Made by a program: the position numbers and the translations under genes
In this document: positions 1-64,000 of the stretch, one piece after another
How the letters are laid out: every line of letters begins with the position of its first letter
Position numbering within the stretch: position 1 is the stretch's first letter
Notes under the pieces: generated by a model
Told to the model about the DNA's origin: nothing
Databases searched by the model: none
The model's input: only the letters and a program-made list of their open reading frames with translations
DNA from: Clostridia bacterium
GTDB lineage: Bacteria; Bacillota; Clostridia; Christensenellales; Borkfalkiaceae
Direction of reading: 5' to 3'
NCBI GenBank assembly: GCA_017398825.1
Contig: JAFQEV010000053.1
Coordinates: 4,843 to 68,842 of the forward strand
DNA length: 64,000 nt

Positions 1-76
1 CTCCCTCGTATAATTTTTTGATAAGCGTGGTCTTGCCTGCACCTAAAAAACCTGAAATAACGTCAACTTTAATCAT
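1..76 (-). CDS. CobW/G3E-family GTPase, N-terminal fragment (gene runs off the window)
   Basis: Minus-strand ATG at 76..74 is preceded by AAGGAG. Translation MIKVDVISGFLGAGKTTLIKKLYEG carries the GxxGxGKT P-loop typical of CobW-type GTPases. It is absent from the ORF track because it is truncated. Confidence 0.6.
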   Translation of the reverse strand, partial: MIKVDVISGFLGAGKTTLIKKLYEG

Positions 77-137
77 AATAACTCCTTCTCAATAATTTTA
101 GCCTAATTTTAAAAAAAACACAATATATAGAACAAAA

Positions 138-172
138 ATTGTCGCTATTTATAGCGACAATTTTTTATCTTT
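138..172 (-). terminator. Intrinsic terminator downstream of the 785-aa surface protein gene
   Basis: Stem ATTGTCGCTA/TAGCGACAAT is flanked by an A-run and a T-run, so it is usable on both strands. Confidence 0.6.
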
Positions 173-207
173 CGTAAAATTAATTTTTACATCTAACTGC
201 GTTACTA

Positions 208-2565
208 TTATACCGAGGGCGACCAGTCAACGTTATCTTCAACGTAAATCGCCTTGAACACGCCACCGTCGTAACTTGCAAATTCCCAAAGGTGATTTCT
301 ATCGTACTCAATGCCGTTGTATTCAAAGCCCACGAGCTTTTTACCGCTCGGCGGAACGGGCATCGGGCTCATAGTGGAAAACGCTTGACCGTATTCGATA
401 ACGGCAGTTGCCTCGCCTGTTCCCTCGCCAACGTCTAAATTGATGGTAAAGGCAACGTAGTCCTCGTATAAACACTTAAACGGAGTTCCGTCATAATCTA
501 CGATTAAGAATAAATCGTTAAGATAATACTGCGTACCCTTATAGGCATAGCCAACGAGTTTTTTACCGCTCGGCGCTGTTGGAGTTTTGCTAACGTTTTT
601 AAAGTTCTTGCCGAGAGTAAAGGTAACCGAGGTGTTTCCGCCACCCCCGTTTAAGTTGAGATTTACCTCTATTTTAACGGGGTTATAGGTGATTTTGGGC
701 GTTAAAGTAACGTCCGATTTAATATTCCAAGTACCCGATGTTTCAATTTCATTATCGCCGTTAAGCCATGTAACTGAAATTAGGTTATCCCTTGCGGATA
801 AGGTGTACAAATTGTACTCCTCTTTATACACGACCTCTTGCGTGCTACTTACCAACTTTCCGTCCTTATCAAGCATAGAGTAATCGGCTTTGATTGACGA
901 TAAGTCATAGGTAATCTTATAGGTTTTAGGTGCCCATACCGCGTAAAGCGTTGGATTTCCCGTTAATTCCCACTTAATAGTTCCACTCAAAACGTCACTC
1001 GTGTCATTCTTATTAGCAGTCCAGCCAAGAAGATAATAACCGCCCTTTTTGAGCTCGCTGTTGGTGTTGAACTCGGTGGGCAACGTAACGTAGCTATCGT
1101 AAACGTAGAACGCCGTGTGAACGTTAGTAAAGCCGTTTTTGAATATTACTGCGTACGAGTTGGGAGTTAATACCGCTTTTATCTCCGTAGTTTCGGTTAA
1201 AAGTGAAATCTCCTCGCTCGAAAGCTCCCAAACGGCAGTATAGCCGTGTTTTGCGTTGGGTATGGGAACGTACTCTTCTGGAGAGGCAAGAACGTTATCA
1301 AGGAGAACCGTATCCACCTGCCCGTCGTAATGAACGAAGTTTACGTACGCGGTGCTTGCGTACCTTGCAACTAAATCGTCGTCATGAGCGTTGTTCCAAA
1401 TGATTTTTCCCGAATACGAGGCAACGACCTCGCCCGTAGTTTTAATCTTCCAACCGATAAATTTGTATCCGTCGGGCGCGGTGGGAAGAGGTATATCGCA
1501 CTCTACGCCAAACTGAACGCTTATTTCGCTTTTTTCAACCGTTCCACCGTTTGCATCAAGGGTTAAAACGTAGGTGTTGGGCGTGTACGTTGCAAGTATT
1601 TTTACCGAGGTTTTATTCTCGCTCGGAACGTAATTGAAATTATCCGCTAAAGGCTCGCCGTCAATAGTCCAACAGTTAAAGGTGTAGCCCTCTTTTACAG
1701 GAATTGTATTTTTTATATCTTGAGTAGGTGCACCGTATACCAAGCTACCGTCTGAAACGCTAACCGTACCGCCATCTGCGTTTAATACGTAGTTTACGGC
1801 AATCGGCTCGAACACAGCGTAAAGTTCAGGGTTTTCAATCCCGTCATACGCCCAAACGTTAGAGGTTAAAACCTCACCGCCCTCGAAAGCCCAGCCTAAG
1901 AACTTGTGCCCTGCTTTTTTGAGCACGGGAAATTCTACCGTGCGGTTGTACTTTGCAGGGATAACCATTTCCGTCAAAGTTTGGTCGCCACCAACTAAAG
2001 TACCACCGTTAAATTTAAATTTAACTTGATATGAGGCTTGCTCCCAGCCAGCTTTTATTACAACCGTGCCAACGTCAAGGTTCCAAGGCGAAGTTGAAAC
2101 GGGATCCTCTCCGTAATACCAACCGGTAAAATCGTAGCCACTTCTCGTAGGTTCTGGGAAAACTACGTTTTGACCAAAGGTTGCAAAAACGCTCTTTTTG
2201 CTAACCACAACCCCGTCGCTCTCGGTATAATTACCGCCGTTAAAGTCGAGCAACACGCTGTACGTTTTAGCTTTCCAGGTCGCAACGAGTGTAACGTTTT
2301 CTTTTTTGAGCATAAAGGGCTTTAAGTTAACGTAAACGCCATCGGAATACCAGCCGTTAAACTCGTAGCCGGCTTTGGTGGGAGTTGGCAAAGTTAAATC
2401 TTCCCAAAGCTTAGCAACGAAGGTAGTATCACCGCTGATACTGCCACCGTCTAAATTGAGCGTAACGTTAACCTGCTCGAGCGAGGGAGTTTCCTCCCCG
2501 TCTTTACAAGCCGAAACGCCAAACGCTATTAAGATACACGCCAAAAGGCATAATAACTTCTTCAT
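208..2565 (-). CDS. Surface lipoprotein built from about 10 Listeria-Bacteroides (Flg_new / InlB B-type) repeats
   Basis: Lipobox signal MKKLLCLLACILIAFGVSAC. Recurrent G(Y/H)xFxGW...LYA(V)W modules (GYEFNGWY, GYDFTGWYY, GHKFLGWAF, GYKFIGWKI). RBS GGAGAG lies upstream of the ATG. Confidence 0.8.
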   Translation of the reverse strand: MKKLLCLLACILIAFGVSACKDGEETPSLEQVNVTLNLDGGSISGDTTFVAKLWEDLTLPTPTKAGYEFNGWYSDGVYVNLKPFMLKKENVTLVATWKAKTYSVLLDFNGGNYTESDGVVVSKKSVFATFGQNVVFPEPTRSGYDFTGWYYGEDPVSTSPWNLDVGTVVIKAGWEQASYQVKFKFNGGTLVGGDQTLTEMVIPAKYNRTVEFPVLKKAGHKFLGWAFEGGEVLTSNVWAYDGIENPELYAVFEPIAVNYVLNADGGTVSVSDGSLVYGAPTQDIKNTIPVKEGYTFNCWTIDGEPLADNFNYVPSENKTSVKILATYTPNTYVLTLDANGGTVEKSEISVQFGVECDIPLPTAPDGYKFIGWKIKTTGEVVASYSGKIIWNNAHDDDLVARYASTAYVNFVHYDGQVDTVLLDNVLASPEEYVPIPNAKHGYTAVWELSSEEISLLTETTEIKAVLTPNSYAVIFKNGFTNVHTAFYVYDSYVTLPTEFNTNSELKKGGYYLLGWTANKNDTSDVLSGTIKWELTGNPTLYAVWAPKTYKITYDLSSIKADYSMLDKDGKLVSSTQEVVYKEEYNLYTLSARDNLISVTWLNGDNEIETSGTWNIKSDVTLTPKITYNPVKIEVNLNLNGGGGNTSVTFTLGKNFKNVSKTPTAPSGKKLVGYAYKGTQYYLNDLFLIVDYDGTPFKCLYEDYVAFTINLDVGEGTGEATAVIEYGQAFSTMSPMPVPPSGKKLVGFEYNGIEYDRNHLWEFASYDGGVFKAIYVEDNVDWSPSV

Positions 2566-2640
2566 ATACTCTCCTAAGTATCTACGTTATATTTTAACTT
2601 ATAAGTTAAATATTGTCAACCCCAGATAGTGTGCGCGCCG

Positions 2641-2800
2641 ATTTTAACTTATATGCAAATTAAAGATTTGTGTATATTCGCCTAACGGCTAGTTGTATGC
2701 AACCTGCAGTTGCGCGATTATCCTTATTTTTGTCTTAGCGTTTACCTTTAGGTTAACGCTTGACAATCTATGCGCGTTGCGACGCTATAACGGATTAAAC
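2641..2800 (+). repeat. Intergenic hairpin element, T1 variant, copy 1
   Basis: Core 2727..2784 (TTTTTGTCTTAGCGTTTACCTTTAGGTTAACGCTTGACAATCTATGCGCGTTGCGACG) is identical to the core at 46543..46600. It ends in the family tail CTATAACGGATTAAA. Confidence 0.7.
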
Positions 2801-2830
2801 TCGTTTAAGACGTTAGTTGCAAATAACAGG

Positions 2831-2943
2831 GCTCCCGAAATTGTTTTTAGTATAAAAAGAATTTTGGGATAAAGGAGCAACCGCTTTTTTGTCCTAGCGT
2901 TTACCTTTAGGTTAACGCTTGACAATCTATGCGCGTTGCGACG
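2831..2943 (+). repeat. 113-bp repeat (hairpin H plus T1 core), copy 2
   Basis: 110/113 identical to 46488..46600 by manual alignment. It contains the hairpin CCCGAAATTGTTTTT/AAAAAGAATTTTGGG and the T1 hairpin TTGTC(C/T)TAGCGTTTACC-TTT-AGGTTAACGCTTGACAA. Confidence 0.85.
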
Positions 2944-2982
2944 CAGACGAGGCTCGACAATTTAAAATTTAATCATCGAGCT

Positions 2983-3108
2983 TTTTAAGACGTTAGTTTG
3001 GGTATTAGGCAAGGCGTGCGAGCATTTGCGATAGGAGATGTACTTGTTGTACACGAGTGAGCAAAGCGGAGCACAACACAGCATAATGCCCAAAATAACG
3101 GAATAAAA
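2983..3108 (+). repeat. TIR-hairpin element copy (T2-b)
   Basis: Left arm TTTTAAGACGTTAGTTTGGGTATTAGGCAAGG is mirrored by right arm GCATAATGCCCAAAATAACGGAATAAAA. The central hairpin has a TTGTT loop. Same architecture as 20361..20492. Confidence 0.7.
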
Positions 3109-3137
3109 AAGCAAGGCAATAAAGCCTTGCTTTTTTT
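3105..3137. terminator. Bidirectional intrinsic terminator (serves gap on the minus strand)
   Basis: A6-GCAAGGC-AATAAA-GCCTTGC-T7. Confidence 0.75.
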
Positions 3138-3149
3138 ACGTCTTAAAAT

Positions 3150-3279
3150 TTTTTTAGACCTTAGAAGCAAGCAGAACAAGGCACGCGAAGTGTTTTGGAT
3201 GAGATTAACCTTGTTGGTTATCGAAGTCAAAACACTAAGCAGTAACGCAGTTATGCACCGCTTATAAGGGATAAAAATT
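3150..3279 (+). repeat. TIR-hairpin element copy (T2-c) abutting the gap stop codon
   Basis: P1 stem AGTGTTTTG (3189..3197) pairs with CAAAACACT (3228..3236). Inner stem is GAT-T-AACC/GGTTATC with a TTGTT loop, followed by the GCAGTAAC box. The element end touches the TAA of gap at 3278..3280. Confidence 0.75.
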
Positions 3280-4297
3280 AGATTTCTGCAAAGTACTTGA
3301 TAGTTCTTACCATCTGAGAGGTGTAAGAATTCTCGTTGTCGTACCAAGAAACAACTTGTACTTGATAAGTATCATCGTCAATCTTAGAAACCATAGTTTG
3401 AGTAGCATCGAATAAAGAACCGAACTTCATGCCGATAACGTCAGAAGATACGATTTCATCGGTGTTGTAACCGAAAGACTCAGTAGCTTGAGCCTTCATA
3501 GCTGCGTTGATGCCTTCCTTAGTGATATCCTTACCCTTAACAACTGCGATTAAGATAGTAGTAGAACCGGTTGCGGTGGGAACACGTTGAGCAGCGCCGA
3601 TAAGCTTGCCGTTGAGTTCAGGAATAACAAGACCGATTGCCTTTGCAGCACCAGTAGAGTTAGGAACGATGTTCATAGCACCTGCTCTGGAACGACGAAG
3701 GTCACCCTTTCTCTGAGGACCGTCAAGAATCATTTGGTCACCAGTGTAAGCGTGAACGGTGGTCATGATACCAGAAACGATAGGAGCGTAATCGTTAAGA
3801 GCCTTAGCCATAGGAGCAAGACAGTTAGTGGTGCAAGATGCAGCAGAAATAACCTTGTCCTCAGCGGTTAATACGTTGTGGTTAACGTTGTAAACGATAG
3901 TGGGAAGATCGTTACCTGCAGGAGCAGAAATAACAACTTTCTTAGCACCAGCGTTAACGTGAGCCATAGCCTTTTCCTTAGAGGTGTAGAAACCAGTACA
4001 CTCAAGTACTACGTCTACGCCGATTTCACCCCAGGGAAGTTCAGCAGCGTTAGCTTTAGCGTAAATAATAATTTCTTTACCGTCTACGATAATGGAGTTA
4101 TCAGTAGATTCTACGGTGTGACCTTTTGCAAGGTAATTACCCTGCATAGTGTCGTATTTAAGAAGATGAGCGAGCATCTTGGGGCTGGTAAGGTCGTTGA
4201 TAGCAACTACTTCGTAACCGTCAGCATCAAACATCTGTCTGAAAGCTAAACGACCGATACGACCGAAACCGTTAATTGCAACTTTTACATTTGACAT
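3278..4297 (-). CDS. gap: Type I glyceraldehyde-3-phosphate dehydrogenase
   Basis: [22 protein letters not shown]-terminus, catalytic SCTTNCLAP motif, and WYDNE near the C-terminus. Confidence 0.95.
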
Positions 4298-4418
4298 AAT
4301 TTTGTTCTCCTTATAAATTAACTTTATAGTTAAAATTTTAACAATTTACGGTGACCTCAACGTCACCTTGTTTATTATATCCGCTTTTTTTATTCAAGTC
4401 AAACGATTTTAAGCGGTT

Positions 4419-5546
4419 TTATTTCAAATTAGCAGGATTTAGGCATTTTAACTCGTCTAAAACGAATAAACCGTCTTTTCTAATTAAAACGTCGTCGAAA
4501 TAAATTTCACCGCCACCGTAGCTCTCACTCATAATGAGCACCATATCCCAGTGGAGAGAAGACTTGTTTCCGTTATCGCACTCCTCGTAGCACGAACCGG
4601 GCGTAAAGTGAATAGAACCTGCGATTTTTTCATCGAATAAAATATCGCCTATCGCGTCGTTTATAAAGGGGTTAACGCCAAAGGAAAACTCGCCGACGTA
4701 TCTCGCGCCCTCATCGATATCCAAAATCTCGTTGAGCTTTTCGGTGTAGTTGGCGGTTGCCTCTATAATCTTGCCATCTCTAAACTTTAAGCAAACGTTT
4801 TCAAACTTTAACCCGTCCTTTATAGAAGGGGCGTTAAAGGTTATAATTCCATTTACGCTATCTTTTACGGGTGCAGTAAAAATCTCACCGTCGGGGATAT
4901 TCCTTTTACCAGAACACTTAATTCCCGGCAAACCCTTAATCGAGAAGGTAAGGTCGGTGTTTTTAGCAACTAAACGCACCTTATCCGTCTTTTCGATAAG
5001 CGCACCTAAAGCGTCCATAGCCTTATCCATCTTGGAATAATCGAGGGTGCAAACGTCAAAGAAGAAATCCTCGAATTTTTCCGTGCTCATGCCAGCAAGC
5101 TGAGCCATTCCGGGATTAGGATAGCGGAGAATTACCCATTTGGTCTTATTCACCCTAAGGTCTAAGTGTACTCTATTAGAGTATACGCTACTGTATAATT
5201 TTCTCTTTTCCCCGTCAACGTCGGAAAGCTCGTAGGCGTTGTTGCCTCCGCGAATACCGATGTACGCGTCCATTTTCTCCATTAAATAGGAATCAACGTC
5301 CGCCATCATATTGCAAAGCTCCTCGTCAAGCCCGTTCATAACTAAGCGGTTGACTTGATTATCCCTTATCCAAACGAAAGGATATCCACCTGCTAAGTAT
5401 ACCTCTTTAACGAGCGCTTTAACGAGCGCGTTGTCAATATCAAAAGCCTCGATTAAGCACTTTTCACCTTTCTTGAGTTCTACTGAATAGTTAACTAAGC
5501 CTTTTGCAAGCTTGTTAATTCTCTCGTCTACCATATATGCCTCCAT
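4419..5546 (-). CDS. M29-family (AmpS/PepS-type) aminopeptidase
   Basis: Length of about 370 aa and conserved blocks (GGNNAYEL, VGEFSFGVNP, HWDMV) are typical of thermophilic-metalloprotease M29 aminopeptidases. The start could be ATG 5546 or 5534. Confidence 0.75.
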   Translation of the reverse strand: MEAYMVDERINKLAKGLVNYSVELKKGEKCLIEAFDIDNALVKALVKEVYLAGGYPFVWIRDNQVNRLVMNGLDEELCNMMADVDSYLMEKMDAYIGIRGGNNAYELSDVDGEKRKLYSSVYSNRVHLDLRVNKTKWVILRYPNPGMAQLAGMSTEKFEDFFFDVCTLDYSKMDKAMDALGALIEKTDKVRLVAKNTDLTFSIKGLPGIKCSGKRNIPDGEIFTAPVKDSVNGIITFNAPSIKDGLKFENVCLKFRDGKIIEATANYTEKLNEILDIDEGARYVGEFSFGVNPFINDAIGDILFDEKIAGSIHFTPGSCYEECDNGNKSSLHWDMVLIMSESYGGGEIYFDDVLIRKDGLFVLDELKCLNPANLK

Positions 5547-5650
5547 AGCCGTATTACTAAGTTATTTTATCACTATAACCCATTTTTGACAACTTTTTTG
5601 ATTTTTATTTAAAAATTTTCGCATTATTATCACAAATTTGTTGAACACAT

Positions 5651-5680
5651 TTGACAATTATGCCAAATATCTTGTATAAT
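5651..5680 (+). promoter_or_regulatory. Sigma-A type promoter (TTGACA-18-TATAAT)
   Basis: TTGACA at 5651..5656 and TATAAT at 5675..5680. The first in-frame ATG (5690) is only 9 nt downstream of the -10 box. Confidence 0.55.
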
Positions 5681-5689
5681 CAAATTGCT

Positions 5690-6970
5690 ATGAAACAAAA
5701 ATTTGGAAAAATGAGAATTCTCAAGTACAAACCTGGCGATAAGGTAAAGCGCTACGATTTTAAGCGCAAGCCGTTACGCCCCTACCTACTCATGTGGCTT
5801 ATCCACTTAATCGTATGGTTTAAGGTTCTTTTTAGAAGGCACAAGGTATACCGCTACGGCAATAAACCCAAGCGCCCGTGCTTAATCCTTGCCTCCCACG
5901 CAGCGTTCAACGATTTTTACATGCTTTTCTCGGCTGTTAAAACGTATAACATTAACTACGTTACGGCGATTGACGCGTTCTACGATATGTCCACCTTCCT
6001 CATGAGAATTATCGGCGCTATTTGCAAGAGAAAGTTTATATCCGATATGAGCCTTATGAAAAACCTCAAGTATTGCACCGAAAAGCTCAAAAGCGTTACG
6101 GTAATCTACCCTGAGGCAAGGTATTCTCTTGACGGAACTACGAGCTATCTCCCTGAGTCTAACGGCAAGCTTGCAAAGTTTTTAAAAGTGCCCGTTTACG
6201 TATTCAAGCTTAGAGGCTCTTACGTTAGCGACCCGCAATGGAATAAGTACAAGCAAAACCGCATGCCTATGGAAGGCGATATGATTGAGGTTGTATCGGC
6301 AGAAGAGGTTGGCAAGCTTTCCGCTGAGGAAATCAACGAGAGAATTAACAAGGCGTTCAAGTATGACGACTGGCAGTATCTTAAAGACTGCGGTAACATC
6401 TTAACCTACAAAGAAAGGGCGACTAACCTCAATGCAATACTCTATCAATGCCCTCATTGTAAAAAGGAATTCGAGATGGTTGGCAAAGGCACTACTCTTA
6501 CCTGTACCGCTTGCGGAAAGATATGGGATATGCTTGAAAACGGCGAGCTTAAGGCGCGCGATGGCGAAACGTATTTTTCACATATTCCCGACTGGTTTGC
6601 TTGGCAAAAGCAAAACGTTCACGAAGAGGTATTTAGCGGTAAATATTCAGTTGAAGAAGAGTGCGAGGTATTTACCCTTCCCGATAGTAAAGGGTTCTAT
6701 CACCAAGGCAAAGGCAAGTTTATTCAAACGAGTAACGGCACAACCTTAAAGATTAACCTATACGGCGAGGATAAAACTATAGAGTACTCTGGAACTTCGC
6801 TCGAGAGCGTACATATCGAGTACAATTACAAAGGCTACGGCGATATGCTTGACTTTTCTATCTATGGCGATAGCGTTTGGATGCACCCCTACCGCAAAGA
6901 TTTTATAACTAAAGTATCCCTTGCCACCGAGGAAATTAGGGAACTTCACAACAAAAACATCAAAAAATAA
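5690..6970 (+). CDS. PlsC-family acyltransferase with an internal zinc-ribbon
   Basis: HxxxxD motif (SHAAFND), EARYS block and CPHCKKEF...CTACGK ribbon. The ORF-track start at 5651 lies inside the promoter, so the start is more likely 5690 or 5711. Confidence 0.7.
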   Translation: MKQKFGKMRILKYKPGDKVKRYDFKRKPLRPYLLMWLIHLIVWFKVLFRRHKVYRYGNKPKRPCLILASHAAFNDFYMLFSAVKTYNINYVTAIDAFYDMSTFLMRIIGAICKRKFISDMSLMKNLKYCTEKLKSVTVIYPEARYSLDGTTSYLPESNGKLAKFLKVPVYVFKLRGSYVSDPQWNKYKQNRMPMEGDMIEVVSAEEVGKLSAEEINERINKAFKYDDWQYLKDCGNILTYKERATNLNAILYQCPHCKKEFEMVGKGTTLTCTACGKIWDMLENGELKARDGETYFSHIPDWFAWQKQNVHEEVFSGKYSVEEECEVFTLPDSKGFYHQGKGKFIQTSNGTTLKINLYGEDKTIEYSGTSLESVHIEYNYKGYGDMLDFSIYGDSVWMHPYRKDFITKVSLATEEIRELHNKNIKK

Positions 6971-6974
6971 TTAG

Positions 6975-7003
6975 AACTCCGCTTTTTGTAGCGGAGTTTT
7001 TAA
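6975..7003 (+). terminator. Intrinsic terminator
   Basis: AACTCCGCT-TTTTGT-AGCGGAGTT followed by a T-run. Confidence 0.75.
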
Positions 7004-7004
7004 C

Positions 7005-7033
7005 TTTACAAATGAATTAAATAGTAGTATACT
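7005..7033 (+). promoter_or_regulatory. Sigma-A type promoter (TTTACA-17-TATACT) directly in front of the maf ATG
   Basis: The -10 box ends 6 nt before the ATG at 7040 and no Shine-Dalgarno sequence is present. Confidence 0.5.
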
Positions 7034-7039
7034 ATATAA

Positions 7040-7588
7040 ATGAAGATAATCTTGGCGAGTAATTCCCCACGCCGAAGGGAGCTTTTAAGCGAGGCAGGGG
7101 TTGAGTTTACGGTAATTCCATCTGACTTTAACGAGCCTGAAAACGACGGTTTGTCACCTGAAAAATACGTTGAGTTTTTGGCGTACGGCAAGGCAAAATC
7201 GGTGTTCGAAAAGTGCGGCGGAACGGTTATCGGGGCGGACACGGTTGTCGTTTTAAACGGCGAAATTTTAGGAAAACCCAAAGGCGTTGCAGATGCAAAG
7301 CTAATGCTTAATAAGCTTTCCGCTAAAACCCACGAGGTAATAACGGGCTATGCGGTAATAAGCGAAAATTCTAAAGTGTGCTCGCACGAGAAAACGTTCG
7401 TTACCTTTAACGCCTTAAGTCCCGAGCTTATTGACGGATACGTTGCAAGTGGCAGTCCGCTGGATAAAGCGGGAGCGTACGGAATTCAGGACGGCGTGCC
7501 ACTCGTAGATAAGATTATCGGCGATTACGATAACGTTGTGGGTCTTCCCACCTCAAAGATATTAAAAATTTTAACGGAGTTAAAATGA
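7040..7588 (+). CDS. maf: Maf-like nucleoside triphosphate pyrophosphatase
   Basis: MKIILASNSPRRRELL start, GADTVV and AGAYGIQ motifs. Confidence 0.9.
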   Translation: MKIILASNSPRRRELLSEAGVEFTVIPSDFNEPENDGLSPEKYVEFLAYGKAKSVFEKCGGTVIGADTVVVLNGEILGKPKGVADAKLMLNKLSAKTHEVITGYAVISENSKVCSHEKTFVTFNALSPELIDGYVASGSPLDKAGAYGIQDGVPLVDKIIGDYDNVVGLPTSKILKILTELK

Positions 7589-8583
7589 GGCCTAAAATTG
7601 CAATTGATATAGGAACTTCATATACCAAGATTTACAAAGCTAAATCGGACGTGGTTTTGATTGAGCCCACCTGCATTGCGATCCAAAACAAGAACTACAA
7701 AACCCCCTACGCGTACGGTCAGGAGGCGTATTCCTTGATAGGCAAAACCCCGGAGAGCGTTGAAATTATTTTCCCCGTATCAAATACCGATATCGTGGAT
7801 AACAAGGCGCTCGTTGCATTGCTTTCTCACTTTATTAAAAAAGTAAAAACGCCTTTAGAAAATATAAAGGACGCGCTTTTGTTAGTTGAGTGTGGAAGTA
7901 ACCGCGAAACGATAAAGAAATTTGAAAACGCTTTAATCGGCGCTAAAGTTTACAACGTTTGCTATGCGGAAAATCCCTTGCTCGCACTACTCGGCGTTGG
8001 AGAGGAAATCTCTTACGAAACGCCAAGCGCGGTGATAGACCTTGGCGGTGGGCAAACTACCGTTTGCGTTCTAACAAAAGCTGGAGTTATTTCGGGAGCG
8101 TCCGCGGAGATAGGCGGTAACACTCTTAACAAAATGATTATCAAGCACGTTGAGCAAACGCTTAACCTCCAAATCTCCGAGCACAGCGCCGAGGTTTTAA
8201 AGGTTCAGCTTGCAAGCCTTAACGAAGACGATGAAACAAAATCGGTAGTCAGCGGAAAGGACACGCTTAGCGGAAAACAAAAAGTTTCTCAAATTTCAGC
8301 ATCGCAAATCTACCCTGCTGTAAAGGAATTTATCGATAAGGTTTTAAATATTACGAACGTTATATTTTCCTCACTCGCCGGCGAAACGATTGCATTACTT
8401 CAAAAAGGTGGTGTATACTTAAGTGGCGGTGGCGTTAATATTTACGGGATTGACGAGTACGTGAGCAACGCCTTAGGCATTCAAACCAAGATAAACAACG
8501 AGGCGGAGATTGCGTCGATTATAGGCGCAGGCAAGCTCGTTGAAAGTGCGGAACTATTAGATAAACTTAAGTTACAAGTTTAA
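7585..8583 (+). CDS. Divergent MreB/actin-like ATPase
   Basis: IAIDIGTSYTKIY phosphate-1 motif, DLGGGQTT and LSGGG motifs, and a position after maf as in maf-mreB operons. No mreCD follows. Confidence 0.6.
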   Translation: MRPKIAIDIGTSYTKIYKAKSDVVLIEPTCIAIQNKNYKTPYAYGQEAYSLIGKTPESVEIIFPVSNTDIVDNKALVALLSHFIKKVKTPLENIKDALLLVECGSNRETIKKFENALIGAKVYNVCYAENPLLALLGVGEEISYETPSAVIDLGGGQTTVCVLTKAGVISGASAEIGGNTLNKMIIKHVEQTLNLQISEHSAEVLKVQLASLNEDDETKSVVSGKDTLSGKQKVSQISASQIYPAVKEFIDKVLNITNVIFSSLAGETIALLQKGGVYLSGGGVNIYGIDEYVSNALGIQTKINNEAEIASIIGAGKLVESAELLDKLKLQV

Positions 8584-8593
8584 AGGAGCCAGT

Positions 8594-9124
8594 ATGAATA
8601 TTTGGAAAGATATTAGTAAAGAAAGAATTACACCAAAGGACTTTGTGGCCTGCATAGAAATAGAAAAGGGTTCTAAAAACAAGTACGAGCTCGATAAGGA
8701 AACGGGGCTTATAATACTCGATAGAGTATTATTCACGAGCACCCACTACCCTATGAACTACGGTTTTATTCCAAGAACGCTCTCTGATGATAAAGACCCG
8801 TTAGACGTATTCGTTTTATGCTCCCAACCGATAGAAAAAATGAGCTTAGTTAGGTGCTATCCTATCGGCGTTGTGTTTATGGAGGACAATGAGGAACGCG
8901 ATGAAAAAATCATTGCAATTCCTTTCGGTGACCCCCAGTACAACGGCTATCGCGATATTTGGGAACTCCCCGTACATATCATTGACGAGCTCAAGCACTT
9001 CTTATCCGTTTACAAGACTTTAGAGAACAAGAAAGTTCACGTTTTAGAGGTTGGCTCGCACGAAACGGCTGTTAAAACTATTGCCGAAAACATTAAAAAA
9101 TACGAGGACACTTTTGAAAAGTAA
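8594..9124 (+). CDS. ppa: Family I inorganic pyrophosphatase
   Basis: EIEKGSKNKYELD, YPMNYGFIP and DPLDVFVL motifs. Confidence 0.9.
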   Translation: MNIWKDISKERITPKDFVACIEIEKGSKNKYELDKETGLIILDRVLFTSTHYPMNYGFIPRTLSDDKDPLDVFVLCSQPIEKMSLVRCYPIGVVFMEDNEERDEKIIAIPFGDPQYNGYRDIWELPVHIIDELKHFLSVYKTLENKKVHVLEVGSHETAVKTIAENIKKYEDTFEK

Positions 9125-9128
9125 AAAT

Positions 9129-9162
9129 AAAACTCCCGCGGAATATTCCGCGGGAGTTTTTT
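9129..9162 (+). terminator. ppa terminator; left copy of a 31-bp direct repeat
   Basis: AAAACTCCCGCGGAATATTCCGCGGGAGTTT plus a T-run. 30/31 identical to 12466..12496. Confidence 0.8.
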
Positions 9163-9177
9163 AGTTGTTTAACGATA

Positions 9178-9570
9178 TTAATTAGCCTTTTTCATTTTCG
9201 ATATATTATCTTTTGAAAAAATTATTTTCTCCTTCCTTCTCTTTGCTCTTCTTCGTCTTGCAAAAATATCTATTTCTCGTCTTCCAATTTTTCCAGCACG
9301 TGAGCACATCCTAACTTTTTTATATCTACTTCTATTAGGCTTAATCGTTTCCTGACCATTATTTTCACAAATAACAAGACCGACTTTTGCTACTAATATA
9401 CGCCCTTTTTTAATCTGAGCTTTTGGGGAAATCTTATCTTTATGGCGACCACTTACATCATCAAGACCATCATTACAAGTAACTCCTTTTACTGTAACTA
9501 TCGGCTCGTTTTCATTTGGCTTTGTTTTTTTATCTTTTTTTAAGAATATTTTTTCATCAGTGCTATCCAT
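9178..9570 (-). CDS. Hypothetical highly basic 130-aa protein
   Basis: Strong RBS (AGGAGAAAGG). Lys/Arg-rich C-terminus (RRRRAKRRKEK). Very AT-rich coding sequence. No motif recognised. Confidence 0.55.
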   Translation of the reverse strand: MDSTDEKIFLKKDKKTKPNENEPIVTVKGVTCNDGLDDVSGRHKDKISPKAQIKKGRILVAKVGLVICENNGQETIKPNRSRYKKVRMCSRAGKIGRREIDIFARRRRAKRRKEKIIFSKDNISKMKKAN

Positions 9571-9580
9571 AACCTTTCTC

Positions 9581-10012
9581 CTAAATTATAAAACCAATAA
9601 ACACACCAAAAAAAGAAAAACTCAATATTATAGTTGATATATTTGTTAGCATTATTTTAATTTTCATTGTCTTTTCAATTTTTTCTATTGCTTTGTTAAT
9701 ATTTTCAAACCAATATTGCATATGCTCTTGTTCCGTTTTACTAAAGATTTCACCTTTTATCATCGGTTTAATCGATATTAAACTATAACTTTTTGGATAT
9801 AAGCCTATCAATATAAGGATGGAAGTTACAACTAACAAAAACATTAATATCATTTTCAAATAAAAGGAACTTGCGTCCTTAACGATTAAAAATAATGCGC
9901 TTGTTGCAATTAATAACATATTAAGTTTATTATCAATGTCACGCATTCTATTTATTCTTATTTTATACTCATCTTGCGCCATATTAAAGGCAGCCTTCAT
10001 ATTTTCAAGCAT
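9581..10012 (-). CDS. Hypothetical small membrane protein (143 aa, about 3 TM segments)
   Basis: RBS GGGAGATAAGG. The start overlaps the end of the LRR gene. An N-terminal amphipathic helix is followed by hydrophobic helices (LLIATSALFLIV, ILMFLLVVTSILILIGL, ISTIILSFSFFGVFIGFII). Confidence 0.6.
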   Translation of the reverse strand: MLENMKAAFNMAQDEYKIRINRMRDIDNKLNMLLIATSALFLIVKDASSFYLKMILMFLLVVTSILILIGLYPKSYSLISIKPMIKGEIFSKTEQEHMQYWFENINKAIEKIEKTMKIKIMLTNISTIILSFSFFGVFIGFII

Positions 10013-10015
10013 ACC

Positions 10016-12022
10016 TTATCTCCCAACATTTATAACACTATTAGCAAAAAAACCAACGTAACCATAGTTAGTAGAGCCTTTCTCTATCGTTATGTACGGA
10101 GAATTATTTACTACAGTTTTAAGATTCACGCAATTACAGAACGCCTCACCACCTATACTCGTTACTCCTTTACCTATTGTTACTCTCGTAAGTGATCTGC
10201 AATCATAGAAGGCACTGTAATCTATACTAGTTACACTATTTGATATCTCTATACTCGTAAGTGAATCACAATCATAGAAGGCAAAATTAGATATTTTAGT
10301 TGCAGTAGTAAGTTTAACTTCCGTTACTAAAACGTCGTTTATATAAAGATTTTTAGCATAATATAACGGATTTGAGAGTGAATTACTAAAATATATTTGC
10401 GCCCACTCGTCTATTGAGCCAAGATAATTAAGTTTTGTAAGCGAATCGCAACCTATAAACGCATAAGAACCTATACTCGTTACACTACTCGATATTTCTA
10501 TGCTCGTAAGTGAAATGCAACCCCAAAACGCATGCTTAGATATTTTCGTTGCGGTAGTAAGTTTTGCCTCAGTTACTAACACGTCGTTTATATATAAGTT
10601 GAGACCACGACGTAATGGATTTGAATATTCGTCATAAAATTCTATTTGAGCCCACTCGTCGATTGTTCCAAGATAATTAACTTTTGTTGACGGATCAACA
10701 TGACAAAACGCAAAACCCTCATAACCACCTATACTCGTTACACTATTTGATATTTCTATGCTTGTAAGAGAATAACACCCATAGAACGCATGATCACCTA
10801 TGCTTGTTACACCATTTCCTATTGTTACGCTCGTGAGTGAACTGCAATCATAGAATGCTTTAGATGGAATTTCCCCACCAGTTATAGTTACGGATTTTAT
10901 TGAAGTTGGGATGTAATAATGATAATGATATCCTCCACGTTGGTACCATTGACATATTGCTCCACTTACACTTGCAGTATTATTCATTGTTTTGTAACCA
11001 AATATATAGCCAAACACTTTGTTATAACCTGAATATGAGCCTTTATTTCCACCCACAAAAGGTATAGTGATACTTTCTAATGAAGAACAACCTTCTAACG
11101 CCCCACTACCTATACTTGTTACACTGTTAGGAATTATAAGCGTAGTGCCTTTATATCCTCTAAACGCATAACTTTTCACACTCGCTATACTGGGATTATC
11201 ACCCCAAACGATAGATGCCGAACAGCCGTTAAACGCGTCAACCCCTATATCAGTTACGCTATCATGAATTTTTATACTCGTGAGCAAATTGCAATCTTTA
11301 AACGCTTTTGCTCCAACACTTGTTACGGGATAACCGCGATATTCCGTTGCTATTTCAACTTGCGTTGCACTGCCAACGTAATCTACAACCTCAGCATACG
11401 AGTCGTCTATAATTGTATACACGACACCCGCAAGCTCTTCCACTTCGTTTTTAGAGGTATAGTAATCATTTGAATAAATAACGCCGTTATCGGTTATCGC
11501 GTAAGATACGGCAGTAAAGTTTTTAGCGTAAAGATTTTCATAAACCTTTGAAAGAGCGGTTTCTAAACCATCTTTGTCACTCTCAAGTTCGGGCTTTTGA
11601 GATAATATCCAAGAGGTAAGCGTTTCTTTGTCAAACAAAACACTTGCATTATAAGTAAACCCCTCGGTTAATGCTTGAGAAGATTTAGCTATTATATTAA
11701 TACCGTCAAGCGCCTCTTTGTTTTCAAAGGGTGTTTTATTATTATCTATCTCGCCATTATCTTTAGGATAAATGAGCGTACCGAAAGTGTAAACGGAAGA
11801 AGAGTTTTCACTTAAAAAATCACTTCCCACAGTAGTTTTGAACTTTAAGAGTTTATCGCCGTTGCTATCCGTTTCAACGGTTGCGTATTCCGATACGGAA
11901 AAACCACTTAACTCTTCAGCTTGAGCTTTATTCCCAGGCAAAAGCATAGCAATAGTAAATGCAATACATACTGTAAAAGCAAAAACCATTGTGCTAAGTA
12001 TAATCTTTTTAGATTTAACCAT
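10016..12022 (-). CDS. Secreted BspA-type leucine-rich-repeat (LRR_5) protein
   Basis: Signal peptide MVKSKKIILSTMVFAFTVCIAF...AQA. Repeated I/V-x-I-x-x-SVTSIG-x-x-AF-x-x-C-x-SLTSI modules. The preferred start is ATG 12022 (RBS GGGGGA) rather than the track start 12058. Confidence 0.8.
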   Translation of the reverse strand: MVKSKKIILSTMVFAFTVCIAFTIAMLLPGNKAQAEELSGFSVSEYATVETDSNGDKLLKFKTTVGSDFLSENSSSVYTFGTLIYPKDNGEIDNNKTPFENKEALDGINIIAKSSQALTEGFTYNASVLFDKETLTSWILSQKPELESDKDGLETALSKVYENLYAKNFTAVSYAITDNGVIYSNDYYTSKNEVEELAGVVYTIIDDSYAEVVDYVGSATQVEIATEYRGYPVTSVGAKAFKDCNLLTSIKIHDSVTDIGVDAFNGCSASIVWGDNPSIASVKSYAFRGYKGTTLIIPNSVTSIGSGALEGCSSLESITIPFVGGNKGSYSGYNKVFGYIFGYKTMNNTASVSGAICQWYQRGGYHYHYYIPTSIKSVTITGGEIPSKAFYDCSSLTSVTIGNGVTSIGDHAFYGCYSLTSIEISNSVTSIGGYEGFAFCHVDPSTKVNYLGTIDEWAQIEFYDEYSNPLRRGLNLYINDVLVTEAKLTTATKISKHAFWGCISLTSIEISSSVTSIGSYAFIGCDSLTKLNYLGSIDEWAQIYFSNSLSNPLYYAKNLYINDVLVTEVKLTTATKISNFAFYDCDSLTSIEISNSVTSIDYSAFYDCRSLTRVTIGKGVTSIGGEAFCNCVNLKTVVNNSPYITIEKGSTNYGYVGFFANSVINVGR

Positions 12023-12035
12023 ATTCTTTCCCCCT

Positions 12036-12167
12036 TTAATTAAGCCATTCTTTATCAAGCCAGCTCTCTTTAACGTGAGCGTAGTCTTGAACGGTGGACG
12101 TAGTTACTACGTCAACAAGATTATACTCAATAATCTCAATTGACGGTTTTAAGTATAGTTTTTTCAT
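12036..12167 (-). CDS. Unannotated 43-aa small ORF heading the LRR operon
   Basis: ATG 12167 lies 5 nt after AAAGGAGAGG. Translation is MKKLYLKPSIEIIEYNLVDVVTTSTVQDYAHVKESWLDKEWLN. Its stop overlaps the RBS of the LRR gene. It is below the ORF-track size cut-off. Confidence 0.55.
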   Translation of the reverse strand: MKKLYLKPSIEIIEYNLVDVVTTSTVQDYAHVKESWLDKEWLN

Positions 12168-12190
12168 AAAACCTCTCCTTTGGGTTTAAA

Positions 12191-12240
12191 ATATACCGAT
12201 TTGGGATATTTTTTATTATACCGCAATGGTATAATTTTGT
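12191..12240 (+). promoter_or_regulatory. Two inverted-repeat operators overlapping the XRE gene promoter
   Basis: TATACC-GCAAT-GGTATA (12217..12233) overlaps a TATAAT box. The related ATATACC-GATTT-GGGATAT lies at 12191..12209. Confidence 0.45.
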
Positions 12241-12255
12241 CAAAGGAATAAGGTT

Positions 12256-12462
12256 ATGAGATTAAGAAATTTGAGGAAAGAAAAGGGAATATCTCAACTT
12301 AAACTTGCCATTGACCTCAATATGAACCAAAACAGTATAAGCAGATATGAAACGGGCGAACGCCAAGCCGATTACACTACTCTAATAAAGTTTGCAGACT
12401 ACTTTGACGTTTCAATAGATTATCTCCTTGAACGAACTGACAATCCTAAAATTAATAGATAA
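12256..12462 (+). CDS. XRE/Cro-CI family HTH regulator (68 aa)
   Basis: LRKEKGISQLKLAIDLNMNQNSISRYETGER is a classic HTH_3 pattern, with a C-terminal DYLLERTD. Confidence 0.85.
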   Translation: MRLRNLRKEKGISQLKLAIDLNMNQNSISRYETGERQADYTTLIKFADYFDVSIDYLLERTDNPKINR

Positions 12463-12465
12463 ACA

Positions 12466-12500
12466 AAAACTCCCGCGGAAAATTCCGCGGGAGTTTCGTT
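12466..12500 (+). terminator. Terminator hairpin; right copy of the 31-bp direct repeat
   Basis: AAAACTCCCGCGGAAAATTCCGCGGGAGTTT. It sits between the convergent XRE gene and potD. Confidence 0.75.
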
Positions 12501-14231
12501 TTATTTAATAGGTTCTCTTTTTATAAGCGTTAAGTTCTTTCTCTTAAATTTGAGATTTAAGTGAATTCCCTTTTTGTTAAGATAGGATAAAATGGGCGCA
12601 ACGATTATTGCAAGTAGGATAATTCCAACTATCATTATCATAAGCCAAGAAGGAATTGCGGATACCTTAACCTCATCCCACATGTCGTTGAGGCGCGCCA
12701 TCTCCACGTCGTTAAAGTGTTTCATTATAGCGCAACGCATAACCGTTTCGCGAGTTGGGTACTGCGTTTCGAGCTGACGGCCTAAAGTGTCAGTCCAAAT
12801 AAACATATCGCCATCGTCGCTTTCGGTATTTAAGAGGAAGGAAACGTCGTATAAATATAAGTCAACGTCTTCATAGTATTCAAAGCGTATGATGTTCTCT
12901 TCCTTTTCATCGTACACGGGATAGCGCATTTCGTTTACCGTTATGCACCTGTAACCCGTTTCCGCATCAATTCCGTTATCGAGATAATCTTCGCCTAAAA
13001 CTAATTCGCCCTCGTCAATCGCGTCTTGCACGTAATACTCAAAGTACGCCTTGCCCGTTTTGCTATCAACAAAATCTGCATGTTGAGCGTCGTCAGTTTC
13101 AATCAAGGTGTAAGCGCCGTACCAAGAAATTGCAAATTCGTGCATCTCAGAACCGGCAACAACGGGAGTATAGCCGATATAGTTCATATTGATTTGCGCG
13201 TTTTCAGGGTCTGCTAAAAAGTTTACGAAATCTTGCGAAAGCTCTATATTCGCGCCTTTGGGCATAACCCAACCGTCAAACCAAATGTTACTGCCCTCTT
13301 CGGGAACGGCGTAGAAAAGTTCCGTGTTTGCCTCGTCGGCAATATCTAAAGTGTAAACGGCATCACCGCTCCAAGCAAAGTTGATTGCGATTTTGCCAGA
13401 CGCCATATCGCGCTTACCGCTATCAACCTCAAAGCCGTATACGTTACCCTTAAGCTCGATAAGCTCCTCAGTTACCTTTTGAACGGTAGCCTCGTCAGTA
13501 CGGTTAAAAATCCCCACTACTTGTTCTTGATAGTCCTCATCTGAAAGCTCGCCTGCTTTCCATCTAAGAGAAAGAGCTTTGAGCTCCTCGCTATACACCT
13601 TGCCGATTGCAAGCGCGTAGGTATCTCTAATACTATCTTTGATAGTGCCTAAGTTTTTAGAATAAGTCTTCCACGGGAAATCCCAGTGTGCCTCATCGCC
13701 CGGCTGATATTCACCGCCCGAATTTCTCTCTAATACCTCGGGGTTGTAAACGAAACCCATAGTTCCGTACATATAACCGCAGGCGTAATCCGTCCAACCG
13801 TATTTTTCAAAAAGGTCTAAGATGTATTTTGAGGAATAGGTATCGTAATTATCCAAGTTGCCAAGCGACCTATCGAACTTTTCAAGCATGCCCTCGCCGA
13901 GCATTTTTTGTATCATATAGTCGGAGGGGCAAACTAAATCGTAACCGTAATCGTAGCCGTTTTCCGTTTTTACCTTTGAAAGCTGTAATTCGTTATACAT
14001 ATTCTCGTTCGTGCCGAACGTTGAATAGTTAACGACTACCTTCTTGCCGTATTTTTCACTCGCGAAAGCCTCAAAATCGGCAATTAAATCGTTATCCTCG
14101 TCTTTGCAGATATAATCTTCCCAGTTGTAAACGTTAAGCTCTATAACTTCCCCTTCGCTCTTACAGCCCGTAAAGGAGAAGAGAGAGACTACCATTATAA
14201 GCGCAAGCGCTAAATTAAATATCTTTCTCAT
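12501..14231 (-). CDS. potD: Spermidine/putrescine-type ABC substrate-binding lipoprotein, unusually long (576 aa) with a C-terminal TM anchor
   Basis: Lipobox LFSFTGC and LNVYNWEDYI PotD signature. Extra inserted segments and a terminal hydrophobic helix IPSWLMIMIVGIILLAIIVAPILSYL are followed by a basic tail. Confidence 0.75.
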   Translation of the reverse strand: MRKIFNLALALIMVVSLFSFTGCKSEGEVIELNVYNWEDYICKDEDNDLIADFEAFASEKYGKKVVVNYSTFGTNENMYNELQLSKVKTENGYDYGYDLVCPSDYMIQKMLGEGMLEKFDRSLGNLDNYDTYSSKYILDLFEKYGWTDYACGYMYGTMGFVYNPEVLERNSGGEYQPGDEAHWDFPWKTYSKNLGTIKDSIRDTYALAIGKVYSEELKALSLRWKAGELSDEDYQEQVVGIFNRTDEATVQKVTEELIELKGNVYGFEVDSGKRDMASGKIAINFAWSGDAVYTLDIADEANTELFYAVPEEGSNIWFDGWVMPKGANIELSQDFVNFLADPENAQINMNYIGYTPVVAGSEMHEFAISWYGAYTLIETDDAQHADFVDSKTGKAYFEYYVQDAIDEGELVLGEDYLDNGIDAETGYRCITVNEMRYPVYDEKEENIIRFEYYEDVDLYLYDVSFLLNTESDDGDMFIWTDTLGRQLETQYPTRETVMRCAIMKHFNDVEMARLNDMWDEVKVSAIPSWLMIMIVGIILLAIIVAPILSYLNKKGIHLNLKFKRKNLTLIKREPIK

Positions 14232-15031
14232 TTTCTCTCCTTTTTCGCCGCTTTCCTGTTAGAGATAACGTACCTTATAACTACGAACAATATCATAAAG
14301 ATAAAGATAATCGTAGAAAGCGCTCTGAGCGCAGGCACGGAGGAACTCTTACCGCCACGGGCGTATGCGTCAAACACGTAGGTGGAGATAGTATCAAAAG
14401 TTGCGGGTTTTGTAAAAGTAGTAATAATATAATCGTCAAGCGAGAGGTTAATTGCAAGCAAGAAACCGGATAAAATGCCGGGCAAAATCTCGGGAATAAT
14501 AACTGTGAAAAGCGCTTTGGTGGGCGTTGCGCCAAGGTCGAGCGCTGCCTCGTACAAGTTGTTATCCATTTGCTTGAGCTTTGGCATTACCGATAACACA
14601 ACGAACGGGAAAGTGAGTACTACGTGACCTATAAGTAGCGACGCATAGCTCCTGCCAAACGCAAACATAGTGCAAACGAGCGCAATGGAAATAGCAGTTA
14701 CGATTTCCGCGTTGATAATGGGAATTTGCGTAATGCCGTTTAAAGCTTTCCTCGCCCTTTGCTTGCTGTAAAACATACCTATAGCGCCGATAGTTCCAAG
14801 CACGGAAGAAAGCACCGACGATACGATTGCAAGGATAAAGGTGTTTGCAACCGTCATCATAATATCTTCGTTGCGGATAAGCTCGCCGTATAGAGAAAAG
14901 CCCCACTCATCCGACCAAATGCCGATTTCTCTACTCATATTAAAGCTATACGCAACAAGGAGCATAATGGGCGCGTATAAAATTAAAAGTATGAGGATAA
15001 CGTAACCGCCGGAGAACAATTTTTTTACCAT
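14228..15031 (-). CDS. potC: Polyamine ABC transporter permease
   Basis: Six-TM BPD_transp_1 permease with the EAAxDLGA motif (EAALDLGATP). Overlaps its neighbours in the pot operon. Confidence 0.85.
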   Translation of the reverse strand: MVKKLFSGGYVILILLILYAPIMLLVAYSFNMSREIGIWSDEWGFSLYGELIRNEDIMMTVANTFILAIVSSVLSSVLGTIGAIGMFYSKQRARKALNGITQIPIINAEIVTAISIALVCTMFAFGRSYASLLIGHVVLTFPFVVLSVMPKLKQMDNNLYEAALDLGATPTKALFTVIIPEILPGILSGFLLAINLSLDDYIITTFTKPATFDTISTYVFDAYARGGKSSSVPALRALSTIIFIFMILFVVIRYVISNRKAAKKERK

Positions 15032-15870
15032 AATCCGTTCCCCCTTGCGCTACCGCCGTCATCATCGGTGAACTTGTTAGTTACCCACATAGTTATAAAT
15101 ATTATAACTAAAAGCACCATCGCAATCGCCGAGCCTGCGTGCCAGTTAAACACCGTGGAAAACTGCGATTCTATTACCTTGCCGATTATCGTTACGTTGC
15201 CGTTGCCAAGAGTATCGGAAACAACGTAGCTCGTAGTGGTGGGCAAAAGCACCATAGTAACCGCACTCACAATTCCTGGAACGGTGAGAGGTAACGTTAC
15301 TCTTAAGAAGGTGCTTGCTGGCTTTGCACCAAGGTCTGCACTCGCCTCGATTAAGCTTTTGTCGAGCTTTATCATAACGGTGTATAACGGCATTATGGTA
15401 AAGGGCAAATAATCGTAAACCATACCTATAACGGTGTTTACAAAACTAAGCCTGTTGGTGCTGTACATTCCGATTGCAAATAAAAGCTCTTTCATAGCGG
15501 CGGTACGGAGCACGAAGTTTATCCACATAGGAAGGATAAACAACAAGAGTAACACGCCGTTTTTATTGAGTTTGCTCTTTGCCAAAATGTACGCCAAAGG
15601 ATACGATATAACTAAGCAAAGCGCCGTAGTTACTATCGCAAGCCCAAAGCTAATAAAAAGCACTCTTATATTCGAGCTTTTTGAGAAAAACTCGATAAAG
15701 TTTTCAAATGTTATAGAAACCTTTACGCCGGATAAAGTTATGTAGCCGTTAGGGTCTACTTTAGTAAACGCGTAAAGTATTATAAGCAGTAGTGGAAATA
15801 CCACGAACAACGCCAAAAACAGCGCGTAAGGTATTCCCAAATGCTTTCTCGAAAAGCGGAGGGTCTTCAT
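15025..15870 (-). CDS. potB: Polyamine ABC transporter permease
   Basis: EASADLGAKP permease motif and operon context. Confidence 0.85.
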   Translation of the reverse strand: MKTLRFSRKHLGIPYALFLALFVVFPLLLIILYAFTKVDPNGYITLSGVKVSITFENFIEFFSKSSNIRVLFISFGLAIVTTALCLVISYPLAYILAKSKLNKNGVLLLLFILPMWINFVLRTAAMKELLFAIGMYSTNRLSFVNTVIGMVYDYLPFTIMPLYTVMIKLDKSLIEASADLGAKPASTFLRVTLPLTVPGIVSAVTMVLLPTTTSYVVSDTLGNGNVTIIGKVIESQFSTVFNWHAGSAIAMVLLVIIFITMWVTNKFTDDDGGSARGNGLW

Positions 15871-17372
15871 TATTTTTTCTCCTCCGTTTTAAGCCTAAGC
15901 TTAATTTTTTCCTTGGGAATTTTAACGGAAACTCTATCGTTTTCGTTCCATACGTACTCGGTATCGCAAACGAAATCTTCTTCCTCATCGTCAGTTCTTA
16001 TAATGATTTGATAGTGGTCGCCCTTATATACGATAGAGATTATTGAACCGCAGGCGTCACCGTCCTCATCGTTGTCGATAATTTCGATATCCTTAAGCCC
16101 AACCTCAACCTTAACGTCAACGTCGGTCAGGTCTATTTTCTCGCCCTCGGCGGTGATGAGGTAACCCTCGTCGTCAAGATGAGAGTTTTCGTAAAGCTGA
16201 GTAACGTCACACTCAAACTCGCCGTCGGCAAACCAAACTTTATTTTCTTTAGTGATGTATCCGTCGTAAACGTTAGATACGAATTCCTTGTGCATTATGT
16301 GAATATCTTGCGGTGCAATGGAAATCCACACCTTTTCGCCAACGTCGTAACCCTTAGTTGACTGAATAACCACCTCGGAGCGACCTACCATCATAGTCAT
16401 TTGATAGTGAACGCCCTTGAAAATACAAGAGGATATCGTACCGGATACCATTCCCTTTTCTTCCTTAACGATTTTAACGTCCTCAGGGCGAACTACAACG
16501 TCTACCTTTTCGTTCTTTTCAAAATCATCAACACAGTCGAACACCTTGTTGATAAATCTAACCTTTTTCTCTCCGACAACAGTTCCGCTAAATATGTTGC
16601 TCTCGCCGATAAAGTCCGCAACAAAGGAATTAACGGGCTCGTTGTAGATATCTTGAGGAGTGCCGATTTGCTGAATTTTACCGTCCTTCATAACGACAAC
16701 GGTGTCACTCATAGTAAGCGCCTCTTCTTGATCGTGAGTAACGTAAATAAAGGTTATGCCAAGCTTTCTGTGCATTTCTTTAAGCTCGAGTTGCATATCC
16801 TTTCTCATCTTGAGGTCGAGAGCGCCGAGAGGCTCGTCAAGGAGCAAGATTTCAGGCTCGTTTACGATTGCGCGCGCAATCGCTATACGCTGTTGCTGAC
16901 CACCCGATAACGTGGTAACGCTCCTCTTTTCAAACTCTTCAAGGTCAACGATTTTTAATGCGCGCGAAACTTTATCGTCAATCTCTTTTTTAGAGAGTTT
17001 TTCGATTTTTTCAACTGTTCTGCCCTTTTTGTCAACGTAGGTTGCCTTTACTCTCTTAAGTTTTAAGCCGTAGGCAATGTTTTCGTAAACGTTGAGGTGG
17101 GGGAAAAGCGCGTAGCGCTGAAACACCGTGTTTACAGGTCGCTTGTGCGGAGGAAGATTAGTTATATCCTTGCCGTTGAGCATTATGCTACCAGTAGTGG
17201 GAAGTTCAAAGCCGGCTATCATTCTAAGCGTGGTAGTTTTACCGCATCCGGACGGTCCTAAAAAGGTAATAAATTCACCCTTTCTAACATATAAGTTTAC
17301 GTTTTCAACGGCTAAAGTTCCGTCGTATTCCTTGGATACGTTAGTAAGTTCAATAATTTTTTGCTTGCTCAT
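15870..17372 (-). CDS. potA: Polyamine ABC transporter ATPase with a C-terminal extension of about 120 aa
   Basis: Walker A GPSGCGKTT, signature LSGGQQQR and Walker B LLLDEP. It is 500 aa, compared with my recollection of about 370-385 aa for a typical PotA. Confidence 0.85.
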   Translation of the reverse strand: MSKQKIIELTNVSKEYDGTLAVENVNLYVRKGEFITFLGPSGCGKTTTLRMIAGFELPTTGSIMLNGKDITNLPPHKRPVNTVFQRYALFPHLNVYENIAYGLKLKRVKATYVDKKGRTVEKIEKLSKKEIDDKVSRALKIVDLEEFEKRSVTTLSGGQQQRIAIARAIVNEPEILLLDEPLGALDLKMRKDMQLELKEMHRKLGITFIYVTHDQEEALTMSDTVVVMKDGKIQQIGTPQDIYNEPVNSFVADFIGESNIFSGTVVGEKKVRFINKVFDCVDDFEKNEKVDVVVRPEDVKIVKEEKGMVSGTISSCIFKGVHYQMTMMVGRSEVVIQSTKGYDVGEKVWISIAPQDIHIMHKEFVSNVYDGYITKENKVWFADGEFECDVTQLYENSHLDDEGYLITAEGEKIDLTDVDVKVEVGLKDIEIIDNDEDGDACGSIISIVYKGDHYQIIIRTDDEEEDFVCDTEYVWNENDRVSVKIPKEKIKLRLKTEEKK

Positions 17373-17452
17373 AATCTTTTCTCCATAAAGAGTTTTTTCT
17401 TTAATTATTCTGTGTAATTTAATTAAAAGGCGAAATTTTAATAAACATCAAT

Positions 17453-17587
17453 ATTAAGCGACGGCTCAAACGCAAATAAAACTAGGCAAACCCCGAAGAC
17501 AATACTCCCTGTATTGACGAGTGGGGTTAACAAAGTTTTACGCCGTGTTTCAGTCGGCGATTTTTGGTGGCTTATTAAAATTGAGCC
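17453..17587 (+). repeat. Divergent copy of the hairpin element (T2-j) between the PuuR-like gene and potA
   Basis: AGGCAAA, then CCCC-GAAGA-CAATAC-TCCCT-GTATTG-ACGAGT-GGGG. This is the same nested-stem and pyrimidine-loop architecture with different arm sequences. Confidence 0.5.
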
Positions 17588-18121
17588 TTAGAAAGTCGGT
17601 GGCGAACTTATCCAAAGAAATTTCGCCGTTTTATCTTTTACGTTTATAATGTAGTGTGATTTTGCCGAGGTGAAATAAAAACTCTCACCCTTTTTACAAG
17701 GGTATTTCTTCTTGCCGAGATGTATCACAATCTCGCCGTCAAGCACGTATCCGAATTCCTCGCCCTCGTGAGGCACGTCTTCCTCCGTAGCGCAGTTTTT
17801 ATTAAGCTCTATCAAAACGGGCTCCATACTGTTTTTTTGCGCGTTGGGAACAAGCCAGTTAAGCGTCATCGCCTCGGTTTTCTTCTCGATAAAGTCTTTA
17901 TCGGTAAACACGATGCGCTCGTCCTCCTCTTCGCTGAAAAAATCTTTTAACGTCGTTCCAAGCGCGGATAGTATATCTATTAAAGTGGCAATCGAGGGGC
18001 TGGTTAAATCATTTTCGAGCTGAGAAATGTAGCCTTTAGTGAGCTCACACCTGTTTGCCAGCTCTTCCTGCGTGAAATCGCATTGTAGCCTTAGCTCCTT
18101 AATTTTATCTCCAAGTTGCAT
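17588..18121 (-). CDS. XRE-HTH plus cupin regulator (PuuR-like)
   Basis: N-terminal HTH (LGDKIKELRLQCDFTQEELANRCELTKGYISQLEN) and a C-terminal cupin (GEEFGYVLDGEI...GESFYF). The start is preferred at ATG 18121 (GGAG upstream). Confidence 0.8.
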   Translation of the reverse strand: MQLGDKIKELRLQCDFTQEELANRCELTKGYISQLENDLTSPSIATLIDILSALGTTLKDFFSEEEDERIVFTDKDFIEKKTEAMTLNWLVPNAQKNSMEPVLIELNKNCATEEDVPHEGEEFGYVLDGEIVIHLGKKKYPCKKGESFYFTSAKSHYIINVKDKTAKFLWISSPPTF

Positions 18122-18243
18122 ATCAAGCACTCCGTTTTGTAACATTAAACTTTTTGTTTAGCAAAACTAAACAAGATAATTATATAAATACTACACTCTA
18201 TTGTCAATAATTTTATATATATTTTTTAAAAAAATATAATAAT

Positions 18244-18276
18244 GAAACAAAAATCCACGGCATTGCCGTGGATTTT
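18244..18276 (-). terminator. Intrinsic terminator of the GH2 gene
   Basis: AAATCCACGG-CATTG-CCGTGGATTT followed by a T-run on the minus strand. Confidence 0.75.
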
Positions 18277-18284
18277 ACGCATAA

Positions 18285-20012
18285 TTATTTATTAAATTTT
18301 TGATTGAACGCCTCGTAAACCTCTTCGTTTACCCTGATAATTTGCTCTTTACTTATCTTTAAAACTCTATCAAAGGTGAAAATTCCGTTTATCTCGTCTT
18401 CAATGTCGGTGAGCTGTGTGTAAACGGTGGCGCAAAGCGCGTTCTTTTTTATCTCGGGGATAATTTCCGTTTTGAAAAGCTTTACGTATGCGTTTTCAAA
18501 ATCGGTTGCCGTTTTAAACATTTTATAGCCGAATTTTTTATCGGTAAAAAGGTGCTCTTTGATGGGTAAACTGTAACCGCCGAACTCGGTAACTGCCAAA
18601 ACTCTCTTTCTATCGTTTTTAAGGCGGATTTTTCTAAAGTAGATGTGACGGCTACGCACGTCTCCACCCCCCTTATCCTGCCAACCGCGTGCATGATCGT
18701 AAATTCGAGAGGGGTCGCGCTTTCTTAAAATTTCAGTTACGTTAACGGCGTCAAACTGACCCCACGCCTCGTTAAAGGGGGTGTATAGGCAGAGGGAAAC
18801 GCAGTTAAAAAGCGTGTCTTGCAATAAAAACGCCTCTTTGTAATACTGCTCGCGTGACATTGCTCGCCTACCCATTTTTTTGTAGTTTTTATCGTTTATG
18901 TGTAAGTTTATAAACGGTGCGAGCATTATTCTTAAAGACTTGTATTTTGCTCCGCCGTTTATCATATCTTGCCAAACTAATACACCTAATATGTCGCAGT
19001 AATAATACCAAAGGAGTGGCTCGATTTTTATGTGCTTTCTAAGCATGTTAAAGCCAAGTTCTTTAACCGACTTTATCTCCTTAAACATCGCCTCGTTTGT
19101 TTTGGGCGTTAGCAAGCCCTTTTCAAAATAGCCTTGGTCGAGCAAGCCGTTGTGGAAAATAGGCTCGTTGTTAAGCGCAAAAAGCTTAAAGCCGTCTTTT
19201 TCTATCACGGAGAATTTTCTAAGCCCAAAATAGCTTTCAACCTCGTCGCTCCCAAAAGTTAACTTTACTTTGTAAAGTTCAGGGCTTTCTACCGACCAAG
19301 CTTTACAACAAGAAACGTCTAACGTAACGCTATCGTCGCCACTTGCTAAGGAGATAACTTTATCCCCGTCGATAACGGCTACGGTCAACGTGCCCTCGCC
19401 TACCTTTTCGGGAATAACGTTTAAGGTTTTATTATCGTAATCGGGGTTGAGTTTTACGCTTTTTAAGTAGGTGTTTGGAACGCTTTCTAAAAATACCGTT
19501 TGCCAAATTCCACTCGTTGCAGTATACCAAATACCGCCGTTTTTATAAACTTGCTTGCCCCTGCCGTAAACGTCACTCGACGCATCGTCCTTAACCTCTA
19601 CGGTTAAGAGGTTTTCTCCAGGTTTTATCGAGCTTGAAATATCAAAAGTAAAGGGGTTGTAGCCACCGAGGTTTTCGCCTACGAGCTCGCCGTTTACAAA
19701 CACTTTTGAGGTTTGGTCAACCGCACCGAAATTTATAAGAACCCTGCCCAAATTGAAATTTTCAGGCAAGGTAAAGGTTTTGTTGTAAATCAACGTATCG
19801 TCCTTTTTAACCTGCTGTAAAACGCCTGATAAATCGCTCTCGGGAGAATATGGAACGTTGATTTTACCACTTAGGCAAGTCCCGTCGGCTTTAGCTAAGA
19901 TAAAATCCCAAAGCCCGTTCAAGCACAAATAGCTATCGCGCTTAAACTGAGGGCGAGGATACTCGGAAAGTGGAATATTAGATTTTTCATCAAAATAAGG
20001 TTTTAGTATCAT
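18285..20012 (-). CDS. Glycoside hydrolase family 2 protein (beta-galactosidase/glucuronidase-like)
   Basis: EYPRPQFKRDSYLCLNGLWDF N-terminus, sugar-binding and TIM-barrel blocks (NMLRKHIK, FNEAWGQ). The start is uncertain (ATG 20012 or TTG 20054) and no clear RBS is present. Confidence 0.7.
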   Translation of the reverse strand: MILKPYFDEKSNIPLSEYPRPQFKRDSYLCLNGLWDFILAKADGTCLSGKINVPYSPESDLSGVLQQVKKDDTLIYNKTFTLPENFNLGRVLINFGAVDQTSKVFVNGELVGENLGGYNPFTFDISSSIKPGENLLTVEVKDDASSDVYGRGKQVYKNGGIWYTATSGIWQTVFLESVPNTYLKSVKLNPDYDNKTLNVIPEKVGEGTLTVAVIDGDKVISLASGDDSVTLDVSCCKAWSVESPELYKVKLTFGSDEVESYFGLRKFSVIEKDGFKLFALNNEPIFHNGLLDQGYFEKGLLTPKTNEAMFKEIKSVKELGFNMLRKHIKIEPLLWYYYCDILGVLVWQDMINGGAKYKSLRIMLAPFINLHINDKNYKKMGRRAMSREQYYKEAFLLQDTLFNCVSLCLYTPFNEAWGQFDAVNVTEILRKRDPSRIYDHARGWQDKGGGDVRSRHIYFRKIRLKNDRKRVLAVTEFGGYSLPIKEHLFTDKKFGYKMFKTATDFENAYVKLFKTEIIPEIKKNALCATVYTQLTDIEDEINGIFTFDRVLKISKEQIIRVNEEVYEAFNQKFNK

Positions 20013-20203
20013 AGATACTATTATATATGCTAATTGAATTTTTGTAAAGAACAAAAACTTAAATATGCATTTAGAAAAAGGCTAATAATATACAATAATT
20101 ACGCCCACAAAAGCGAGTTAGATAAATACCATAGACCTTTTTTACTCGTTGCCTATTACAGCGATTTTAAGCCGTTAGTTGCAAGTATAACGAGGCTCGC
20201 CAA

Positions 20204-20237
20204 ATAAAAAACTCCCGTTTGTTAAAAACGAGAGTTT
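20204..20237 (-). terminator. Intrinsic terminator of the prs transcript, downstream of two repeat elements
   Basis: AAACTCTCGTTT-TTAAC-AAACGGGAGTTT followed by T6 on the minus strand. Confidence 0.6.
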
Positions 20238-20453
20238 ATTGCAACTATTTTAAGGCGTTAGTTTGGGTATTAGGCGAGGCTCGTAAAGACGGGGCGGTTA
20301 CGATAGACCTTGTTGGTCATCGTAAATGCAACGGCTTTAAAACGAGAGTTTATTGCAACTATTTTAAGGCGTTAGTTTGGGTATTAGGCAAGGCTCGTAA
20401 AGACGGGGCGATTACGATAGACCTTGTTGGTCATCGTAAATGCAACGGCTTTA
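20225..20453 (+). repeat. Head-to-tail tandem duplication, 2 x 114 bp, of a hairpin element
   Basis: Units 20225..20338 and 20339..20452 differ at only 2 positions. Each carries ATTTTAAGGCGTTAGTTTGGGTATTAGGC(G/A)AGG plus the hairpin TACGAT-A-GACC-TTGTT-GGTC-ATCGTA. Confidence 0.9.
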
Positions 20454-20492
20454 TAGAAACGACGCATAATGCCCGAAATAACGACTTAAAAA
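20361..20492 (+). repeat. Intact TIR-hairpin element (T2-e) ending at the prs stop codon
   Basis: The left arm ATTTTAAGGCGTTAGTTTGGGTATTAGGCA and the reverse complement of the right arm (ATTTTTAAGTCGTTATTTCGGGCATTATGCG) match at about 26/31 positions. The right end abuts the TAA of prs (20493..20495). Confidence 0.8.
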
Positions 20493-21446
20493 TTAATAGT
20501 TGTTGTAAATATCCGACATCTTCTTATCTTGATATACGTTCTCAATAGCTAAAGCAAAGAGTTTTGCTGCGGATAAAACTTCGATTTTATCGAGCTTTTT
20601 CTCTTCGGGAAGAGCTACGGTATCTAATACTACGAGCTTGGTGATGTGAGAGTTTTTAATTCTCTCGATTGCAGGACCGCTAAATACAGCGTGCGAGCAA
20701 CAAGCGTAAATTTCTTTTGCACCGTTGTTGAAAAGTGCCTCAGCACCTTGAACGATAGTACCTGCGGTATCAATCATATCGTCAACCATCAAGCACTTCT
20801 TGCCCTTGATATCGCCGATTATGTTCATAACCTCAAGCTGATTTGCTTTGGGACGGCGCTTATCGATAATAGCCATCGAACAGCCGAGCTTGCTTGCAAC
20901 GTTTCTCGCTCTTGTAACCGAGCCAACGTCAGGAGATACAACGACGAAATCTTCGTCAACTTTATCCTGGAAATATTTAAAGAGTAACGGTCCACCAACT
21001 AAGTGGTCAACGGGGATATTGAAAAAGCCCTGAATTTGAAGTGCGTGAAGATCCATAGTTAAAATTCTATCCGCACCTGCAGTTTGAATAAGGTCGGCTA
21101 CAAGCTTTGCAGTAATGGGGTCTCTCGGTCTTGCCTTTCTATCTTGACGAGCGTATCCAAAATAAGGAATAACCGCCGTAATACGACCTGCAGACGCGCG
21201 CTTAACCGCATCAATCATAACGAGTAATTCCATTAAATTATCGTTAACAGGTTGGCAGGTTGACTGAATAATAAATACGTCTCTACCTCTTACCGTTTCG
21301 CCGATGTGAACATTTATCTCACCGTCACTAAAACGACCTACTTCAACGTCAGCAAGGTCCATTCTAAGCTCTTTAGCGATTGCTCGAGCCAAGTCCTTGT
21401 TTGAGTTACCAGAAAAAAGCTTTATCTCCGTTCCGTGTGTTATCAT
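20493..21446 (-). CDS. prs: Ribose-phosphate pyrophosphokinase
   Basis: [18 protein letters not shown] and DLHA motifs, plus the PRPP-binding loop [10 protein letters not shown]. Confidence 0.95.
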
Positions 21447-21500
21447 AACTCCTCCGTAAAAAATAAATTAAATTTTTAATAGGCAATTTAGCCTATTTAT

Positions 21501-21529
21501 ATTGTACAAAATTATCACTTTTAAGTCAA
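21501..21529 (-). promoter_or_regulatory. Sigma-A type promoter for prs (TTGACT-17-TACAAT)
   Basis: Read on the minus strand. The -35 box is at 21529..21524 and the -10 box at 21506..21501. Confidence 0.5.
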
Positions 21530-21545
21530 CCGATTAGCAATTATT

Positions 21546-22001
21546 TTAATCTTTTCTTTTCTCCGAAAAGAAGCCCTTTAAGAGAGTGGAACACTCCTCT
21601 TCTAAAACACCGCCCTCCGCATCGGTCACGTGGTTTAACCCGCCTTTATACAAAATTCTGAAATTGCTAAACACCGCACCGCTCTTTTTCTCAAACGCGC
21701 CAAAGTAAACCTTTTTAATCCTCGCGTTCACTATCGCGCCGGCGCACATAGGGCAAGGCTCTAACGTTACGTACATCTCCGCCCCCTCGAGCCTCCAGTC
21801 TTTTAACTTTTTGCAAGCCTTTTCTATTGCGAGCACCTCAGCGTGAGCGGTTGCAAGCCCCTTTTTGTTGCGCATATTGTAGGAAGAAGATAAAATCTCC
21901 CCGTCCTTTACGATAACCGCGCCTATGGGAACTTCACCCTCTTCTCCAGCTTTTTTTGCCAAGCGCAAAGCCTTTTTCATATAATAAAACTTATCTTTCA
22001 T
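21546..22001 (-). CDS. tadA: tRNA adenosine(34) deaminase
   Basis: HAEVLAI and PCPMCAGA zinc-binding motifs. Confidence 0.9.
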   Translation of the reverse strand: MKDKFYYMKKALRLAKKAGEEGEVPIGAVIVKDGEILSSSYNMRNKKGLATAHAEVLAIEKACKKLKDWRLEGAEMYVTLEPCPMCAGAIVNARIKKVYFGAFEKKSGAVFSNFRILYKGGLNHVTDAEGGVLEEECSTLLKGFFSEKRKD

Positions 22002-22471
22002 TTATGGTATTTCCCGTCCTCTATAATAGTAAACGCGCGGTAAATTTGCTCGGTGAGCATAACTCTAAACAAGGTGTGAGGAAAGGTCATATCGGATACC
22101 GACATAAGCTCGTTCGCCTCCCTCTTAACAAAGTCCGCAATGCCGTAAGAACCGCCTATTACGAAGGTTATTTCCCCCTGCTTGTCCTTAACCGATTTTA
22201 CCTTTTCGGCAAGCGCTTTTGACGAGAGCTTTTTGCCCTCGATTGCCATCGCTATAACGTAGCCCTTGAGCGCTTTTAAAATATCCTCGCCCTCGCGCTT
22301 TAAAATTTCTTGAATTTCGCTTTCAGAAGGCTCGGTAACGATATTCCTTTCCTTTATCTCGGTAACCGTTACCTTTGCGTAACGCGAAAGCCTTTTAACG
22401 TACTCGTTAACGCCTTCCTCGTAGTATTTTTCTTTAATCTTGCCTACGGCAACAATATTTACCTTTACCAT
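21998..22471 (-). CDS. rlmH: 23S rRNA (pseudouridine1915-N3)-methyltransferase
   Basis: SPOUT-fold RlmH pattern (VAVGKIKEKYY...FVIGGSYG...LSVSDMTFPH). The start is preferred at ATG 22471, overlapping the upstream stop by 1 nt. Confidence 0.85.
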   Translation of the reverse strand: MVKVNIVAVGKIKEKYYEEGVNEYVKRLSRYAKVTVTEIKERNIVTEPSESEIQEILKREGEDILKALKGYVIAMAIEGKKLSSKALAEKVKSVKDKQGEITFVIGGSYGIADFVKREANELMSVSDMTFPHTLFRVMLTEQIYRAFTIIEDGKYHK

Positions 22472-23406
22472 TATACCACCAAAGCGGTTATCCACATAAC
22501 AACCGTAACTATTATACCTATGAGCGCGCCGAAAATAAACTTGTTCCTGTTAACCTTTTCGCCCTCTCCACTGTTTTTAGGTTTATCGCCTTTTACGAGC
22601 AAAAGCGCTATGCCTAAAGCTAAGAATATAAGCCCAACAGCCGTAACGATATAAAGCCCAGCTCCTGATAAATCTATTTGGAAAAAATAATAGTTTAAAA
22701 CGATATATAAGTTGTTTACAAGATGCATTCCAACGGCGTAGAGGATATTTTTGCCGTACAGCACAACGAGGGCGTAGCAAGCGCCTACGATAAACTGGTA
22801 TATCGTTTGCGCGGGCGACATGTGAAATAGTGAAAATATAACGCCCGATATAACAACCGCAAACAGCGTTCCCGTGCCCTTTAGCGAGCTTAGCAATAAG
22901 CCTCTAAATAAAAACTCCTCAACTACGGCTGGAATAATACAAACGAAAAGTATGCTTGCAATAACGCCACCAGCGCTAAATTTAGGCAATATAGGAGCGG
23001 ATATTTTAAGCCCTGCTTTTTGCAACGCAGTAACGAACAGCTCGTTCACCTCAGCCAAGCCAAACATAAGCCCAAGCCCTATTAAAACTACTGAAATTAA
23101 GGATAGAAAGGAAAAGGAGCGAACGTCAATCGCACTTAAAATGGGAATAGGTCTTCTCAAACGCAAAACGCCGATTGCAAGCAAAATTGCAATCGGAGCT
23201 AATACGAAGTTTATAATTATTATAATATCGCTTTCATACGCCTCAGCGGTTGTGCCAAGCATGGTCATAACCGTTGAAAAAATCATAGATACGAGAAGTG
23301 CCGATACTACGGCAAAGGAATATAAAACTCCACCCTCTTCGGCGGAGAGATTTATAAGCTTTGCATTTTTAACGTTTCCCTTATCCATATATATATGATA
23401 ACGCAA
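22471..23406 (-). CDS. CPBP-family intramembrane glutamic endopeptidase
   Basis: EEFLFRG, FSLFH and HLVNN motifs in a polytopic membrane protein. The start codon is uncertain. Confidence 0.75.
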   Translation of the reverse strand: MRYHIYMDKGNVKNAKLINLSAEEGGVLYSFAVVSALLVSMIFSTVMTMLGTTAEAYESDIIIIINFVLAPIAILLAIGVLRLRRPIPILSAIDVRSFSFLSLISVVLIGLGLMFGLAEVNELFVTALQKAGLKISAPILPKFSAGGVIASILFVCIIPAVVEEFLFRGLLLSSLKGTGTLFAVVISGVIFSLFHMSPAQTIYQFIVGACYALVVLYGKNILYAVGMHLVNNLYIVLNYYFFQIDLSGAGLYIVTAVGLIFLALGIALLLVKGDKPKNSGEGEKVNRNKFIFGALIGIIVTVVMWITALVV

Positions 23407-23424
23407 ACGCTTTTATTTTTCAAG

Positions 23425-23730
23425 TCAATCATCGCAAAAACCGTCTTCTTTTTCATCAAAGCAAGCGTCTTTGCAGGGCAAGCACTTCTTCTCGTCGCTT
23501 AAGTGCTTGTTAAATTCAACTAAAATCGCATCGTCGCCTATCTTAACGATATCCGAGTATTGAATTTCAACGGTATCGCACGATAAAAAGCCTCCCTTTT
23601 TACCAGACGCTATAAGTTTTGTTATCCTACCGCTTTTCCTATTAAAAATAAGGTCGGTGGGCTTTCCGAGGTTTGTGCCTGTTGAAATATCTAAAATTTC
23701 TTTCTTTTTAAGTTCATTAAAGCTTATCAT
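23425..23730 (-). CDS. YlmC/YmxH-family PRC-barrel sporulation protein with a Cys-rich acidic tail
   Basis: SFNELKKKEILDISTGTNLGKPTDLIFNRKSGRITKLI matches the YlmC/YmxH pattern. The extra C-terminus is CLPCKDACFDEKEDGFCDD. Confidence 0.7.
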   Translation of the reverse strand: MISFNELKKKEILDISTGTNLGKPTDLIFNRKSGRITKLIASGKKGGFLSCDTVEIQYSDIVKIGDDAILVEFNKHLSDEKKCLPCKDACFDEKEDGFCDD

Positions 23731-23764
23731 ACTCTTTTATATGCAAAAAAAACTCAAAACATTA

Positions 23765-23795
23765 CAAAAACCGCAAGGATTATCCCTGCGGTTTT
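23765..23795 (-). terminator. Intrinsic terminator
   Basis: AAAACCGCAGGG-ATAAT-CCTTGCGGTTTT plus a T-run on the minus strand. Confidence 0.7.
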
Positions 23796-23811
23796 ATATA
23801 ATTAATTGTTT

Positions 23812-24639
23812 TTAGCGCCTAAAAATCTTTCTTAAAATTAAGATTACAACCTTAATTATAATGCCTGCCGCCAAGCAAAGCACGGAAAGAACGAGTGATA
23901 ATATAAGCGTGCAGAGCAAAAAGCTTGAGCCAAAGCTCATAACGCCAAGAAAATCATCGTAAATGCCAAACGGAATAAGCCCTAACACGAGGTTAACTGC
24001 GAGCAATAAAACTATCATTAAGGGAATTGCCACGAGCGAACCCTTAATATCGGCACCGCTTAAGCTCATGTGAATAGCAATGCAAAGGCTAACGAGCATA
24101 AATACCCACCATTTCCAGCCGATTGAGAACTCTGCAAACATAGATTTCATCATTCCGCCAAAAAGGGTGAACACGTTGCCAAAGATATTCATAATTCCGT
24201 CGCTAGGAAGAAATGAAAACTCTTTAAAGTAGGTGCTAATTTGGCTAAACGTGTTAGGCAAGAAATATTGCATTCCAAAGTAAATAATAAGCGTGCCTAC
24301 GGCTATCGGAGCAACGCCGATAAAGTAGTTACCTATCTGCTGATAGATATTTCTCGGGTTCCAAGAGTGGTTAACGTAGCCCAAAACACCGTCTTCATCG
24401 TTTATTTGGAAGAACTTAACGGCGTTTACCTTGTGGAAGAAAACTAAACACATAAGGAGGTGGCTCGTTTCGTGAATAGGCGTACCTATAAGACCCGTGC
24501 CGTAAACGGAAAGCTTACTGTAATTGAACATTTTATAGAAGGTTCTATTTATTAACGAGATTAAAAATCCCACGAGATAAACGCAACCTATAAACGCTAT
24601 TACATGCCATAAAACGTTTAATAAAATTTCTACAAACAT
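23812..24639 (-). CDS. Polytopic membrane protein with an HExxH-like motif (DUF3267-like putative zincin)
   Basis: HETSH lies within the first loop/helix region and there are about 6 hydrophobic helices. The family assignment is from memory only. Confidence 0.4.
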   Translation of the reverse strand: MFVEILLNVLWHVIAFIGCVYLVGFLISLINRTFYKMFNYSKLSVYGTGLIGTPIHETSHLLMCLVFFHKVNAVKFFQINDEDGVLGYVNHSWNPRNIYQQIGNYFIGVAPIAVGTLIIYFGMQYFLPNTFSQISTYFKEFSFLPSDGIMNIFGNVFTLFGGMMKSMFAEFSIGWKWWVFMLVSLCIAIHMSLSGADIKGSLVAIPLMIVLLLAVNLVLGLIPFGIYDDFLGVMSFGSSFLLCTLILSLVLSVLCLAAGIIIKVVILILRKIFRR

Positions 24640-24693
24640 AATTTATCCCCAAAACTTATCGGGGCGGAATTCCGCCCCGGAAGTTTTTACTTG

Positions 24694-27600
24694 TTAAAGA
24701 GTTATATTGTTGTACTCTTTGGTTACGGTAGTAGAAGAAATAATCTTGTTGCCGTTACCGATAGCGCGTACTCTAATAATAATGTTAGTAATCGCTACAC
24801 CCTCGTTTGCCGTCTTCCAGTCAACGATAGTCTGTGCGTTCTTAGCGTTAATTTGAGGTTGTACTGCAACTACGGGAGAAGTAAATTCGCCACCGTTAAT
24901 GCTGAATTCTACCTCGTACTGAACAGCATCAGTAATGGTTGCCCAAGTAATGATGCCTTCACGCCAAGTAAAGCTACTTTCGTTGGGAACTGCAAGTAAA
25001 GTGATGTAGTAGCTGGTGTTGTTACCACCTGCGGACTGGGAGTCGAGATAGTAAATACCTTCATCGTCAAACGCACCGCCGAGAGCGTAAACTCTTGCAA
25101 AGTGCTTGCCTACTGCACCAGGATTGTGATTGCAAGTGCTTGCCTTTACGGTTTGCTCTACACCTGCGATAGTGTAAGAATAACCGTTGTTGTGCTCAGA
25201 TTCTTTAGTGATAGTAGCGATGATTTCGCCCGTTTCACTATAGCTCTCTGCACTGTAGGAAAGCTTAAAGTCAGGAGTGGTGAGCTGTTTGGTCTTTTGA
25301 ACGAACTTGTTCTCGTCAGAATTGATAGTAGTATAACCACCGTCACCGATAGCGATTACAACAACCGTGTAATCTTTTACTCTATTGAACTTCGGAGTGT
25401 AGCTGTAGGACTCGCCAGATACGTGAGTGTAGGTTTCAGCAACAACGCCGTCAACGTAAATAACGTAACTGGACGCAAGAGCGATACCGTCCCAAACGTA
25501 CTTGCCGGTTTCGCGACGAACTTCGGGAGTTTCAAGCTTGTATACGGTAACTTCGGTGCTCTTTTCAGAGTTGATATACTCAGTACCGTTACCGATAGCT
25601 TTTACTAAGAAGGTGTAACTGTTTCCGCCAACGAGAGAAGAGATATCCATAGTGGTACCGTTCTTTTCGCCGTTGTAGAGAGTGCCGTTCGGATAGTAAA
25701 CCTCGTAAGTCGGGGTGTACTTTTGAGCGTTAATGTTGCGGGGTGCATTCCAAATAAGTTGATTGTTGTTGAACGCAACGTCACCAAAGGTGGGAGCGGC
25801 AAGCTTAACGAACTTAGTGGTAAGACCAGCTTTAGAAGACATGTAGTAAACAGTCTTATCGGTGTTGAAATAGTTAGCAACGGTTTCCATATGAACGGTA
25901 GTACCTTCAGTAGTTATGTACTGGTTCATGTTCTGAATATCTTCAGCAGGAACGCTACCAAGACCGCTATCACCATCGAATACTACGAGGTAGCTTAAAG
26001 CGTGGAGAACGGGATCCCAGCCGAGAACGCCTTCAGACGCGTCAGCCGTGTTAATTCTAACGTTTCTCGGAGCTTCAAGGCGTTGAACGTTGATAGCGCC
26101 GGTGTAGTTAGACGCAAGCACGTCACTACCGTTACCCTTAGCACAAACTCTAACGTCGTAAGAGCCTGCCTCTAAGATAGATAAATCGTAAGAGGTGTTA
26201 CCGCTGGTAGCCTTCTCACCGTCAATGCTGATAGAATAGCCGTTTGCACCGTTGATAGTGCCGTACTTGTATTCAAAGCCTTCGATAGTGGGAGTTGCGG
26301 GCTGAGCGAGAACTTTAATACCAAAGGTTAAAGACTTAGTCTTTAAAGAACTTAAGTTAACGCGGGTAATGCCACCGTTTCTGGAAACGTTACCAACTGC
26401 TTGAATTGCAAAGTTGTAGCTCTGCTCTTCGATAACGCTGTTAGCAACAACGTCAGTTACGGAGAACTGAGTAGCAAGACCGGTCTTGTACTCTGCATTA
26501 TCTCTATAAAGCTTGTATCCGCTTGCACCTGCAACGGTTTTAAAGGTTACGGTAAAGCCCTTGGATACGTCAGCTGCGTCACTCGTAATGAAATCTTCGT
26601 CGTTTTGAACGGGAGCTGCAAGTCTGGTGATGTAAATAGGATCGGAGTACTTAGACTCGTAGGTATTTGCATCGGAGGTAATTGCCTTGAGTTGAACCAT
26701 ATAATCGCCTTCGTCAAGGTATGCATGAGCATAACCGTCCTCATCTCTTGCAAGGTTGCGCTCGGTAGAGTTACCGTCAGGAGTAGTCACTTTAACTTTG
26801 TAACCGCCTGCGTTCTGGATAAGATCCCAGTAAATACTCTTCATTTCTTGACCTTCGTGCTCAAGACTGTCGTTCCATTGTAAAACAGGAGTGGGTAAAA
26901 TAAGAACGGTCTTGGGAGTGGACCAGCTCGAGAAATAAGTGCTATCCGTGCTAACAGGCATAATGCAAACTTCAGTAGAAACGTTTGCAGTTAAGTTAGG
27001 ATACGAGTTAGTAGATAAAGTTTCGTTCTTTACGTTATTACCGATTTTAATTTTATAACCGCTAGCACCGCTAACTTCGTTCCAAACGAGAACGCCGTCA
27101 ACTACGGTAACGTTAGTTACGGTAGGTAAGTAAACGAAATCCTTCTTCTCGGAAAGCGCACCACTAAAGGTAGTAACACCGTTACCAACTGCCTTGATTT
27201 CAACTGAGAAGTTCAAGGCGTTAGAATCGTATGCAAACGAAGTACCGCTGTGGTTTTCAGCAAGAACAACGCCGTTAACTCTAACTTCGTAACCGGTAGC
27301 GCCAGCAACCGAGTTCCAGTTAATAGATGCGGTAGTGTTAGAATAAACGATTTGATCTTTGTTAACCTGACCAAGAATATCTAACTGCTTAGACTGGCTC
27401 CACTCTGAATAGTAAGAGGTGTCACCTGAAACGATAGCCTTTACTGCAATGTTGTGGTGACCAGCGGGCAAGTTGGTGTATTCGGTTTCATAGAACTCGT
27501 TAGGAAGTTCAGAACCGTTATCCTTAACCTTGTACGCGGTAGCGCCGTCAACAGCGTCCCAAGAAATATTACCAGTAGCGTCAATGCGAACTTCTTGAAT

Positions 27601-27921
27601 TTTCGCAAGCGGTTTAAAGGTCTTTGTAGCCTCGCCCTCTTCCTTTACTTTTTCGGATTTGTGCGTAGCTTTAATAGTTACGGTAAATTCAGCGCCGTTT
27701 GCTCTGAACGCATACCTGTTGGTATTAACCGTATACTCGTCACCACCGTTGATAGACACTTTGTACTGGTTAGCGTCTTGTACAGAGTCCCAGGTAATAG
27801 ACGAGCCGTCGTATCTGATGTTCGTGGGATCACCAAGCTCGAGGCCCTTACAACCCGTTAACCCTATCATTAACGTGAACGCACACGCGCACGCTAATAT
27901 TGTAAGTAACAGTTTTCTCAT
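24694..27921 (-). CDS. Large surface lipoprotein composed of at least 11 FN3-like modules
   Basis: Lipobox MRKLLLTILACACAFTLMIGLTGC (start ATG 27921 with RBS AAGGAG). Recurrent I(S/T/N)W(D/N)xVxGA(T/S)xYxV modules of about 90 aa. Confidence 0.8.
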   Translation of the reverse strand: MRKLLLTILACACAFTLMIGLTGCKGLELGDPTNIRYDGSSITWDSVQDANQYKVSINGGDEYTVNTNRYAFRANGAEFTVTIKATHKSEKVKEEGEATKTFKPLAKIQEVRIDATGNISWDAVDGATAYKVKDNGSELPNEFYETEYTNLPAGHHNIAVKAIVSGDTSYYSEWSQSKQLDILGQVNKDQIVYSNTTASINWNSVAGATGYEVRVNGVVLAENHSGTSFAYDSNALNFSVEIKAVGNGVTTFSGALSEKKDFVYLPTVTNVTVVDGVLVWNEVSGASGYKIKIGNNVKNETLSTNSYPNLTANVSTEVCIMPVSTDSTYFSSWSTPKTVLILPTPVLQWNDSLEHEGQEMKSIYWDLIQNAGGYKVKVTTPDGNSTERNLARDEDGYAHAYLDEGDYMVQLKAITSDANTYESKYSDPIYITRLAAPVQNDEDFITSDAADVSKGFTVTFKTVAGASGYKLYRDNAEYKTGLATQFSVTDVVANSVIEEQSYNFAIQAVGNVSRNGGITRVNLSSLKTKSLTFGIKVLAQPATPTIEGFEYKYGTINGANGYSISIDGEKATSGNTSYDLSILEAGSYDVRVCAKGNGSDVLASNYTGAINVQRLEAPRNVRINTADASEGVLGWDPVLHALSYLVVFDGDSGLGSVPAEDIQNMNQYITTEGTTVHMETVANYFNTDKTVYYMSSKAGLTTKFVKLAAPTFGDVAFNNNQLIWNAPRNINAQKYTPTYEVYYPNGTLYNGEKNGTTMDISSLVGGNSYTFLVKAIGNGTEYINSEKSTEVTVYKLETPEVRRETGKYVWDGIALASSYVIYVDGVVAETYTHVSGESYSYTPKFNRVKDYTVVVIAIGDGGYTTINSDENKFVQKTKQLTTPDFKLSYSAESYSETGEIIATITKESEHNNGYSYTIAGVEQTVKASTCNHNPGAVGKHFARVYALGGAFDDEGIYYLDSQSAGGNNTSYYITLLAVPNESSFTWREGIITWATITDAVQYEVEFSINGGEFTSPVVAVQPQINAKNAQTIVDWKTANEGVAITNIIIRVRAIGNGNKIISSTTVTKEYNNITL

Positions 27922-27979
27922 AGTTTTTTCTCCTTTTATATATTCAACAAGATGCAATCTTGTTTAAACTTTTCAAGTT

Positions 27980-30900
27980 TTATTCTGCCTCAGTTCCGAT
28001 AGTAAAGTTTGAGGTTGACGCAATCAAAGTTGCATCGTCTGAACTATCGCCGTTAACAGTACCCGTAAAGGTGTAGTAATTGATTGACGAAGAGCCGTTA
28101 TCAGTACTTACTGAGCCGAATAATCCACCAACCGTCTCAGAGCCGGAAACGTTTGCCGAACAATGAATTTCGTTCATGGTAACTAATATGCTACCGTTGT
28201 TTCCACTGCCCCAAGTGTTAACGTAAACGTCACCAGCAATACCGCCTACAGCATCGTTGCCGTTAACAGCTCCGCTGTTATTAACGTTAGTAAATGCAAC
28301 GGTGTAAGAACCGCCGTTATATGCATTATCCCAGCCGTTGTACACTCTACCTAATATACCGCCTACGTAATCTTTACCCATTACCGAACCCATGTTAGTG
28401 AGGTTGATAAAGGAATAAGATCCCGTACTTGATACGTCGCCAACTAAACCGCCAACGTAGTTTGCGTTACGTGCAGTAACGTCACCAACGTTTTCACACT
28501 CTTCAATCGAATGAGTAAGTCTACCTGCAATACCGCCTACGTACGAACCGTTTTTGGAGTATGCAATAGAAACTGCGTTATCGCACTTTTCAACGTAATA
28601 GCCGTGACCTACGTAACCGCCTACGTAACCGTAGTAATTAGTACCGTCAATTATCACGCCCGTTGCAACTATGCTACTGTTAACGTTGTAGCACTCGATA
28701 AGCATAACGTTTTGTAACCTACCTGCTAAACCGCCAACATACGCCTCGCCGGTAATCGTTGCCGAGCTCGTGCTCGCCTCGATTGAGGAACTACCCGTAT
28801 CGGAGTATGCATCGCCTACTAAACCGCCTACGTAATTAACGCCAGTTATATCACCCGTGTTGTTGAGTGCGCTTGCGCTGATAAGTACACTGCCGTTATT
28901 ACCACTACCCCAAGTGCTTGCACTTATGTTGCCGATAATACCGCCTACTTGAATTCCACCCTCAACGTCACCGCTGTTAGTTGCGTTTATTACCTTAACG
29001 CTGTAAGAACCGCCGTTATAACCGTTATCCCAGCCGTTGTAAACTTCGCCGATAACGCCACCAACGTAATCCTTACCGGTAACGTCACCAGAGTTGTTAA
29101 GAGTATTGAACTCGTACGAGCCGGTGCAGTTAACTAAGCCTACTAAACCACCAACGTAGTTGGAGTTTGTTGCCGTAACGTTTGCGGTGTTGGTGGACTT
29201 GGTAATAGCATTGTCAAGCCTACCTGCGATACCGCCTACGTAAATGCCGTTCTTAGCGTAATTAATTTCAACTGCGTTGTCACAGCCCTCTACGTAATAT
29301 CCGTGACCTACGTAACCACCTACGTAGCCGTAATAAGTAGTTCCGTCTAAAATATATCCCGTTGCGGTTACCGTTGAACCCTCGTTAGAGGAATCGATAA
29401 GCTTAACGTTTTCAAGCCTACCTGCTAAACCGCCTACGCGCGCATCAGCAGTAATATCTGCCGTGCTCGTACTACCGGTAATCGATGAACCGCCGTTATC
29501 CGAATATGCTCTACCGAATAAACCGCCGACGTAAGTAGTACCTTGAACGTCACCATCGTTATTTAAAACGTTCACGTTAACGATTACGCTACCGTTATTA
29601 CCGCTACCCCAAGTGCTTGCGCTGAGGTTGCCCATAATACCGCCTACGTAATTTTGACCAACTACAGCACCGTTGTTAGTGAGGTTGATTACCTTTAAGG
29701 TGTGAACGGTGGTGTTATAAGCTTGATCCCAACCGTTGCTGAGCTCGCCTATAATACCGCCTACGTAATCTTTACCCTCAACGTCACCGCTGTTAGTGAG
29801 GACAGCTACGTCATATCCGCCGTTGTAGTTGAGTAAACCTACCAAACCGCCAACGTAGCTTGCGTTCTTTGCAGTTACGTTTCCGGTGTTAGTTACGTTC
29901 TTTAAGGTGTTTGCAAGTCTACCTGCAATACCACCTACGTAAATACCCTTTTCAAGATATCTAACGTTTACGTCGTTATCGCAATCTTCAACGTAGTAGC
30001 CGTAGCCTACGTAACCGCCGATGTAACCGTAATAAGTAGTTCCGTCTAAGGTGTAACCCTCGGCTATCAATATCGTGCCTGCGTTAGAACAGGTTATAAG
30101 GCTTACGTTTTCAAGCCTACCTGCCAAGCCGCCTACGTACGAATCAGCAGTAATAGTCGCCGCACTTTGAGAGTTGGTAATAGAAGAAGTACCCGTATCG
30201 GAATATGCATATCCGATAAGTCCGCCTACGTGAGTAGTACCAGTAACGTCACCGCCGTTTGCAAAACTCGTTATAGTGAGCGTTACGCTACCGTTAGAAC
30301 CACTGCCACTCGTGTAAGTGGTAACGTAGCCGATAATACCGCCGACGTATCCTTCACCGCTAACCTTTCCGCTGTTAGTTGCATTGCCAAGCTTAAAGGT
30401 GTGACCAGCGCTGTTATAGCCTTGCGACCAAGTGTTAGAGATAAAGCCGTAGATACCGCCTACTCTATCACCGCCTTCAACCTCGCCTTCGTTTACAAGC
30501 TTAGCCATTAACGCCATATCGCCGGACTTGCTGAACAAGCCGATGATACCGCCGGTTGCATAATCGCCGATTACTTTACCGTAGTTGTAAAGATCGCTAA
30601 ATCCGGTAGCAGTAGCGTAACCGATGATACCGCCACCGTATCTCTTAATAGAAATAGTACCGTAGTTTTCAGCGTTCGTTATCGAACCTCCATTAAACTG
30701 ACCTGCTATACCGCCTGCGGAAACGTTTTCCTCATAGGTTGCAGTAGTTACGTTTGCAAAGTTCGAACAGTTGGTAATCGTACCCGTGGAGTAACCTACC
30801 AAACCGCCTATTCTACAGAAATCGCCTTTCACCTCACCCGAAACTTTAACGTTTTCAAGCGTGCCGGTGAGTTCTGCACACACACCGCCTACGTATACGG

Positions 30901-33097
30901 AATTATAAGAGGTGCTTATAATGCTTACGTTCTCGAACGTAACTTCCTTTATAGTTCCGGAAACCTTGGAGAATATTCCGAGGTTGTTAGCGGAGGTCGT
31001 TAAAGTAAAGTTTTTAATCGCAAGCCCGTTACCGAGGAAAGTTCCCTTGAATTCAAAGGGTACCCACTCGCCGTCAAAATCGCTCATATCAACGTCTGCT
31101 ACTAAAACGTAATTTGCAGACGGATTATCCTTCATTGCCATAAACGACGCGCCGTCGTAAACGAAAATGCTGTTGGGGTCTTCTTCGTAAAGGTATGCGT
31201 AAACGGTAATATCCGTAGTGTATTTCCAAGCGGAAACGCCCTTGCCCTCGCCGTTGGTAATTACCTTGTTGTTGTATTTCCAACCGATAAACCTATATCC
31301 GTCACGCGATGCAACGGGGAGCTCGAAGGTAGAACCGTATTCAACCTCAACGCTCGTTTCGTCACAAGTTACGCCGTCACCAGCAACAAGGGTTACCGTG
31401 TAAACGATAGGTTCGTACAAGAGGTCGATAGTCATGTGGCTATCACCCATAGTAAAGTTGTACTCAAGCTCAGTTTCCTTAACGTCACCGTCTACTGACC
31501 AGCCGTTGAATTTGTATCCCTCGTTTAAGGTTGCGGTGAGCGTAACGTCGTCACCCTCTAAATAATACTCTTCAACCTCAACCGAACCCGCAGCCTCGAT
31601 GCTTACGTTAACGGTGATGTGTAATTTTTGTTTGTAGTGAGCGTAAAGCTGAATTTCATCTGCATCGAACTCTAACGGAGCAAGGCTTTCACCGTCAGCC
31701 TCGGTAATCTTGTTAGCGCCCTCGTCTTGCCCGTCAAACCAGCCTAAGAAAATATATTCCGTGTAAATGGGAATGGGCAAGGTGTAGTCTTCGCCGTATC
31801 TAATGAACTTAAAGCTCGGAGATACGAAACCGCCACCGCCGTTGAGCACGAGCTTTTTGCTCTCGCCTATGTATTTTGCGTACAAGTTTTCAACGCCGTA
31901 CGTTCCCTCCTCGATAGAGGTGTAGGGAATTCCGCTGAAATCTTCCTCTGCGTACCAGTTAACGAAGGTGTAGTTGTTCTTCTCAGGCTTGGGAAGTTCA
32001 ACCGAATCTTCAATGGTGTAATCAAAGGTCGTTTCAGAACAAGTACCGCCGTTGGTGTGGAGAGTTAAGGTGTAAGTCACCATATCCCACCTTGCAAAGA
32101 ACTCGGTGTACGCGCCCGTGTAGTAAACTTTATCAATGGGAGTGCCCGTCAATAACTCGTTGTTGTACCAGCCCATAAATTGATAGCCGGGCTTGGTATC
32201 GAGAGCTTCGGGAACGTACGGTTCGTCTTCATATACCCTATATTCAACGGGGTCTTCACTAACCATATCGTAGAAGGTGAGAACTTTATATCTCTTCCAG
32301 AACGCATAAAGCCTTACGTCACCTGTAATCTTGCCCTCAAACTCAATAAACCTGCTAGTCGAGGTCGACCAACCGATAAGTTCCTTCTTTCCATCGTCTA
32401 CCGTCGGGAAAGTAGTAGTATCAACTTCAGAGCCGTAGGGAACGTCAACGGAATCTTCTCTATAAGTGCCGTCGTTATAATCGAACGTGATGGTGTACTT
32501 TTTAACCTCGTACTCGGCAACTAAACTAACCTTGCCGTCGTTTGATATCTCGTAATTAGTGTCGTTAAACACCATTTTATCGGATAAAACCATCGCTCCG
32601 TTAGAAATTTGAACGCCGTCACAGTACCAGCCCTTAAAGTCAAAACCCTGAAGCGACGCTTCAGGCATAAGAGTAACGTTAGTGTTGTACGTAACGTTCA
32701 TAACGTTTTCAGTTGTAGAAAGCGTGCCCTCGCCCGCGTCAAATTCAAACGTGTAGGTAGCGGGCAACCAGTGCATATACAAGGTGATATCCCTGTCAAA
32801 CACTACCGTGCTAACGCCCCTCTCGTCAATAATCTCATTGCCTTCGCCGTTGGGTAAATCGTACATACCCATAAATACGAAGTGCTTGCGCTTAGGAAGA
32901 GTTGCAAAGGTGAACGGGTCACCCTTGTTAACCGTCATCGTAAGCGGTGCGCTACTCTCGTATCTGTAATACGTTATGGTAACCTCGTCTGTAGTGCCAC
33001 CCTCGTCATCCTTACAACCAACGAGCGTCGCCGTGAATAACGAGCAGACGAGCATTACCGCGATAATTAATAAAAGCCTAAACTTTTTCACTTTCAA
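27980..33097 (-). CDS. 1705-aa surface lipoprotein: N-terminal Flg_new repeats plus a C-terminal array of GLUG-type (VGGLxG/IGGIAG) repeats
   Basis: Lipobox LFTATLVGC. GxxFxGW modules occupy residues about 30-640, followed by dozens of YVGG(I/L)(I/V/A)G motifs. The TTG start lies 5 nt after GAGGAGG and directly follows the upstream stop. Confidence 0.8.
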   Translation of the reverse strand: MKVKKFRLLLIIAVMLVCSLFTATLVGCKDDEGGTTDEVTITYYRYESSAPLTMTVNKGDPFTFATLPKRKHFVFMGMYDLPNGEGNEIIDERGVSTVVFDRDITLYMHWLPATYTFEFDAGEGTLSTTENVMNVTYNTNVTLMPEASLQGFDFKGWYCDGVQISNGAMVLSDKMVFNDTNYEISNDGKVSLVAEYEVKKYTITFDYNDGTYREDSVDVPYGSEVDTTTFPTVDDGKKELIGWSTSTSRFIEFEGKITGDVRLYAFWKRYKVLTFYDMVSEDPVEYRVYEDEPYVPEALDTKPGYQFMGWYNNELLTGTPIDKVYYTGAYTEFFARWDMVTYTLTLHTNGGTCSETTFDYTIEDSVELPKPEKNNYTFVNWYAEEDFSGIPYTSIEEGTYGVENLYAKYIGESKKLVLNGGGGFVSPSFKFIRYGEDYTLPIPIYTEYIFLGWFDGQDEGANKITEADGESLAPLEFDADEIQLYAHYKQKLHITVNVSIEAAGSVEVEEYYLEGDDVTLTATLNEGYKFNGWSVDGDVKETELEYNFTMGDSHMTIDLLYEPIVYTVTLVAGDGVTCDETSVEVEYGSTFELPVASRDGYRFIGWKYNNKVITNGEGKGVSAWKYTTDITVYAYLYEEDPNSIFVYDGASFMAMKDNPSANYVLVADVDMSDFDGEWVPFEFKGTFLGNGLAIKNFTLTTSANNLGIFSKVSGTIKEVTFENVSIISTSYNSVYVGGVCAELTGTLENVKVSGEVKGDFCRIGGLVGYSTGTITNCSNFANVTTATYEENVSAGGIAGQFNGGSITNAENYGTISIKRYGGGIIGYATATGFSDLYNYGKVIGDYATGGIIGLFSKSGDMALMAKLVNEGEVEGGDRVGGIYGFISNTWSQGYNSAGHTFKLGNATNSGKVSGEGYVGGIIGYVTTYTSGSGSNGSVTLTITSFANGGDVTGTTHVGGLIGYAYSDTGTSSITNSQSAATITADSYVGGLAGRLENVSLITCSNAGTILIAEGYTLDGTTYYGYIGGYVGYGYYVEDCDNDVNVRYLEKGIYVGGIAGRLANTLKNVTNTGNVTAKNASYVGGLVGLLNYNGGYDVAVLTNSGDVEGKDYVGGIIGELSNGWDQAYNTTVHTLKVINLTNNGAVVGQNYVGGIMGNLSASTWGSGNNGSVIVNVNVLNNDGDVQGTTYVGGLFGRAYSDNGGSSITGSTSTADITADARVGGLAGRLENVKLIDSSNEGSTVTATGYILDGTTYYGYVGGYVGHGYYVEGCDNAVEINYAKNGIYVGGIAGRLDNAITKSTNTANVTATNSNYVGGLVGLVNCTGSYEFNTLNNSGDVTGKDYVGGVIGEVYNGWDNGYNGGSYSVKVINATNSGDVEGGIQVGGIIGNISASTWGSGNNGSVLISASALNNTGDITGVNYVGGLVGDAYSDTGSSSIEASTSSATITGEAYVGGLAGRLQNVMLIECYNVNSSIVATGVIIDGTNYYGYVGGYVGHGYYVEKCDNAVSIAYSKNGSYVGGIAGRLTHSIEECENVGDVTARNANYVGGLVGDVSSTGSYSFINLTNMGSVMGKDYVGGILGRVYNGWDNAYNGGSYTVAFTNVNNSGAVNGNDAVGGIAGDVYVNTWGSGNNGSILVTMNEIHCSANVSGSETVGGLFGSVSTDNGSSSINYYTFTGTVNGDSSDDATLIASTSNFTIGTEAE
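28030..30520 (-). repeat. Intragenic tandem repeat, about 3.5 copies of 699 bp (233 aa)
   Basis: The landmark CTACCTGC(A/G)ATACC(G/A)CCTACGTA recurs at 28521, 29220 and 29919, an exact 699-bp period. Copies are roughly 80% identical by eye. Confidence 0.8.
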
Positions 33098-33607
33098 TTA
33101 AACCTCCTCGAATAAAGCGTATAACGTTACGTTCTTCGTTACGCGCTTGAGCGAATAGCCACCTGCACTAACGTATTGATTGCCACCGTACGGGTTATCG
33201 AACAAACCGATAAACTTGTAACCCTCTTTCTGAGTGTACGGAGGTAACGTAATATCTTTAGGTGCGTCTTTCTCATAATAGAGATAATCGTCAGTCCTAT
33301 CAGTCCCTAAACTTCCGAAAATATACCAGTTAAGGTCCTCGCGAATTTTAAGGGTGGCCGTTTGATTAGGATTAGATTCGTAATCACAGTAAATGGTTAC
33401 GGTGTGGGTGAATTCTTCAGCCTGCTCGTAAATGTAATCTTCCTTCATATCTCCGAACTTATTACCGCCGATTAAACCGCCGAGGAAGAAACCTGCGAAC
33501 GCAAGCCAGATAGGCAAGGTGTAAAATAAACCTTTAAGTGCGAGCTTGCCAAGTTTGACAGCGCCGATAAAGCCGTAGTAAATAACAAGACCTAAACAAC
33601 TCCACAT
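33098..33607 (-). CDS. Small membrane-anchored protein with one Flg_new-type repeat
   Basis: N-terminal TM helices and C-terminal GYKFIGLFDNPYGGNQYV...VTLYALF. The start is preferred at ATG 33607 (GGAGGG 9 nt upstream). Confidence 0.65.
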   Translation of the reverse strand: MWSCLGLVIYYGFIGAVKLGKLALKGLFYTLPIWLAFAGFFLGGLIGGNKFGDMKEDYIYEQAEEFTHTVTIYCDYESNPNQTATLKIREDLNWYIFGSLGTDRTDDYLYYEKDAPKDITLPPYTQKEGYKFIGLFDNPYGGNQYVSAGGYSLKRVTKNVTLYALFEEV

Positions 33608-33611
33608 ATCC

Positions 33612-34004
33612 TTAGCCCTCCAAGTTCTCGTCAATAAATATCGGATACAAAACTATATCGCCCGTAATTGCGATAACGCCCTTACCCATACTGTCAACGT
33701 ACATTTGCGCACCCATCTCATCGTATTCGGGGGTGTTGTAGAAACCTGCGAAAATAAACCCTTCTTTCGAGGGAATAGCCGAGCTGTTTACGTTAAAGTA
33801 GTCACCACTTTCAACAAGGTCGTACTTAACTGCAGCGTCATCTTCATCGCTAACGAAATATCTAACGGAATACACGTCGTCAAAACCTTCGATGCGCTTT
33901 TTCTCTTTATTCCTGATAGAGCAGTTGCCTATGCCTGCAACCGCGAACATGATGATTGCAAGTAAAAAGCTAACGACAACGCCTATAATGTAATAAGCCT
34001 TCAT
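33612..34004 (-). CDS. Small membrane-anchored protein with one Flg_new-type repeat
   Basis: N-terminal TM YYIIGVVVSFLLAIIMFAVAGIG and C-terminal GFIFAGFYNTPEYD...IVLYPIF. RBS is GAGGTG. Confidence 0.65.
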   Translation of the reverse strand: MKAYYIIGVVVSFLLAIIMFAVAGIGNCSIRNKEKKRIEGFDDVYSVRYFVSDEDDAAVKYDLVESGDYFNVNSSAIPSKEGFIFAGFYNTPEYDEMGAQMYVDSMGKGVIAITGDIVLYPIFIDENLEG

Positions 34005-34098
34005 AATATCAGCACCTCATAAAATAATCTTTCAAAATTCGTAAAAAGCTTACCGTTTTACACCCGATAACTTGTTATCGGAAAACAGTTGTATTTTT

Positions 34099-34127
34099 AT
34101 AATATCACCTTTTAATCACAAAAGCAA
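34099..34127 (-). promoter_or_regulatory. Candidate sigma-A type promoter of the surface-protein operon (TTGCTT-17-TATTAT)
   Basis: Read on the minus strand, about 95 nt upstream of the ATG at 34004. Confidence 0.35.
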
Positions 34128-34270
34128 CTAATTTGAATATTATTTTTACTATAGTAAAAAGGGCTCGTTTTCACGCGAAGTGCAAGCCTTTTCGTATATT
34201 ATATGCTCAAAACCCTCGGTAAAATGCGGTTTTTTGCGACCTTTCACACCCTTTAACGATAATTTTCGCA

Positions 34271-34302
34271 ATAAAAAACCCGTGAAAATTTTTTCACGGT
34301 TA
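34271..34302 (-). terminator. Intrinsic terminator of sigG
   Basis: AACCGTGAAAA/TTTTCACGGTT stem followed by a T-run on the minus strand. Confidence 0.7.
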
Positions 34303-34321
34303 AAAAAATATTTTTTAATTT

Positions 34322-35098
34322 TTAATACGACATCTTCACCTTGAGCACCTTAAGCGCTGTTTTTTCAAGGCGAGATACCTGCGCTTGAGATAGCCCAACC
34401 TCCGAGCTTATCTCCGTTTGGGTTTTCCCTTCAAAATACCTCATATACAAGATTTTTTGCTCCCTTTCTCCAAGTTTTTCTATCGCGCACCTGAGAGCAA
34501 CGCTCTCAGTCCAACGCTCGTCACACTCCTTTTGGTCGGAAATTTGATCCATGAGATAAAGCTCCTCACCCTCTTTGGAATAGACGGGGTCGTAAAGGGA
34601 AACGGGGTCGGAAATAGCATCGAGCGCGTACACCACCTCGCTCTCTGCAATGGCAAGTTCCTTGGCTATGGCGGAGGGAGTTGCCAAAACGTCCTTTCGC
34701 TCGAGTTCACCGCGCGTTTTTAAAACTTGATACGCAGTATCCCTTATCGAACGCGAAACCCTCAAGCTGTTGTTCGTTCGTATAATTCTCTTAATCTCAC
34801 CTATAATCATAGGAACTGCGTAGGTTGAAAAGGTAACCCCAAAAGACGCGTCGAAATTATCCACCGCCTTTATAAGCCCCACACAACCTGCCTGAAACAT
34901 ATCGTCCTTTGAAATTTTTACGCTCGGAAATCTTTTTATTATAGAAAGCACCAGCCTAACGTTTGCCGTTATAAACTTTCTTTTTGCACTCTCGTCGCCC
35001 AAAGCGATGAGGGATAAAAGCCTACTGCTCTCGCTCTTATCGAGGCGAGGTAGCATAGCGGTGTCAACACCGCAAATTACAACTTTTTGGTCAATCAT
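34322..35098 (-). CDS. sigG: Sporulation sigma factor, SigG-like
   Basis: N-terminal VVICGVDTAMLPRL (the SigG hallmark VEICGVDTSKLP). Region 2 reads FQAGCVGLIKAVDNFD...FSTYAVPMIIGEIKR, and region 4 is an HTH. There is no pro-sequence. Confidence 0.75.
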   Translation of the reverse strand: MIDQKVVICGVDTAMLPRLDKSESSRLLSLIALGDESAKRKFITANVRLVLSIIKRFPSVKISKDDMFQAGCVGLIKAVDNFDASFGVTFSTYAVPMIIGEIKRIIRTNNSLRVSRSIRDTAYQVLKTRGELERKDVLATPSAIAKELAIAESEVVYALDAISDPVSLYDPVYSKEGEELYLMDQISDQKECDERWTESVALRCAIEKLGEREQKILYMRYFEGKTQTEISSEVGLSQAQVSRLEKTALKVLKVKMSY

Positions 35099-35304
35099 AA
35101 TACCCCCTATGTACCGCTGTTTAGGGGTGTATTGTTAAGTTTACCCCACTTGAAAATTTTTATGCAGTTTAGCGCGGTAAAAATTTTCGCTTGCAAAACG
35201 TGCGATAATTAGGAAAATATTGTCGATTTTAACAAGTTATCAACATAAGTTTTCAACATTGTTAATAACTTGACTTTATCGCTAACGAGTGTTACAATAG
35301 CCGT

Positions 35305-36000
35305 ATGGAAAAATGGATAGACCGCTCGGCTAAGCTTTACGGCGAAAAGGGCGTTGAAAATTTAAAAAACGCGAGCGTTTTAGTGTTCGGCGCGGGCGGT
35401 GTTGGCAGTTACGCTATCGAGGCGCTTGCCCGTAGTGGAATAGGCTCGATTACCGTTGTTGACGGGGACGAGTATTCACTTACTAATATAAACCGCCAGC
35501 TCTACGCCACCCTCGATACCCTCGGCAAAAAGAAGGTGGACGTTTGCGCTAAGAGAATAAAATCTATAAACCCCGATTGCAAAGCAATCGCGATAGATAA
35601 ATTCGTGCTTGAAGAAGATATTTCAGCACTTGATTTTTCGCCCTACTCTTTCGTCATTGACGCGATAGATACCGTGAGCGCAAAGCTCGCCATCATCTTA
35701 AAGGCAAAAGCTCAAAACGTTCCCGTGATATCGTGCATGGGCACGGGAAATAAAAAAGACCCCACTCTTTTTAAGGTGGAGGATATCTATAAAACTAAGG
35801 TGTGCCCTCTTTGCAAGGTTATGAGAAAACTTTTGAAAGATAAAGGCGTTGAAAACCTAACCGTAGTTTATTCGGAAGAAGAGCCGATTAAAAGGGGTGA
35901 TAGGACGCCTGCGAGCAACTCTTTTACACCCGCTGTTGCAGGCTTGATTTTAGCGGGGCACGTAATTAATAATTTAGTAGGAGAAAACGATTGTGACTAA
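35305..36000 (+). CDS. tcdA: tRNA threonylcarbamoyladenosine dehydratase (ThiF/E1-like)
   Basis: Rossmann motif VFGAGGVGSY, NRQ motif, and a length of about 230 aa. Confidence 0.8.
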   Translation: MEKWIDRSAKLYGEKGVENLKNASVLVFGAGGVGSYAIEALARSGIGSITVVDGDEYSLTNINRQLYATLDTLGKKKVDVCAKRIKSINPDCKAIAIDKFVLEEDISALDFSPYSFVIDAIDTVSAKLAIILKAKAQNVPVISCMGTGNKKDPTLFKVEDIYKTKVCPLCKVMRKLLKDKGVENLTVVYSEEEPIKRGDRTPASNSFTPAVAGLILAGHVINNLVGENDCD

Positions 36001-36436
36001 GCGTGAAATAGGAGAAAATTACTTTAAAAGCGGTTATAACTGCGCGCAAGCGGTTGCGCTCACTTTTGCAGGTGAAATGGGATTAGAAAAAGACCTCGTT
36101 GCCAAAATGATTTCCGGCTTTGGCGGTGGCTTTGGTAGAATGCGCGAGGTGTGCGGTGCGGTGTCCGGCATGGTGTTCGTTCTCAGCACTCTCGAGGGGC
36201 AATTCGACCCTGCTGACAGCGAGGGGAAAATTGCAACCTATCAAAAAGTTCAAGCACTTATGAAAGAGTTTAAAGAGCAAAACGGCTCGTATATTTGCCG
36301 TGAACTTTTATCTCTGCCCGAGGGCAACAGCGAGCCCGTTCCCGAAAAGAGAACGGAAACGTACTACAAAAAACGCCCTTGTGCAAACTTGGTTGGCAAC
36401 GCGTGCGAAATACTTGAAAAGTATTTGAGTAAATAA
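35993..36436 (+). CDS. C_GCAxxG_C_C family protein
   Basis: GYNCAQAV signature near the N-terminus and conserved Cys residues downstream. Confidence 0.75.
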   Translation: MTKREIGENYFKSGYNCAQAVALTFAGEMGLEKDLVAKMISGFGGGFGRMREVCGAVSGMVFVLSTLEGQFDPADSEGKIATYQKVQALMKEFKEQNGSYICRELLSLPEGNSEPVPEKRTETYYKKRPCANLVGNACEILEKYLSK

Positions 36437-36441
36437 AATTT

Positions 36442-36475
36442 AAAACCCCGTGGAGTTCCACGGGGTTATTTTTAT
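36442..36475. terminator. Bidirectional terminator between convergent genes
   Basis: AACCCCGTGG-AGTT-CCACGGGGTT flanked by A- and T-rich runs. Confidence 0.75.
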
Positions 36476-36487
36476 AGTTTACTGTTT

Positions 36488-37570
36488 TTAACAGCAAAGC
36501 GCGTTCATCTTATCTAAGATTTTCTCCATATCGGCAACGAGCTTTAACTGAGTTCTCGCCCTATCTAAGTTTTGCCCCTCGCGGTGAGTTCTAAAATAAG
36601 TATCACCAGAGAGATAATCGGCTAAAAATCTCATTCCGCACTCAATAGTCATAAGAATTGAGCCAAAGGCAAGGTTTTGCTTTTCGATATCGGAAATTCT
36701 ATCGCCGAGCGCCTCTAAAAAGCCCTTTAAGTAAATTTCGTAAAGGTCAAAGCGGAAATTTACCTTAGATAAATCTCTCTCGTCCTCTTCGCAAGGATTA
36801 CAGCCAAATCTAATGCTATCGCCAAAGTCGTAGCAAATGCTACCAGGCATGATAGTATCAAGGTCGATAACGGCTACCGGCTCACCGCTTTTATCGTCGA
36901 GTAAAACGTTGTTGAGCTTAGTGTCGTTATGGGTAACTTTTAACGGCATTTCACCGCTTGCTAAAAGGTCTACTATCTTGCCGTAATAACTCTCTCTTGA
37001 CTTTATAAAGTCAATTTCCGCCTGACAATCCTTTGCCCTGCCGAATTTATCCTCGGAAAGAGCAGTTAAAAAATCGTTATATCTCTTTTTGGTATCGTGG
37101 AAACGAGGGAGTATCTCGTAAAGCTTGCTCGCGTCAAATTCTGCTAAGAGATTGTTAAAATTGCCAAACGCCACGGCGCTGTAATAAAAGTCCATAGGGT
37201 TTTGAACGGTTTGATACGCCACGGTATTTTCTATGAAAATATACACCCTAAAATAACTGTCTTCGTCCATTTTGTAAAAGGAATTTCCCTCAGCGGTGTA
37301 AACGATGGTCAAACTCTCTCTATCGGGGTCTCCACCGCGCTCAGCTATCTTTTTGCGGTTAAACTCAGTTACGAGTTCAATGTTTTGCATAAGCTTTTCA
37401 ACGGGGTCGAAAAGCTTGTGGTTGATTTTTTGAAGAATATAGCGCTTAACCTTTCCACCCTCGTTAAAAACGGCTAAAAAGGTTTGGTTAATGTGCCCGT
37501 TTCCATACGGCTCGCAGGATACGAATTCACCCTCGATTTTAAAGTTTTTTAATACTTTTTCAAAATTCAT
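36488..37570 (-). CDS. nahK: N-acetylhexosamine 1-kinase (NahK/LnpB-like APH-fold kinase)
   Basis: Long colinear match to my recollection of Bifidobacterium NahK: EPYGNGHIN, FDASKL...FHDT, VTHNDTKLNNVLLD, IDLDTIMPGS, ECGMRFLADYL. Confidence 0.85.
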   Translation of the reverse strand: MNFEKVLKNFKIEGEFVSCEPYGNGHINQTFLAVFNEGGKVKRYILQKINHKLFDPVEKLMQNIELVTEFNRKKIAERGGDPDRESLTIVYTAEGNSFYKMDEDSYFRVYIFIENTVAYQTVQNPMDFYYSAVAFGNFNNLLAEFDASKLYEILPRFHDTKKRYNDFLTALSEDKFGRAKDCQAEIDFIKSRESYYGKIVDLLASGEMPLKVTHNDTKLNNVLLDDKSGEPVAVIDLDTIMPGSICYDFGDSIRFGCNPCEEDERDLSKVNFRFDLYEIYLKGFLEALGDRISDIEKQNLAFGSILMTIECGMRFLADYLSGDTYFRTHREGQNLDRARTQLKLVADMEKILDKMNALCC

Positions 37571-37574
37571 AAAT

Positions 37575-38774
37575 TCACCTCAATTTTACAAGTTCATCTT
37601 TTGCGGTTCTTTTTAGTATCAACATTCCAAATAAAAGCAACAACGGGAATATCGTAGCTATCAAAATACCCATGTTCATACTCGTTCCGCTCGCGATAAA
37701 GCCAACTAAAGTAGGGCCTAAAGTACAGCCAACGTCACCGCCGAGGGCGAGCATCGAAAACATCGTAGTTCCTCCGCTACTGAATAAATCACCGCCTATA
37801 GAGTAAACTCCCGGCCAAACGATTCCCACAAAGAAACCGCTAAGCGATATAAATATCAAAGACAATACTGCGTTTGGCTGTAAAACGGTTAAAAGATAAC
37901 AAGCGGTCAATCCCACGGAGCAAATTAGAATAAGCGTTGAAACGTTGAATTTTTTTCCGCTTAGTCCATGCAAGAAACGGGATAAGAACATAAACAAGGC
38001 AAACGTGCTCGCGCCTAAAAGGTCGCCCATCGTTTTGGAAACTTTTAGCCCGCTTTCAGCAAAATAACTTGCCCATTGTGCTATCGCCTGCTCGCACGCT
38101 CCAGCTGAAATCATTAAAACGAACAAAAGTAAAAACCTTTTGTTTTTAAAAAGTTGAAGTTTTTTAACGACGCGCTCGTCCCCCGTAGGTTTAATTATCG
38201 GGCAAACGGAAAATAAAATTACCTCGATTGCGGGTATTAGAACGAAGAACAACGCCAAAATATACCATTTATCAACGCCAAACAGTACAAAAAACGCCGT
38301 CGATAAAAGAACTAAAACTAAATGCCCAAGGCAGTAAAAAGAGTGGAGAAAACTCATCATTGAAGACTTGTTTTCAAAAGGCAACGCCTCGATTATAGGG
38401 CTTAAAAGAACTTCGCTTAGCCCACTACCCGCAGCCATAAAGGTAACGGCTATCATAATGCCAACGTAGATTGCAATATAGCCTGATACAACGAAGGGAG
38501 TTATAGCGAGAATTACTAACCCCACGCACGCCGACGTGCCCGATAGTATGCACGACGCCCTATGCCCTATTTTTAATATGAACGAGGACGAGAGCATATC
38601 AATTAGTATTTGCAACACAAAGTTATACGCAATTACCGTTGAAATTAAATATACAGGTATTTTATAAGCCGTTGAAAAATATACGAAAAGTAGGGGTAAA
38701 AAGTTATTTACGAGCGCTTGTACTACGTATCCCGTTGAACAAGCCGTCACCGTTAACCCATATCGCTTAGCCAT
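37575..38774 (-). CDS. MFS transporter
   Basis: 399 aa with about 12 hydrophobic helices. Operonic with nahK. Confidence 0.75.
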   Translation of the reverse strand: MAKRYGLTVTACSTGYVVQALVNNFLPLLFVYFSTAYKIPVYLISTVIAYNFVLQILIDMLSSSFILKIGHRASCILSGTSACVGLVILAITPFVVSGYIAIYVGIMIAVTFMAAGSGLSEVLLSPIIEALPFENKSSMMSFLHSFYCLGHLVLVLLSTAFFVLFGVDKWYILALFFVLIPAIEVILFSVCPIIKPTGDERVVKKLQLFKNKRFLLLFVLMISAGACEQAIAQWASYFAESGLKVSKTMGDLLGASTFALFMFLSRFLHGLSGKKFNVSTLILICSVGLTACYLLTVLQPNAVLSLIFISLSGFFVGIVWPGVYSIGGDLFSSGGTTMFSMLALGGDVGCTLGPTLVGFIASGTSMNMGILIATIFPLLLLFGMLILKRTAKDELVKLR

Positions 38775-38904
38775 AACCCTTCTCCATTAGTAATTTCCAA
38801 ATCATTATCGCACATTAAAACAAATAATGCAAGTTATTATTCACCTAATTTTTATTATTTTAATATAATAATAACGACTGCTTTAGGTCAAAGGATTTTT
38901 ACAA

Positions 38905-39678
38905 ATGTGCTTATTTAACAACTGCAATTCAAACTGCCAAAGATGCTGTAATAGAGTAATCGTCGGTCCACAAGGTCCGCAAGGCCCCGTTGGTCCTAGA
39001 GGTCCTGTTGGACCTACCGGTCCTACCGGCGCAACGGGTGCAACGGGCGCAACCGGCCCTCAAGGTCCTATCGGTTTAACAGGCGCTACAGGCGCAACTG
39101 GTCCGCAAGGTCCTGCTGGTCCTATCGGTCCTCAAGGCCCTCAAGGTGAAACAGGTGCAACCGGCGCAACGGGTCCGCAAGGTCCTATCGGTTTAACAGG
39201 TGCAACCGGTGCTACAGGTCCGCAAGGTCCTGCTGGTCCTATCGGTCCCCAAGGCCCTCAAGGTGAAACAGGTGCAACCGGCGCTACGGGTCCTCAAGGC
39301 CCGGCAGGTACGTCCGATGCGATATACGCTAGTAGCGGTGTTTCAACCGTAGCGGCAGGAGCAACCGCTCCCTTAGCTTTAAACACCGTTACTCCCATTA
39401 GTTCAATGAACGTTGGAGCAAACGCCGTTACTCTATCAGACGCGGGGTACTACCTCGTTTCCTACTATATCACAGGAACTGGAACTCCCATTGACTATTC
39501 TCTCACTCTTAACGGAACTGCCGTATCTACTATTGACGACGCGTCCACCGGCGTAACAACCGCCTCGAAAACCGTGCTTGTCAATGCAACGGCTGGCTCG
39601 TCCCTCATCCTCGTTAACACGGGCGCTACTGAACTTTCCGTTACCGATACCGGCTTAACGGTAGTTAAAATTGCTTAA
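38905..39678 (+). CDS. Collagen-like (G-X-Y)n protein with a Cys-rich N-terminus and a BclA-like globular C-terminus
   Basis: [18 protein letters not shown], then about 38 uninterrupted GXY triplets ([15 protein letters not shown]...), then a beta-rich C-terminal domain of about 120 aa. Confidence 0.85.
39064..39297 (+). repeat. Two tandem 117-bp (39-aa) repeats inside the collagen region
   Basis: GGTCCTATCGGTTTAACAGG recurs at 39064 and 39181. The encoded 13-triplet unit is identical, with a few synonymous differences. Confidence 0.85.
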
Positions 39679-39699
39679 TTCTTTGCCTTTTAGGCAAAG

Positions 39700-39729
39700 G
39701 GAAAGCCACGGATTTTCCGTGGCTTTTTA
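39700..39729. terminator. Bidirectional terminator
   Basis: AAAGCCACGG-ATTTT-CCGTGGCTTT plus a T-run, between convergent genes. Confidence 0.75.
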
Positions 39730-39731
39730 TA

Positions 39732-41063
39732 TTATTTTAAAAATATCTCGATAACGGGGGTTATCTTTTGAGGTTGAACTACGGGAAGTGCAAACTTAAC
39801 GTAACCGTCCTTTTCGGTATACAAAATTTCGCTACCGTCGTGGAGGAATTGACAATAATCAACCTTGCCAGCCAAATTTTCAAATACCAACGATTTGAAA
39901 GGATAATCGATGAGGTGAATATACAAGCGCTTTCCGTCCTCAGACTGAGTAAGATACGTGCCGTCGGGCGCGGTAAATTCGGGTTCTGCCATAGTACAGC
40001 CGTAGATGGAACGAGAGTTGTACTTCATCCAGTCGGCGTAAGCCTGCAAAGCCTCGTCCGCCCTGTAATCGAATAAGCCTCTCGAGGTAGGGCCGACGTT
40101 CATTAAGAGGTTACCGCCGTAAGCAACGGTCTTTACCAAAGTGTCAATGAGCATTTTCGGTGACTTCCAAGTCATTTCATCACGGAAATATCCCCAAGAA
40201 CCCGAGAAGGTGTGGCAAACCTCCCAAGTTAAAAGCTCGCCCGTTTCCTTGTGAGTAGGCCATTTCATTGTAGCCGATTGCTCGGGGGTAACGGTATCGC
40301 CCTCGATACCTAAACGGTTGTTGATAACGATATCGGGCTGGAGCGACCTAATGAGCGCCATGAGCTTTTCAGACTCCCAGTCCTGTTTATCCTTGCCACC
40401 GTCAGACTGCATCCAAGGCTTTTTGTTGGGGTCAGGCGGGGGATTGCCTTTATCGAACGCCAGCATATCAACTGCGTTATGAGTGGACGCAGGGTAAGAA
40501 AAGTCAAACCACAAAACGTCGATTTTGCCGTAATTAGTTAAAAGCTCGGTTACTTGATTTCTCATATACTCGGCGTAAATTTTAACATCTCTGCCCTTAT
40601 CCATCTCCTCACCGTCTTCACGCCTGGGGTGAATAACGTCTATCGGGAAATGTGGGTGATGCCAGTCGATAAGCGAGTAGTAAAAACCGATTTTAATGCC
40701 TTCTGCACGGAAAGCGTCAACGTACTGTTTTACGATATCCTTGCCGTAAGGAGTGTTAGTTACTTTATAATCGGTAAACTTACTGTCGAACAAACAAAAA
40801 CCCTCGTGGTGCTTAGTGGTAAACACCGCGTATTTCATACCTGCAGCCTTTGCCTTTTTTGCCCATTCTTTGCAGTCTATAAGGTCGGGATTAAAATGCT
40901 CGAAGTATTTATCGTACTTTTCTTCGGGAATTCTCTCCATTGTCTTTATCCACTCGTGGCGAGCAGGTAAAGAATATAAACCGAAGTGAATAAACATACC
41001 AAACCTATCGTGAACGAGCCACGAGGTATCGCCAACAGTTTTTCTTCTTTTATAGGAACTCAT
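39732..41063 (-). CDS. GH29 alpha-L-fucosidase
   Basis: FGMFIHFGLYS and TKHHEGFCLFDS motifs, and a size of about 440 aa. Confidence 0.85.
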   Translation of the reverse strand: MSSYKRRKTVGDTSWLVHDRFGMFIHFGLYSLPARHEWIKTMERIPEEKYDKYFEHFNPDLIDCKEWAKKAKAAGMKYAVFTTKHHEGFCLFDSKFTDYKVTNTPYGKDIVKQYVDAFRAEGIKIGFYYSLIDWHHPHFPIDVIHPRREDGEEMDKGRDVKIYAEYMRNQVTELLTNYGKIDVLWFDFSYPASTHNAVDMLAFDKGNPPPDPNKKPWMQSDGGKDKQDWESEKLMALIRSLQPDIVINNRLGIEGDTVTPEQSATMKWPTHKETGELLTWEVCHTFSGSWGYFRDEMTWKSPKMLIDTLVKTVAYGGNLLMNVGPTSRGLFDYRADEALQAYADWMKYNSRSIYGCTMAEPEFTAPDGTYLTQSEDGKRLYIHLIDYPFKSLVFENLAGKVDYCQFLHDGSEILYTEKDGYVKFALPVVQPQKITPVIEIFLK

Positions 41064-41121
41064 AAAATTCTCCTTTAAAGTTTATCTATGATAAAGTATA
41101 GCATAATTTTCGTTAAAAGCA

Positions 41122-41149
41122 ATAAAAAACGCGGAAAATTTCCGCGTTT
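41122..41149 (-). terminator. Intrinsic terminator of rseP
   Basis: AAACGCGGAAA/TTTCCGCGTTT followed by T6 on the minus strand. Confidence 0.75.
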
Positions 41150-41151
41150 GA

Positions 41152-42522
41152 TTAAAATAGTTGTAGAACGTCAACTAAAATCGAAAATCCGAGTAAAAGC
41201 ACTAATCCTACGGCGTGGATAATTCCCTCCACCTTTCTATTGAGCGGTTTTTTCCTTATCCATTCGATAGCGCAAAATACAACTCTACTGCCGTCAAGCG
41301 CAGGGATAGGCAAAAGATTGAATACCGCGAGGTTTACGCCTATAAAGCCCGCCATCTCTAAGAAATAGTTAAAGCCTCCCGCCTTAATAGCGTCCGCCGT
41401 AACTTTTATCGTGGTAACAGTTCCTCCCATCGCCCTTATAGAAAGCCTTCCCGTCAACAATTCGCCAAGCGTTCTAAAGATAGTTCCGCCGATTGAAACG
41501 GAGTACTGTAACCCTCTCTCCACCGTTTCAAAAAAACCGAACTTTACGTTCTCGGTGGAATATTTAAGATAGGTAGTCGTTCCACTAATGCCGAGATAAG
41601 ATAAAATCTCGCCGTCAGATTTTGCGGACAAGTCCTCGGTGACTTGTATCGATTTTTCACGTCTATCCGCCCCGCCCGACGAGTAGTAAAAGGAAAGCGT
41701 TTCGCCAACGCCTACCGTCTTTGCAAAGGAGATTAAATCGCTAGCGTAAAAAATGCGAGAACATTCGTCGTACTCGTCAGCGTCTTTTACGCGCAGGAGG
41801 TAATTCCCGTCAAGCTCACCGCCGTTTATCTCTTGAATAGTTGATATTCCAAGCGCGGTAAAAGCGGAAACGGGGTCTGCTAAACTTTTGACCGAAACGT
41901 CGTTTCTAAGGCGAACTTTTTTAACTCGCTCATCGCCGTTTGCAAGAACTTTTACGGTAATGGTATCTCCCCTCTTCTTTCCGTCTAAAGCCTCTGCAAT
42001 ATCGGAAGAGAGGAAAACGTTCTTGCCGTCAATTTCCAAAATAACGTCGTCGTTAGACAGGGAATATCCTATAAATTCCGCGTCGTTTGTCGGCTTTACG
42101 TCGTAGGTGCAAACGGATAATTGACCGTAAATACCGACCGATAGGGTGAGTATTACTATGCCGAGTATTAAATTCATCGTTGCACCGGCTATTAAAACGA
42201 TTATCCTTTTCCAAGGCGCTTTGTTGTTAAACGCGCCCTCGTCGTCACTCGTTTCATCTTCCCCTTCAAACGCGCAAAAACCGCCTAATGGAAGGGCTCT
42301 TATAGAGAAAACCTCGTCTGACTTTTTACTCTTTCTCTTATAGATTGCCGGCCCCATGCCGATTGCAAACTCGTTGATTTTAAATTTGAAAATTTTGCCT
42401 GCAACGTAGTGCCCGAGCTCGTGAATAGTTATCATTACGAGTAGCATTATTAACGCAAGCAATATCGACCACACCGTTGAAAGCACGCTCGATACGGATA
42501 ATAGATTTGTCATTATTTGCAC
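41152..42522 (-). CDS. rseP: Site-2 (RIP) zinc metalloprotease RseP/RasP
   Basis: HELGHY motif in TM1, a PDZ-type middle region, and the NLLPIPALDG motif. Confidence 0.9.
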   Translation of the reverse strand: MQIMTNLLSVSSVLSTVWSILLALIMLLVMITIHELGHYVAGKIFKFKINEFAIGMGPAIYKRKSKKSDEVFSIRALPLGGFCAFEGEDETSDDEGAFNNKAPWKRIIVLIAGATMNLILGIVILTLSVGIYGQLSVCTYDVKPTNDAEFIGYSLSNDDVILEIDGKNVFLSSDIAEALDGKKRGDTITVKVLANGDERVKKVRLRNDVSVKSLADPVSAFTALGISTIQEINGGELDGNYLLRVKDADEYDECSRIFYASDLISFAKTVGVGETLSFYYSSGGADRREKSIQVTEDLSAKSDGEILSYLGISGTTTYLKYSTENVKFGFFETVERGLQYSVSIGGTIFRTLGELLTGRLSIRAMGGTVTTIKVTADAIKAGGFNYFLEMAGFIGVNLAVFNLLPIPALDGSRVVFCAIEWIRKKPLNRKVEGIIHAVGLVLLLGFSILVDVLQLF

Positions 42523-43658
42523 CTTTTTAAGTATAATTCATCAACTATCACACGTGATATTTTATCGGTGTACTCCAAGTTTTCAAAGGTTAAAGGTAAC
42601 CTTTCCGTCTTTTGTAAAACCTCTTCAAGATATAAGGGAATTTCAGTATACTTTATTCTACCCTCCAAGAAAAGCTCTACCACCCTCTCGTCACCCGCGC
42701 TTACTGCGCAAGGGAAATTGTAACCCATTTCCATTGCCTTATCAACCGTGAAAAAGGCGGGATATCTCTCTTTGTCAATCTCTTTAAAGTTCAAGGTTTT
42801 GCCAAAGAGGTTTAGTTCGTGATTTTCAATGAATAATCTATCGGGATAAGTGAGGGCGAGTTGGATAGGAAGTTCCATTGATGGAATTCCCATTTGCGAT
42901 ATGATTGCACCGTCGCTAAACTCTACCATTGAGTGAACGATGCTTTCGGGGTGAACTACCACCTCGATTTGCTCGCGCTTTGCGTTAAATAACCACATCG
43001 CCTCGATAACCTCAAAGCCCTTGTTTACCATGGTAGCGCAATCTACCGTTATCTTTTTGCCCATGTTCCAGTTGGGGTGCATGAGCGCGTCACTCGCGGT
43101 AACGTTTTCAAGCTCGGATACGGGAACGTTTCTCAGCGCACCGCCGGACGCCGTTATCAATATTTTTTTAAACTCTTTAACTTTGTTAAAGTTTAAGCAT
43201 TGCCAAATTGCCGAATGCTCGCTGTCAACGGGGATAATATCAACGCCGTTTTCCCTTGCCATAGGCATAATTAGCCCACCGCCAGCAACGAGCGTTTCCT
43301 TGTTTGCAAGAGCTATCGGTTTTTTAAGTTCGATAGCGTATTTTACCGCCTTTAAGCCAGCGTAGCCCATAACCGCGTCAAAAACGATATCGCACTCGTC
43401 GGTTACAGCGTGCAAAAGGGCACTTTCACCATAATAAAATTCCGTACCCTTGGGAATTTCAGTTATCTTAGAAACGCCCTCGGGGTTTGATAAGCATGCA
43501 ATTTTAGGTTTAAACTTATTTACCTGCTCGGAAAATAAAACGGCGTTAGAACCCGCCGCCATGGATATTATTTGAAATTTTTCGGGATAGCGCTCTACTA
43601 CGTTTAGAACTTGCCTACCTATAGAGCCCGTGCTCCCGAGCAACGCAATTTTTACCAT
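42513..43658 (-). CDS. dxr: 1-deoxy-D-xylulose 5-phosphate reductoisomerase
   Basis: LGSTGSIG, LANKE, PVDSEH and HPNWNMG motifs. Confidence 0.95.
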   Translation of the reverse strand: MVKIALLGSTGSIGRQVLNVVERYPEKFQIISMAAGSNAVLFSEQVNKFKPKIACLSNPEGVSKITEIPKGTEFYYGESALLHAVTDECDIVFDAVMGYAGLKAVKYAIELKKPIALANKETLVAGGGLIMPMARENGVDIIPVDSEHSAIWQCLNFNKVKEFKKILITASGGALRNVPVSELENVTASDALMHPNWNMGKKITVDCATMVNKGFEVIEAMWLFNAKREQIEVVVHPESIVHSMVEFSDGAIISQMGIPSMELPIQLALTYPDRLFIENHELNLFGKTLNFKEIDKERYPAFFTVDKAMEMGYNFPCAVSAGDERVVELFLEGRIKYTEIPLYLEEVLQKTERLPLTFENLEYTDKISRVIVDELYLKRCK

Positions 43659-43678
43659 AAAAATATTATATCCTTAAA

Positions 43679-44503
43679 TTAGATTAAAAATGAATAAAAA
43701 ACGAAAACTGCAAGTGCGGTAAACATAAGCCCGTCAACTCTATCGAGTATTCCTCCGTGACCGGGAAGAAGAGAACCCATATCCTTAACGCCAAGCCCAC
43801 GCTTTAAAAAGCTTTCAAACAAATCGCCGATTTGAGTAACTATACTGAAAACTATTCCCGTCATTATCAAAAAGATAACGGCGTTTATTTCGTTTTGAAG
43901 GTTGAACGGGGAAATGCCTATCCACTTAAATGCATAGTAGGTAATTATTCCACCAAGCACTCCGCCTATAACTCCGCCGATTGCTCCGCTCACCGTCTTG
44001 TTAGGGCTAATGGTCGGGCAAAGCTTTTTGCCTTTGAATTTCGAGCCTACGAGATACGCCAAAGTGTCCGTCGAATACGAGGTTGCAAACACCAAAACGA
44101 GCGCAAACAAAGCGTACGCTCCAAGGTGATTTACGAGCGATAAAAATAACAAGATTAAGGTGGGATAAACTGAGCAAATCGCCGTATAGCCCATTTTTTC
44201 AACGGAAGAACCCTTTAAAAATACCGATACTAAAAGTTCGATTGCAATATATGCTACGATTACTGTGAGTAGATATTTAGGTATAAAAGTTGCAACGGGA
44301 ATTACTATAACGGAAAAGCCGATAGCCATTATCTTTTGCGCGCCCGTAATCTTATCGCCAAGCGCCTTGGTAAATTCGTATGCTCCCATTACTGAAAGGA
44401 TAAGGGCGAAGAGGTCGAAAAACCTTATATCTATCGTCCTTAAGAAAAATGCAAGCACCGTTGCGACTATTATTATTGCTCCTGTTATCGTTCTTTTAAG
44501 CAT
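43679..44503 (-). CDS. cdsA: Phosphatidate cytidylyltransferase
   Basis: C-terminal KRxxGxKDxGxxxPGHGGxLDRxD signature (FLKRGLGVKDMGSLLPGHGGILDRVD). The start is preferred at ATG 44503. Confidence 0.9.
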   Translation of the reverse strand: MLKRTITGAIIIVATVLAFFLRTIDIRFFDLFALILSVMGAYEFTKALGDKITGAQKIMAIGFSVIVIPVATFIPKYLLTVIVAYIAIELLVSVFLKGSSVEKMGYTAICSVYPTLILLFLSLVNHLGAYALFALVLVFATSYSTDTLAYLVGSKFKGKKLCPTISPNKTVSGAIGGVIGGVLGGIITYYAFKWIGISPFNLQNEINAVIFLIMTGIVFSIVTQIGDLFESFLKRGLGVKDMGSLLPGHGGILDRVDGLMFTALAVFVFYSFLI

Positions 44504-44505
44504 AG

Positions 44506-45192
44506 TTAAATCTTTCCAAATCTTCTGTTTCTTTGCGCGTACCAAGAAAGTGCGCTCTCAAGCTCTTGCTCGTTAAAATCGGGCCAAAGAGCATCGGTAA
44601 AATAAAGTTCGGCGTAAGCAGACTGCCAAATAAAGAAGTTGCTCGTTCTCTGCTCGCCACTCGTTCTCACGATTAAGTCAATGGGCGGAAGGCCTTTAGT
44701 GTAGAGATAACTTTCAAACTCCTCTTCGGTAACCGCGCTTTTGCCATCTTTGAGCAAGCGGTTAACTGCGTGTAAAATCTCCTGCTTTCCACCGTAATTG
44801 ATAGCAATATTTAAAACCTTTTTAAAGGCTTTCGTGCTATTTTCAACCTTTTCTATAAGTTCGAAAAGCACTTTCGAAAGCTCGGGTTTATTGCCGGATA
44901 CAATAAGGCGAATTTCGTTTTTAATTAAGGTCTTTTCGTATTTGATTAAGAACTTGTAAAGCAAGTCCATAATCTTGTCAACCTCGTCCTTAGGTCTACC
45001 CCAGTTTTCAGTTGAAAAGGCGTAAAGGCTAACTACTTCTATCCCAGACTTAAAGCAAGCGGAAACGACTTTTTCCACGTTTTCCGCTCCCTTTTTATGC
45101 CCGAAATTCCTCGGCTTATTTCTTTGTTTTGCCCAACGACCATTCCCGTCCATAATAAAGCCGACGTGGCGTGGGATTATAAGGTTTTCCAT
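44506..45192 (-). CDS. uppS: Undecaprenyl diphosphate synthase
   Basis: HVGFIMDGNGRWA and RTSGEQRTSNF(F/L)IWQ motifs. Confidence 0.95.
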   Translation of the reverse strand: MENLIIPRHVGFIMDGNGRWAKQRNKPRNFGHKKGAENVEKVVSACFKSGIEVVSLYAFSTENWGRPKDEVDKIMDLLYKFLIKYEKTLIKNEIRLIVSGNKPELSKVLFELIEKVENSTKAFKKVLNIAINYGGKQEILHAVNRLLKDGKSAVTEEEFESYLYTKGLPPIDLIVRTSGEQRTSNFFIWQSAYAELYFTDALWPDFNEQELESALSWYAQRNRRFGKI

Positions 45193-45767
45193 TATAAAGT
45201 AAGAAGGTCCTTTTCCTTATCGGCAATCACCTTGTCAACCGCCTCAATGATTTTAGAGGTGAGTTTTTCAACTGCTGACTCGTAATCTGCGTACTGGTCT
45301 TCAGTAATATCTTTTGCAGTTTTAAGTTTTTTAAACTGGTCGAGAACGTCTCTTCTAATGTTGCGGATAGCAACTTTGCCGTCCTCACCCATCTTCTTAA
45401 CTTGTTTTACAAGTTCTTTACGGCGTTCTTCCGTGAGCATGGGGAAAACGAGGCGAATAACGTTACCGTCGTTAGTCGGATTGATACCGATGTTGGAAAG
45501 CTGAATAGCCTTTTCAACCGATTTCAAAAGAGATTTATCCCAAGGTGAAATCATTAAGCATTGAGCGTCAACAACCGAGATATTACCTATCTGGTTTATG
45601 GGGCTCATTGCGCCGTAAGCCTCAACTTGAATTTTATCTAAAATGTGGGGATTAGCTCTACCTGCACGAATTTGCAAAACGTTAGACTTCAAAACGTCAA
45701 GCGACGTTTGCATACGTTCTTCACATTCCATTTCCATCATTTCTAAAGTTTCTAAATCTATAGCCAT
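45192..45767 (-). CDS. frr: Ribosome recycling factor
   Basis: IRAGRANP, ISPWD and LTEERR motifs. Confidence 0.95.
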   Translation of the reverse strand: MAIDLETLEMMEMECEERMQTSLDVLKSNVLQIRAGRANPHILDKIQVEAYGAMSPINQIGNISVVDAQCLMISPWDKSLLKSVEKAIQLSNIGINPTNDGNVIRLVFPMLTEERRKELVKQVKKMGEDGKVAIRNIRRDVLDQFKKLKTAKDITEDQYADYESAVEKLTSKIIEAVDKVIADKEKDLLTL

Positions 45768-45852
45768 AATATACTCCTATTAACTTTTTGTATTAATTAC
45801 TTATATTGTATTATAAACTTGAATTTTTGTAAAGAAGTTTTTTATTTCTTTA

Positions 45853-45880
45853 AATAAAAAAGCGTGCTTAACAGCACGCT
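45853..45880 (-). terminator. Intrinsic terminator upstream of frr
   Basis: AGCGTGCT-GTTA-AGCACGCT followed by T6 on the minus strand. Confidence 0.5.
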
Positions 45881-46000
45881 AAATTACGTCTAATACAAGA
45901 ATTTATTGTTTTATAAAACATACCACTAAATAATTTCTTTATTGTGAATACTTTTAACTTTTATTCTTGTATAATTAAACTAAAATTTATGGAGAATATT

Positions 46001-46273
46001 ATGGAAAATTACTCGGCAATTAAAGAGATGTTTTACGGCAATCGTGGCAACTATGATAGCATAAAGTTAAGTATAGAGGGGAAAAACGCGTTAGACAAAG
46101 TTGTTGAAACAGAGGAAAGCTTTATTAAAATGCTTAATGATAAGCCACAGATTATCGAGGCTTATAAAAACCTTAACGCTCGCATTAACGAGATGAACGC
46201 AACTAATTTTGAAGATGCGTATATCGAGGGTTTTAGATTTGGCTTTTTAATGGCGTTAGACATTTTAAAATAA
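46001..46273 (+). CDS. Hypothetical 90-aa helical protein, opposite strand, inside the frr-pyrH spacer
   Basis: The start is preferred at ATG 46001 (GGAG 7 nt upstream). MENYSAIKEMFYGN...AYIEGFRFGFLMALDILK resembles small proteins I recall from Firmicute mobile elements, but this is unverified. Confidence 0.5.
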   Translation: MENYSAIKEMFYGNRGNYDSIKLSIEGKNALDKVVETEESFIKMLNDKPQIIEAYKNLNARINEMNATNFEDAYIEGFRFGFLMALDILK

Positions 46274-46428
46274 TCCCTATCCCCTTAAAGATTAAGGGGA
46301 ATTAAAGGGGTTTTGAGGAGTTTTAGGAAAGGGGGATTGTTAAGGGGGAAAACGTTATTCGGAAAATAGTTGTCCCCCGTTAACACAAAAAAACTATCCT
46401 TAACGCAAGCGATAGTTTGCAGTTAGCT

Positions 46429-46455
46429 AAAAAAGACGGCGATTGCCGTCTTTTT
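46429..46455. terminator. Bidirectional terminator
   Basis: AAAAGACGGC-GATT-GCCGTCTTTT. Confidence 0.75.
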
Positions 46456-46487
46456 AAATTGATTTTTCTCTTTTACTTTACTACATT

Positions 46488-46600
46488 GCTCCCGAAATTG
46501 TTTTTAGATTAAAAAGAATTTTGGGATAAAGGAGCAACCGCTTTTTTGTCTTAGCGTTTACCTTTAGGTTAACGCTTGACAATCTATGCGCGTTGCGACG
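46488..46600 (+). repeat. 113-bp repeat (hairpin H plus T1 core), copy 3
   Basis: 110/113 identical to 2831..2943. Confidence 0.85.
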
Positions 46601-46702
46601 TAGGCAAGGCTCGACGGCAAGCCGTTGGGCGTAATAGACCTCTTTGGTCATTACGGTCACGGATTGACGACAGAAACGACGCAGAACGAAGTTTATAATT
46701 CG
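46601..46702 (+). repeat. TIR-hairpin element (T2-f), left arm truncated, ending at the pyrH stop codon
   Basis: About 90% identical to 55405..55503. Hairpin is CGTAAT-A-GACC-TCTTT-GGTC-ATTACG. The right arm ...GAAGTTTATAATTCG runs into the TAA of pyrH at 46703. Confidence 0.8.
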
Positions 46703-47407
46703 TTAGCGTATCCAGGTGCCGAGCTCTTCGCCCTCAACAGCCCTAACTAACGAGTTCTCTTCATCTAAGCCAAACGCTAAGATGGGGGTTTTGTTTTCTT
46801 TACAAATAGCAACGGCGGCAGTATCCATTGCCTTGAGTTCTTGACTTATAAAGTCAAGATACTTGATTTCTTTGTACTTTTTAGCGTTGGGGTTAACTTT
46901 GGGGTCACTATCGTAAATACCATCAACGTTCTTTGCAAGAAGAATAACTTCTGCTCCGATTTCAGCAGCTCTTAACGCAACTGCGGTATCGGTTGAGAAG
47001 AAAGGGTTGCCCGTTCCACAAGCAAAGATTACAATTCTTCCCTTGCTTAAGTGAGAGTGAGCCTTTCTTGCAATGTATGGTTCGGCTACTCTCGTTATAG
47101 TGAGCGCCGTTTGAACTCTCGTGGGAACGCCGCGGCGTTCAATAGCGTCTTGAAGAGCGAGGGCGTTTATAACGGTTGCAAGCATACCCATATGGTCTGC
47201 AGTTGCCCTATCCATCTCCGTGCCTTGACGACCACGCCAGAAATTACCACCGCCAACTACGATGCCTATTTCAACGCCTAAATCGTGAACGGCGCAAATT
47301 TGGTCAACTACTTTAGAAAGTACGGCTTGATCAAAGCCCATACCCTTATCACCTGCTAATGCCTCACCGCTTATCTTTATAATTACTCTTTTATATTTAA
47401 CTGCCAT
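46703..47407 (-). CDS. pyrH: UMP kinase
   Basis: KRVIIKISGEAL and VVGGGN(F/I)WRG motifs. Confidence 0.95.
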   Translation of the reverse strand: MAVKYKRVIIKISGEALAGDKGMGFDQAVLSKVVDQICAVHDLGVEIGIVVGGGNFWRGRQGTEMDRATADHMGMLATVINALALQDAIERRGVPTRVQTALTITRVAEPYIARKAHSHLSKGRIVIFACGTGNPFFSTDTAVALRAAEIGAEVILLAKNVDGIYDSDPKVNPNAKKYKEIKYLDFISQELKAMDTAAVAICKENKTPILAFGLDEENSLVRAVEGEELGTWIR

Positions 47408-47470
47408 AATCTCTCCTTAATAAAACGTTTATTATATTGTAAACCTAAACGGTTAGATTGTCAATATCGC

Positions 47471-47499
47471 AAAAAAAGGGACTAAAAATAGTCCCTTTT
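47471..47499 (-). terminator. Intrinsic terminator after tsf
   Basis: AAAGGGACT-ATTTTT-AGTCCCTTT followed by T7 on the minus strand. Confidence 0.7.
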
Positions 47500-47506
47500 A
47501 TTTACA

Positions 47507-48166
47507 TTATTTCTTCATTGCGGAAACTTGTTCAGCAACAGCGTCTGCCAAGTTTTCGTTCTTCTTTTGTAAGCCTTCGCCCATTTCGTAACGAACGAAA
47601 CGTCTAACGGAAATCTTCTCACCGATAGTAGCGGTTGCCTCGGTTACTAACTGCTCGATAGTCTTATCCGGATCTTTTACGAACTTTTGGCAAAGCAAGC
47701 AGTTATCGTTGTAGAAGGTCTTAATTCTGCCTTCAACCATTCTCTCGATGATTTTTTCAGGCTTGCCTTCTTCGATTGCTTGAGCGCGTAAAATTTCCTT
47801 TTCCTTTTCGATAACTTCAGCAGGAACTTCGTCTACGGTAACGTAGGAGGGGTTTGCTGCTGCGATGTGAAGAGCGATATCGTGAACGAGCTCTTTGAAT
47901 TGATCACCACGAGAAACGAAGTCCGTCTCACAGTTAACTTCTAAAAGTACGCCTACTCTACCACCCATGTGAATATAGCTTTCAACTAAACCTTCAGCGG
48001 CAATTCTACCTGCTTTCTTAGCAGCCTTTGCAATGCCCTTTTCTCTCAAGTAGTCAACAGCTTTATCCATATCGCCGTTGGTTTCAACGAGAGCGTTTTT
48101 GCAATCCATCATACCTGCGCCCGTTCTTTCACGGAGCGTCTTTACGTCACTTGCTGTAAAACTCAT
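47507..48166 (-). CDS. tsf: Elongation factor Ts (short form)
   Basis: [22 protein letters not shown]-like N-terminus, 219 aa. Confidence 0.9.
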
Positions 48167-48177
48167 TTTCGTTCTCC

Positions 48178-48948
48178 TTATTCTGCTTTTTCTTGAGCGG
48201 GAGCCTCTTCAGCTACCTCGTCTTGAGAAACAACTTCGTCGTCAATGTTGTGGTTAACCGCGTCAGCACCCTGATTAGCCTCGATAACCGCGTCAGCAAT
48301 AATAGATGCGATAAGCTTAACGGCACGAATAGCATCGTCGTTACCAGGAATTACGTAATCGATATTGTCAGGATCACAGTTGGTATCGGTAATAGCAACT
48401 ACGGGGATACCAAGCTTTTTAGCCTCTTTAACTGCGATTTCTTCGCAATGGGGGTCAACTACGAAAAGTACGCCGGGAAGAGTGTGCATTTCTCTAATAC
48501 CGCCAAGGTTGAGCTGGAGTTTTTCTCTCTCTTTCTTAAGCTCGATAACCTCTTTCTTGGGAAGAAGGTCGAAGTCGCCTGCTCTTTCCATAGCGTCAAG
48601 CTTATTAAGCCTGTCAACTCTAGAACGAATGGTGTTGAAGTTGGTAAGAGTACCACCAAGCCATCTTGCGTTGATGAAGTATTGACCACATCTTTCAGCC
48701 TCTTGAGCGATAGCCTCTTGAGCTTGCTTTTTAGTACCAACGAAAAGTACGGACTTGCCTGCTTTTGCAACTTCTACTACGAACTTGTAAGCCTTTTCGA
48801 TTTCCTCTACGGTAAGTTGAAGGTCAACAATGTGAATATTGTTTCTTGCACCGTAGATGTACTTCTTCATTTTGGGGTTCCATCTCGAAGTCTGATGACC
48901 GAAATGAACGCCAGCCTCGAGCAACTGTTTCATTGAACATACTGCCAT
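48178..48948 (-). CDS. rpsB: 30S ribosomal protein S2
   Basis: [22 protein letters not shown]. Confidence 0.95.
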
Positions 48949-49121
48949 AAAAATTTCCTCCGTTTATTCCTCCCGATACAAGTTTTACCAGGCTTTACTC
49001 CGCATGAAAAAAGTGAAATTTACGGGGCAACGAACGCCTGCAATATATCGGTGTGAATTTTTTAGCCTTTACATATTACCACATATTTTCCCGTTTGTAA
49101 ACTTTTTTAACGGGGTTTTTA

Positions 49122-49154
49122 TAAAAAAACCGCCCACCTCAACGAAGTGGACGG
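49122..49154 (-). terminator. Intrinsic terminator after the NhaC-family gene
   Basis: CCGTCCAC/GTGGGCGG stem (one mismatch) followed by T7 on the minus strand. Confidence 0.6.
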
Positions 49155-49173
49155 AAATTTAATTTTCTAAACC

Positions 49174-50982
49174 TTATTTAGCAAGATTTGCCCTCTTTTT
49201 CTCAATAAACTTGATAAGAGCAATAGCACCTGCAAGCATTGCAAGAGCAATAGCCCAGATAATAAGCGCAGTCCAAACCCCACCGATTACCGATAAGTAA
49301 CCTGCTATTATATAGCATACGAACGAAATAATAGCTATCATTGCTGCGTACGGGAGTTGAGTTTTAACGTGGTCGATATGGTTACAGTTACCGCCCGTGG
49401 ACGCCAAAATCGTAGTATCGGATATCGGAGATACGTGGTCGCCGAATACCGCACCGCCAAGCGTTGCAGATACGGTTAAGATAACGAGCGTTCCTTCTCC
49501 TCCCAAGATTGCAACCGCAATGGGTACGAGTACGCCGAACGTTCCCCAAGATGTTCCCGTTGCAAATGCGATAGCGCACGCTGTAATAAAGAATATCGCA
49601 GGGAAAAGAGCTTTAACTGCCGCGGGGATTTTTTCCATGTTGGCTTGAACGAATGCCTGCGCGTCAAGATAACCGCCCTTAGCACCCATAATGCCAGAAA
49701 TAGTCCAAGCAAACGTTAAGATTAAGATTGCAGGAACCATAGTCTTAAAGCCCTGAGTAAAGCTTTCGGTGATTTCCTTGAAAGATACTACCTTTTCAAT
49801 CATGTAATATACTGCAACGATAACGAGTGCAATGGTCGAACCGATTGCAAGCGAAGTGCCCGCATCGCAGTTAGAGAACGCCTCGATAACGTTTGCGGAC
49901 TGAACAGTCGTGCCGTAGCCAGCAGCCTCGAATTGACTAAATACCGACGTTTCGCTAATGGCAACCTCGAGATTTGGAACGATGAGTTCTATAACGGTAG
50001 GACTAACCGCAGTATAGTAAACGCCGTCACCTACAACGGAAGAAATTTCCGCTTCTGTTAAAACGGAGATAACCTCGGCGTTGTTGTTAAGCAATACTTT
50101 AACACCGTCACCTATAACCTCGGAAGAGATTACTTGAGCGTTTTCGAAAGAAAGTTCTAACGCAGAGCCCCAGTTGTAGAAGAAACCGGAGTAAATCATA
50201 CCGCCGATACAGCTAACGATTAAGATAATTACGGGAATGATAAGGTGGCGAACTTTACCGCGGGGGTTAGAAACGATAGTATTATCCTCATCGGTAGGAA
50301 GATCCGTTTCGCCTGCGTTTAAATCACCGGTCGTTTCAGCAATTTGCTCGTTTTTCTTCATCTTGCCAAAGTCAAGCTTTAAGAAACAGAAAGTAAATAC
50401 CATAACGATAGTCAAAATAGCGTAAATGTTAAACGGAATAGTTTTCATAAACACTATAATACCGTTACCCTCGAGCTCGCCCGAAACTGCAGCAGCCCAA
50501 GAAGAAATGGGAGCGATAATGCAAACGGGAGCAGCAGTTGAGTCAATAAGCCAAGCGAGCTTGGAGTGAGAAACTTTGAACTTATCGGTAACGGGGCGCA
50601 TAACCGAGCCTACCGTTAAACAGTTAAAGTAATCGTCAACGAAAATAAGGCATCCGAGCGCAGCGGTTGCACCGAGAGCGCCCTTTTTAGAAGTTATTTT
50701 CTTTTGAGCCCACTCACCGTAAGCCTTAGAACCACCAGATTTTTGCATTAAAATTACAAAAATACCGAGAACTACTAAGAAAACCAAAATGGGTGCGTTT
50801 TCACCCAACTTTTCGCTCATTGAAGTAAACGTAACGCCGAGCGCTTCAAGCGGATTACCGCCAACAAAAAGCATAGCGCCTACGAAGATACCCAAAAAGA
50901 GCGATACGTACACCTGCTTAGTTATAAGCGCGAGTACGATTGCTACTATTGCGGGCACGAATGCCCAAAAAGTACCTGCCAT
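49174..50982 (-). CDS. NhaC-family Na+/H+ antiporter-like transporter with a long hydrophilic insertion
   Basis: Polytopic protein of 602 aa with NhaC-like N- and C-terminal halves. About 100 non-hydrophobic residues lie in the middle (SALELSFENAQ...SNCDAGTS). Confidence 0.65.
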   Translation of the reverse strand: MAGTFWAFVPAIVAIVLALITKQVYVSLFLGIFVGAMLFVGGNPLEALGVTFTSMSEKLGENAPILVFLVVLGIFVILMQKSGGSKAYGEWAQKKITSKKGALGATAALGCLIFVDDYFNCLTVGSVMRPVTDKFKVSHSKLAWLIDSTAAPVCIIAPISSWAAAVSGELEGNGIIVFMKTIPFNIYAILTIVMVFTFCFLKLDFGKMKKNEQIAETTGDLNAGETDLPTDEDNTIVSNPRGKVRHLIIPVIILIVSCIGGMIYSGFFYNWGSALELSFENAQVISSEVIGDGVKVLLNNNAEVISVLTEAEISSVVGDGVYYTAVSPTVIELIVPNLEVAISETSVFSQFEAAGYGTTVQSANVIEAFSNCDAGTSLAIGSTIALVIVAVYYMIEKVVSFKEITESFTQGFKTMVPAILILTFAWTISGIMGAKGGYLDAQAFVQANMEKIPAAVKALFPAIFFITACAIAFATGTSWGTFGVLVPIAVAILGGEGTLVILTVSATLGGAVFGDHVSPISDTTILASTGGNCNHIDHVKTQLPYAAMIAIISFVCYIIAGYLSVIGGVWTALIIWAIALAMLAGAIALIKFIEKKRANLAK

Positions 50983-51191
50983 AATTCCTCCTAAATTTTG
51001 GATAGACTAAATCTACCCTGCGTAAAATATTGAAGATAATATACTACATTTGTAAAATATTGTCAATCAAATGTGTGTTTTTGGTGAAATTTGTGATTTT
51101 GTTGAACATAAATGGCAAAAGTGTTCAAAAACTCTTGCAAAAGTTATGAAAATTTGGTAACATAAAATTATTCTTTAAGAGGTGAGTTGCT

Positions 51192-51980
51192 ATGGCAAAA
51201 CTTAAAAGTAAAGAATTGAAAGTTCCAACCGGAAAAAGCTTTATGTATTTCATCTTAAAGCCTATTGTTAAATTCGCTTACAGGAAAAGACCTAAGATAA
51301 TCAATTTGGCAGGCGAACTTGAAAAACAAGCGATAATCGTATCTAATCACTCGGCAATGAGTGGTCCTCCAACGCTTGAGCTTTACTACCCCGTAAAAAC
51401 TTGCAAGTGGGGCGCGCACGAGATGTTTGGCAATCATAAAGAGAGAACGGCGTACATGCGCGATATTTTGTATATAAAGAAAAAGCACATGAAACCGGGA
51501 TTTGCAACCTCGCTAAAGGCTTGGATACTCGCTTGGCTCAACCCGTTTATTTACAAGGGAATGAAAAACGTTCCAACTTATACCGACGCTCGCCTTGGCA
51601 AAACGTTGAGAGTTAGCATAAAGGCACTCGAACAAGGCATGTCCGTTATGGTGTTCCCGGAAAATTCTAACGAGGGGTATTTTGACGTTTTAACTCAGTT
51701 TTTCCCAGGCTTTGTTATGCTTGCGGAAAGGTGGTATGCGTTAAAGGGTAAAGATATACCCGTGTACCCCATTTATATATCCGTTCAAAAGCACATTTTA
51801 GTAATAGATAAGCCCATGTACGTGCAAGACTACGTTAAGCAAGGCTTAAATAGATATCAAATTGCCGAGATTTATAAAGACAAGGTGAACGATTTATATT
51901 TTAACTACGTTAAAGATGCTGACGTTTACGATGATAAAAAAGAAAATAAGGCTTTGAAAAAGGCAAAAAAATCTAAATAG
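51192..51980 (+). CDS. Lysophospholipid (PlsC-type) acyltransferase
   Basis: SNHSAMSGP (HxxxxD-like) and FPENS blocks. RBS is AAGAGGTGAG. Confidence 0.65.
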   Translation: MAKLKSKELKVPTGKSFMYFILKPIVKFAYRKRPKIINLAGELEKQAIIVSNHSAMSGPPTLELYYPVKTCKWGAHEMFGNHKERTAYMRDILYIKKKHMKPGFATSLKAWILAWLNPFIYKGMKNVPTYTDARLGKTLRVSIKALEQGMSVMVFPENSNEGYFDVLTQFFPGFVMLAERWYALKGKDIPVYPIYISVQKHILVIDKPMYVQDYVKQGLNRYQIAEIYKDKVNDLYFNYVKDADVYDDKKENKALKKAKKSK

Positions 51981-52009
51981 AAAATGCGGTGAAATCACCG
52001 CATTTTTTT
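51981..52009. terminator. Bidirectional terminator
   Basis: AAAATGCGGTG-AAA-TCACCGCATTTT. Confidence 0.8.
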
Positions 52010-53078
52010 ATTGCTTGCTCGGTAAGCATTCTATTAAAGTTATACTTTTATCGCTTGTAGCTATGAACTTCCCCTCAGCAATAAAAGGAAGGTAAAAGTA
52101 ATCTCCCCTTTTGATGTTTTTTTCGTAGTTTTCACCGATGATTTTACCATCGCCCTCAACGCATAGGTACACCGACGGCGCGTAGTCCATAACAAAGCTA
52201 CCGCCATTTTTAAGCTCGTGCCTATTCCCAGCAAAGCAAGGCGTATCTTTATAGGTTATAAGTTCAGTTTTTTTATAAACTGGCGTGTCGATAACTATTT
52301 TAGGATTAACCTTTGCAAATTCTTCGGCGGAACTGCCGAATATATCGTAGTTAATTGCCCCGAGCGCAACCTCTTTTTCAAGCCCGATATACTCTTCTTC
52401 ATACGAAATGTGATAGTTGTTGCACCACCTTTCAGGCTGTATAGTAAAATCGGTAGGCTCTTGAATTTCAACTATAGTACAGCCAGCGCCTATCGCGTGG
52501 ATAAGTCCTGCTTTTATAAGCCAAACGTCACCCGCCTTTACGGGTACGCCGTGGAGGAGGTTGCCCATAATGTCTTTTTCAACCTCGCTCTTTTCTTCAA
52601 GTTTAGAAAGCTGTTCCTTTGTGATTTTATCCTTGAAACCAAAGTATAGTTTAGCCCCTGGGCGCGTTGCAACGACGAGCCACGCCTCAGTTTTTCCATA
52701 TGGGCTGTTAAAATGCTTTAGCGAAAATTCTTTGTTTGGGTGAACTTGGAAAGGAAGTCTCACCGCGCTGTCTAAAAGTTTTACTAAACAATCGTATTTT
52801 CTATTTCCTAAAAGCTCGGCGCTGTAATCGCGCAAAAGGTCGTCGAAGAAAATCTCCGTGCCTCTGATTACGGAAACACCATCGCGCTTTCCAAAATACT
52901 TGGGATTGATTGCCTTTACCTTGCTCGCAATCCACTCTTCGGGAAAATAATTGTCCGTTCCGTCATCGTACCCGTCATCGAAAAAGTCCTTGTAGGGCTT
53001 TCCTCCCTCGTATATACGATAAACTCTGTTTCTATTGAAAAATACGGGCTGTGAAATTATCTTTTTTATATCCGTCAT
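52008..53078 (-). CDS. manA: Class I mannose-6-phosphate isomerase (cupin)
   Basis: LVKLLDSAVRLPFQVHP...GKTEAW and GLIHAIG motifs. Confidence 0.75.
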   Translation of the reverse strand: MTDIKKIISQPVFFNRNRVYRIYEGGKPYKDFFDDGYDDGTDNYFPEEWIASKVKAINPKYFGKRDGVSVIRGTEIFFDDLLRDYSAELLGNRKYDCLVKLLDSAVRLPFQVHPNKEFSLKHFNSPYGKTEAWLVVATRPGAKLYFGFKDKITKEQLSKLEEKSEVEKDIMGNLLHGVPVKAGDVWLIKAGLIHAIGAGCTIVEIQEPTDFTIQPERWCNNYHISYEEEYIGLEKEVALGAINYDIFGSSAEEFAKVNPKIVIDTPVYKKTELITYKDTPCFAGNRHELKNGGSFVMDYAPSVYLCVEGDGKIIGENYEKNIKRGDYFYLPFIAEGKFIATSDKSITLIECLPSKQ

Positions 53079-53944
53079 ACCTTTACCGCTCCATAAAATT
53101 GCGTTGTTTGCGCACCTTTTTCGTTTGCCTTTTTCATAGCTAATAAGATGTTTGAAGAGGTTAATTCCTTTCCCTCAACGCTCGCTATAAACGCGCCGAA
53201 AAAGGCGTCGCCTGCGCCGGTTGTATCAACGGGCTTTACAGGAACTGTGGGAACTGTTCCGCTCGCACCATCTAAGTAGTAAAAACTGCCTCGGCTACCT
53301 AAGGTAACTAAGAATAGTTGACCCTTTTTTGCAAGTTTTAAGCATCCGTTTAAAACGTCTTTCTCTTTAGAGAAAAGCTCAAGCTCGTCATCGGAAAATT
53401 TAACTATATCTGCAGATTTTATAAAGGGAAGATAGGTTGCAATAGCCCTTTCTTTACTGTCGTAAGTGTCCTCTCTAAAATTAACGTCAAAGGAGAGTTT
53501 TACGCCTAATTCCCTCGCCTTTTTAACTACCTTATTTGCAAATTCAACGCCCTCTTTTTCGGAAAGCATAAGGGAACTTAAGTGGATAATGCTTAAGTTT
53601 TTATAAGCGTTAAAATCAATAGCGTCAAAATCCAAGTGGTAATCAGCGGTGTTGTCTCTTAAAAACTTAAAGTCGCGCTCCCCGTCGGTCAACGTTACTA
53701 AAGCGACGGTAGTTTTTCTATCGCAATCCACTTGAACGTCAAGCCTGTCAAGGTTTGCCCTTTTCATTTCGCCCGTTAAAAACTCGCCGTTTTCGTCATT
53801 CCCAACACGCCCTACGAACGCACAAGTTGCACCGCTTTGCTTGGCGTTTATTATCATATTGACGGGAGCTCCGCCCAAAAAGTTTTTTTCCTCGCCGTTT
53901 TCAACTATCTTGTCAACGAGTATTTCGCCTATTGCAAGTATCAT
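53075..53944 (-). CDS. PfkB-family sugar kinase (fructokinase-like)
   Basis: GGAPVN N-terminal motif and DTTGAGDAF C-terminal motif. Confidence 0.8.
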   Translation of the reverse strand: MILAIGEILVDKIVENGEEKNFLGGAPVNMIINAKQSGATCAFVGRVGNDENGEFLTGEMKRANLDRLDVQVDCDRKTTVALVTLTDGERDFKFLRDNTADYHLDFDAIDFNAYKNLSIIHLSSLMLSEKEGVEFANKVVKKARELGVKLSFDVNFREDTYDSKERAIATYLPFIKSADIVKFSDDELELFSKEKDVLNGCLKLAKKGQLFLVTLGSRGSFYYLDGASGTVPTVPVKPVDTTGAGDAFFGAFIASVEGKELTSSNILLAMKKANEKGAQTTQFYGAVKV

Positions 53945-54121
53945 AACTTTCCCCTTTAGCCTTTATAAGTAAATTGTACAACGTAAAATATAAAAAGTCT
54001 ATCGCTAAAAAATTTAAAAATATCGTTATTTTGCAAACACAAAAAATATTTTCGCCTTTTCTTATCCCTTTGTTTGACAAAATTTGCGCACAAGCGTAAG
54101 ATAATATGCGGAGAAAAACTT

Positions 54122-55129
54122 ATGATACAAACGTTTTTAGCAACGCTTAATCCCATGCTCACTCTTTTTATTTGTATGGTTTTGGGCTTTATTCTATCAA
54201 AACTTAATATCCTACCCGAAAACGCTAGCAAGGTTATGGCAAAGCTTGAAACTTATATTTTTTGCCCAGCACTTAGTTTTTACACGATGGCGAGAAATTG
54301 CACGATAGCAAATATCGGTGAACACGGGCTTAATATTATAATATTTTCGGTAGTAATCGCCGTTGCGATAGCCTTATCCTATGCATTGAACGGGGTTTTC
54401 GTTAAGGATAAAAAGAGTTACGATAGAGGCGTTTACCTCTACGCCTTAGCGTTTGCAAACCTCGGCTACGTTGGCGACCCGCTCGTTCTCGCTCTGTTTG
54501 GTGACGTGGGGCTTTCATACTACAAGCTCGCTTGTCTTCCATTAACCGTTCTCATCTACGTTTGGGGAATTTCCGTTCTCGTTCCGAAAAAGGAGAACGC
54601 AGGGAAATTTTCAGCGTTTAAGAATTTACTTAACGTTCCCACCGTCGCGCTCGTTATCGGTATAATAGTGGGATTACTTGGCGGTGGCGAATTTATCCTC
54701 GGTAAAGAGGGTGACATGAACTTTATAGGTTCAACGCTTAACTCGCTTAAAGACTGCATGGGCCCCGTTGCAATGATTATTGCAGGTTGCACGGTTGCTC
54801 AGTATAAAATTAAACCCATGCTCACCAACAAAAAGGTTTATTTTGCAACGACATTAAGGCTTATCGTTCTCCCCGCCGTTTTAGTCGCTTTGGCATTTGG
54901 CGTTAAATGTCTTTTGAACGTTTGCTTTAACCTCGCGATAGATAACTTTATTATTCACCTTGCTTTCGTAGCGTTCGGCGCTCCCCTTGGGCTTAATACG
55001 GTGGTATTCCCCGAGGCGTACGGTGGCGACGCAAAAACAGGCGCTGGCATGGCAATGATATCTCACACACTTTGCGTAATATCAATACCTTTAATGTACG
55101 CCCTCGTTGCAATGCTCTTCCCATTATAA
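54122..55129 (+). CDS. AEC (auxin efflux carrier) family transporter
   Basis: About 10 TM helices and a typical MIQTFLATLNPML start. The start is preferred at ATG 54122 (GGAGAA upstream). Confidence 0.75.
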   Translation: MIQTFLATLNPMLTLFICMVLGFILSKLNILPENASKVMAKLETYIFCPALSFYTMARNCTIANIGEHGLNIIIFSVVIAVAIALSYALNGVFVKDKKSYDRGVYLYALAFANLGYVGDPLVLALFGDVGLSYYKLACLPLTVLIYVWGISVLVPKKENAGKFSAFKNLLNVPTVALVIGIIVGLLGGGEFILGKEGDMNFIGSTLNSLKDCMGPVAMIIAGCTVAQYKIKPMLTNKKVYFATTLRLIVLPAVLVALAFGVKCLLNVCFNLAIDNFIIHLAFVAFGAPLGLNTVVFPEAYGGDAKTGAGMAMISHTLCVISIPLMYALVAMLFPL

Positions 55130-55143
55130 ACTTAAAAAACACA

Positions 55144-55173
55144 AAAAACCGCAGGTAAAACTGCGGTTTTTTT
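55144..55173. terminator. Bidirectional terminator
   Basis: AAAAACCGCAG-GTAAAA-CTGCGGTTTTT. Confidence 0.8.
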
Positions 55174-55261
55174 AAACTGTAAAACGCTGTGCGTTATTAT
55201 GAGTTTAGTGAATGTAAACGATACGAGCGCTGTCGCGCGTTATGATTTTTGATTATATTGA

Positions 55262-55382
55262 ATTAAAAGGCGTCGTACACAAGCAAGACAAGGCTCGACA
55301 ATACTTTGACGGGCATAATAGACCTTTTTGGTCATTATGGTCGCAAAGCATTGACAGTAACACAGTAAATAAAGGATTAAAA
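55262..55382 (+). repeat. Intact TIR-hairpin element (T2-g)
   Basis: P1 is CAATACTTTG/CAAAGCATTG and the inner hairpin is CATAAT-A-GACC-TTTTT-GGTC-ATTATG. The right arm is GACAGTAACACAGTAAATAAAGGATTAAAAA. Confidence 0.75.
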
Positions 55383-55512
55383 ATTTAAGACGTTAGAAAC
55401 GAGTTAGGCAAGGCTCGACGGCAAGCCGTTGGGCGTAATAGACCTTTGTGGTCATTACGGTCACGACTTGACGGCAGTAACGACGCATAACGAAGTTTAT
55501 AATGGCTTAAAT
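55383..55512 (+). repeat. Intact TIR-hairpin element (T2-h), head-to-tail with T2-g and ending on the DUF47 gene stop codon
   Basis: Left arm ATTTAAGACGTTAGAAACGAGTTAGGCAAGG. The reverse complement of the right arm is ATTTAAGCCATTATAAACTTCGTTATGCG. The last T (55512) is the first base of the stop-codon triplet 55512..55514. Confidence 0.8.
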
Positions 55513-56132
55513 TAGGTGTTTTTCATAATAACCGAAACAATACAATCACTTGCGTGTTCGCACGCGTCAACACAAGCCTCTAAGCTTTCGTAGATTTTAC
55601 GCCAAGAAATAGTTTCTAAGACGTCTTTCGAATTTTTGGTGAGCGTGCGAATGGAAGAAAGATAGAGTTTGTCACAATCTTCTTCAACGTCGTTAAGCTC
55701 AACTACTAATGCGTGAATTTTCTTAGATCTCTTAAAGTTCTCAAATTCGTTCATAATTTCGCAAAGAATATCGCAAGCTTTTACTATGTTTTTTGCAACT
55801 GATATAGAGGGTGCATCGATAGTCTTTATATCATAAATATAAAACTTTTGTAAAACCTCTTCGATAAGGTCAACAACGTCATCAAGCTGATGGCTGAGCA
55901 TATCAAGGTCTTCACGATCAACGGGAGTTACGAAAGCCTTTGCTAAAGCCCCGTCCATCTCGTGTTTTTTAATATCTGCACTATGCTCTATCTCGTGCAT
56001 CGTTTTGAGCATTTCCTCAATGTTTTCCGGGTTAAAGTTTTCAAGGCATTCAACGAGATAGTTTGCCGCCTTTTTGGAAAGTTCCGCACTTGCTATGAAA
56101 TTATCAAAATAAAATTTATCACCTTTTGCCAT
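55512..56132 (-). CDS. DUF47 (PhoU-like, YkaA-type) protein
   Basis: 206-aa helical protein immediately downstream of a PiT transporter gene, which is the canonical pairing. Confidence 0.75.
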   Translation of the reverse strand: MAKGDKFYFDNFIASAELSKKAANYLVECLENFNPENIEEMLKTMHEIEHSADIKKHEMDGALAKAFVTPVDREDLDMLSHQLDDVVDLIEEVLQKFYIYDIKTIDAPSISVAKNIVKACDILCEIMNEFENFKRSKKIHALVVELNDVEEDCDKLYLSSIRTLTKNSKDVLETISWRKIYESLEACVDACEHASDCIVSVIMKNT

Positions 56133-56147
56133 AACTTATAATCTCCT

Positions 56148-57197
56148 TTAAATGAATATCCACATAAATAACTTAGTCATACCAAAGCCTACCAAACCAC
56201 AACCGGGGAAGGTAAGTATCCAGGTAAGCACCATTTCTTTTACTACGCCAAAGTTGATTGCCGAAACTCTCTTTACAGCGCCAACGCCCATAATGGAGGT
56301 TGTTTTTGCGTGCGTAGTCGACACGGGAAGACTGAATATTGAACAGAATAACAGTGATAATGCCGCTGCAATATCCGCCGAAAAGCCTTGATATTTTTCA
56401 AGCTTTACCATATCCATGCCAACGGACTTTATAATCTTCTTTCCGCCCATTGCAGTACCTAAAGCCATAACCGCCGAACACACTATCATAAGCCAAATGG
56501 GAATGCTTATATCCGACGGCAACGCCTGCCCTTGCGACATATAAACGCAAAGGAGGATTACGCCCATGAACTTCTGCCCGTCCTGCGCGCCGTGCATAAA
56601 CGCCATTGACGCAGCGCCCGCGATTTGAGCACCTTTGAAAAACGGTTCGGTTTTGGGTCTATTCATATTATAGCAAACCTTTGTAACGAATTTACATACG
56701 AGCCAGCCAAGCCCAAAGCCTAATACTACGGAAATTCCTATACCGTATATAACCTTTACCCACTCCGAGCCGTTAACGCCCGCAAAACTTCCGTGGAGTG
56801 CTATTGCACTACCCGTAAGACCGGCAATTAACGCGTGGCTCTCGCTGGTGGGAATTCCAAACACCCAAGCGAGCGTTGCCCATAGCACTATGGCAAACAG
56901 CGCTGCGCTCAGCGCGATTATCGCCTCGTTAGCGTTATCGCCAAAATCAACCATCTTGGTAATCGTTTCGGCAACGGTGGCGTTGAGCATAGTCATTAAG
57001 AACACGCCTAAAAAATTGAACACAGCCGCCATAATAATAGCTTTTCGCGGTGATAAACACCTCGTAGTAACGCACGTTGCTATGGCGTTGGGAGCATCCG
57101 TCCAGCCGTTAACGAGGATAACGCCGAGTGTTAAAACTACGGCGATAAACAGGAGCGGATTACCAACCATTTGATTCCAAAACTGTAAAATATCCAT
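56148..57197 (-). CDS. pit: PiT-family inorganic phosphate transporter
   Basis: GWTDAPNA and PVSTTH signature motifs. Confidence 0.9.
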   Translation of the reverse strand: MDILQFWNQMVGNPLLFIAVVLTLGVILVNGWTDAPNAIATCVTTRCLSPRKAIIMAAVFNFLGVFLMTMLNATVAETITKMVDFGDNANEAIIALSAALFAIVLWATLAWVFGIPTSESHALIAGLTGSAIALHGSFAGVNGSEWVKVIYGIGISVVLGFGLGWLVCKFVTKVCYNMNRPKTEPFFKGAQIAGAASMAFMHGAQDGQKFMGVILLCVYMSQGQALPSDISIPIWLMIVCSAVMALGTAMGGKKIIKSVGMDMVKLEKYQGFSADIAAALSLLFCSIFSLPVSTTHAKTTSIMGVGAVKRVSAINFGVVKEMVLTWILTFPGCGLVGFGMTKLFMWIFI

Positions 57198-57448
57198 AAA
57201 AAATCCTTTTGAGAAATAAGAAATTGAAAATAGCGATAATTTTTTATTCGCTTTTATTATATCTTATTTTTAGATTTTCCGTCAATAAAATACCTTGAAT
57301 TGCCAGCATATAGCGCAGGAATTTTGATATTTTCGCTTAACAATTAGTAATTTTAAAAAAAAGCAAAAAATATTTTGACTTTATCGTTTTATTATGATAT
57401 TATAGTTAGGCTAACTTAAATTTCTATTGAAAAGTAGCAATTGAAATT

Positions 57449-57490
57449 AAATATTTCAGTTATGGAAAAGTACCCAAGTGGCTGAAGGGG
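57449..57490 (+). pseudogene. Duplicated 5' fragment of tRNA-Ser (14 nt of leader plus tRNA positions 1-28)
   Basis: The 42-bp sequence AAATATTTCAGTTATGGAAAAGTACCCAAGTGGCTGAAGGGG is identical to 57617..57658. Confidence 0.85.
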
Positions 57491-57596
57491 TTCCAGCTCC
57501 AAACACAGTTTGTTCGCCGCTTTGGCTACAAACGATTATCAATCGTTTGCTTAACGCGTCGCGCCCCTGCTCCTTAGCAGGTGAGCTTAAGTTTTT
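57491..57596 (+). repeat. T3 repeat element, copy 1
   Basis: Core CCGCTTTGGCTACAAAC-hairpin-GTTTGCTTAACGCGTCGCGCCC is shared with 63825..63876. The hairpin arms differ compensatorily (CGATT/AATCG versus AGTAT/ATACT). Confidence 0.75.
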
Positions 57597-57630
57597 TAAA
57601 AATTTAATACATTGTAAATATTTCAGTTAT

Positions 57631-57722
57631 GGAAAAGTACCCAAGTGGCTGAAGGGGCTCCCCTGCTAAGGGAGTAGTACGTGAATAACGTAGCGCGGGT
57701 TCAAATCCCGCCTTTTCCGCCA
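57631..57722 (+). tRNA. tRNA-Ser (anticodon GCT), CCA encoded
   Basis: Manual cloverleaf fold. Acceptor GGAAAAG/CTTTTCC, 3-bp D stem CCC/GGG, and anticodon stem CTCCC/GGGAG with loop CTGCTAA. Long variable arm TACGT-GAATA-ACGTA and T arm GCGGG-TTCAAAT-CCCGC, then GCCA. Confidence 0.9.
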
Positions 57723-57752
57723 AAAAAGCAAGTCTAATTGACTTGCTTTTTT
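57723..57752 (+). terminator. Intrinsic terminator after tRNA-Ser
   Basis: AAAAAGCAAGTC-TAATT-GACTTGCTTTTT. Confidence 0.8.
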
Positions 57753-57842
57753 GCATATAGGCGGCATTTTCACCAAGGTTCAATCGCTAGCCGCGGACGG
57801 CAACCCTTTTGTCTCTTCGAGACATTTCCCCTAACAGGGGAA

Positions 57843-57861
57843 TCCCCCGCCTTTTCCGCCA
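57843..57861 (+). pseudogene. Duplicated 3' fragment of tRNA-Ser
   Basis: CCCGCCTTTTCCGCCA (57846..57861) is identical to the last 16 nt of the tRNA (57707..57722). Confidence 0.75.
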
Positions 57862-57964
57862 AGAGAGATTGTATTCAGCGATAGAATACAATCTCTTTTA
57901 CTTTTACCATAAAAGTTTAGCAGTATTAACTTTTCTTTTAAACGAATTCAAATAAAGACTGCAT

Positions 57965-57996
57965 CAAAAAAGCGGTGGACGCATCCACCGCTTTTT
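57965..57996 (-). terminator. Intrinsic (bidirectional) terminator of the M24 peptidase operon
   Basis: AAAAAGCGGTGGA-CGCA-TCCACCGCTTTTT. Confidence 0.8.
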
Positions 57997-59184
57997 TTAA
58001 CAATCAATTTCAAATAACTCTCTGGGATAGTTGGTTAAATTCTCGCAACCGTCTTTGGTAACGACTACAACGTCTTCCATTCTAAGACCGATTTCCTTTT
58101 CCTTAGAGCCTAAGAAAATATCTACGCAGAAACTCATATTTTCTTCAAGTAGATAATCGGAATTCGTTTCTATCCAGGGCGCTTCGCCTTCCATTGTTCC
58201 GTTGCCGTGGCAAGGACCATACAAGAGCCAGTCACCATAACCCATTTCGGTTACGTTTTTAACGTGGAATTTCGCTACCTCGCAAGCGGGAACTCCAGCC
58301 TTTAACATTGCAATAACGTCCGCCTGAGCTTTATATCCAACCTCGATGAGTTCCTTTTGCTCTTTGGTAGCCTTTCCAAACACTACCGGACGACCTATAC
58401 TCGATGCATAGCCATCTACCCTTGCGCCGATTTGAAGGAAGGTCATATCTCCCTTTTCAATAACCTTGTTTCTCGGGCGAGAAATAGCTTGGTTAGAACC
58501 CTTGCCGGTAAGCACCCAAAGCGGATAACTCTCTCTTTCAGCACCGAGCTCGTGCATCTTGCCAAGCGCTAAGCCTACAACTTGCTGTTCAGTCATGCCA
58601 ACCTTGATGTTTTCTAAAACGTAATCGAACGTCTTTTTAGTAATTTCAGCAGCGGCGCGCATGCATTTGAGCTCGTTTTCAGTCTTTTTCATACGGATAT
58701 CGTTAACAACGTAGTCCGCCTTTTCAATCTTGATATCGCCGTACACCTTTAAACTTTCAGCAAGCGCCTCGTAAACGCCGATTGTCATAAGAGGAAGACC
58801 TGCAACGCCTAAGCGCTTTACAGGCTTATCGCCTAAAAGCTCGGTTATAACGGTGTTGAACGTATCGAGCTTGTGACCTGGATATTCCGGCTCGGAAGAT
58901 TCTCTAAACGCTTTAAGTCTTCTAATTTCAGCGATTTTCGAACGGTCACTTGCATACGTGTAACTTTCAGGTCCGATTAAAAGCAAGGGGTCGCCCTCTT
59001 GAGCGATTAAAACGCCTGCCGTTTCAAAAGACGGCCAGTACGCAGAGAAATATCTAACGAACTGGGGCTCAGCCTCGTTGCCGTAGGCAAGGATAATATC
59101 GTAGCCGTCCTTTTTCATTGTTGCTTGAACTTTTTTAACTCTTTCTTTGTACTCCTCTAAGGGAATTGACGGAATGTTTAACAT
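57997..59184 (-). CDS. M24-family Xaa-Pro dipeptidase / aminopeptidase P-like
   Basis: Creatinase-like N-domain plus a pita-bread C-domain (DVIAM..., GHGNG-type HGNGT, EENMSFCVD...RMEDVVVVT). Confidence 0.75.
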   Translation of the reverse strand: MLNIPSIPLEEYKERVKKVQATMKKDGYDIILAYGNEAEPQFVRYFSAYWPSFETAGVLIAQEGDPLLLIGPESYTYASDRSKIAEIRRLKAFRESSEPEYPGHKLDTFNTVITELLGDKPVKRLGVAGLPLMTIGVYEALAESLKVYGDIKIEKADYVVNDIRMKKTENELKCMRAAAEITKKTFDYVLENIKVGMTEQQVVGLALGKMHELGAERESYPLWVLTGKGSNQAISRPRNKVIEKGDMTFLQIGARVDGYASSIGRPVVFGKATKEQKELIEVGYKAQADVIAMLKAGVPACEVAKFHVKNVTEMGYGDWLLYGPCHGNGTMEGEAPWIETNSDYLLEENMSFCVDIFLGSKEKEIGLRMEDVVVVTKDGCENLTNYPRELFEIDC

Positions 59185-59204
59185 AATTTTATCTCCTTAA
59201 TATT

Positions 59205-60242
59205 TTAGTGAAGTAACCACGCTTTCGGGTTTTCTTTGAGCATTGTTTCAATTTGTTCAGTAGTGATGCCCTCGTCTTCCATCATAGGAACGACGTTGGT
59301 AAGCAAATGGTCGTAGCCCCAACCACCGTACTTGTGAAGGAGGTTTTTAAGGCATACGTCGCACGATAATAAAATTTGAGATAAGTAACCGTCGTCAATC
59401 ATTTTCTTTAAAAGCTTAACGCGATCCGTATCGTGAACGAATAAGCCGTAGCCGGAGTTTCTAACCTCACGCTTTATGTAGTACTCCTTGCCAAAGTTAT
59501 CAAACTCAACGTAAACGCCTTTTTTAAGGAGCGCATAGATGTAATCTTCGCGGTTTTCTACGTCTATATGGCTGATGCAAATCTTTTTGGGCGAAACGCC
59601 TTTAGAAAGTAAAATGTCAACCGCCTCTAAACCGTTAACCGTCCAAGGATTTATATGAACGTTTATGGCAACGCCCGTTTTCTTTTGAGCGTGCGCTGCG
59701 GCGCGGAGAACTCTTCTTTCCTTATCGTCAAAAATCTCGCTTATGCCGATTTCACCTATATATCCAGCCTTTACTCCATTTACGCCAACGGTAAGTTCTT
59801 TTACCATAAGCTCGCCGATTTCCTCATCGGTCATATCGTCGAGAGCTTTGGGGTGAGTTTCGCCAACGTAAAAGCCCGTGCCCATTATGATGTTGAGCCC
59901 CGTTGCCTTGGATATGCGAACGAGTGCCTCAGGGTCTCTACCGATACCGTCGAGCGACGCGTCTACAACCGTATCTCCGCCCGCTTTTTTGAAAAAGTTA
60001 AGCTCTTCGATTGCAGTTTTCTCATTATCTAATAAGAGGTTATCTTTAAGCGCGTAACAGTCACGGCTAAGAATACCTAAGTTCCACATTTCAACCTTTT
60101 GGGTTGCAGGATCTTCTATGCCCTCAACGGGAAGAGCTTGATAAAACGCAGTAAGGTCAAGTAAAACGTGCTCGTGCGTAGTAACCGTTCCAAGCTCGTT
60201 TTCATTTAAAGTTTTTAATACGCTTTCAACAGTTTTTTTCAT
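59205..60242 (-). CDS. Phosphotriesterase-homology protein (PHP/PTE amidohydrolase)
   Basis: TTHEHVLLD metal-binding HxH near the N-terminus. TIM-barrel amidohydrolase pattern with HINPW and ISHID blocks. Confidence 0.75.
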   Translation of the reverse strand: MKKTVESVLKTLNENELGTVTTHEHVLLDLTAFYQALPVEGIEDPATQKVEMWNLGILSRDCYALKDNLLLDNEKTAIEELNFFKKAGGDTVVDASLDGIGRDPEALVRISKATGLNIIMGTGFYVGETHPKALDDMTDEEIGELMVKELTVGVNGVKAGYIGEIGISEIFDDKERRVLRAAAHAQKKTGVAINVHINPWTVNGLEAVDILLSKGVSPKKICISHIDVENREDYIYALLKKGVYVEFDNFGKEYYIKREVRNSGYGLFVHDTDRVKLLKKMIDDGYLSQILLSCDVCLKNLLHKYGGWGYDHLLTNVVPMMEDEGITTEQIETMLKENPKAWLLH

Positions 60243-60276
60243 AATAAATCTACCTCATAAATCGTTTGGTTATCAT

Positions 60277-60364
60277 ATTTAAGACGTTATATAGAATAAT
60301 TTAAGACGTTATACAGAATAATTTAAGACGTTATACAGAATAATTTAAGACGTTATACAGAATA
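60277..60364 (+). repeat. Tandem array, 4 x 22 bp (ATTTAAGACGTTATACAGAATA), continuing into the left arm of the next element
   Basis: Units are 60277..60298 (one mismatch), 60299..60320, 60321..60342 and 60343..60364. The unit begins with the same ATTTAAGACGTTA as the element's terminal repeat. Confidence 0.9.
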
Positions 60365-60491
60365 ATTTAAGACGTTAGTTGCAAGTTAGACGAGGCACAA
60401 GATTTTTTAACGGCGAGATTGACCTCCTTGGTCATCGAGGTGTTAAAAAATCGCAGTAACAAAGTATAACGTAGCAAATAACGGATTAAAT
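60365..60491 (+). repeat. Intact TIR-hairpin element (T2-i), archetype copy
   Basis: Left arm ATTTAAGACGTTAGTTGCAAGTTAGAC. The reverse complement of the right arm is ATTTAATCCGTTATTTGCTACGTTATAC. An 11-bp perfect P1 pairs GATTTTTTAAC (60401..60411) with GTTAAAAAATC (60442..60452). The inner hairpin is GAT-T-GACC-TCCTT-GGTC-ATC. The right end overlaps the last codon and stop (ATT TAA) of the 269-aa gene. Confidence 0.85.
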
Positions 60492-61295
60492 TTCGGGGAC
60501 TTCATCATCGTAATGACGCTCCAACCATGAAAGAGCAACGTCGTAAGCCTCGTAATCAAGGTCTGCCATGGTGTTGGTGTGTAAAACGATGCCTTCAGCC
60601 TCGCCCTTTTTGATTTTATCAAGATAAAAATCAAGTTGCCACTCAACAGCTTTACCAGTCGCCTCTTTTTCATCACCGAAATTCCAAAGATAGCAACCGA
60701 ACATTCTCTTTTGCTTGGGGGTAATTGCCTTGAATTCCTCCCACTTTTGAGGAATTACTGGTACGCCCTTATCCTCGCACCAAGTCCACATAATAACACC
60801 GTCAAACGGCTCAATATACTTTTTGAACTCTTCGTTATACTGGGGATAATCGTTGATTACCTCGCCAAACTCGTGAGTGTATAAAACCATCCACATATCA
60901 AGAGATTTTACCTCGTTGTTGTGGAGGCGTTCGTGAACCTTCCAAAGATTTTCAACCGGCATTTTTACGAAAGAACCGTAGCGGTGGAAATCATCAAACA
61001 CAACCCTCGTAATGTTTTTAAAATCGCCAGCCTCTTTTATAAGCGGTTCAATAACGGACGGGTCGCTACCTGCATCATAGCACTCCCAGCCAACCTCTTT
61101 TAAGGGCTTGAACGACTTGTTGTATTGACGGCGATCAACGTCTACTTGAACGGGAACCATAAAAGTTCTATCAATGCCCATATAACCGCAACATTCCATA
61201 GGCGTCATACGGGAAACCTTGTGATTGCCAAATTCGTTGTTATATCTTCCTTCAGGGTGACCCCAAAGCCAAAGCCTATCTCTAAGTTTTGCCAT
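60486..61295 (-). CDS. Hypothetical 269-aa cytoplasmic protein
   Basis: Good RBS (AAAGGAGAG) and a consensus promoter upstream. No motif recognised (MAKLRDRLWLWGHPEGRYNNEFG...). Confidence 0.6.
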   Translation of the reverse strand: MAKLRDRLWLWGHPEGRYNNEFGNHKVSRMTPMECCGYMGIDRTFMVPVQVDVDRRQYNKSFKPLKEVGWECYDAGSDPSVIEPLIKEAGDFKNITRVVFDDFHRYGSFVKMPVENLWKVHERLHNNEVKSLDMWMVLYTHEFGEVINDYPQYNEEFKKYIEPFDGVIMWTWCEDKGVPVIPQKWEEFKAITPKQKRMFGCYLWNFGDEKEATGKAVEWQLDFYLDKIKKGEAEGIVLHTNTMADLDYEAYDVALSWLERHYDDEVPEI

Positions 61296-61350
61296 TTATA
61301 ACTCTCCTTTTTGCGTGAGTTGTAATATTTCACTCACATTTTGTACAAAT

Positions 61351-61379
61351 ATTATACTCTAAAAGGTGTAATTTGTCAA
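61351..61379 (-). promoter_or_regulatory. Consensus sigma-A promoter (TTGACA-17-TATAAT)
   Basis: Read on the minus strand. The -35 box is at 61379..61374 and the -10 box at 61356..61351, about 55 nt upstream of the ATG at 61295. Confidence 0.65.
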
Positions 61380-61510
61380 TAGGAAAAGAGAAAAAGGCTT
61401 GAGAATTTTACATTTAAAGCGATATTACACCCTTTGGGTGATGCCATACGCCTACGGCGATTGCATATCGCTTTGCGCGGATTACATACCAAGCCTAAAT
61501 CGACTGGATA

Positions 61511-61542
61511 AAAAAAGAACGATTATTTAATCGTTCTTTTTT
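61511..61542. terminator. Bidirectional terminator after the GH4 gene
   Basis: AAAAAGAACGATT-ATTTA-ATCGTTCTTTTT. Confidence 0.8.
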
Positions 61543-61587
61543 GGGCTAAAGCTTATAAATTAGTCTAAGAATTTTTGCTTATTGTTA

Positions 61588-62904
61588 TTAAAAAATAGGA
61601 TAACCTGCTTTTTCGTGCTCTTCAATAAGTTCGTCACACATTTTAATAATATCGTCAAGTGAAAGTTCTGCAGAGGTGTGCGGATCAAGCATAGCGGCTT
61701 GATAAACGTGTTCTTTTTTGCAAGTAACCGCCGCTTCAATAGTAAGCAATTGTGGGTTTATATTAGTCATATTCATTGCTGCACATTGAACGGGCAGGCG
61801 ACCAATATAGGTAGGATGTATCCCCTTTCCGTCAACTAAACAAGGAACTTCAACACACGCGTCGTTAGGCAAGTTGGTTATAAGACCATTATTGATAACG
61901 TTTCCACCTATCTTATAGGGTTTATCCGTAACGATTGATTCCATAATCCAAGACGCGTATTCTCGAGAGCGTTCGTGCTCTATTTCTTTACCGCCTAAAA
62001 GTTCTTCTTTCTGCTCTTTCCAAACTTTAATTTGTTTTATGCAACGGCGTGGATATTCATCAAGCGGAATATTAAATTTTTCAATCAATTCAGGATATTT
62101 AGACTTGATATAAAAAGGATTGTATTCGGCGTTATGCTCAGAACTTTCCGTACAGTAGTATCCAAATTTGTCAATATAGTCAAACCTAACCATATTATCG
62201 TGTTTTTCTTTATTTTTTTCTTTTGCAAGGCGTTTAATCTCGGGATAAAGATCGTTTCCATCCTTATCGCACACTTCAAGCAACCAAGCCATGTGATTGA
62301 TTCCTGCAATCAATTCACTGCCAACTTCCATATTTTTACAGCCCAAAGTATCAAGCAAAGATTTTACGCAAACTTGAACGCTATGACAAAGACCAATCGC
62401 TTTTACTTTGGTATATCTTAAAAGATAACCCGTTAAAATCGCCATAGGATTTGTATAATTTAAAAACCAAGCATTAGGGCAAACTTCTTCCACGTCTTTT
62501 GCAATTTCTTTCAAAACTTTAATCGTGCGAAGACCTCTAAAAATCCCGCCTATACCAAGCGTATCTCCGATAGTTTGGCGTAAACCGTATTTTTTAGGAA
62601 TCTCAAAATCAATTACCGTACAAGGCTCATAACCGCCAACTTGAATTGCGTTCACAACGAATTTTGCACCGCTTAAAGCCTCTTTACGATTTTCTTCACC
62701 AAGAAACTTTTCAATAACAGCAGTTCCGTTATTATATTTTTTATTCAACTTATCAATTACGATATACGATTCGTTTAGCCTTTCTTTACTAATATCATAT
62801 AGAGCGATTGTTAAATTGTCTTTCAGCGCCGAAGATAAAAAAACGTCACCCAAAACGTTTTTAACAAACACGGTACTACCCGCACCTAAAAATGTGATTT
62901 TCAT
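61588..62904 (-). CDS. GH4 NAD/Mn-dependent alpha-glucosidase / alpha-galactosidase
   Basis: MKITFLGAGSTVF Rossmann start, YTNPM and GLCHS motifs, 438 aa. Confidence 0.85.
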   Translation of the reverse strand: MKITFLGAGSTVFVKNVLGDVFLSSALKDNLTIALYDISKERLNESYIVIDKLNKKYNNGTAVIEKFLGEENRKEALSGAKFVVNAIQVGGYEPCTVIDFEIPKKYGLRQTIGDTLGIGGIFRGLRTIKVLKEIAKDVEEVCPNAWFLNYTNPMAILTGYLLRYTKVKAIGLCHSVQVCVKSLLDTLGCKNMEVGSELIAGINHMAWLLEVCDKDGNDLYPEIKRLAKEKNKEKHDNMVRFDYIDKFGYYCTESSEHNAEYNPFYIKSKYPELIEKFNIPLDEYPRRCIKQIKVWKEQKEELLGGKEIEHERSREYASWIMESIVTDKPYKIGGNVINNGLITNLPNDACVEVPCLVDGKGIHPTYIGRLPVQCAAMNMTNINPQLLTIEAAVTCKKEHVYQAAMLDPHTSAELSLDDIIKMCDELIEEHEKAGYPIF

Positions 62905-63003
62905 AAGAAAGCCCCCTTTAAAAATATTTTCCTAAATAATACCACAAAAATCTTGCTAATTCCATTGTGTTTTATTGCTATTTTATGGTAAAATATTGCT
63001 AAT

Positions 63004-63771
63004 ATGTTAGGTGAAATTTTTTTAAAAGAACTTTTTATTGACAAAAGCGAATCTCAAGACTTATCCCCAATTTTCTTCGGCGCTCAAGCTTGCGCTAAAA
63101 ATCATTCCTTTGGTCCGCACACAAGAAATTATTATATAATCCACTTTTGCTTACGTGGATGTGGAAAACTTAGGGATAAGTTTGGCGAGCATAACATTTC
63201 CGCAGGGCAACTTTTTATAATACGCCCTAACGAGATAACCACCTATACGGCAGATTCCGTAACGCCTTGGGAGTACGTTTGGCTTGCCTTTGAAGGAAAG
63301 ATTGCAAATGTTTTTGATACCGACAGTTCCGTATATCCTTACCCAAAAGAAATAGAGCAAACGCTTTTAGGTTTACTTAAAAAAGAAGAGTCTTCCCCAA
63401 ATATTTATATTTCAATTTTATACCAATTAATATATTCTATATTTTCAAACAAATCCGACGACGGCGACGTTATCAGTAAAGTAGTTCAATATATTAACTT
63501 TAATTACATGACCGAAATTACCGTCAAAAATTTAGCATTGCAATTTGGGTTTGAACAAAGTTATTTTTATAGGCTTTTTAAGAAAAAAACAAAAATGAGC
63601 ATAAAAGAATATATCATCAAAACACGTATGGAACAAGCCAAAAAGCTTTTATCGCTCGGTTATTCGGTTAGCACCACGGCGTTTGCCGTCGGTTACGCCG
63701 ACCCCTTCAATTTTTCAAAATCATACAAAAAATGTTTCGGTATAACACCAATATCACAAAAAAACAAATAA
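63004..63771 (+). CDS. AraC-family regulator (cupin sensor plus HTH)
   Basis: N-terminal cupin-like domain and a C-terminal double HTH (SIKEYIIKTRMEQAKKLL...GYADPFNFSKSYKKCFGITP). Divergent from the GH4 gene. Confidence 0.85.
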   Translation: MLGEIFLKELFIDKSESQDLSPIFFGAQACAKNHSFGPHTRNYYIIHFCLRGCGKLRDKFGEHNISAGQLFIIRPNEITTYTADSVTPWEYVWLAFEGKIANVFDTDSSVYPYPKEIEQTLLGLLKKEESSPNIYISILYQLIYSIFSNKSDDGDVISKVVQYINFNYMTEITVKNLALQFGFEQSYFYRLFKKKTKMSIKEYIIKTRMEQAKKLLSLGYSVSTTAFAVGYADPFNFSKSYKKCFGITPISQKNK

Positions 63772-63787
63772 GCTTTTTAATTGATTT

Positions 63788-63935
63788 CGGACTTACAGTC
63801 CAGTTCGCAATTGTAAATTGCTCACCGCTTTGGCTACAAACAGTATACTATACTGTTTGCTTAACGCGTCGCGCCCTCCGTGCGTTACTCGGCAAATAAA
63901 TTTGCCTGCGTTACTGCTGTCGTGTCGTAAGTCCG
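63788..63935 (+). repeat. T3 repeat element, copy 2, closed by a 9-bp long-range stem
   Basis: CGGACTTAC (63788..63796) pairs with GTAAGTCCG (63927..63935). Internal hairpins are GCAATT-GTA-AATTGC, CAAACAGTAT/ATACTGTTTG and GGCAAAT/ATTTGCC. The core is shared with 57513..57563. Confidence 0.75.
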
Positions 63936-63958
63936 TAATCTAAACTTACGTAGTAAGC

Positions 63959-63994
63959 AAAAAGACACAAGGTGTAAATACCTTGTGTCTTTTT
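63959..63994 (+). terminator. Intrinsic terminator
   Basis: AAAAGACACAAGG-TGTAAATA-CCTTGTGTCTTTT. Confidence 0.85.
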
Positions 63995-64000
63995 GTATAT

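Follow-up and report, generated by a model that had tools for sequence, protein, structure and literature searches.

Organization of the ppa-potD locus

The segment described here lies in a 64-kb stretch of DNA (the window) from an uncultured gut Clostridia bacterium, between two convergent core genes: ppa, coding for inorganic pyrophosphatase (8594–9124, plus strand), and the gene of a PotD-like solute-binding protein (12501–14231, minus strand), which closes a potABCD-like operon. It is an AT-rich cassette of 3.3 kb that encodes a small XRE repressor, a secreted LRR protein and three tiny proteins. Two hairpins bound it, H1-L (9129–9160), with the ppa stop codon 4 nt ahead of it, and H1-R (12466–12497), with the potD stop codon 4 nt beyond it.

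The gene content is that given in the original prediction. An XRE/Cro-C1-type HTH regulator of 68 aa (12256–12462, plus strand; HTH_3, 9e-15; phrog_8) is divergent from an operon on the minus strand, which consists of p43, a conserved 43-aa protein (12036–12167), a secreted BspA-type LRR protein of 668 aa (10016–12022; LRR_5, E = 6.9e-65), p143, a 143-aa membrane protein with three hydrophobic helices (9581–10012), and p130, a very basic 130-aa ORFan with a pI of 10.4 (9178–9570). The gaps between successive genes of the operon are 13, 3 and 10 nt. A consensus sigma-70 promoter, TTGACA-17-TATAAT (12215–12243, minus strand), precedes the operon with 12/12 matches. Two putative XRE operators (12190–12235) are evident by inspection. 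The one at 12215–12235, ATTATACC-gcaat-GGTATAAT, is a perfect palindrome (8-5-8) that overlaps the -10 element of the operon, and a second copy matching at 7/8 lies at 12190–12210. In Pfam, NCBIfam, PHROGs and PADLOC, no integrase or transposase family was matched by any of the five proteins, in agreement with the reading from the sequence.

The LRR protein has a signal peptide followed by an N-domain of ~190 aa and LRR_5 repeats, and matches the cell-surface LRR structures PDB 4gt6 and 4fs7. Its N-domain is shared with a second LRR protein, LRR_2 (locus L143), and with a 1248-aa protein of L063; the gene holds internal repeats of 69 nt and 249 nt. The p43 reading frame has a strong RBS and is conserved at the amino-acid level with synonymous changes. 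It has an 83% paralog between valS and rnj and a 55% homolog in L063, and invariably stands directly upstream of a secreted protein bearing the shared N-domain. For p143 there is one relative only (97% identical); its AF2 model has three long helices (pLDDT 67), for which Foldseek found no structural relatives in the PDB. For p130, one relative only was found in libraries of 5.8 billion and 1.84 billion proteins, no family was matched in Pfam, NCBIfam, PHROGs or PADLOC, and the AF2 model was unusable (pLDDT 34).

The original prediction had treated the segment as a self-contained four-gene module. The genes and their order are present, but the module is not indivisible, and its parts recur separately. 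The valS-rnj locus has XRE, p43 and the N-domain but neither p143 nor p130, L015 has the LRR C-terminus together with p143 and p130 but not XRE or p43, and L063 has p43 and the N-domain alone. The segment is thus a mosaic, with recombination within the LRR repeats.

The flanking hairpins

H1-L is a perfect 32-nt palindrome with a 14-bp stem and a 4-nt loop; its first 31 nt, AAAACTCCCGCGGAATATTCCGCGGGAGTTT (9129–9159), differ from the corresponding AAAACTCCCGCGGAAAATTCCGCGGGAGTTT of H1-R (12466–12496) by a single loop base. The direct repeats had therefore been reported exactly, in sequence and coordinates, and their identity is 30/31. Folding energies on the two strands are -24.8 and -25.3 kcal/mol for H1-L and -26.8 and -27.3 kcal/mol for H1-R, with fold z values of about -7 to -8 for both, and a U-tract follows each hairpin in both directions. 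Both copies look like bidirectional intrinsic terminators; the original prediction, too, had taken each for a terminator hairpin. By these folds H1-L is predicted to serve ppa on the plus strand and the p130 operon on the minus strand, and H1-R to serve XRE on the plus strand and potD on the minus strand.

Allowing up to 3 mismatches, the 64-kb window has no further H1 copy, and 0 would be expected by chance. A survey of the genomes of 185,579 species located the H1 stem in 47 unrelated genomes. Each had a single copy, the loop differed in every case, and no locus carried the stem twice. Since the stem elsewhere always carries another loop, the nearly identical loops of H1-L and H1-R point to a real duplication and not to convergence. 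The possibility, raised with the original prediction as one that would speak against it, that many unrelated loci share H1 as a common terminator fails, with one stem per genome and differing loops in the 47 genomes. Pairs of hairpins with the same stem are rare among the 557 hairpins in 1.13 Mb of retrieved loci; apart from the two cassette pairs, the Clostridia loci yielded only a tandem gene duplication and a longer inverted repeat.

Composition and recent transfer

The segment is foreign by composition. GC between the hairpins is 0.340, compared with 0.425 ± 0.019 in windows of equal size elsewhere (z = -4.4), and is lower than in every one of 541 such windows. GC3 is likewise low, at 0.20–0.36 in the five island genes and 0.456 ± 0.05 in 44 other ORFs. 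The AT-rich island noted from the letters alone is thus confirmed by count (34.0% versus 42.5 ± 1.9% GC).

Comparison with L015, which carries part of the cassette at the same junction, gave dS values of 0.14 for p143 and 0.19 for p130 (dN/dS 0.125 and 0.42), against saturated values in the flanks (ppa 2.2, mreB 3.6, maf 3.5, potC 1.5). Because the island dS of 0.14–0.19 is set against a flank dS of 1.5–3.6, these sequence comparisons indicate a recent exchange of the island between species. Nucleotide identity to L015 rises from ~79% to ~92% at the left hairpin, and the tract of high identity stops at H1-L without extending into ppa. Identity to L015 is 78.8% at the ppa 3' end, 71% in the hairpin and 91.8% in the island interior; the respective values for L007 are 94%, 93.8% and 88.2%. 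Judged by these identities, the divergence of H1-L tracks the host flank and not the island interior.

The ppa-potD junction in related genomes

The junction is empty in L002, L005, L006 and L008, which have ~83% nucleotide identity, and in the more distant relative L066. In these genomes ppa and potD are 59–110 bp apart, with terminator hairpins alone between them. The relatives thus show an insertion/deletion polymorphism at the convergent junction, as the original prediction had anticipated. It had also anticipated an empty site with a single H1; empty junctions exist, but H1 itself was absent from those of the relatives compared. In the 83% lineage the hairpin of the empty sites is AAAAACGGTGGA-loop-TCCACCGTTTTTT; its only part in common with H1 is the inner GGA..TCC.

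In L015, LRR-p143-p130 lies between ppa and potD. Only the side facing ppa has a variant of the hairpin; the potD side has a different terminator in place of the expected second copy of H1. This counts against duplication, unless the potD side has since been exchanged for other sequence. A stretch of ~75 nt with a weak hairpin in it lies between ppa and H1 in L007 and L009, so that H1 is not always the ppa-proximal terminator. The ppa-potD and valS-rnj junctions vary in cargo by lineage: they are empty or hold LRR-p143-p130, p47 with the 1248-aa protein, EamA, or EamA-LysR. Clean duplication is not seen with the other cargo in these hotspots, EamA-LysR and, in L063, the 1248-aa protein.

A sister cassette between valS and rnj

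A paralogous XRE-p43-LRR cassette (L143) was found between valS and rnj, in the order valS, hairpin H2a, XRE2 (reverse strand), p43_2 and LRR_2 (forward strand), hairpin H2b, rnj. It probably belongs to the same genome as the window cassette; both co-occur in five samples (ERZ28654211, SRR12529057, SRR12529064, ERZ28653878 and ERZ27256764). H2a and H2b share the form AAAAAAGCACGG-loop-CCGTGCTTTTTTT, a hairpin differing from H1, with loops of 7 nt and 4 nt, respectively. Neither cassette contains a recombinase gene.

The empty valS-rnj site of L158 has exactly one AGCACGG...CCGTGCT hairpin. Positions 3–3971 of L143 align to 949–4897 of L158, and 6723–9130 to 4864–7264, so that 34 nt of the empty site (4864–4897) align to both ends of the sister cassette. 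The terminator is duplicated at this locus. L161, a more distant empty site, has one orthologous terminator whose stem has drifted, which argues that the single-terminator state is ancestral and that stems drift between lineages. The proposal that insertion took place at, or through, a terminator hairpin is therefore borne out by a single-copy empty site at valS-rnj, but support at ppa-potD is indirect. The generalization on terminator duplication is based on these two cassettes.

Discussion

We consider the best overall explanation, with a probability of about 0.55, to be insertion of the cassette at a bidirectional intrinsic terminator originally between ppa and potD, by an event that would have duplicated ~30–35 bp containing the complete hairpin. 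We infer one common process for H1-L/H1-R and the sister hairpins. The 31-bp repeats would then represent a long target-site duplication or a crossover-site duplication and not ends carried by the element. With the hairpin duplicated, each host gene would keep its terminator and each end of the cassette would gain one; the duplicated terminators may shield both the cassette and its neighbors against read-through. As the cassette has no recombinase gene of its own, the event must have relied on functions supplied by the host or in trans. Among the candidate routes, staggered nicks at the foot of the palindrome or cruciform could have been filled in, replication could have switched templates at the hairpin, or a circle could have entered by Campbell-type integration via short hairpin homology. 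To our knowledge, a target duplication of 30–35 bp is much longer than those of known transposases.

Might the hairpin have arrived with the element? A circle in which XRE and the operon converge on one palindromic att- or attC-like hairpin could have been integrated by a trans-encoded structure-specific recombinase (integron-integrase-like or Xer-like), leaving one hairpin per end. The absence of H1 from the empty ppa-potD sites would fit, as would the fact that the window, L007 and L015 all have H1 adjoining the 3' end of p130, and the other hairpin between ppa and H1 in L007. The cassette is as compact as integron cassettes (3–17 nt from gene end to hairpin), and the H1 arms of ~12 nt around a 6-nt centre have the geometry of Xer-type sites. 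We nevertheless think this improbable. The hairpin at valS-rnj belongs to the host, because the empty site of the relative has it once; the two related cassettes bear unrelated hairpins, each matching its own locus; and the divergence of H1-L follows the host flank rather than the island. The unequal H2a and H2b loops are hard to square with a recombination site of fixed spacing, L015 holds a single copy, and the hairpins resemble terminators, being perfect palindromes that have A and T tracts and lack the extrahelical bases that attC sites typically have. A prophage or mobile-element remnant, with an immunity-type XRE and a moron or tail-fibre-like LRR gene left after deletion of the integrase and the rest, appears very unlikely. 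The XRE does match phage repressor families (phrog_8, 1.8e-25; RstR, 1.5e-15, below its cutoff), the LRR region matches phrog_35892 and phrog_18805, and the composition is AT-rich. Against this, none of the five proteins matched structural, replication, lysis or integration families, the N-domain has no relative in 2.9 million viral contigs, and the compact architecture recurs, free of phage genes, at two loci and in every lineage observed. Its boundaries lie exactly at host terminators, with no att-like repeats of tRNA or gene 3' ends.

An ordinary hotspot islet, swapped by homologous recombination in the core genes on either side, deserves somewhat more weight, yet is still unlikely; its hairpins would be ordinary terminators, one copied locally, with no part in insertion. 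Both junctions hold differing cargo across lineages, the cargo is a mosaic with recombination within LRR repeats, and hotspots without recombinases, the "minimal mobile elements", have been described in Neisseria and ascribed to flanking homology (PMC3787668, PMC1797815). However, the tract of recent ancestry stops at the hairpin and excludes ppa, and crossovers in the flanks would have left flank identity high. Nor does such an exchange give a reason for the same stem at both ends of two independent cassettes, together with the single hairpin of the empty site, when same-stem pairs are otherwise rare.

The Neisseria elements remain a close parallel to terminator insertion as proposed here, in that alternative or no cargo lies between two conserved genes by lineage, no integrase or transposase is found inside, and cargo is swapped among related species (PMC1797815, PMC3787668). 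They differ in that here the boundary of the exchanged DNA is a terminator hairpin, not a point inside the flanking genes, and the hairpin of the empty site is doubled, one on each side of the cargo. Transposon target-site duplications and attL/attR share with the valS-rnj locus a stretch present once before insertion and twice after, as a flanking direct repeat. Here, the unit of ~30–35 bp is an entire palindromic intrinsic terminator; terminal inverted repeats, a recombinase gene and conserved element ends are lacking, and two related cassettes have unrelated repeats, each fitting its own target. Integron cassettes (an ORF with an attC hairpin) and Xer dif/pdif modules are likewise compact, without a recombinase of their own, and bounded by palindromes, imperfect or perfect, capable of folding as hairpins. 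In contrast, the integron hallmarks of integrase, attI site and array were not seen, and the perfect terminator palindromes lack attC features, are host-owned in sequence, and differ in loop length between H2a and H2b. The main cargo protein resembles the BspA-like LRR_5 surface proteins of gut and oral anaerobes (PF13306; 4gt6, 4fs7) in its signal peptide and LRR_5 repeats (E = 7e-65). Unlike these, it has a new N-domain of ~190 aa, always after the conserved 43-aa ORF, and in this island its gene is predicted to share a transcript, controlled by an XRE repressor, with two lineage-restricted ORFans.

In summary, the segment between ppa and potD is, on somewhat better than even odds, a horizontally acquired and self-regulated surface-protein cassette in a hotspot of gene gain. 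As far as can be judged from the operator and promoter sequences, the 68-aa XRE protein would bind ATTATACC-N5-GGTATAAT over the -10 element and hold the operon off until a signal is received. Once on, the operon would supply the 43-aa partner, the membrane protein with three TM helices and the basic ORFan, along with the BspA-type LRR protein, which would be exported by the Sec pathway and probably serves this gut bacterium as an adhesin or for binding.

Terminator hairpins at the ends of the island

The AT-rich island between ppa (plus strand) and potD (minus strand) is bounded by two 31-nt repeats, which were found exactly where the original prediction had placed them, with one loop base differing between the copies. 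The left hairpin, H1-L, is a perfect 32-nt palindrome (9129-9160), and the right one, H1-R, is at 12466-12496. No further copy was detected in the 64-kb window at up to 3 mismatches, where none is expected by chance, and both copies (n = 2) are at the island ends. The stem has 13–14 bp, 8 of them GC pairs. Whichever strand is folded, the energy of each copy lies between −25 and −27 kcal/mol (z roughly −7 to −8), and U-tracts flank each copy in both directions. Four stop codons lie within 3–17 nt of the hairpins, those of ppa (4 nt) and p130 (17 nt) beside H1-L and those of XRE (3 nt) and potD (4 nt) beside H1-R, so that each hairpin would be the sole terminator for its convergent gene pair. 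As predicted GC-rich stem-loops with adjoining U-tracts, placed where transcription units end, the H1 hairpins have the features of intrinsic (Rho-independent) terminators. Four Logan contigs from short-read unitig assemblies (L003, L004, L011, and L012) end exactly inside the left hairpin, at 9158 and 9131. These breaks are an assembly artefact and not evidence of excision; presumably the de Bruijn graph collapses at a perfect palindrome of k-mer length.

The insertion hypothesis would have been undermined by a 31-bp hairpin present at many unrelated loci. This is not the case: a scan of 185,579 species, each represented by one genome, found the H1 stem in 47 unrelated genomes, a single time in each and in every instance with another loop. 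A REP- or MITE-like family, or a common repeated terminator, was rejected on these single occurrences and the two copies in the window. Since the loops of H1-L and H1-R are nearly identical and those elsewhere differ, the pair reflects a true duplication and not convergence.

Same-stem pairs are rare. A survey of 1.13 Mb of fetched loci gave 557 hairpins with a stem of 7 bp or more. Within the Clostridia loci, two hairpins shared a stem in four cases only: the pairs of the two cassettes (H1 and, at the sister locus described below, H2) and those of the loci L094 and L114. L094 (5916-7428) has a tandem duplication of a gene for a secreted protein of ~222 aa, both copies having an identical terminator (AAAATGGCACT stem) downstream; this trivial route to same-stem terminator pairs served as the baseline. 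On L114, an unrelated Clostridia contig, a 2-kb gene pair for an adenosine deaminase and an amidohydrolase lies between inverted repeats of ~60 nt (15300-15400 and 17330-17420), both of which contain the palindrome CCGGAAATCCGGC-gaa-GCCGGATTTCCGG. The repeats may form a MITE pair, or the segment may be invertible or mobile.

A sister cassette and its empty site

Another relative of p43, 83% identical, was found in contigs of the five samples in which the strain of the window also occurs, among them ERZ28654211, SRR12529057, and SRR12529064, and the sister cassette that carries it is therefore probably in the same genome. It lies in locus L143 in the order valS, H2a, XRE2 (reverse), p43_2 and LRR_2 of 762 aa (forward), H2b, rnj. 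XRE2 is a 68-aa HTH protein unrelated to XRE, with a putative palindromic operator of its own. This cassette, too, is AT-rich (GC of 36.3% compared with 41–42% in the flanks). Its bracketing hairpins, H2a (AAAAAAGCACGG-ttttata-CCGTGCTTTTTTT) and H2b (AAAAAAGCACGG-ttag-CCGTGCTTTTTTT), have a common stem, which is unrelated to that of H1.

The valS-rnj junction of other lineages was reached via cluster members of RNase J and ValS. In L158 (~82% identity) the junction holds no cargo and a single hairpin, AGCACGG-tttaag-CCGTGCT. When the occupied locus is compared with L158 by BLAST, the alignments overlap by 34 nt (L158 4864-4897), which means that the empty-site stretch is present at both ends of the sister cassette. 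The more distant L161 is also empty, with conserved flanks and one orthologous terminator whose stem has drifted; the single-terminator state is thus ancestral. Such drift of the stem between lineages may also explain why the empty ppa-potD site of the 83% lineage, described below, does not carry H1.

As a second hotspot of gene gain, the valS-rnj junction has at least four states (L143, L154, L155, L157, L158, L159, L160, and L161), namely empty, EamA on the plus strand, EamA on the minus strand with LysR, and XRE-p43-LRR. Two similar, non-identical hairpins, AGCACGGC..GCCGTGCT and AGCGTGGA..TCCACGCT, enclose the EamA cargo of L154 and L159 and may be an older, decayed terminator duplication. 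Separately, the window (3149-3265, minus strand) and L143 (9151-9267) have in common a stretch of 117 nt (79% identical) in the 5′ leaders of different genes, a 785-aa ORF in the window and a peptidase U32 gene in L143. It may be a shared cis-regulatory RNA; a permissive Rfam scan of it returned sub-threshold noise only.

The ppa-potD junction in related genomes

States of the ppa-potD junction were gathered by exact-protein look-up of ppa and a metagenome scan. Related genomes had been predicted to show an empty site with a single copy of the hairpin. The single copy was found at the sister locus, but the empty ppa-potD sites carry another stem, and no H1-bearing empty site was present among the junctions recovered. 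In L002, L005, L006, and L008 (~83% nucleotide identity to the window) ppa and potD are 110 bp apart, and the hairpin of the spacer is AAAAACGGTGGA-loop-TCCACCGTTTTTT. The more distant L066 is empty as well, its 59-bp spacer having one bidirectional hairpin.

The island is present in L007 and L009 (~91% identity), with ~75 extra nt between ppa and H1. In L015, with flanks ~77% identical, a partial island occupies the same junction and consists, from potD to ppa, of another terminator, a leader of ~400 nt, the gene for an 859-aa LRR lipoprotein, p143, p130, and the hairpin variant AACTCCCAACGaaatttCGTTGGGAGTT; XRE, p43, and a second hairpin copy are absent. L063 (amino-acid identity of 90% for ppa and 45% for potD) has a p43 homolog (55%) ahead of a 1248-aa secreted protein, of which the first ~190 residues are homologous to the N-terminal domain (N-domain) of the LRR protein of the window; its terminators are different, and it has no XRE, p143, or p130. 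These varied states mark the junction as a gene-gain hotspot and the island as a mosaic of at least two sub-modules, one of XRE, p43, and the N-domain, and the other of the LRR C-terminus, p143, and p130.

Divergence changes sharply at the hairpin. Between the window and L015, dS is saturated in the flanks (ppa 2.2, mreB 3.6, maf 3.5, potC 1.5), whereas in the island it is 0.14 for p143 and 0.19 for p130, and nucleotide identity rises from ~79% to ~92–97% across H1-L. For this pair, identity is 78.8% at the 3′ end of ppa, 71% in the hairpin, and 91.8% in the island interior, and the respective values for the window and L007 are 94%, 93.8%, and 88.2%. The two comparisons, based on a small sample of 31 nt, point the same way, namely that the hairpin would belong to the site and the DNA inside would be the traveller. 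The low dS of the island marks a recent horizontal exchange, which is bounded by the hairpin.

Two further features of L015 were noted. A leader of ~230 nt (6740-6975) lies between a promoter-like site and the LRR lipoprotein gene; immediately ahead of the RBS it closes with a strong terminator-like hairpin (AGGTGTCGTTTACGCtttGTAAACGGCACTT) and then T7. It looks like a transcription attenuator or riboswitch; no Rfam family was matched at threshold, and a permissive scan gave sub-threshold noise. The hairpin at L015 10411-10438, aligned with 9131-9158 of the window, keeps the outer stem (AACTCCC/GGGAGTT) and has three fully compensatory pair changes in the inner stem (GCGG/CCGC to AACG/CGTT), which reflect either structure-preserving evolution of the terminator or one-step replacement of the inner stem.

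Composition, regulation, and products of the island

The AT-rich character proposed for the island was borne out by windowed GC, which is 34.0% between the hairpins against 42.5 ± 1.9% (z = −4.4) and below that of all 541 windows of the same size elsewhere. GC3 of the five island genes is 0.20–0.36, compared with 0.456 ± 0.05 for 44 other ORFs. The operon genes, p43, LRR, p143, and p130, are separated by 13, 3, and 10 nt in that order.

XRE (68 aa; HTH_3, 9e-15) is divergent from a predicted sigma-70 promoter (12243..12215, minus strand) with 12/12 consensus matches. The −10 element of this promoter is embedded in a perfect 8-5-8 palindrome, ATTATACC-gcaat-GGTATAAT (12215-12235), and a second copy of the palindrome (7/8) lies 25 nt beyond the perfect one. 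An HTH_3 protein encoded divergently from a promoter with putative palindromic operators is the arrangement of an XRE/Cro-C1 repressor-operator switch.

The 43-aa p43 has a strong RBS; an RBS precedes it at 3/3 loci, and the L063 copy combines amino-acid conservation with synonymous changes. By this pattern of conservation, p43 is a genuine conserved small protein. An HMM search over all six-frame ORFs of 1.1 Mb of fetched loci recovered the three known loci only. In each case p43 precedes a secreted protein that bears the shared N-domain, a hint that the two are functional partners. The 3′ half of p43 (~85 nt; window 12036-12120, L143 4330-4417) is almost identical in nucleotides between the paralogous cassettes, and the DNA up- and downstream of it is only ~69% identical, which suggests gene conversion between the loci or an added constraint at the RNA level.

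The LRR protein (668 aa) has a signal peptide and BspA-type LRR_5 repeats (E = 7e-65). It scores 217 bits with Pfam PF13306 (cutoff 27.7), its N-terminus, MVKSKKIILSTMVFAFTVCIAFTIAMLLPGNKAQA, is signal-like, and its closest solved structures are the cell-surface LRR proteins 4gt6 and 4fs7. The LRR_5 repeats together with the predicted secretion signal identify it as a putative BspA-type LRR surface protein. Another surface-protein locus of the window (24694-33097) has two adjacent, very large minus-strand ORFs of 1087 and 1705 aa, the latter with Listeria-Bacteroides (Flg_new) repeats and an M26 IgA1-protease N-terminal region.

The two remaining products are p143 (143 aa, three hydrophobic helices) and p130 (130 aa, pI 10.4). 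For these and p43, Pfam, NCBIfam, PADLOC, and PHROGs gave no function by homology. A word-indexed search of 5.8 billion proteins returned only the L015 orthologs of p130 and p143 and the p43 paralog, and a p130 profile run with full HMMER against 1.84 billion representatives returned its own ortholog alone. Thus p130 and p143 are true ORFans, each with a single ortholog beyond the sequence of the window itself. They are real genes despite this status, with dN/dS against the L015 orthologs of 0.125 for p143 and 0.42 for p130. Structure prediction, which had been suggested for these proteins, yielded nothing usable: the p130 model has a pLDDT of 34, and the three-helix p143 model (pLDDT 67) had no match in a Foldseek search of the PDB.

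Searches of Pfam, NCBIfam, PHROGs, and PADLOC with the five island proteins gave no match to a transposase, integrase, recombinase, or phage structural family, in agreement with the original prediction that the island has no integrase or transposase of its own. Among the PADLOC defence families the HTH protein alone matches, to generic regulator models, and p130, p143, and the LRR protein have no match. No Rfam family reached the gathering score in the island, L015, L143, or L063. What can be said is that the operon product is a predicted Sec-exported BspA-type LRR protein, probably repressed by XRE and insulated by the predicted bidirectional terminators.

Discussion

The best-supported reading is that cassettes of the XRE-p43-LRR family enter at an intrinsic terminator and duplicate ~30–35 bp containing the whole palindrome. 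The idea of insertion at the hairpin was therefore essentially right in kind; it is proven only at the sister locus, and at the window locus it is supported by the divergence pattern and by analogy. Several routes may be envisaged. Nicks could be staggered at the base of an extruded palindrome, with subsequent capture and fill-in; replication could switch template at the hairpin and copy it again once the donor had been copied; or a circle could integrate by a Campbell-type event through short hairpin homology, which could also account for re-insertion at the same site in related species. The single hairpin of L015, the extra 75 nt of L007, and the failure to find an H1-bearing empty site do not fit neatly.

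Known classes of mobile DNA differ from these cassettes. Transposons and insertion sequences leave short target-site duplications of 2–15 bp, whereas the repeat here is ~31–34 bp; no terminal inverted repeats or conserved ends and no end motif common to the two cassettes were detected, and the gene ends are only 3–17 nt from the hairpins. Integron cassettes carry attC sites with R and L boxes and extrahelical bases and occur on an intI/attI platform or in a cassette array, whereas the island hairpins form perfect palindromes bearing A and T tracts, and the window has neither an array nor an integrase. A Xer/dif-like site was set aside on the unequal loop lengths of H2a and H2b, the hairpin belonging to the host site. 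Integrative elements with site-specific recombination have an integrase gene in or beside them and end repeats (attL/attR) that match a single copy in the empty site. No integrase gene is present in the island or between ppa and potD; the empty-site copy recurs at both ends of the sister cassette, and the empty sites of the window locus have another stem. An att-like hairpin borne by the element itself is regarded as unlikely. A prophage remnant is very improbable, since relatives of the N-domain were absent from viral contigs.

Horizontally acquired genes of bacterial chromosomes are mostly concentrated in a few hotspots that core genes flank. Many such sites have no recombinase, and entry of the DNA has largely been assumed to be by homologous recombination in the flanks; recombinase-free hotspot islets are already known. 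Plain allelic replacement mediated by the flanks, with an incidental copy of the local hairpin, is considered doubtful, as the tract of high identity between the window and L015 begins at the hairpin and does not reach into ppa. It is tentatively proposed, with a probability of about one in four, that XRE-p43-LRR cassettes form a distinct, hitherto undescribed class of recombinase-less mobile cassettes that targets intrinsic-terminator palindromes, duplicates the whole terminator (~30–35 bp), and is thereby self-insulating. The palindrome might be recognized in the form of a hairpin or cruciform in DNA, or because replication stalls there. Full-text searches of a limited library of literature turned up no account of recombinase-less cassettes flanked by duplicated terminators, and whole-terminator duplication marking an entry point, seen here twice for one cassette family, is not known to have been described.

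In summary, two related cassettes, probably in one genome, are each bracketed by a duplicated local terminator; for one of them a single-copy empty site was found, and for the other a recently transferred tract stops at the hairpin. The cargo of interest is a repressor-controlled BspA-type LRR protein, always preceded by p43, in an uncultured Clostridia lineage of ruminants and gut, together with two ORFans. If the proposed class is real, transcriptional insulation would come with each insertion, and no host gene would lose its terminator; this mode of entry would also account for the growth of gene-gain hotspots at core-gene junctions without an integrase. Terminator palindromes as entry points would provide a concrete, testable mechanism for recombinase-free gene gain and a reason why new cargo arrives already insulated, and same-stem terminator pairs would be a signature of recent insertions in any genome.

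Follow-up and report, generated by a model that had tools for sequence, protein, structure and literature searches.

In sortase-assembled pili, the minor pilin has the fold of the shaft and anchors the fibre. The B repeat of InlB adopts a β-grasp fold without the helix, and its long β2-β3 loop forms a binding site (PMC8900821). In the solved structure of the streptococcal M26 IgA1 metalloprotease, the N-terminal GLUG region is a β-helix (PMC7695701). Described here is an operon that is real and conserved, and in which ordinary adhesin-type parts are brought together in an undescribed arrangement. A preliminary description of the locus had noted no known system of this kind, and none was found described in the literature searched. 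The operon belongs to an uncultured gut bacterium of the order Christensenellales, related to Christensenella, with a small genome of 1.43 Mb. The features discussed below are listed in Table 1, with positions numbered within the analyzed stretch of 64,000 nucleotides (the window).

Table 1. Positions of the operon features in the window.
Feature	Position	Strand	Characteristics or basis
Terminator hairpin 3' of g5	23767..23795	-	terminator prediction
g5, 275 aa polytopic membrane protein	23812..24639	-	HExxH (H56, E57, H60)
GC-rich hairpin CGGGGCGGAATTCCGCCCCG between g4 and g5	24660..24679	-	sequence; weak T-tract
g4, 1075 aa lipoprotein	24694..27921	-	lipobox LTGC and 11-12 FN3-like modules
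g3, 1705 aa lipoprotein	27980..33097	-	lipobox LVGC, Cys 28
g3 GLUG-type (VGGxxG) array, residues about 650-1705	27983..31150	-	motifs, super-repeat, Pfam
g3 stalk, eight Flg_new/Flg_new_2 repeats, residues 38-637	31187..32986	-	Pfam and repeat delimitation
g3 repeat R1, membrane-proximal, residues 38-112	32762..32986	-	repeat closest to g1 and g2
g2, 169 aa from ATG	33098..33607	-	TM helix and one expanded R1-type Flg_new-like domain
g1, 130 aa	33612..34004	-	N-terminal hydrophobic anchor and one R1-type Flg_new-like domain
Perfect palindrome CGATAACAAGTTATCG, putative operator	34065..34080	-	just 3' of the -10 element
Candidate sigma-A promoter	34099..34127	-	read from the sequence and aligned upstream regions
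Intrinsic terminator of the upstream sigG-like gene	34280..34299	-	hairpin CCGTGAAAAAATTTTCACGG, then a T-run

The genes g1, g2, g3, and g4 are co-oriented and tightly packed, with gaps of 4 nt (g1/g2), 0-6 nt (g2/g3, the start codon of g3 being either TTG 33097 or GTG 33091), and 58 nt (g3/g4). The ribosome-binding sites are GGAGGG, GAGGAGG, and AAGGAG. Both the positions of the four reading frames and their close packing agree with the preliminary description, in which g4 was given as 1087 aa; that length corresponds to the longest open reading frame, from TTG 27957, and the protein read from ATG is the shorter one listed in Table 1.

The upstream neighbor is a sigG-like gene, for which SigG is the best NCBIfam match with a score under the equivalog cut-off. 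As had been proposed, both a terminator and a sigma-A-like promoter candidate lie between it and the operon. The candidate promoter consists of a -35 element, TTGCTT, at 34122-34127, a 17 nt spacer, and an extended -10 element, TGATATTAT, at 34099-34107. It was not listed by a consensus promoter scan because the -35 element fits the consensus at only three of six positions. In an alignment of five upstream regions, the TGATA[T/C]TAT block is kept in all five and TTGCTT is present in four. The palindrome next to the -10 element carries one change in the closest relative, L034, and hence is imperfect there.

A bovine metatranscriptome yielded contigs that are at least 99% identical to g4, to g3, and to the g1/g2 junction, and the flanking 40 kb is only sparsely covered in the same data; this support amounts to three short contigs from one run, to which DNA carry-over could contribute. 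Because the operon sits between sigG and a gene of the YlmC/YmxH family, it might be read as a sporulation unit encoding spore-surface or forespore-membrane proteins, and in one relative, G020, the upstream neighbor is ypeB. Such a reading is disfavored and, in our estimation, extremely improbable: a terminator lies between sigG and the operon, the conserved promoter belongs to the sigma-A extended -10 class, transcripts are found in a gut metatranscriptome, and the adjacency to sigG is not kept in other genomes. Indeed, thiF and a GCAxxG gene lie upstream in six of seven loci of a second type (variant B, see below), as do ypeB in G020 and a recombinase gene in L040 and L041. With regard to phase variation, the window holds only AT-rich inverted repeats of 10-11 nt, and no recombinase gene was found in it. 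L040, a relative, has a perfect inverted repeat of 25 nt, a feature of invertible promoters, next to a tyrosine recombinase gene.

The largest product, g3, is distinctly divided into two regions. Its N-terminal 600 residues had been described as a series of Flg_new-type repeats, and eight are indeed delimited there; Flg_new (PF09479) scores 143.1 bits over four stretches, against a gathering cut-off of 27, and Flg_new_2 scores 51.9 bits; Flg_new is matched by all ten g3 orthologues. The remainder of the chain, about 1050 aa, is the GLUG-type array, which had been put at about 1000 aa. It contains 23 [V/Y]GGxxG motifs with a regular spacing of 28-39 residues and, from residue 860 (nt 27983-30520), a super-repeat of 233 aa (699 bp) in 3.6 copies. 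The identity is 39-65% over all copies and 54-65% among the three full ones. For g3 from the window, Pfam Glug (PF07581) scores 19.0 bits, with a gathering cut-off of 20.5; seven of ten orthologues match it at E<=0.01, the best with an E-value of 4.9e-11. Residues 653-754 align with Peptidase_M26_N at 27.6 bits (cut-off 27.7). Peptidase_M26_C was not matched, and the array has no sequence match in the PDB. Neither ligand nor activity can be read from the array as it stands.

The absence from g3 of any catalytic-domain match, and of an HExxH motif anywhere in the protein, bears on whether the unit might serve nutrient capture rather than adhesion, with a GLUG β-helix for binding or cleaving a polymer of dietary or host origin and with g4, g1, and g2 as accessory binders, on the lines of surface lipoprotein systems in other gut bacteria. 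None of the loci examined has a transporter, glycoside hydrolase, or protease gene next to the unit, which likewise speaks against that role. We regard nutrient capture as unlikely, but as a reading with some weight, given that β-helices are frequent in polysaccharide lyases and hydrolases, and that the genome is small and probably foraging-dependent.

The second large product, g4, had been taken for a chain of at least 11 FN3-like modules, and 11-12 of about 80 aa each were counted. A profile built from eight of them matches the FN3 domain of PDB entry 6M76 with an E-value of 1.7e-5, and the weaker matches are all to FN3 domains as well. In a whole-protein search of g4 against Pfam, fn3 gave no match at E<=0.01; PF00041 is recorded, as a precomputed annotation, on several g4 orthologues. 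The dN/dS ratios of g3 and g4 are 0.16-0.30.

Both large proteins satisfy the lipobox pattern that was applied, namely a signal peptide ending in [LVI][ASTVI][GAS]C, and profile searches identify Lgt (128 bits) and LspA (106 bits) among the gene products of the genome. On this basis, g3 and g4 are predicted to be lipidated. A search of the genome, which is 92% complete, found no sortase, and g3 and g4 have neither an LPxTG motif nor a C-terminal TM segment.

The small proteins each carry, as first described, one anchor and a single Flg_new-type domain. In g1 the anchor comprises residues 1-27 and is followed by Cys 28 in the sequence IGNC and by the domain at about residues 44-125. The g2 chain begins with a short hydrophobic segment and a basic stretch, followed by the TM helix at about residues 27-48 and the domain at residues 66-169, which bears a REDLNW loop motif; its AlphaFold model is of low confidence (pLDDT 56). 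A Cys follows the g1 anchor in six of seven orthologues. The lipobox is canonical in three of these (ISGC, IGSC, and IGGC) and atypical in the window (IGNC) and L040 (IRSC); L041 has none. From these sequences, some g1 orthologues may be lipidated, although not reliably.

The Pfam Flg_new cut-off of 27 bits is not reached by the small proteins of the window (12.3 bits for g1 and 22.1 bits for g2). Flg_new is, however, the sole family matched by members of the g1 and g2 families (8 of 15 at E<=0.01), and in profile-profile comparisons with hhalign the probabilities are 91% for g1 against the g3 repeats, 96% for g2 against the same repeats, and 97% for g1 against g2. It had been stated that the anchors and the giant share the same repeat. 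The Flg_new-like homology stands, but the relationship is to R1 rather than to any Flg_new repeat: when each of the eight g3 repeats is represented by its own position-specific HMM, R1 scores best for 13 of the 15 small proteins. Its HMM gives 24-39 bits for g1 and g2, and six of the eight members of the g2 family score 34-40 bits on R1 and no higher than 14 bits on any other g3 repeat. In keeping with this specificity, the best BLAST matches of the small proteins on the giant fall at residues about 40-125, and g1, with its signal peptide, is colinear with residues 11-118 of the giant. By sequence, then, g1 and g2 are specific paralogues of the first, membrane-proximal repeat of the giant.

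The order g1-g2-giant recurs in at least eight lineages, which answers the call for a synteny check. G000, G020, L039, L040, and L041 have the order g1-g2-giant-(extra genes)-g4-g5, and parts of g1-g2-giant-g4-g5 are found in L034, L035/L036, and G005; the g2-like reading frame of L040 was assigned by position and architecture only, having no BLAST match to g2 and a weak HMM score. Among A-type loci whose upstream end is covered by sequence, none is without the g1/g2 pair, and within the clade that has them the small genes and the giant always occur together. The pair is missing from seven species of the genus. The variant-B sister species, which are without g1 and g2, have in their stead between one and three lipoproteins, each of about 400 aa, encoded between g3 and g4. 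These accessory proteins have divergent Flg_new-like repeats, and some are colinear with the N-terminus of the giant. The conservation supports g1-g2-g3-g4 as a single unit.

The colinearity of g1 with the giant, whose first 120 or so residues have the same layout, together with the R1-type character of both small domains and the narrowness of the families (three clusters for g1 and two for g2 among 5.8 billion proteins in a word-index search), would also be expected if g1 and g2 were functionless by-products of a partial 5' duplication of the giant gene, remnants simply carried with the operon. Several observations make this very improbable, and the reading is disfavored. The g1 and g2 reading frames are intact in the lineages noted above, down to about 29% identity. 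Their dN/dS is 0.225 in each case, on a level with g3 and g4, with dS unsaturated (0.43 and 0.81), and purifying selection at this level means that they are not decaying fragments of a larger gene, an alternative raised in the preliminary description. In addition, the family-specific motifs REDLNW and GYSL are invariant in a five-member g2 alignment and weaken solely in the two members of the family that diverge most, the ribosome-binding sites and the 4-nt g1/g2 coupling are conserved, and an RNA-derived contig spans the g1/g2 junction.

A further possibility, quite unlikely in our view, is that g1 and g2 are not docking partners but export or folding helpers, or membrane-level regulators, of the giant; they might, for example, hold R1 during Sec translocation and lipidation, or be substrates or adaptors of g5. 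Variant-B giants of similar size and with the same R1 exist without g1 and g2, which argues against such a role, whereas the conservation, coupling, and R1-type homology of the pair, the constant presence of g5, and the upstream position of g1 and g2, which are therefore translated first, all accord with it. The present data do not separate a helper role from stable docking.

The unit had been described as a four-gene operon. This holds for g1 to g4, but a fifth conserved gene, g5, belongs to it too: it follows g4 in all 14 loci examined, and the hairpin 3' of g5 is likely to mark the 3' end of the unit. The HExxH motif of g5 is invariant across 94 aligned homologues, further His and Asp residues are conserved, and dN/dS is about 0.12. 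No match was found in Pfam or NCBIfam even at an E-value of 10, nor was there a sequence match in the PDB. For the confident model (pLDDT 95), no matching fold was found in the PDB, SpoIVFB being reached only at a TM score of 0.2. Because g5 homologues also occur on their own, in unrelated surroundings, in five further species of the genus and the family comprises more than 1400 clusters, g5 may be just a conserved neighbor. In the window, the GC-rich hairpin separates g4 from g5, which counts against g5 as a member of the unit. This hairpin, CGGGGCGGAATTCCGCCCCG, is predicted to be a partial terminator or attenuator; it is absent from variant-B loci, where g5 begins 7-12 nt past g4.

We favor, with slightly better than even confidence, a model in which g3 and g4 form wall-spanning lipoprotein fibres, as adhesins or ligand binders, with the paralogues g1 and g2 co-functional at the base. 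The conserved envelope operon would apparently be expressed in vegetative growth, and g3 and g4 would be exported and then lipid-anchored via Lgt and LspA. Chains of small β-domains, eight of the β-grasp-type Flg_new class in g3 and 11-12 FN3 modules in g4, would serve as stalks that cross the cell wall. The GLUG-type array of g3 would be displayed as a head, probably β-helical and predicted to bind ligand, such that g3 would be an adhesin or polymer-capture protein. Given that g1 and g2 have a single domain each, they would therefore be confined to the outer face of the membrane, level with R1 of the giant. There they may act with the fibre base by packing against, organizing, or stabilizing it, and physical docking onto g3 would be plausible. 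The g5 protein is probably a membrane-embedded metallo-enzyme that would act, presumably as a protease, on one of the anchored proteins.

Compared with the InlB B-repeat/Flg_new (PF09479, PF18998) proteins, g3 has eight such repeats and g1 and g2 one divergent copy each. The likeness extends to a 35-aa insertion in g2, which falls at the position of the β2-β3 loop in the strand order predicted by the low-confidence model. InlB, however, is held at the wall by non-covalent association and has just one B repeat, located behind an LRR domain, whereas here the repeats would form a lipid-anchored stalk and the single-repeat paralogues are separate membrane proteins. Relative to the M26 IgA1 metalloprotease, g3 shares the alignment to Peptidase_M26_N followed by GLUG motifs, but it lacks the M26 catalytic domain, the HExxH motif, the G5 domains, and the LPXTG motif, and its array is about four times longer and made of the 233-aa super-repeat. 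Among FN3-chain surface proteins, the g4 profile matches the C-terminal FN3 domain of an Enterococcus GH31 enzyme (PDB 6M76); g4 differs in that its lipobox is followed by the modules alone, and it has neither an enzymatic domain nor a known binding one. With respect to site-2 proteases such as SpoIVFB and the M48 and M50 families, g5 is similarly polytopic, with the invariant HExxH and conserved His and Asp residues, but without a family or fold match. The likeness to sortase-assembled pili is in concept only, in that a short co-encoded protein has the fold of the long fibre and would lie at its cell-proximal end. Here a search for a sortase in the genome found none, there is no LPXTG or pilin motif, covalent polymerization is not implied, and the anchors are lipid or TM segments.

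The open reading frames and the short gaps between them agree with the preliminary description of four co-oriented, closely packed genes on the minus strand at 24694-34004. Two small membrane-anchored proteins, g1 and g2, are followed by a giant lipoprotein, g3, and a second lipoprotein, g4, with spacings of 4 nt (g1/g2), 0-6 nt (g2/g3), and 58 nt (g3/g4). The 1087 aa originally assigned to the last gene correspond to the longest open reading frame, from TTG 27957, and are replaced here by the shorter form listed below.

Coordinates of the operon genes in the window and of accessory lipoproteins with a Cys-rich spacer in related loci (others carry it as well)
Feature	Sequence	Positions	Strand	Remarks
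g1 ORF	window	33612-34004	minus	130 aa
g2 ORF	window	33098-33607	minus	169 aa, counted from the ATG after GGAGGG
g3 ORF	window	27980-33097	minus	1705 aa
g4 ORF	window	24694-27921	minus	1075 aa, counted from the ATG after AAGGAG
g5	window	23812-24639	minus	275-aa polytopic membrane protein, invariant HExxH
Accessory lipoprotein	L022	5550-6746
Accessory lipoprotein	L023	14833-16203
Accessory lipoprotein	L025	1606-2784
Accessory lipoprotein	L032	13071-14294

For the sigma factor gene upstream of the operon, SigG was the top NCBIfam match. A clean terminator at 34280-34299 lies behind this gene, and the promoter, TTGCTT-17-TGATATTAT, sits between that terminator and g1; both the separation from sigG and the sigma-A-like candidate proposed at the outset are thus upheld. 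The extended -10 element is kept in all five of the relatives' upstream regions that were aligned. A role for the operon in sporulation is extremely improbable, and a sporulation operon was ruled out by the promoter type and by a synteny that is not conserved. Approximately 20 nt downstream of the -10 element lies a perfect 16-nt palindrome, CGATAACAAGTTATCG (34065-34080, minus strand), which the closest relative keeps almost unchanged and which resembles an operator. In a bovine metatranscriptome run, contigs at least 99% identical to g4 (25691-25938) and g3 (28922-29089) were observed, and a further contig of the same run, also at least 99% identical, spans the g1 stop and the g2 start (33557-33823). 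The 40 kb flanking the operon are covered only sparsely. This thin evidence is consistent with expression and co-transcription of the operon.

The two larger products are lipobox proteins, and both are long chains of small β-domains. The g3 protein has an N-terminal signal peptide that closes with the lipobox LVGC. Residues 38-637 form eight Flg_new/Flg_new_2 repeats (Pfam 143 and 52 bits), referred to as R1 to R8 from the membrane outward, and from residue ∼650 to the C-terminus at 1705 there is a GLUG-type array with 23 regularly spaced [V/Y]GGxxG motifs. The division into an Flg_new region of ∼600 aa and a GLUG-type region of ∼1000 aa had been read correctly from the sequence. The array is built on a 233-aa super-repeat present in 3.6 copies, a number that depends on short-read assembly through the repeats; the copies are 39-65% identical, and the three full ones 54-65%. 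Contigs from a source-like public run break at 30201-30227, within the 699-bp super-repeat region. Both Glug and Peptidase_M26_N fall narrowly below the Pfam cut-off in the window copy, and Glug is matched by seven of the ten g3 orthologues (best E 4.9e-11). A search of g3 for HExxH, LPxTG, and a C-terminal anchor revealed none of them. An M26/IgA1 protease was considered for g3 and excluded because the catalytic domain is absent. PDB searches with the single g3 sequence and with a profile of 10 g3 sequences yielded at best an InlB B-repeat at E 0.066. The g4 protein carries an LTGC lipobox followed by 11-12 modules of ∼80 aa each, in keeping with the predicted chain of at least 11 FN3-like modules. 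The module profile matches the FN3 domain of PDB entry 6M76 (E 1.7e-5), all remaining matches are likewise to FN3, and PF00041 is recorded on several orthologues.

The g1 protein has a single N-terminal hydrophobic segment followed by a cysteine, and its lipobox is canonical in three orthologues, atypical in the window (IGNC), and absent in one. The g2 protein starts with a short hydrophobic segment, continues through a basic stretch, and has one clear transmembrane helix at residues ∼27-48; its C-terminal domain is therefore predicted to be extracytoplasmic. Each had been described as an anchor plus one Flg_new-type repeat. The anchor and the single domain stand, but both window copies score under the Pfam Flg_new cut-off, and the domain is specifically of the R1 type. 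Flg_new is the sole family match, in 8 of the 15 members of the two families, and homology to Flg_new is supported by profile-profile comparison, with probabilities of 91% for g1 and 96% for g2 against the g3 repeats and 97% between g1 and g2. In BLAST searches every g1 and g2 orthologue best matches the giants at residues ∼40-125, namely the first repeat, and the alignment of g1 to the giant is colinear, extending from the signal peptide through the end of that repeat. Position-specific HMMs for R1 to R8 were made from ten aligned giants. The R1 HMM gave the top score for 13 of the 15 small proteins; indeed, six of the eight g2 proteins score 34-40 bits on R1, and any other repeat reaches at most 14 bits. 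On the basis of these R1-specific matches, g1 and g2 are separately encoded, membrane-anchored paralogues of the membrane-proximal module of the giant. Common to g1, g2, and R1 is the signature G[YF]xFxG[LFM][YF]D...GGxQ, without a tryptophan. The InlB B repeat is a β-grasp fold lacking the helix, in which a long β2-β3 loop forms the contact site (PMC8900821). A g2 family-specific insertion falls at this loop position according to the predicted strand order, the AlphaFold2 model of g2 (from a 5-sequence alignment, pLDDT 56) being too poor to use. The REDLNW motif within the insertion is kept in most g2 orthologues.

The locus was sought in whole genomes, covering 24 other families of the order and 36 further species of the genus. 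Word-index searches yielded three clusters for g1 and two for g2, and walking along g4 homologues produced more relatives. The genes g1 to g4 are colinear in a Christensenellaceae bacterium (G020), and a yak-rectum Clostridia MAG (G005) shows the gene order of the window up to a contig end inside g2. The g1-g2-giant order recurs on metagenome contigs L034 and L035/L036, reached via g1 homologues, and in three full loci reached via g4 homologues (L039, L040, L041), where it continues into an extra Flg_new protein, g4, and g5. The identity of g1 to the window copy drops to ∼29% among relatives of the latter kind, and the L040 frame at the g2 position has no BLAST match to g2, its assignment resting on architecture. 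In L039 (653-1686), ∼900 nt upstream of g1, are two adjoining frames of 173 and 168 aa that start with MC[FL]FF; neither resembles g1 or g2. The pair is missing from no locus of this first variant in which the upstream end is available, such that the small genes travel with the giant in every one that could be judged, as the preliminary description had asked of other genomes. For the closest pair, the window genome and L034, dN/dS is 0.225 for both g1 and g2 (dS 0.43 and 0.81) and 0.16-0.30 for g3 and g4. The conserved order and these ratios leave unsupported the notion that g1 and g2 are remnants of a disrupted gene. That they are functionless duplicates is very unlikely, given that both are conserved with the giant at dN/dS 0.225. 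A function as helpers or regulators is also doubtful, if less so.

The g3-g4 pair is present in 10 of the 37 species of the genus, seven of which lack g1 and g2. Those seven carry between g3 and g4 one to three lipoproteins of ∼380-456 aa, with about four divergent Flg_new-like repeats; some are colinear with the giant N-terminus. A Cys-rich spacer, such as GSCDSCGGCDDCSGGCNLVRCDESC, is frequent just behind their lipobox and may represent a segment near the membrane that is linked through metal or disulfides. Direct orthology of the two accessory sets is not established because the hhalign matches to these lipoproteins are weak (48% for g1, 6.5% for g2); R1-type HMM matches occur in just 3 of 15. 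Since the sister variant carries the ∼400-aa set instead, short stalk paralogues are a constant of the locus, and their form varies.

Both Lgt and LspA are encoded in the window genome, and no sortase (PF04203) was found in this assembly, which is 92% complete. It also encodes at least six other Flg_new-repeat proteins of 465-792 aa, including a 785-aa frame at 208-2565 of the window. From this gene content, surface display in the organism seems to be carried by lipid or transmembrane anchors. In L040, the interval from a tyrosine-recombinase gene to g1 contains perfect 25-nt inverted repeats (691-715 and 901-925) on either side of 185 nt, by sequence the arrangement of an invertible promoter subject to phase variation. 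A recombinase gene occupies the matching place in L041, with a repeat that is only 75% complementary. Neither a recombinase gene nor such a repeat was found in the window, and the operon is not phase-variable in that genome.

The g5 gene follows g4 in 14 of 14 loci examined, with a gap of 7-12 nt in the second variant and ∼50 nt in the first, where the window has a GC hairpin. Its dN/dS is ∼0.12; the whole unit is thus under purifying selection, with g1, g2, and g5 co-conserved with the lipobox proteins. The family comprises 1427 clusters at E<=0.001, of proteins of ∼270 aa with an invariant G-x3-HExxH and conserved H69, H91, H190, S194, and D197. The structure model is highly confident (pLDDT 95, pTM 0.91). 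Because no Pfam or NCBIfam model matches and no PDB fold was retrieved at E<=0.001, g5 may represent an undescribed family of membrane metallo-enzymes. Five further species of the genus have stand-alone homologues, and so a functional tie to the operon is likely, not certain.

We infer that the Flg_new and FN3 chains would be stalks carrying the GLUG head across and past the wall, where the head would bind a ligand. The g1 and g2 proteins, presumably unable to reach past the membrane surface, would partner the base of the fibre, acting at the height of R1, and g5 would process one of the anchored components. This overall reading is held with slightly better than even confidence, about half of which belongs to the docking step. 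That the ligand is a nutrient, the operon serving nutrient capture, is unlikely. A more far-reaching version treats the five genes as a single machine by which a sortase-free monoderm assembles lipoprotein fibres that span its wall. R1-type mini-proteins (g1/g2 or the ∼400-aa sister paralogues) would form a heteromeric membrane base gripping the giant at its first repeat, g5 would be the founder of a new membrane-embedded metalloprotease family with an undescribed fold that matures or releases the anchored proteins, and an invertible promoter would switch the whole unit on and off in some lineages. That all of these parts hold jointly is improbable.

Gut bacteria of the order Christensenellales are heritable and associated with health but have hardly been cultured, and we know of no account of how they present proteins at their surface. 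Here, a sortase-free member gives ∼0.7% of its 1.43-Mb genome to two lipid-anchored fibres, and selection maintains separately encoded copies of the membrane-proximal module beside the fibre gene. If these copies do organise the fibre base, they would provide a simple principle for lipid-only anchoring of very long proteins. The g5 family, a candidate unannotated membrane enzyme family, deserves its own description.

In the papers searched we found no account of a fibre whose proximal repeat is also encoded as separate, membrane-anchored copies, in line with the initial impression that the arrangement is not a described system. The separate parts are known: the B-repeat type from InlB, the FN3 module from FN3-chain proteins, and, as the counterpart of the g3 array, the non-catalytic GLUG β-helix region of M26 IgA1 proteases (PMC7695701). 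Unlike sortase-dependent surface systems, the present unit does without that enzyme.

Follow-up and report, generated by a model that had tools for sequence, protein, structure and literature searches.

Gene ends of uncultured Clostridia from the ruminant gut carry a repeat family of about 128 nt whose copies lie in a single orientation relative to the stop codon. The repeat is a previously undescribed mobile DNA hairpin that no annotation resource supplies at present. Its properties are best explained, with a probability that I put at about 55%, by a non-autonomous, hairpin-dependent and directionally inserting element of the kind represented by REPINs and MITEs, mobilised by a putative trans-acting enzyme. 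The initial annotation had spoken of MITE-like ends combined with REP/BIME-like structure and placement, and this description is accurate.

The window, by which I mean the whole 64-kb stretch of DNA that was analysed, was searched with nhmmer and with a covariance model whose filters were turned off (Table 1). It contains six full copies (120–130 nt), two large partial copies and several fragments. The figure of at least 12 full or partial copies in 64 kb given at the outset is therefore right if fragments are counted and otherwise reduces to the six full and two partial ones. Repeats are real and present at the loci first listed, with the reservation that 17453–17587 holds a degenerate relative only. 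All window copies are on the + strand, in the one orientation first reported, and since the model gives only 12–25 bits on the opposite strand of the same loci, as against 115–122 bits, the element is directional. A weak model match at 63958–63995, considered as a mini copy, was rejected as a terminator.

Table 1. Copies of the repeat and neighbouring terminators in the window
Feature	Position	Strand	Evidence	Context
Full copy	60365–60491	+	covariance model, 118.5 bits	right end provides the TAA stop of the 269-aa gene (60486–61295, minus strand), overlapping it by 5 nt
Four tandem 22-bp units	60277–60364	+	repeat finding, family D10	distal to 60365–60491; each unit is the left terminus (ATTTAAGACGTTAT) plus 8–9 nt
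Full copy	55383–55512	+	122 bits	docked at distance 0 on the TAA of the PhoU_div (DUF47) gene (55512–56132, minus strand; Pfam PF01865)
Second copy in tandem	55263–55382	+	63.1 bits	distal to 55383–55512; lacks about 10 nt of the right arm
Intrinsic terminator, PHO4-PhoU_div operon	55143–55172	-	terminator scan	12-bp stem, then T-run
Partial copy, no left arm	46593–46698	+	nhmmer, model positions 15–118; covariance model, 53.3 bits (46603–46683)	right end 4 nt from the pyrH stop (46703); in place of the left arm stands an unrelated repeat about 120 nt long (46483–46600; family D13)
Full copy	20362–20491	+	115.4 bits	1 nt off the TAA of prs (20493–21446, minus strand)
Older copy without gene-proximal arm	20249–20356	+	nhmmer, model positions 2–90; covariance model, 33.6 bits (20269–20356)	followed by a duplicated piece of host flank (alignment in gene sense)
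Left-arm remnant	20165–20203	+	nhmmer, model positions 2–39	ends after the AGGCTCG box; beyond the prs terminator
Intrinsic terminator of prs	20202–20234	-	read from sequence	minus strand CTCTCGTTT-TTAAC-AAACGGGAG, then TTTTTTATTT; distal to the two newer copies at the locus
Full copy	3151–3277	+	118.1 bits	1 nt off the TAA of gap (3278–4297, minus strand; Pfam Gp_dh)
Bidirectional terminator hairpin	3109–3137		read from sequence	A-run, GCAAGGC-AATAA-GCCTTGC, T-run; separates the two gap-locus copies
Full copy, variant apical hairpin (GTACttgttGTAC)	2983–3108	+	79.2 bits	immediately behind the gap terminator; the end of the copy merges with the T-run of that terminator
Short-form copy	2804–2982	+	nhmmer, model positions 2–41; families D13, D15	left arm (fragment detected at 2804–2841) broken after AGGGCTC by a second repeat family (2826–2958), then a AGGCTCGA...TCGAGC hairpin; no right arm
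Right-end fragment (TATAACGGATTAAA)	2775–2799	+	weak nhmmer match, model positions 102–127	fused to a copy of the second repeat family
Degenerate relative	17457–17561	+	covariance model, 14.5 bits, E 0.19; missed by nhmmer	adjoins the stop of the HTH-cupin gene (17588–18145, minus strand)

Three of the loci deserve comment. At prs, a 114-bp tandem duplication (20222–20335 and 20336–20449, 97% identity, family D17) includes the older copy, and orthologous prs terminators were detected by a custom terminator scan in loci L009, L046 and L030. The hairpin at 3109–3137 is missing from the terminator scan behind Table 1, which takes its T-run into the stem. The terminator of the PHO4-PhoU_div operon lies beyond both copies of the tandem, which would put the two of them within the transcribed 3′ UTR. 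Another strain has, in the place of copy 55263–55382, a mini element of 31 nt made of termini only.

Concern that the copies might be confined to one region, belong to a family already described or lack supported covariation was not borne out. Run over 594 kb from 14 species-level Christensenellaceae/'Clostridia' MAGs of ruminant guts, the covariance model detects 109 copies, scattered over many contigs of these MAGs. Control DNA (527 kb from other taxa and from viruses that share a 16-nt seed) yielded one weak match of 25.5 bits, which is not credible. The 27 seed matches returned by a pattern scan of viral contigs were attributed to chance, none being confirmed by the covariance model, while a general scan of metagenomes gave 120 loci, only 16 of them real copies and none with a transposase. 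The 13-nt terminus occurs 13 times where 1.16 occurrences are expected. Density in the window is roughly one copy per 10 kb; by extrapolation, a genome would hold a few hundred copies. Rfam at gathering score reported tRNA only over the window, with no match to the repeat, and an Rfam search of two copies at E ≤ 10 returned nothing. BLAST with one copy as the query found nothing similar in phage or plasmid collections, and no paper describing the family was found in the literature.

Ninety aligned copies display all the parts that had been described from the window: terminal inverted repeats (TTTTAAGnCGTTAG / ATAACGGmTTAAAA), a P1 stem that is variable but complementary, a fixed single-base bulge and a GACCTTnTTGGTC apical hairpin. 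The inverted termini are 14 bp long and 89–100% conserved per position, terminal pairs 2–6 and 9–13 likewise being 89–100% conserved, and the whole element forms one long imperfect hairpin from end to end. In many copies the distal side is extended by a tail of about 20 nt that is loosely conserved. Termini contain stop codons in two of the three frames and there is no ORF within the element. Of the 3,592 pair-cells in the alignment, 92% are paired, and changes on both sides occur at 33 of 40 pairs (566 cells). Shuffling left 76.7 ± 0.4% of cells paired and none of 500 shuffles reached the observed values; with partners slid, pairing was at most 46% and the covariation score, 0.414 for the true partners, at most 0.094. 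Covariation is thus very strong over the aligned copies, and fold z-scores range from −2.4 to −7.4. The initial statement that structure rather than sequence is conserved is correct for the compensatory pairing and too broad for the termini, the AAGGCTCG and GCAGTAAC boxes and the apical hairpin, all of which are conserved in sequence.

Placement is polar. In 52 of 71 arrays the right end of the element abuts a stop codon, that of a gene convergent with it, and in 47 of these the distance is −6 to +4 nt; the left end does so in 2 of 75. Of the 52 docked stops, 47 are TAA. Docking at the five window loci is confirmed, with distances of +1 nt at gap, +1 at prs, 4 at pyrH, 0 at PhoU_div/DUF47 and −5 at the 269-aa gene; the genes beside elements are housekeeping genes such as gap, prs, pyrH and PhoU_div. 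Seven or eight further arrays lie 34–47 nt from the stop, directly after the T-run of a terminator. The docked end is always joined, on the sense strand, to a T-run and then AA, be it a TAA stop in TTTAA context or a terminator U-tract. About 20 docked genes receive their stop codon from the element, and a few their last 3–8 codons as well. Docked orientation coincides with the majority gene orientation at 63 of 87 arrays, and only 4 of 87 have a minority-orientation context; the polarity could partly reflect selection or replication direction.

One reading of this placement is that the repeats are host-useful structured 3′-UTR RNAs similar to REP/BIME or ERIC sequences, which would shield the upstream mRNA from 3′ exonucleases or set its processing or termination, selection keeping both pairing and orientation. 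I regard this as unlikely. It is consistent with the close docking of those 47 arrays, with the strong covariation and with the stability of the sense-strand RNA, which folds at −30 to −37 kcal/mol (z-scores −3.8 to −5.3). About 35 of 79 arrays, prs and PhoU_div among the window examples, are inside the transcript, with a good terminator 10–100 nt on at their distal side, and the copy after the 269-aa gene is intercistronic, the custom terminator scan flagging none before the next gene. For these arrays the initial view of an element within the 3′ UTR, followed by the terminator, is upheld; it fails for about 13 arrays and for copy 2983–3108, which stand just beyond a terminator with their polarity unchanged, and this counts against an RNA function. 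On neither strand are G:U pairs in excess over A:C (50 versus 46, two fixed positions set aside), so that the fold under conservation is not necessarily that of an RNA. In 85 of 93 copies the more stable fold belongs to the strand antisense to the docked gene, with a mean advantage of 6.9 kcal/mol. Where genes are co-oriented, this strand differs from both the mRNA and the lagging-strand template, a result that none of the simple single-strand models predicts. The occupation of orthologous sites by unrelated subfamilies indicates that no locus-specific RNA is conserved, and one-armed remnants and mini copies are tolerated. A 3′-UTR RNA role is possible, without support from strand signatures; it is compatible with mobility and adds at best a secondary role. 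Two further functions were dropped. An outward-reading or self-transcribed element is not suggested by the copies, which contain no sigma-70-like promoter. Nor is the element an intrinsic terminator: its sense-strand end is CTTAAAA, the terminator scan made no call within any copy, and real terminators stand beside the elements.

As initially reported, no cognate transposase is present in the window, Pfam analysis of 40 of its proteins revealing no transposase, recombinase or integrase. A search of the window and of about 0.7 Mb of element-bearing slices turned up no insertion sequence that shares the termini of the repeat. In these slices, phmmer with approximate probe sequences found no Y1/RAYT-like ORF near copies, and the same Y1 probes do match IS200-type TnpA in the unrelated loci L061 and L083. 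All-against-all ORF clustering of the same 0.7 Mb gave only housekeeping orthologues and ABC ATPases, and no multi-copy ORF; a regex search for solo termini flanking a longer element suffered from too much noise to be usable. No clean empty site, excision footprint or target duplication emerged from four orthologous sites that were candidates for being empty: one (L040) retains a piece of the element end, encoding the conserved C-terminus, and the others (L018, L079, L042) are too divergent to align. Comparison of window positions 88–216 with L078 gave no clean empty/filled pair, and a metagenome pattern search for an empty PhoU_div site gave nothing.

These results bear on a second alternative, namely that a DDE transposase moves the repeat as a classical MITE by binding its 14-bp terminal inverted repeats, a short A/T target duplication (TTAA or TA) being hidden in the A/T-rich ends and the hairpin being a fold-back by-product. 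Prokaryotic MITEs are small, intergenic and non-autonomous, with AT-rich ends, terminal inverted repeats and stable stem-loop transcripts (PMC10969869), and the present family, at less than 500 bp, fits that definition, as it resembles Correia/NEMIS, RUP and QMITEs in size, intergenic location, AT-rich ends, inverted termini, stem-loop and lack of autonomy. High conservation of the termini, the presence of TTAA at both ends and the palindromic 8-mers formed by the outer bases (TTTTAAAA, ATTTAAAT, CTTTAAAG, AATTAATT) also speak for it. A symmetric target and symmetric ends would not, however, be expected to give the strict polarity observed, which classical MITEs do not share. At tandem junctions the two copies never have one TTAA in common, the ends of both being complete (for example CTTAAA|TTTAAG), and in a compensated end variant, TTTTTA...TAAAAA (window copy 3151–3277), inverted complementarity is kept while the supposed direct repeat is broken. 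No direct target duplication is demonstrable and no parent insertion sequence was found in the 0.7 Mb. Moreover, covariation maintains pairing along the whole element, beyond the termini that a protein would bind. A DDE-driven MITE is thus improbable.

The family is multi-copy and has been recently amplified. Copies that are 95–99% identical occur at unrelated loci, on different contigs of one MAG, in SIG397 (L099, L037, L092) and in SGB_6712 (L022, L094, L108), and likewise within RGIG6162 and within SGB_3407. Copies at orthologous gene ends (the 269-aa gene in five genomes, prs in four) are only 58–76% identical to one another, whereas relatives at non-orthologous sites are 84–94% identical to them, the atypical L028 (only 68%) excepted; the same orthologous gene ends hence carry different subfamilies. 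Other assemblies were consulted for four docked genes and for one gene next to them. Same-species assemblies from other samples had identical copies at the four loci compared, the mini element of one strain being the one difference, and this near-invariance implies that activity is not high on the time scale of strains. Arrays have a regular layout: the copy next to the stop is always intact, and filler separates it from older copies that lie distally. The older copies start precisely at the apical hairpin or the CGAGCCTT box and have lost the gene-proximal arm, remnants of the distal arm numbering about 37 as against at most 2 of the proximal arm.

This layout admits a bolder reading, in which the repeat spreads by a novel mechanism: new copies would be added in the direction of transcription, right at the 3′ side of a TAA or T-run and with a folded single strand or a read-through transcript as their source, in a SINE-like or hairpin-guided 'copy-in' that involves neither RAYT, IS200 nor DDE enzymes. 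It would fit the shared sense of copies and docked genes, the truncation of the proximal (5′) side only, at the apical hairpin or the box just mentioned, and the replacement of subfamilies at gene ends. I consider it a long shot; if true, the family would be a bacterial counterpart of SINEs, by a mechanism new for bacterial repeats.

Very improbable, finally, is a tyrosine-recombinase site acting on folded single-stranded DNA (integron attC, CTX-phage attP/Xer), with the joined termini as a core of 11-bp inverted arms round an A/T spacer: attC sites are likewise imperfect palindromes (about 57–141 nt) conserved in structure more than in sequence, with fixed bulges, at the 3′ end of ORFs and in one polarity, and the tandem junction TAACGGmTTAA-A(A)TT-TTAAGnCGTTA may be seen as laid out like a recombinase core, but attC runs from RYYYAAC at its 5′ side to GTTRRRY at its 3′ side whereas both strands here read ...CGTTAG/T ... 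A/CTAACG... (GTT 5′, AAC 3′), a reversed core order for which attC membership was rejected, and the elements are scattered at operon ends beside housekeeping genes rather than in one cassette array, with no integrase in the window.

The preferred reading, a hairpin-dependent element mobilised in trans, invites comparison with several known systems. IS608 and ISDra2 possess an imperfect hairpin with an extrahelical base and insert in a polar manner, by a short specific sequence and without target duplication; orientation with replication is expected for them, as it would be for the present family. The subterminal hairpins of IS200/IS605 elements and of their PATE derivatives appear to resemble the present family in the bulged imperfect hairpin and in polar insertion without target duplication. 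They differ in being two short hairpins near the ends, without terminal inverted repeats, where the present family has one central hairpin and paired ends, and no TnpA lies near the present copies in the DNA sampled. ERIC/IRU and YPAL of enterobacteria, imperfect palindromes about 127 bp long, lie in intergenic regions that are transcribed; they are co-transcribed with their neighbours, and their RNA hairpins affect mRNA stability. ERIC sequences are found in both orientations and their host range is Enterobacterales. There is no detectable relation to them in Rfam, the present family has a single orientation relative to the docked gene, and host range makes membership of ERIC/IRU unlikely. 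REPINs have conserved ends, a variable spacer and compensatory changes, are distributed at random in extragenic space, and have as their proposed intermediate a hairpin with a single-stranded tail (PMC3116915). The present family shares with REPINs and RAYT systems its non-coding nature, a length of about 100–130 nt, many extragenic copies, very conserved ends round a less conserved spacer, the single long hairpin with frequent compensation on both sides, tandem clusters, single-armed remnants corresponding to 'defunct' copies, and a tail, here about 20 nt on one side. Unlike REPINs, its arms (TTTTAAGnCGTTAG plus modules) are not themselves short REP palindromes with a GTAG-type head, a local CCGTT-TAT-AACGG palindrome occurring in one subfamily only and at one end; no RAYT is near any copy sampled, the host is a Clostridia lineage, and stop-codon polarity is far stricter than reported for REPINs.

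Under the preferred reading, a trans-acting enzyme would recognise the hairpin, whose bulged base is fixed and whose internal loops are asymmetric, probably on a folded single strand and in a way that may be akin to the action of HUH/Y1 transposases (IS200/IS605, RAYT) on bulged hairpins. Such recognition would explain selection for pairing and strict polarity without visible target duplication. Arrays would grow at the stop-codon side, older copies being pushed outward. Effects on the host (the 3′-UTR position, the supplied stop and last codons, the broken assemblies) would be by-products, which may be secondarily exploited.

The bacteria concerned are abundant, mostly uncultured inhabitants of the ruminant hindgut, and the repeat is a major feature of their genomes that annotation resources miss. 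This has a practical cost, since short-read contigs end inside the elements, and by rewriting gene ends the element has an effect on proteins. The covariance model can be used for a genome census and to search for a single co-occurring gene. The strict orientation relative to the stop codon points to a directional insertion mechanism, and the combination of strict docking on stop codons and T-runs, whole-length covariation and one-sided decay gives a sharp handle on how hairpin repeats are recognised and inserted.

Each of the six loci at which the initial annotation had reported copies, working from the window sequence alone, was confirmed as carrying copies of one repeat, an imperfect hairpin of ~128 nt. 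A profile built from six window copies gave ten significant matches, on the + strand without exception, and the window contains 13 occurrences of the 13-nt terminus where 1.16 would be expected. A covariance model was run over the window with the filters off (see table). The locus 17453–17587 is related to the family, but only as a degenerate relative because its covariance match is weak (14.5 bits, E 0.19). Another weak match, at 63958–63995, was rejected as a family copy, being an ordinary terminator. At the same loci the opposite strand scores 12–25 bits only, and the element is therefore directional, though near-palindromic. No further copy was found in the 10 kb past the window end.

Copies of the repeat in the window, as located by the covariance model
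Feature	Position	Strand	Score
full copy	2983-3108	+	six full copies, 63-122 bits
full copy	3151-3277	+	as above
full copy	20362-20491	+	as above
full copy	55263-55382	+	as above
full copy	55383-55512	+	as above
full copy	60365-60491	+	as above
large partial copy	20269-20356	+	
large partial copy	46603-46683	+	
weak match	17457-17561		
weak match	20165-20255		

A 16-base seed pattern compared with one genome per species found at least 108 loci. Among the matches listed, every genuine copy comes from a MAG labelled Christensenellaceae, Clostridia or Clostridiales bacterium; these MAGs represent at least 14 species-level genomes, and wherever the isolate name gives a host source it is sheep or yak hindgut. 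The covariance model recovered at least 109 copies in 594 kb of element-bearing MAG loci among the matches listed; in the negative control, 527 kb of seed-containing DNA of other taxa plus viral contigs, it gave a single match, of 25.5 bits. Scanning metagenomes yielded 120 seed matches, of which 16 were further loci with genuine copies, and an ENA metagenome contig (ERZ27256764, k141_1797279) matches the window. Comparison with Rfam, which the initial annotation had proposed together with a test for covariation, returned no family for the element, even at E ≤ 10; the phage and plasmid collections searched gave no match, and a literature search gave no description of such repeats in this lineage. 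The repeat family is real, abundant and undescribed. The sole Rfam match in the window is an 89-nt tRNA gene (57631–57719, + strand).

The anatomy of the element was read from an alignment of 90 distinct full copies (137 columns), in which the inverted termini, the variable but complementary outer stem P1 and the bulged inner stem described earlier are all seen. The outermost layer consists of the terminal inverted repeats TTTTAAGnCGTTAG and ATAACGGmTTAAAA. Next inward come two short modules in several alternative, mutually complementary versions (AAACAA/..GTTT, TTGCAA/..GCAA or TTTGGGT/GCCCGAAA for the first; GCAAGAC/GTATTGC, GTTAGGC/GCATAAC and others for the second), followed by a conserved asymmetric internal loop, with AAGGCTCG in the 5' arm and GCAGTAAC in the 3' arm. 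This loop encloses the hypervariable stem P1, the inner stem, with its single bulged base at a fixed position, and an invariant apical hairpin, GACC-TTnTT-GGTC. Base pairing reaches the last base, the outermost pair being U-A in 54 copies, A-U in 13, C-G in 5 and G-C in 2. The end variant AATTAA...TTAATT is common to four unrelated subfamilies, which could reflect either a palindromic target (NNTTAAN'N') or a need for the ends to pair. Outside the left end, distal to the docked gene, many copies carry a loosely conserved tail of ~20 nt, of best form AAAGCCTATTCAATGCTCT; all 18 good matches to it are followed directly by the left terminus, and a relaxed form is found in 22/76 left flanks versus 4/76 control windows.

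Of the 26 pairs predicted by RNAalifold, 22 show compensatory changes. A 40-pair end-to-end hairpin was taken from the alignment and compared with 500 shuffles and with partners slid by 1–3 columns. Of 3,592 cells, 92.0% are paired (76.7 ± 0.4% shuffled, ≤46% slid); 33 of the 40 pairs have changed on both sides (23.2 ± 1.6 shuffled, ≤22 slid), bearing out the suggested covariation; 566 cells show two-sided changes (186 and ≤162); and the covariation score is 0.414 (0.155 and ≤0.094). None of the 500 shuffles reached the observed value on any of the four measures, although these counts exceed the number of independent events, since the structure was derived from the same sequences and the copies share descent. 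Many pairs nevertheless occur as three or four types at balanced frequencies, such as A-U 48 / U-A 36 or U-A 51 / C-G 36. Both strands fold much better than shuffled sequence (z-scores of −2.4 to −7.4), and the + strand, antisense to the docked gene, is the more stable in 85 of 93 copies, by 6.9 kcal/mol on average. Were an RNA under selection, only one of the strands would be expected to tolerate wobble pairs. Among 99 copies aligned with the model as guide, the non-Watson-Crick cells are 106 G:T and 50 A:C; 56 of the 106 G:T cells come from two fixed positions, and elsewhere the numbers are 50 and 46, so that there is no sign of one-strand wobble tolerance. The mismatches left over are, for the most part, purine-purine on the + strand; because they occupy conserved positions, they count as inherited features and not as independent evidence.

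Polarity was counted per array of copies, both ends of an array being checked for ORFs of 80 aa or longer. The right end, in the sense of the window + strand, is no more than 30 nt from a converging gene's stop codon in 52/71 arrays, and the left end docks on a stop codon in 2/75, which extends to other genomes the single orientation and stop-codon docking first noticed in the window. In 47 of the 52 docked arrays the right end is at −6 to +4 nt of the stop, and in 47 of 52 the stop is TAA. Two registers prevail: in 21 arrays the element's xTTTAA comes straight after the native stop, and in ~20 the stop is the TAA within the element's own TTTAA. The ORF extends 14–25 nt into the element in four arrays. 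A further 7–8 arrays lie 34–47 nt from the stop with an intrinsic terminator between, whose T-run merges with the element's TTTTAA. The common docking site is a sense-strand T-run followed by AA, and the sense of the element is constant. The docked orientation is that of the local majority of genes in 63/87 arrays, a number in which gene and replication polarity are confounded; 4/87 arrays lie in a clear minority gene-orientation context.

The initial annotation had placed the terminator, where there is one, beyond the element. This holds for ~35/79 arrays, where a convincing terminator follows the array by 10–100 nt and the array thus lies in the 3' UTR, and in the window for the copies at prs, PhoU_div and pyrH and the gap-proximal copy 3151–3277; it fails for ~13/79 arrays just past a terminator and for window copy 2983–3108, past that of gap. 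The window copy after the 269-aa gene is intercistronic. The ~35 arrays that precede a terminator could plausibly serve the host as 3'-UTR hairpins, much like REP/BIME or ERIC; such a role explains poorly, however, why polarity is unchanged after terminators, why a strand-specific wobble signal is absent and why folding is stronger on the antisense strand. Immediately past the stop of the 785-aa gene, window 180–207 reads TAGTAACGCAGTTAG on the sense strand, which resembles the element's GCAGTAACGCAGTTATGC box in the orientation opposite to all other copies and may be what is left of a rare inverted insertion; the orthologous site in another genome (L078) holds a normal full copy.

Copies 95–99% identical were found on separate contigs within the same MAG. 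Where gene ends are orthologous (269-aa gene, five genomes; prs, four), the copies share only 58–76% identity versus ~83–89% for the flanking genes, and each has, at a locus that is not orthologous and often belongs to another species, a relative of 84–94% identity, except for one atypical copy (L028, 68%). Read in the sense of the gene, arrays run from the stop codon through an intact copy, 13–60 nt of filler and an older copy to more filler and remnants, the filler being the tail motif, sometimes with a duplicated piece of the host terminator. Older copies lack the gene-proximal arm and start exactly at the apical hairpin or the CGAGCCTT box; distal-arm remnants number ~37, the opposite kind at most 2. 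From this regular layout I infer that new copies arrive on the stop-codon side and older ones decay one-sidedly. A different strain of the window's species has, in place of the distal PhoU_div copy, a 31-nt mini element consisting of the two termini; the content of the pyrH, prs and 269-aa loci is identical in assemblies from other samples. One orthologous copy is 98.5% identical between two species-level MAGs (L018 197–326, SGB_6712; L079 6420–6549, SIG397), with an adjoining 350-nt flank only 87.7% identical, suggesting that the copy was recently transferred, was gene-converted or is under constraint. Window 20222–20449 is a 114-bp tandem duplication (97% identity) spanning part of one element copy and the first half of the prs terminator flank; other same-species assemblies whose contigs span the locus have the same content.

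Tandem junctions show no target duplication: both ends are complete (CTTAAA meeting TTTAAG), a single TTAA is never shared, and the spacer is sometimes CTCG or TTTA. A compensated end variant, TTTTTA...TAAAAA, keeps the inverted symmetry and not the direct repeat. No clean empty site was found among four gene ends in other genomes. The 'empty' end in L040, GAAAAAGCCTTATTTTAAAAA, still resembles the element's end and encodes a conserved C-terminus; the sites in L018, L079 and L042 contain T/A-runs (ATCTAAAAA; CGCTTTTTT^A) whose flanks are too diverged for alignment. In L098 (~4340–4480) the last codons of the gene (I-E/D-K-A-L-F-stop) are encoded by the terminal repeat of the element, and in the orthologous gene of L040 (~764–800), which lacks the element, the same codons come from a leftover piece; element ends are thus able to become fixed coding sequence. 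Pfam found housekeeping and surface proteins only in the window, and no mobilising gene, in agreement with the reported lack of a cognate transposase there. Within the 8-kb slices covered per genome, unrelated element loci share no recurrent ORF family, and approximate IS200-type TnpA/RAYT probes, which detect TnpA in two unrelated control loci, found nothing adjoining the elements, a weak negative.

Other repeats accompany the element. A second, unrelated repeat of ~120 nt (GCTCCCGAAATTG...hairpin+T-run...TTAGCGTTTACCTTTAGGTTAACGCTTGACAATCTATGCGCGTTGCGACG) has three window copies, 94–98% identical (2727–2785, 2826–2958 and 46483–46615), every one of which has been inserted into a main-element copy or fused with one; two sit at the AGGCTC box that is also the endpoint of many truncated main-element copies. 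In several MAGs arrays of a ~27-nt unit precede the tail of the main element (L063 ~3990–4130, L050, L092, L108 in two places, L041 ~20–150); each unit has a conserved AAAAGWTATATTTTT and then a short hairpin, the stem differing between units (GCCTTTGGC, GTCTGTCGAC, GACTTTGTC), and together they look like a further family of structured repeats whose stems covary. Short-read contigs frequently terminate within main elements, which break assemblies. Same-species Logan and ENA contigs end 25–70 nt past docked genes, and by coordinate arithmetic position 1 of k141_1797279 is window 2645, within the repeat cluster 2641–3279. The window also contains a group of large repetitive, apparently surface, proteins (27980–33097, 24694–27957, 10016–12058, 38905–39678 and 208–2565), namely a 1,705-aa ORF with 699-nt repeats and a nested 117-nt periodicity, a 1,087-aa ORF, a BspA-type LRR_5 protein, a collagen-repeat/BclA-like protein (9-nt periodicity) and a Listeria-Bacteroides repeat protein.

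The data fit a non-autonomous mobile element whose propagation would require the whole-length hairpin and whose insertion would be directional. HUH/Y1 enzymes (IS608, RAYT) act on single-stranded DNA, where a central bulged hairpin is what they recognise, and insert with polarity, beside a short motif and without duplication; by analogy, an enzyme of this type is the preferred guess for the mobilising function. MITEs resemble the element in size, inverted termini, A/T-rich ends and stable stem-loops (PMC10969869), but tandem junctions gave no target duplication and the window and element-bearing slices no parent insertion sequence, and the match to the MITE definition is partial. The closest functional analogue is the REPIN, in which conserved ends flank a variable spacer that changes in a compensatory way; REPINs can form a long hairpin, occur in clusters, leave defunct one-armed remnants and have a tailed hairpin as proposed intermediate (PMC3116915), features paralleled here by conserved ends, a variable covarying spacer, a long hairpin, clusters, one-armed remnants and a tail. 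The element nevertheless falls outside the REPIN definition, since neither arm is a REP palindrome and the 8-kb slices showed no RAYT. It belongs among the small palindromic mobile repeats, where it stands out by its end-to-end covariation, its near-absolute polarity on TAA stops and terminator T-runs, and the one-sided decay of its arrays.
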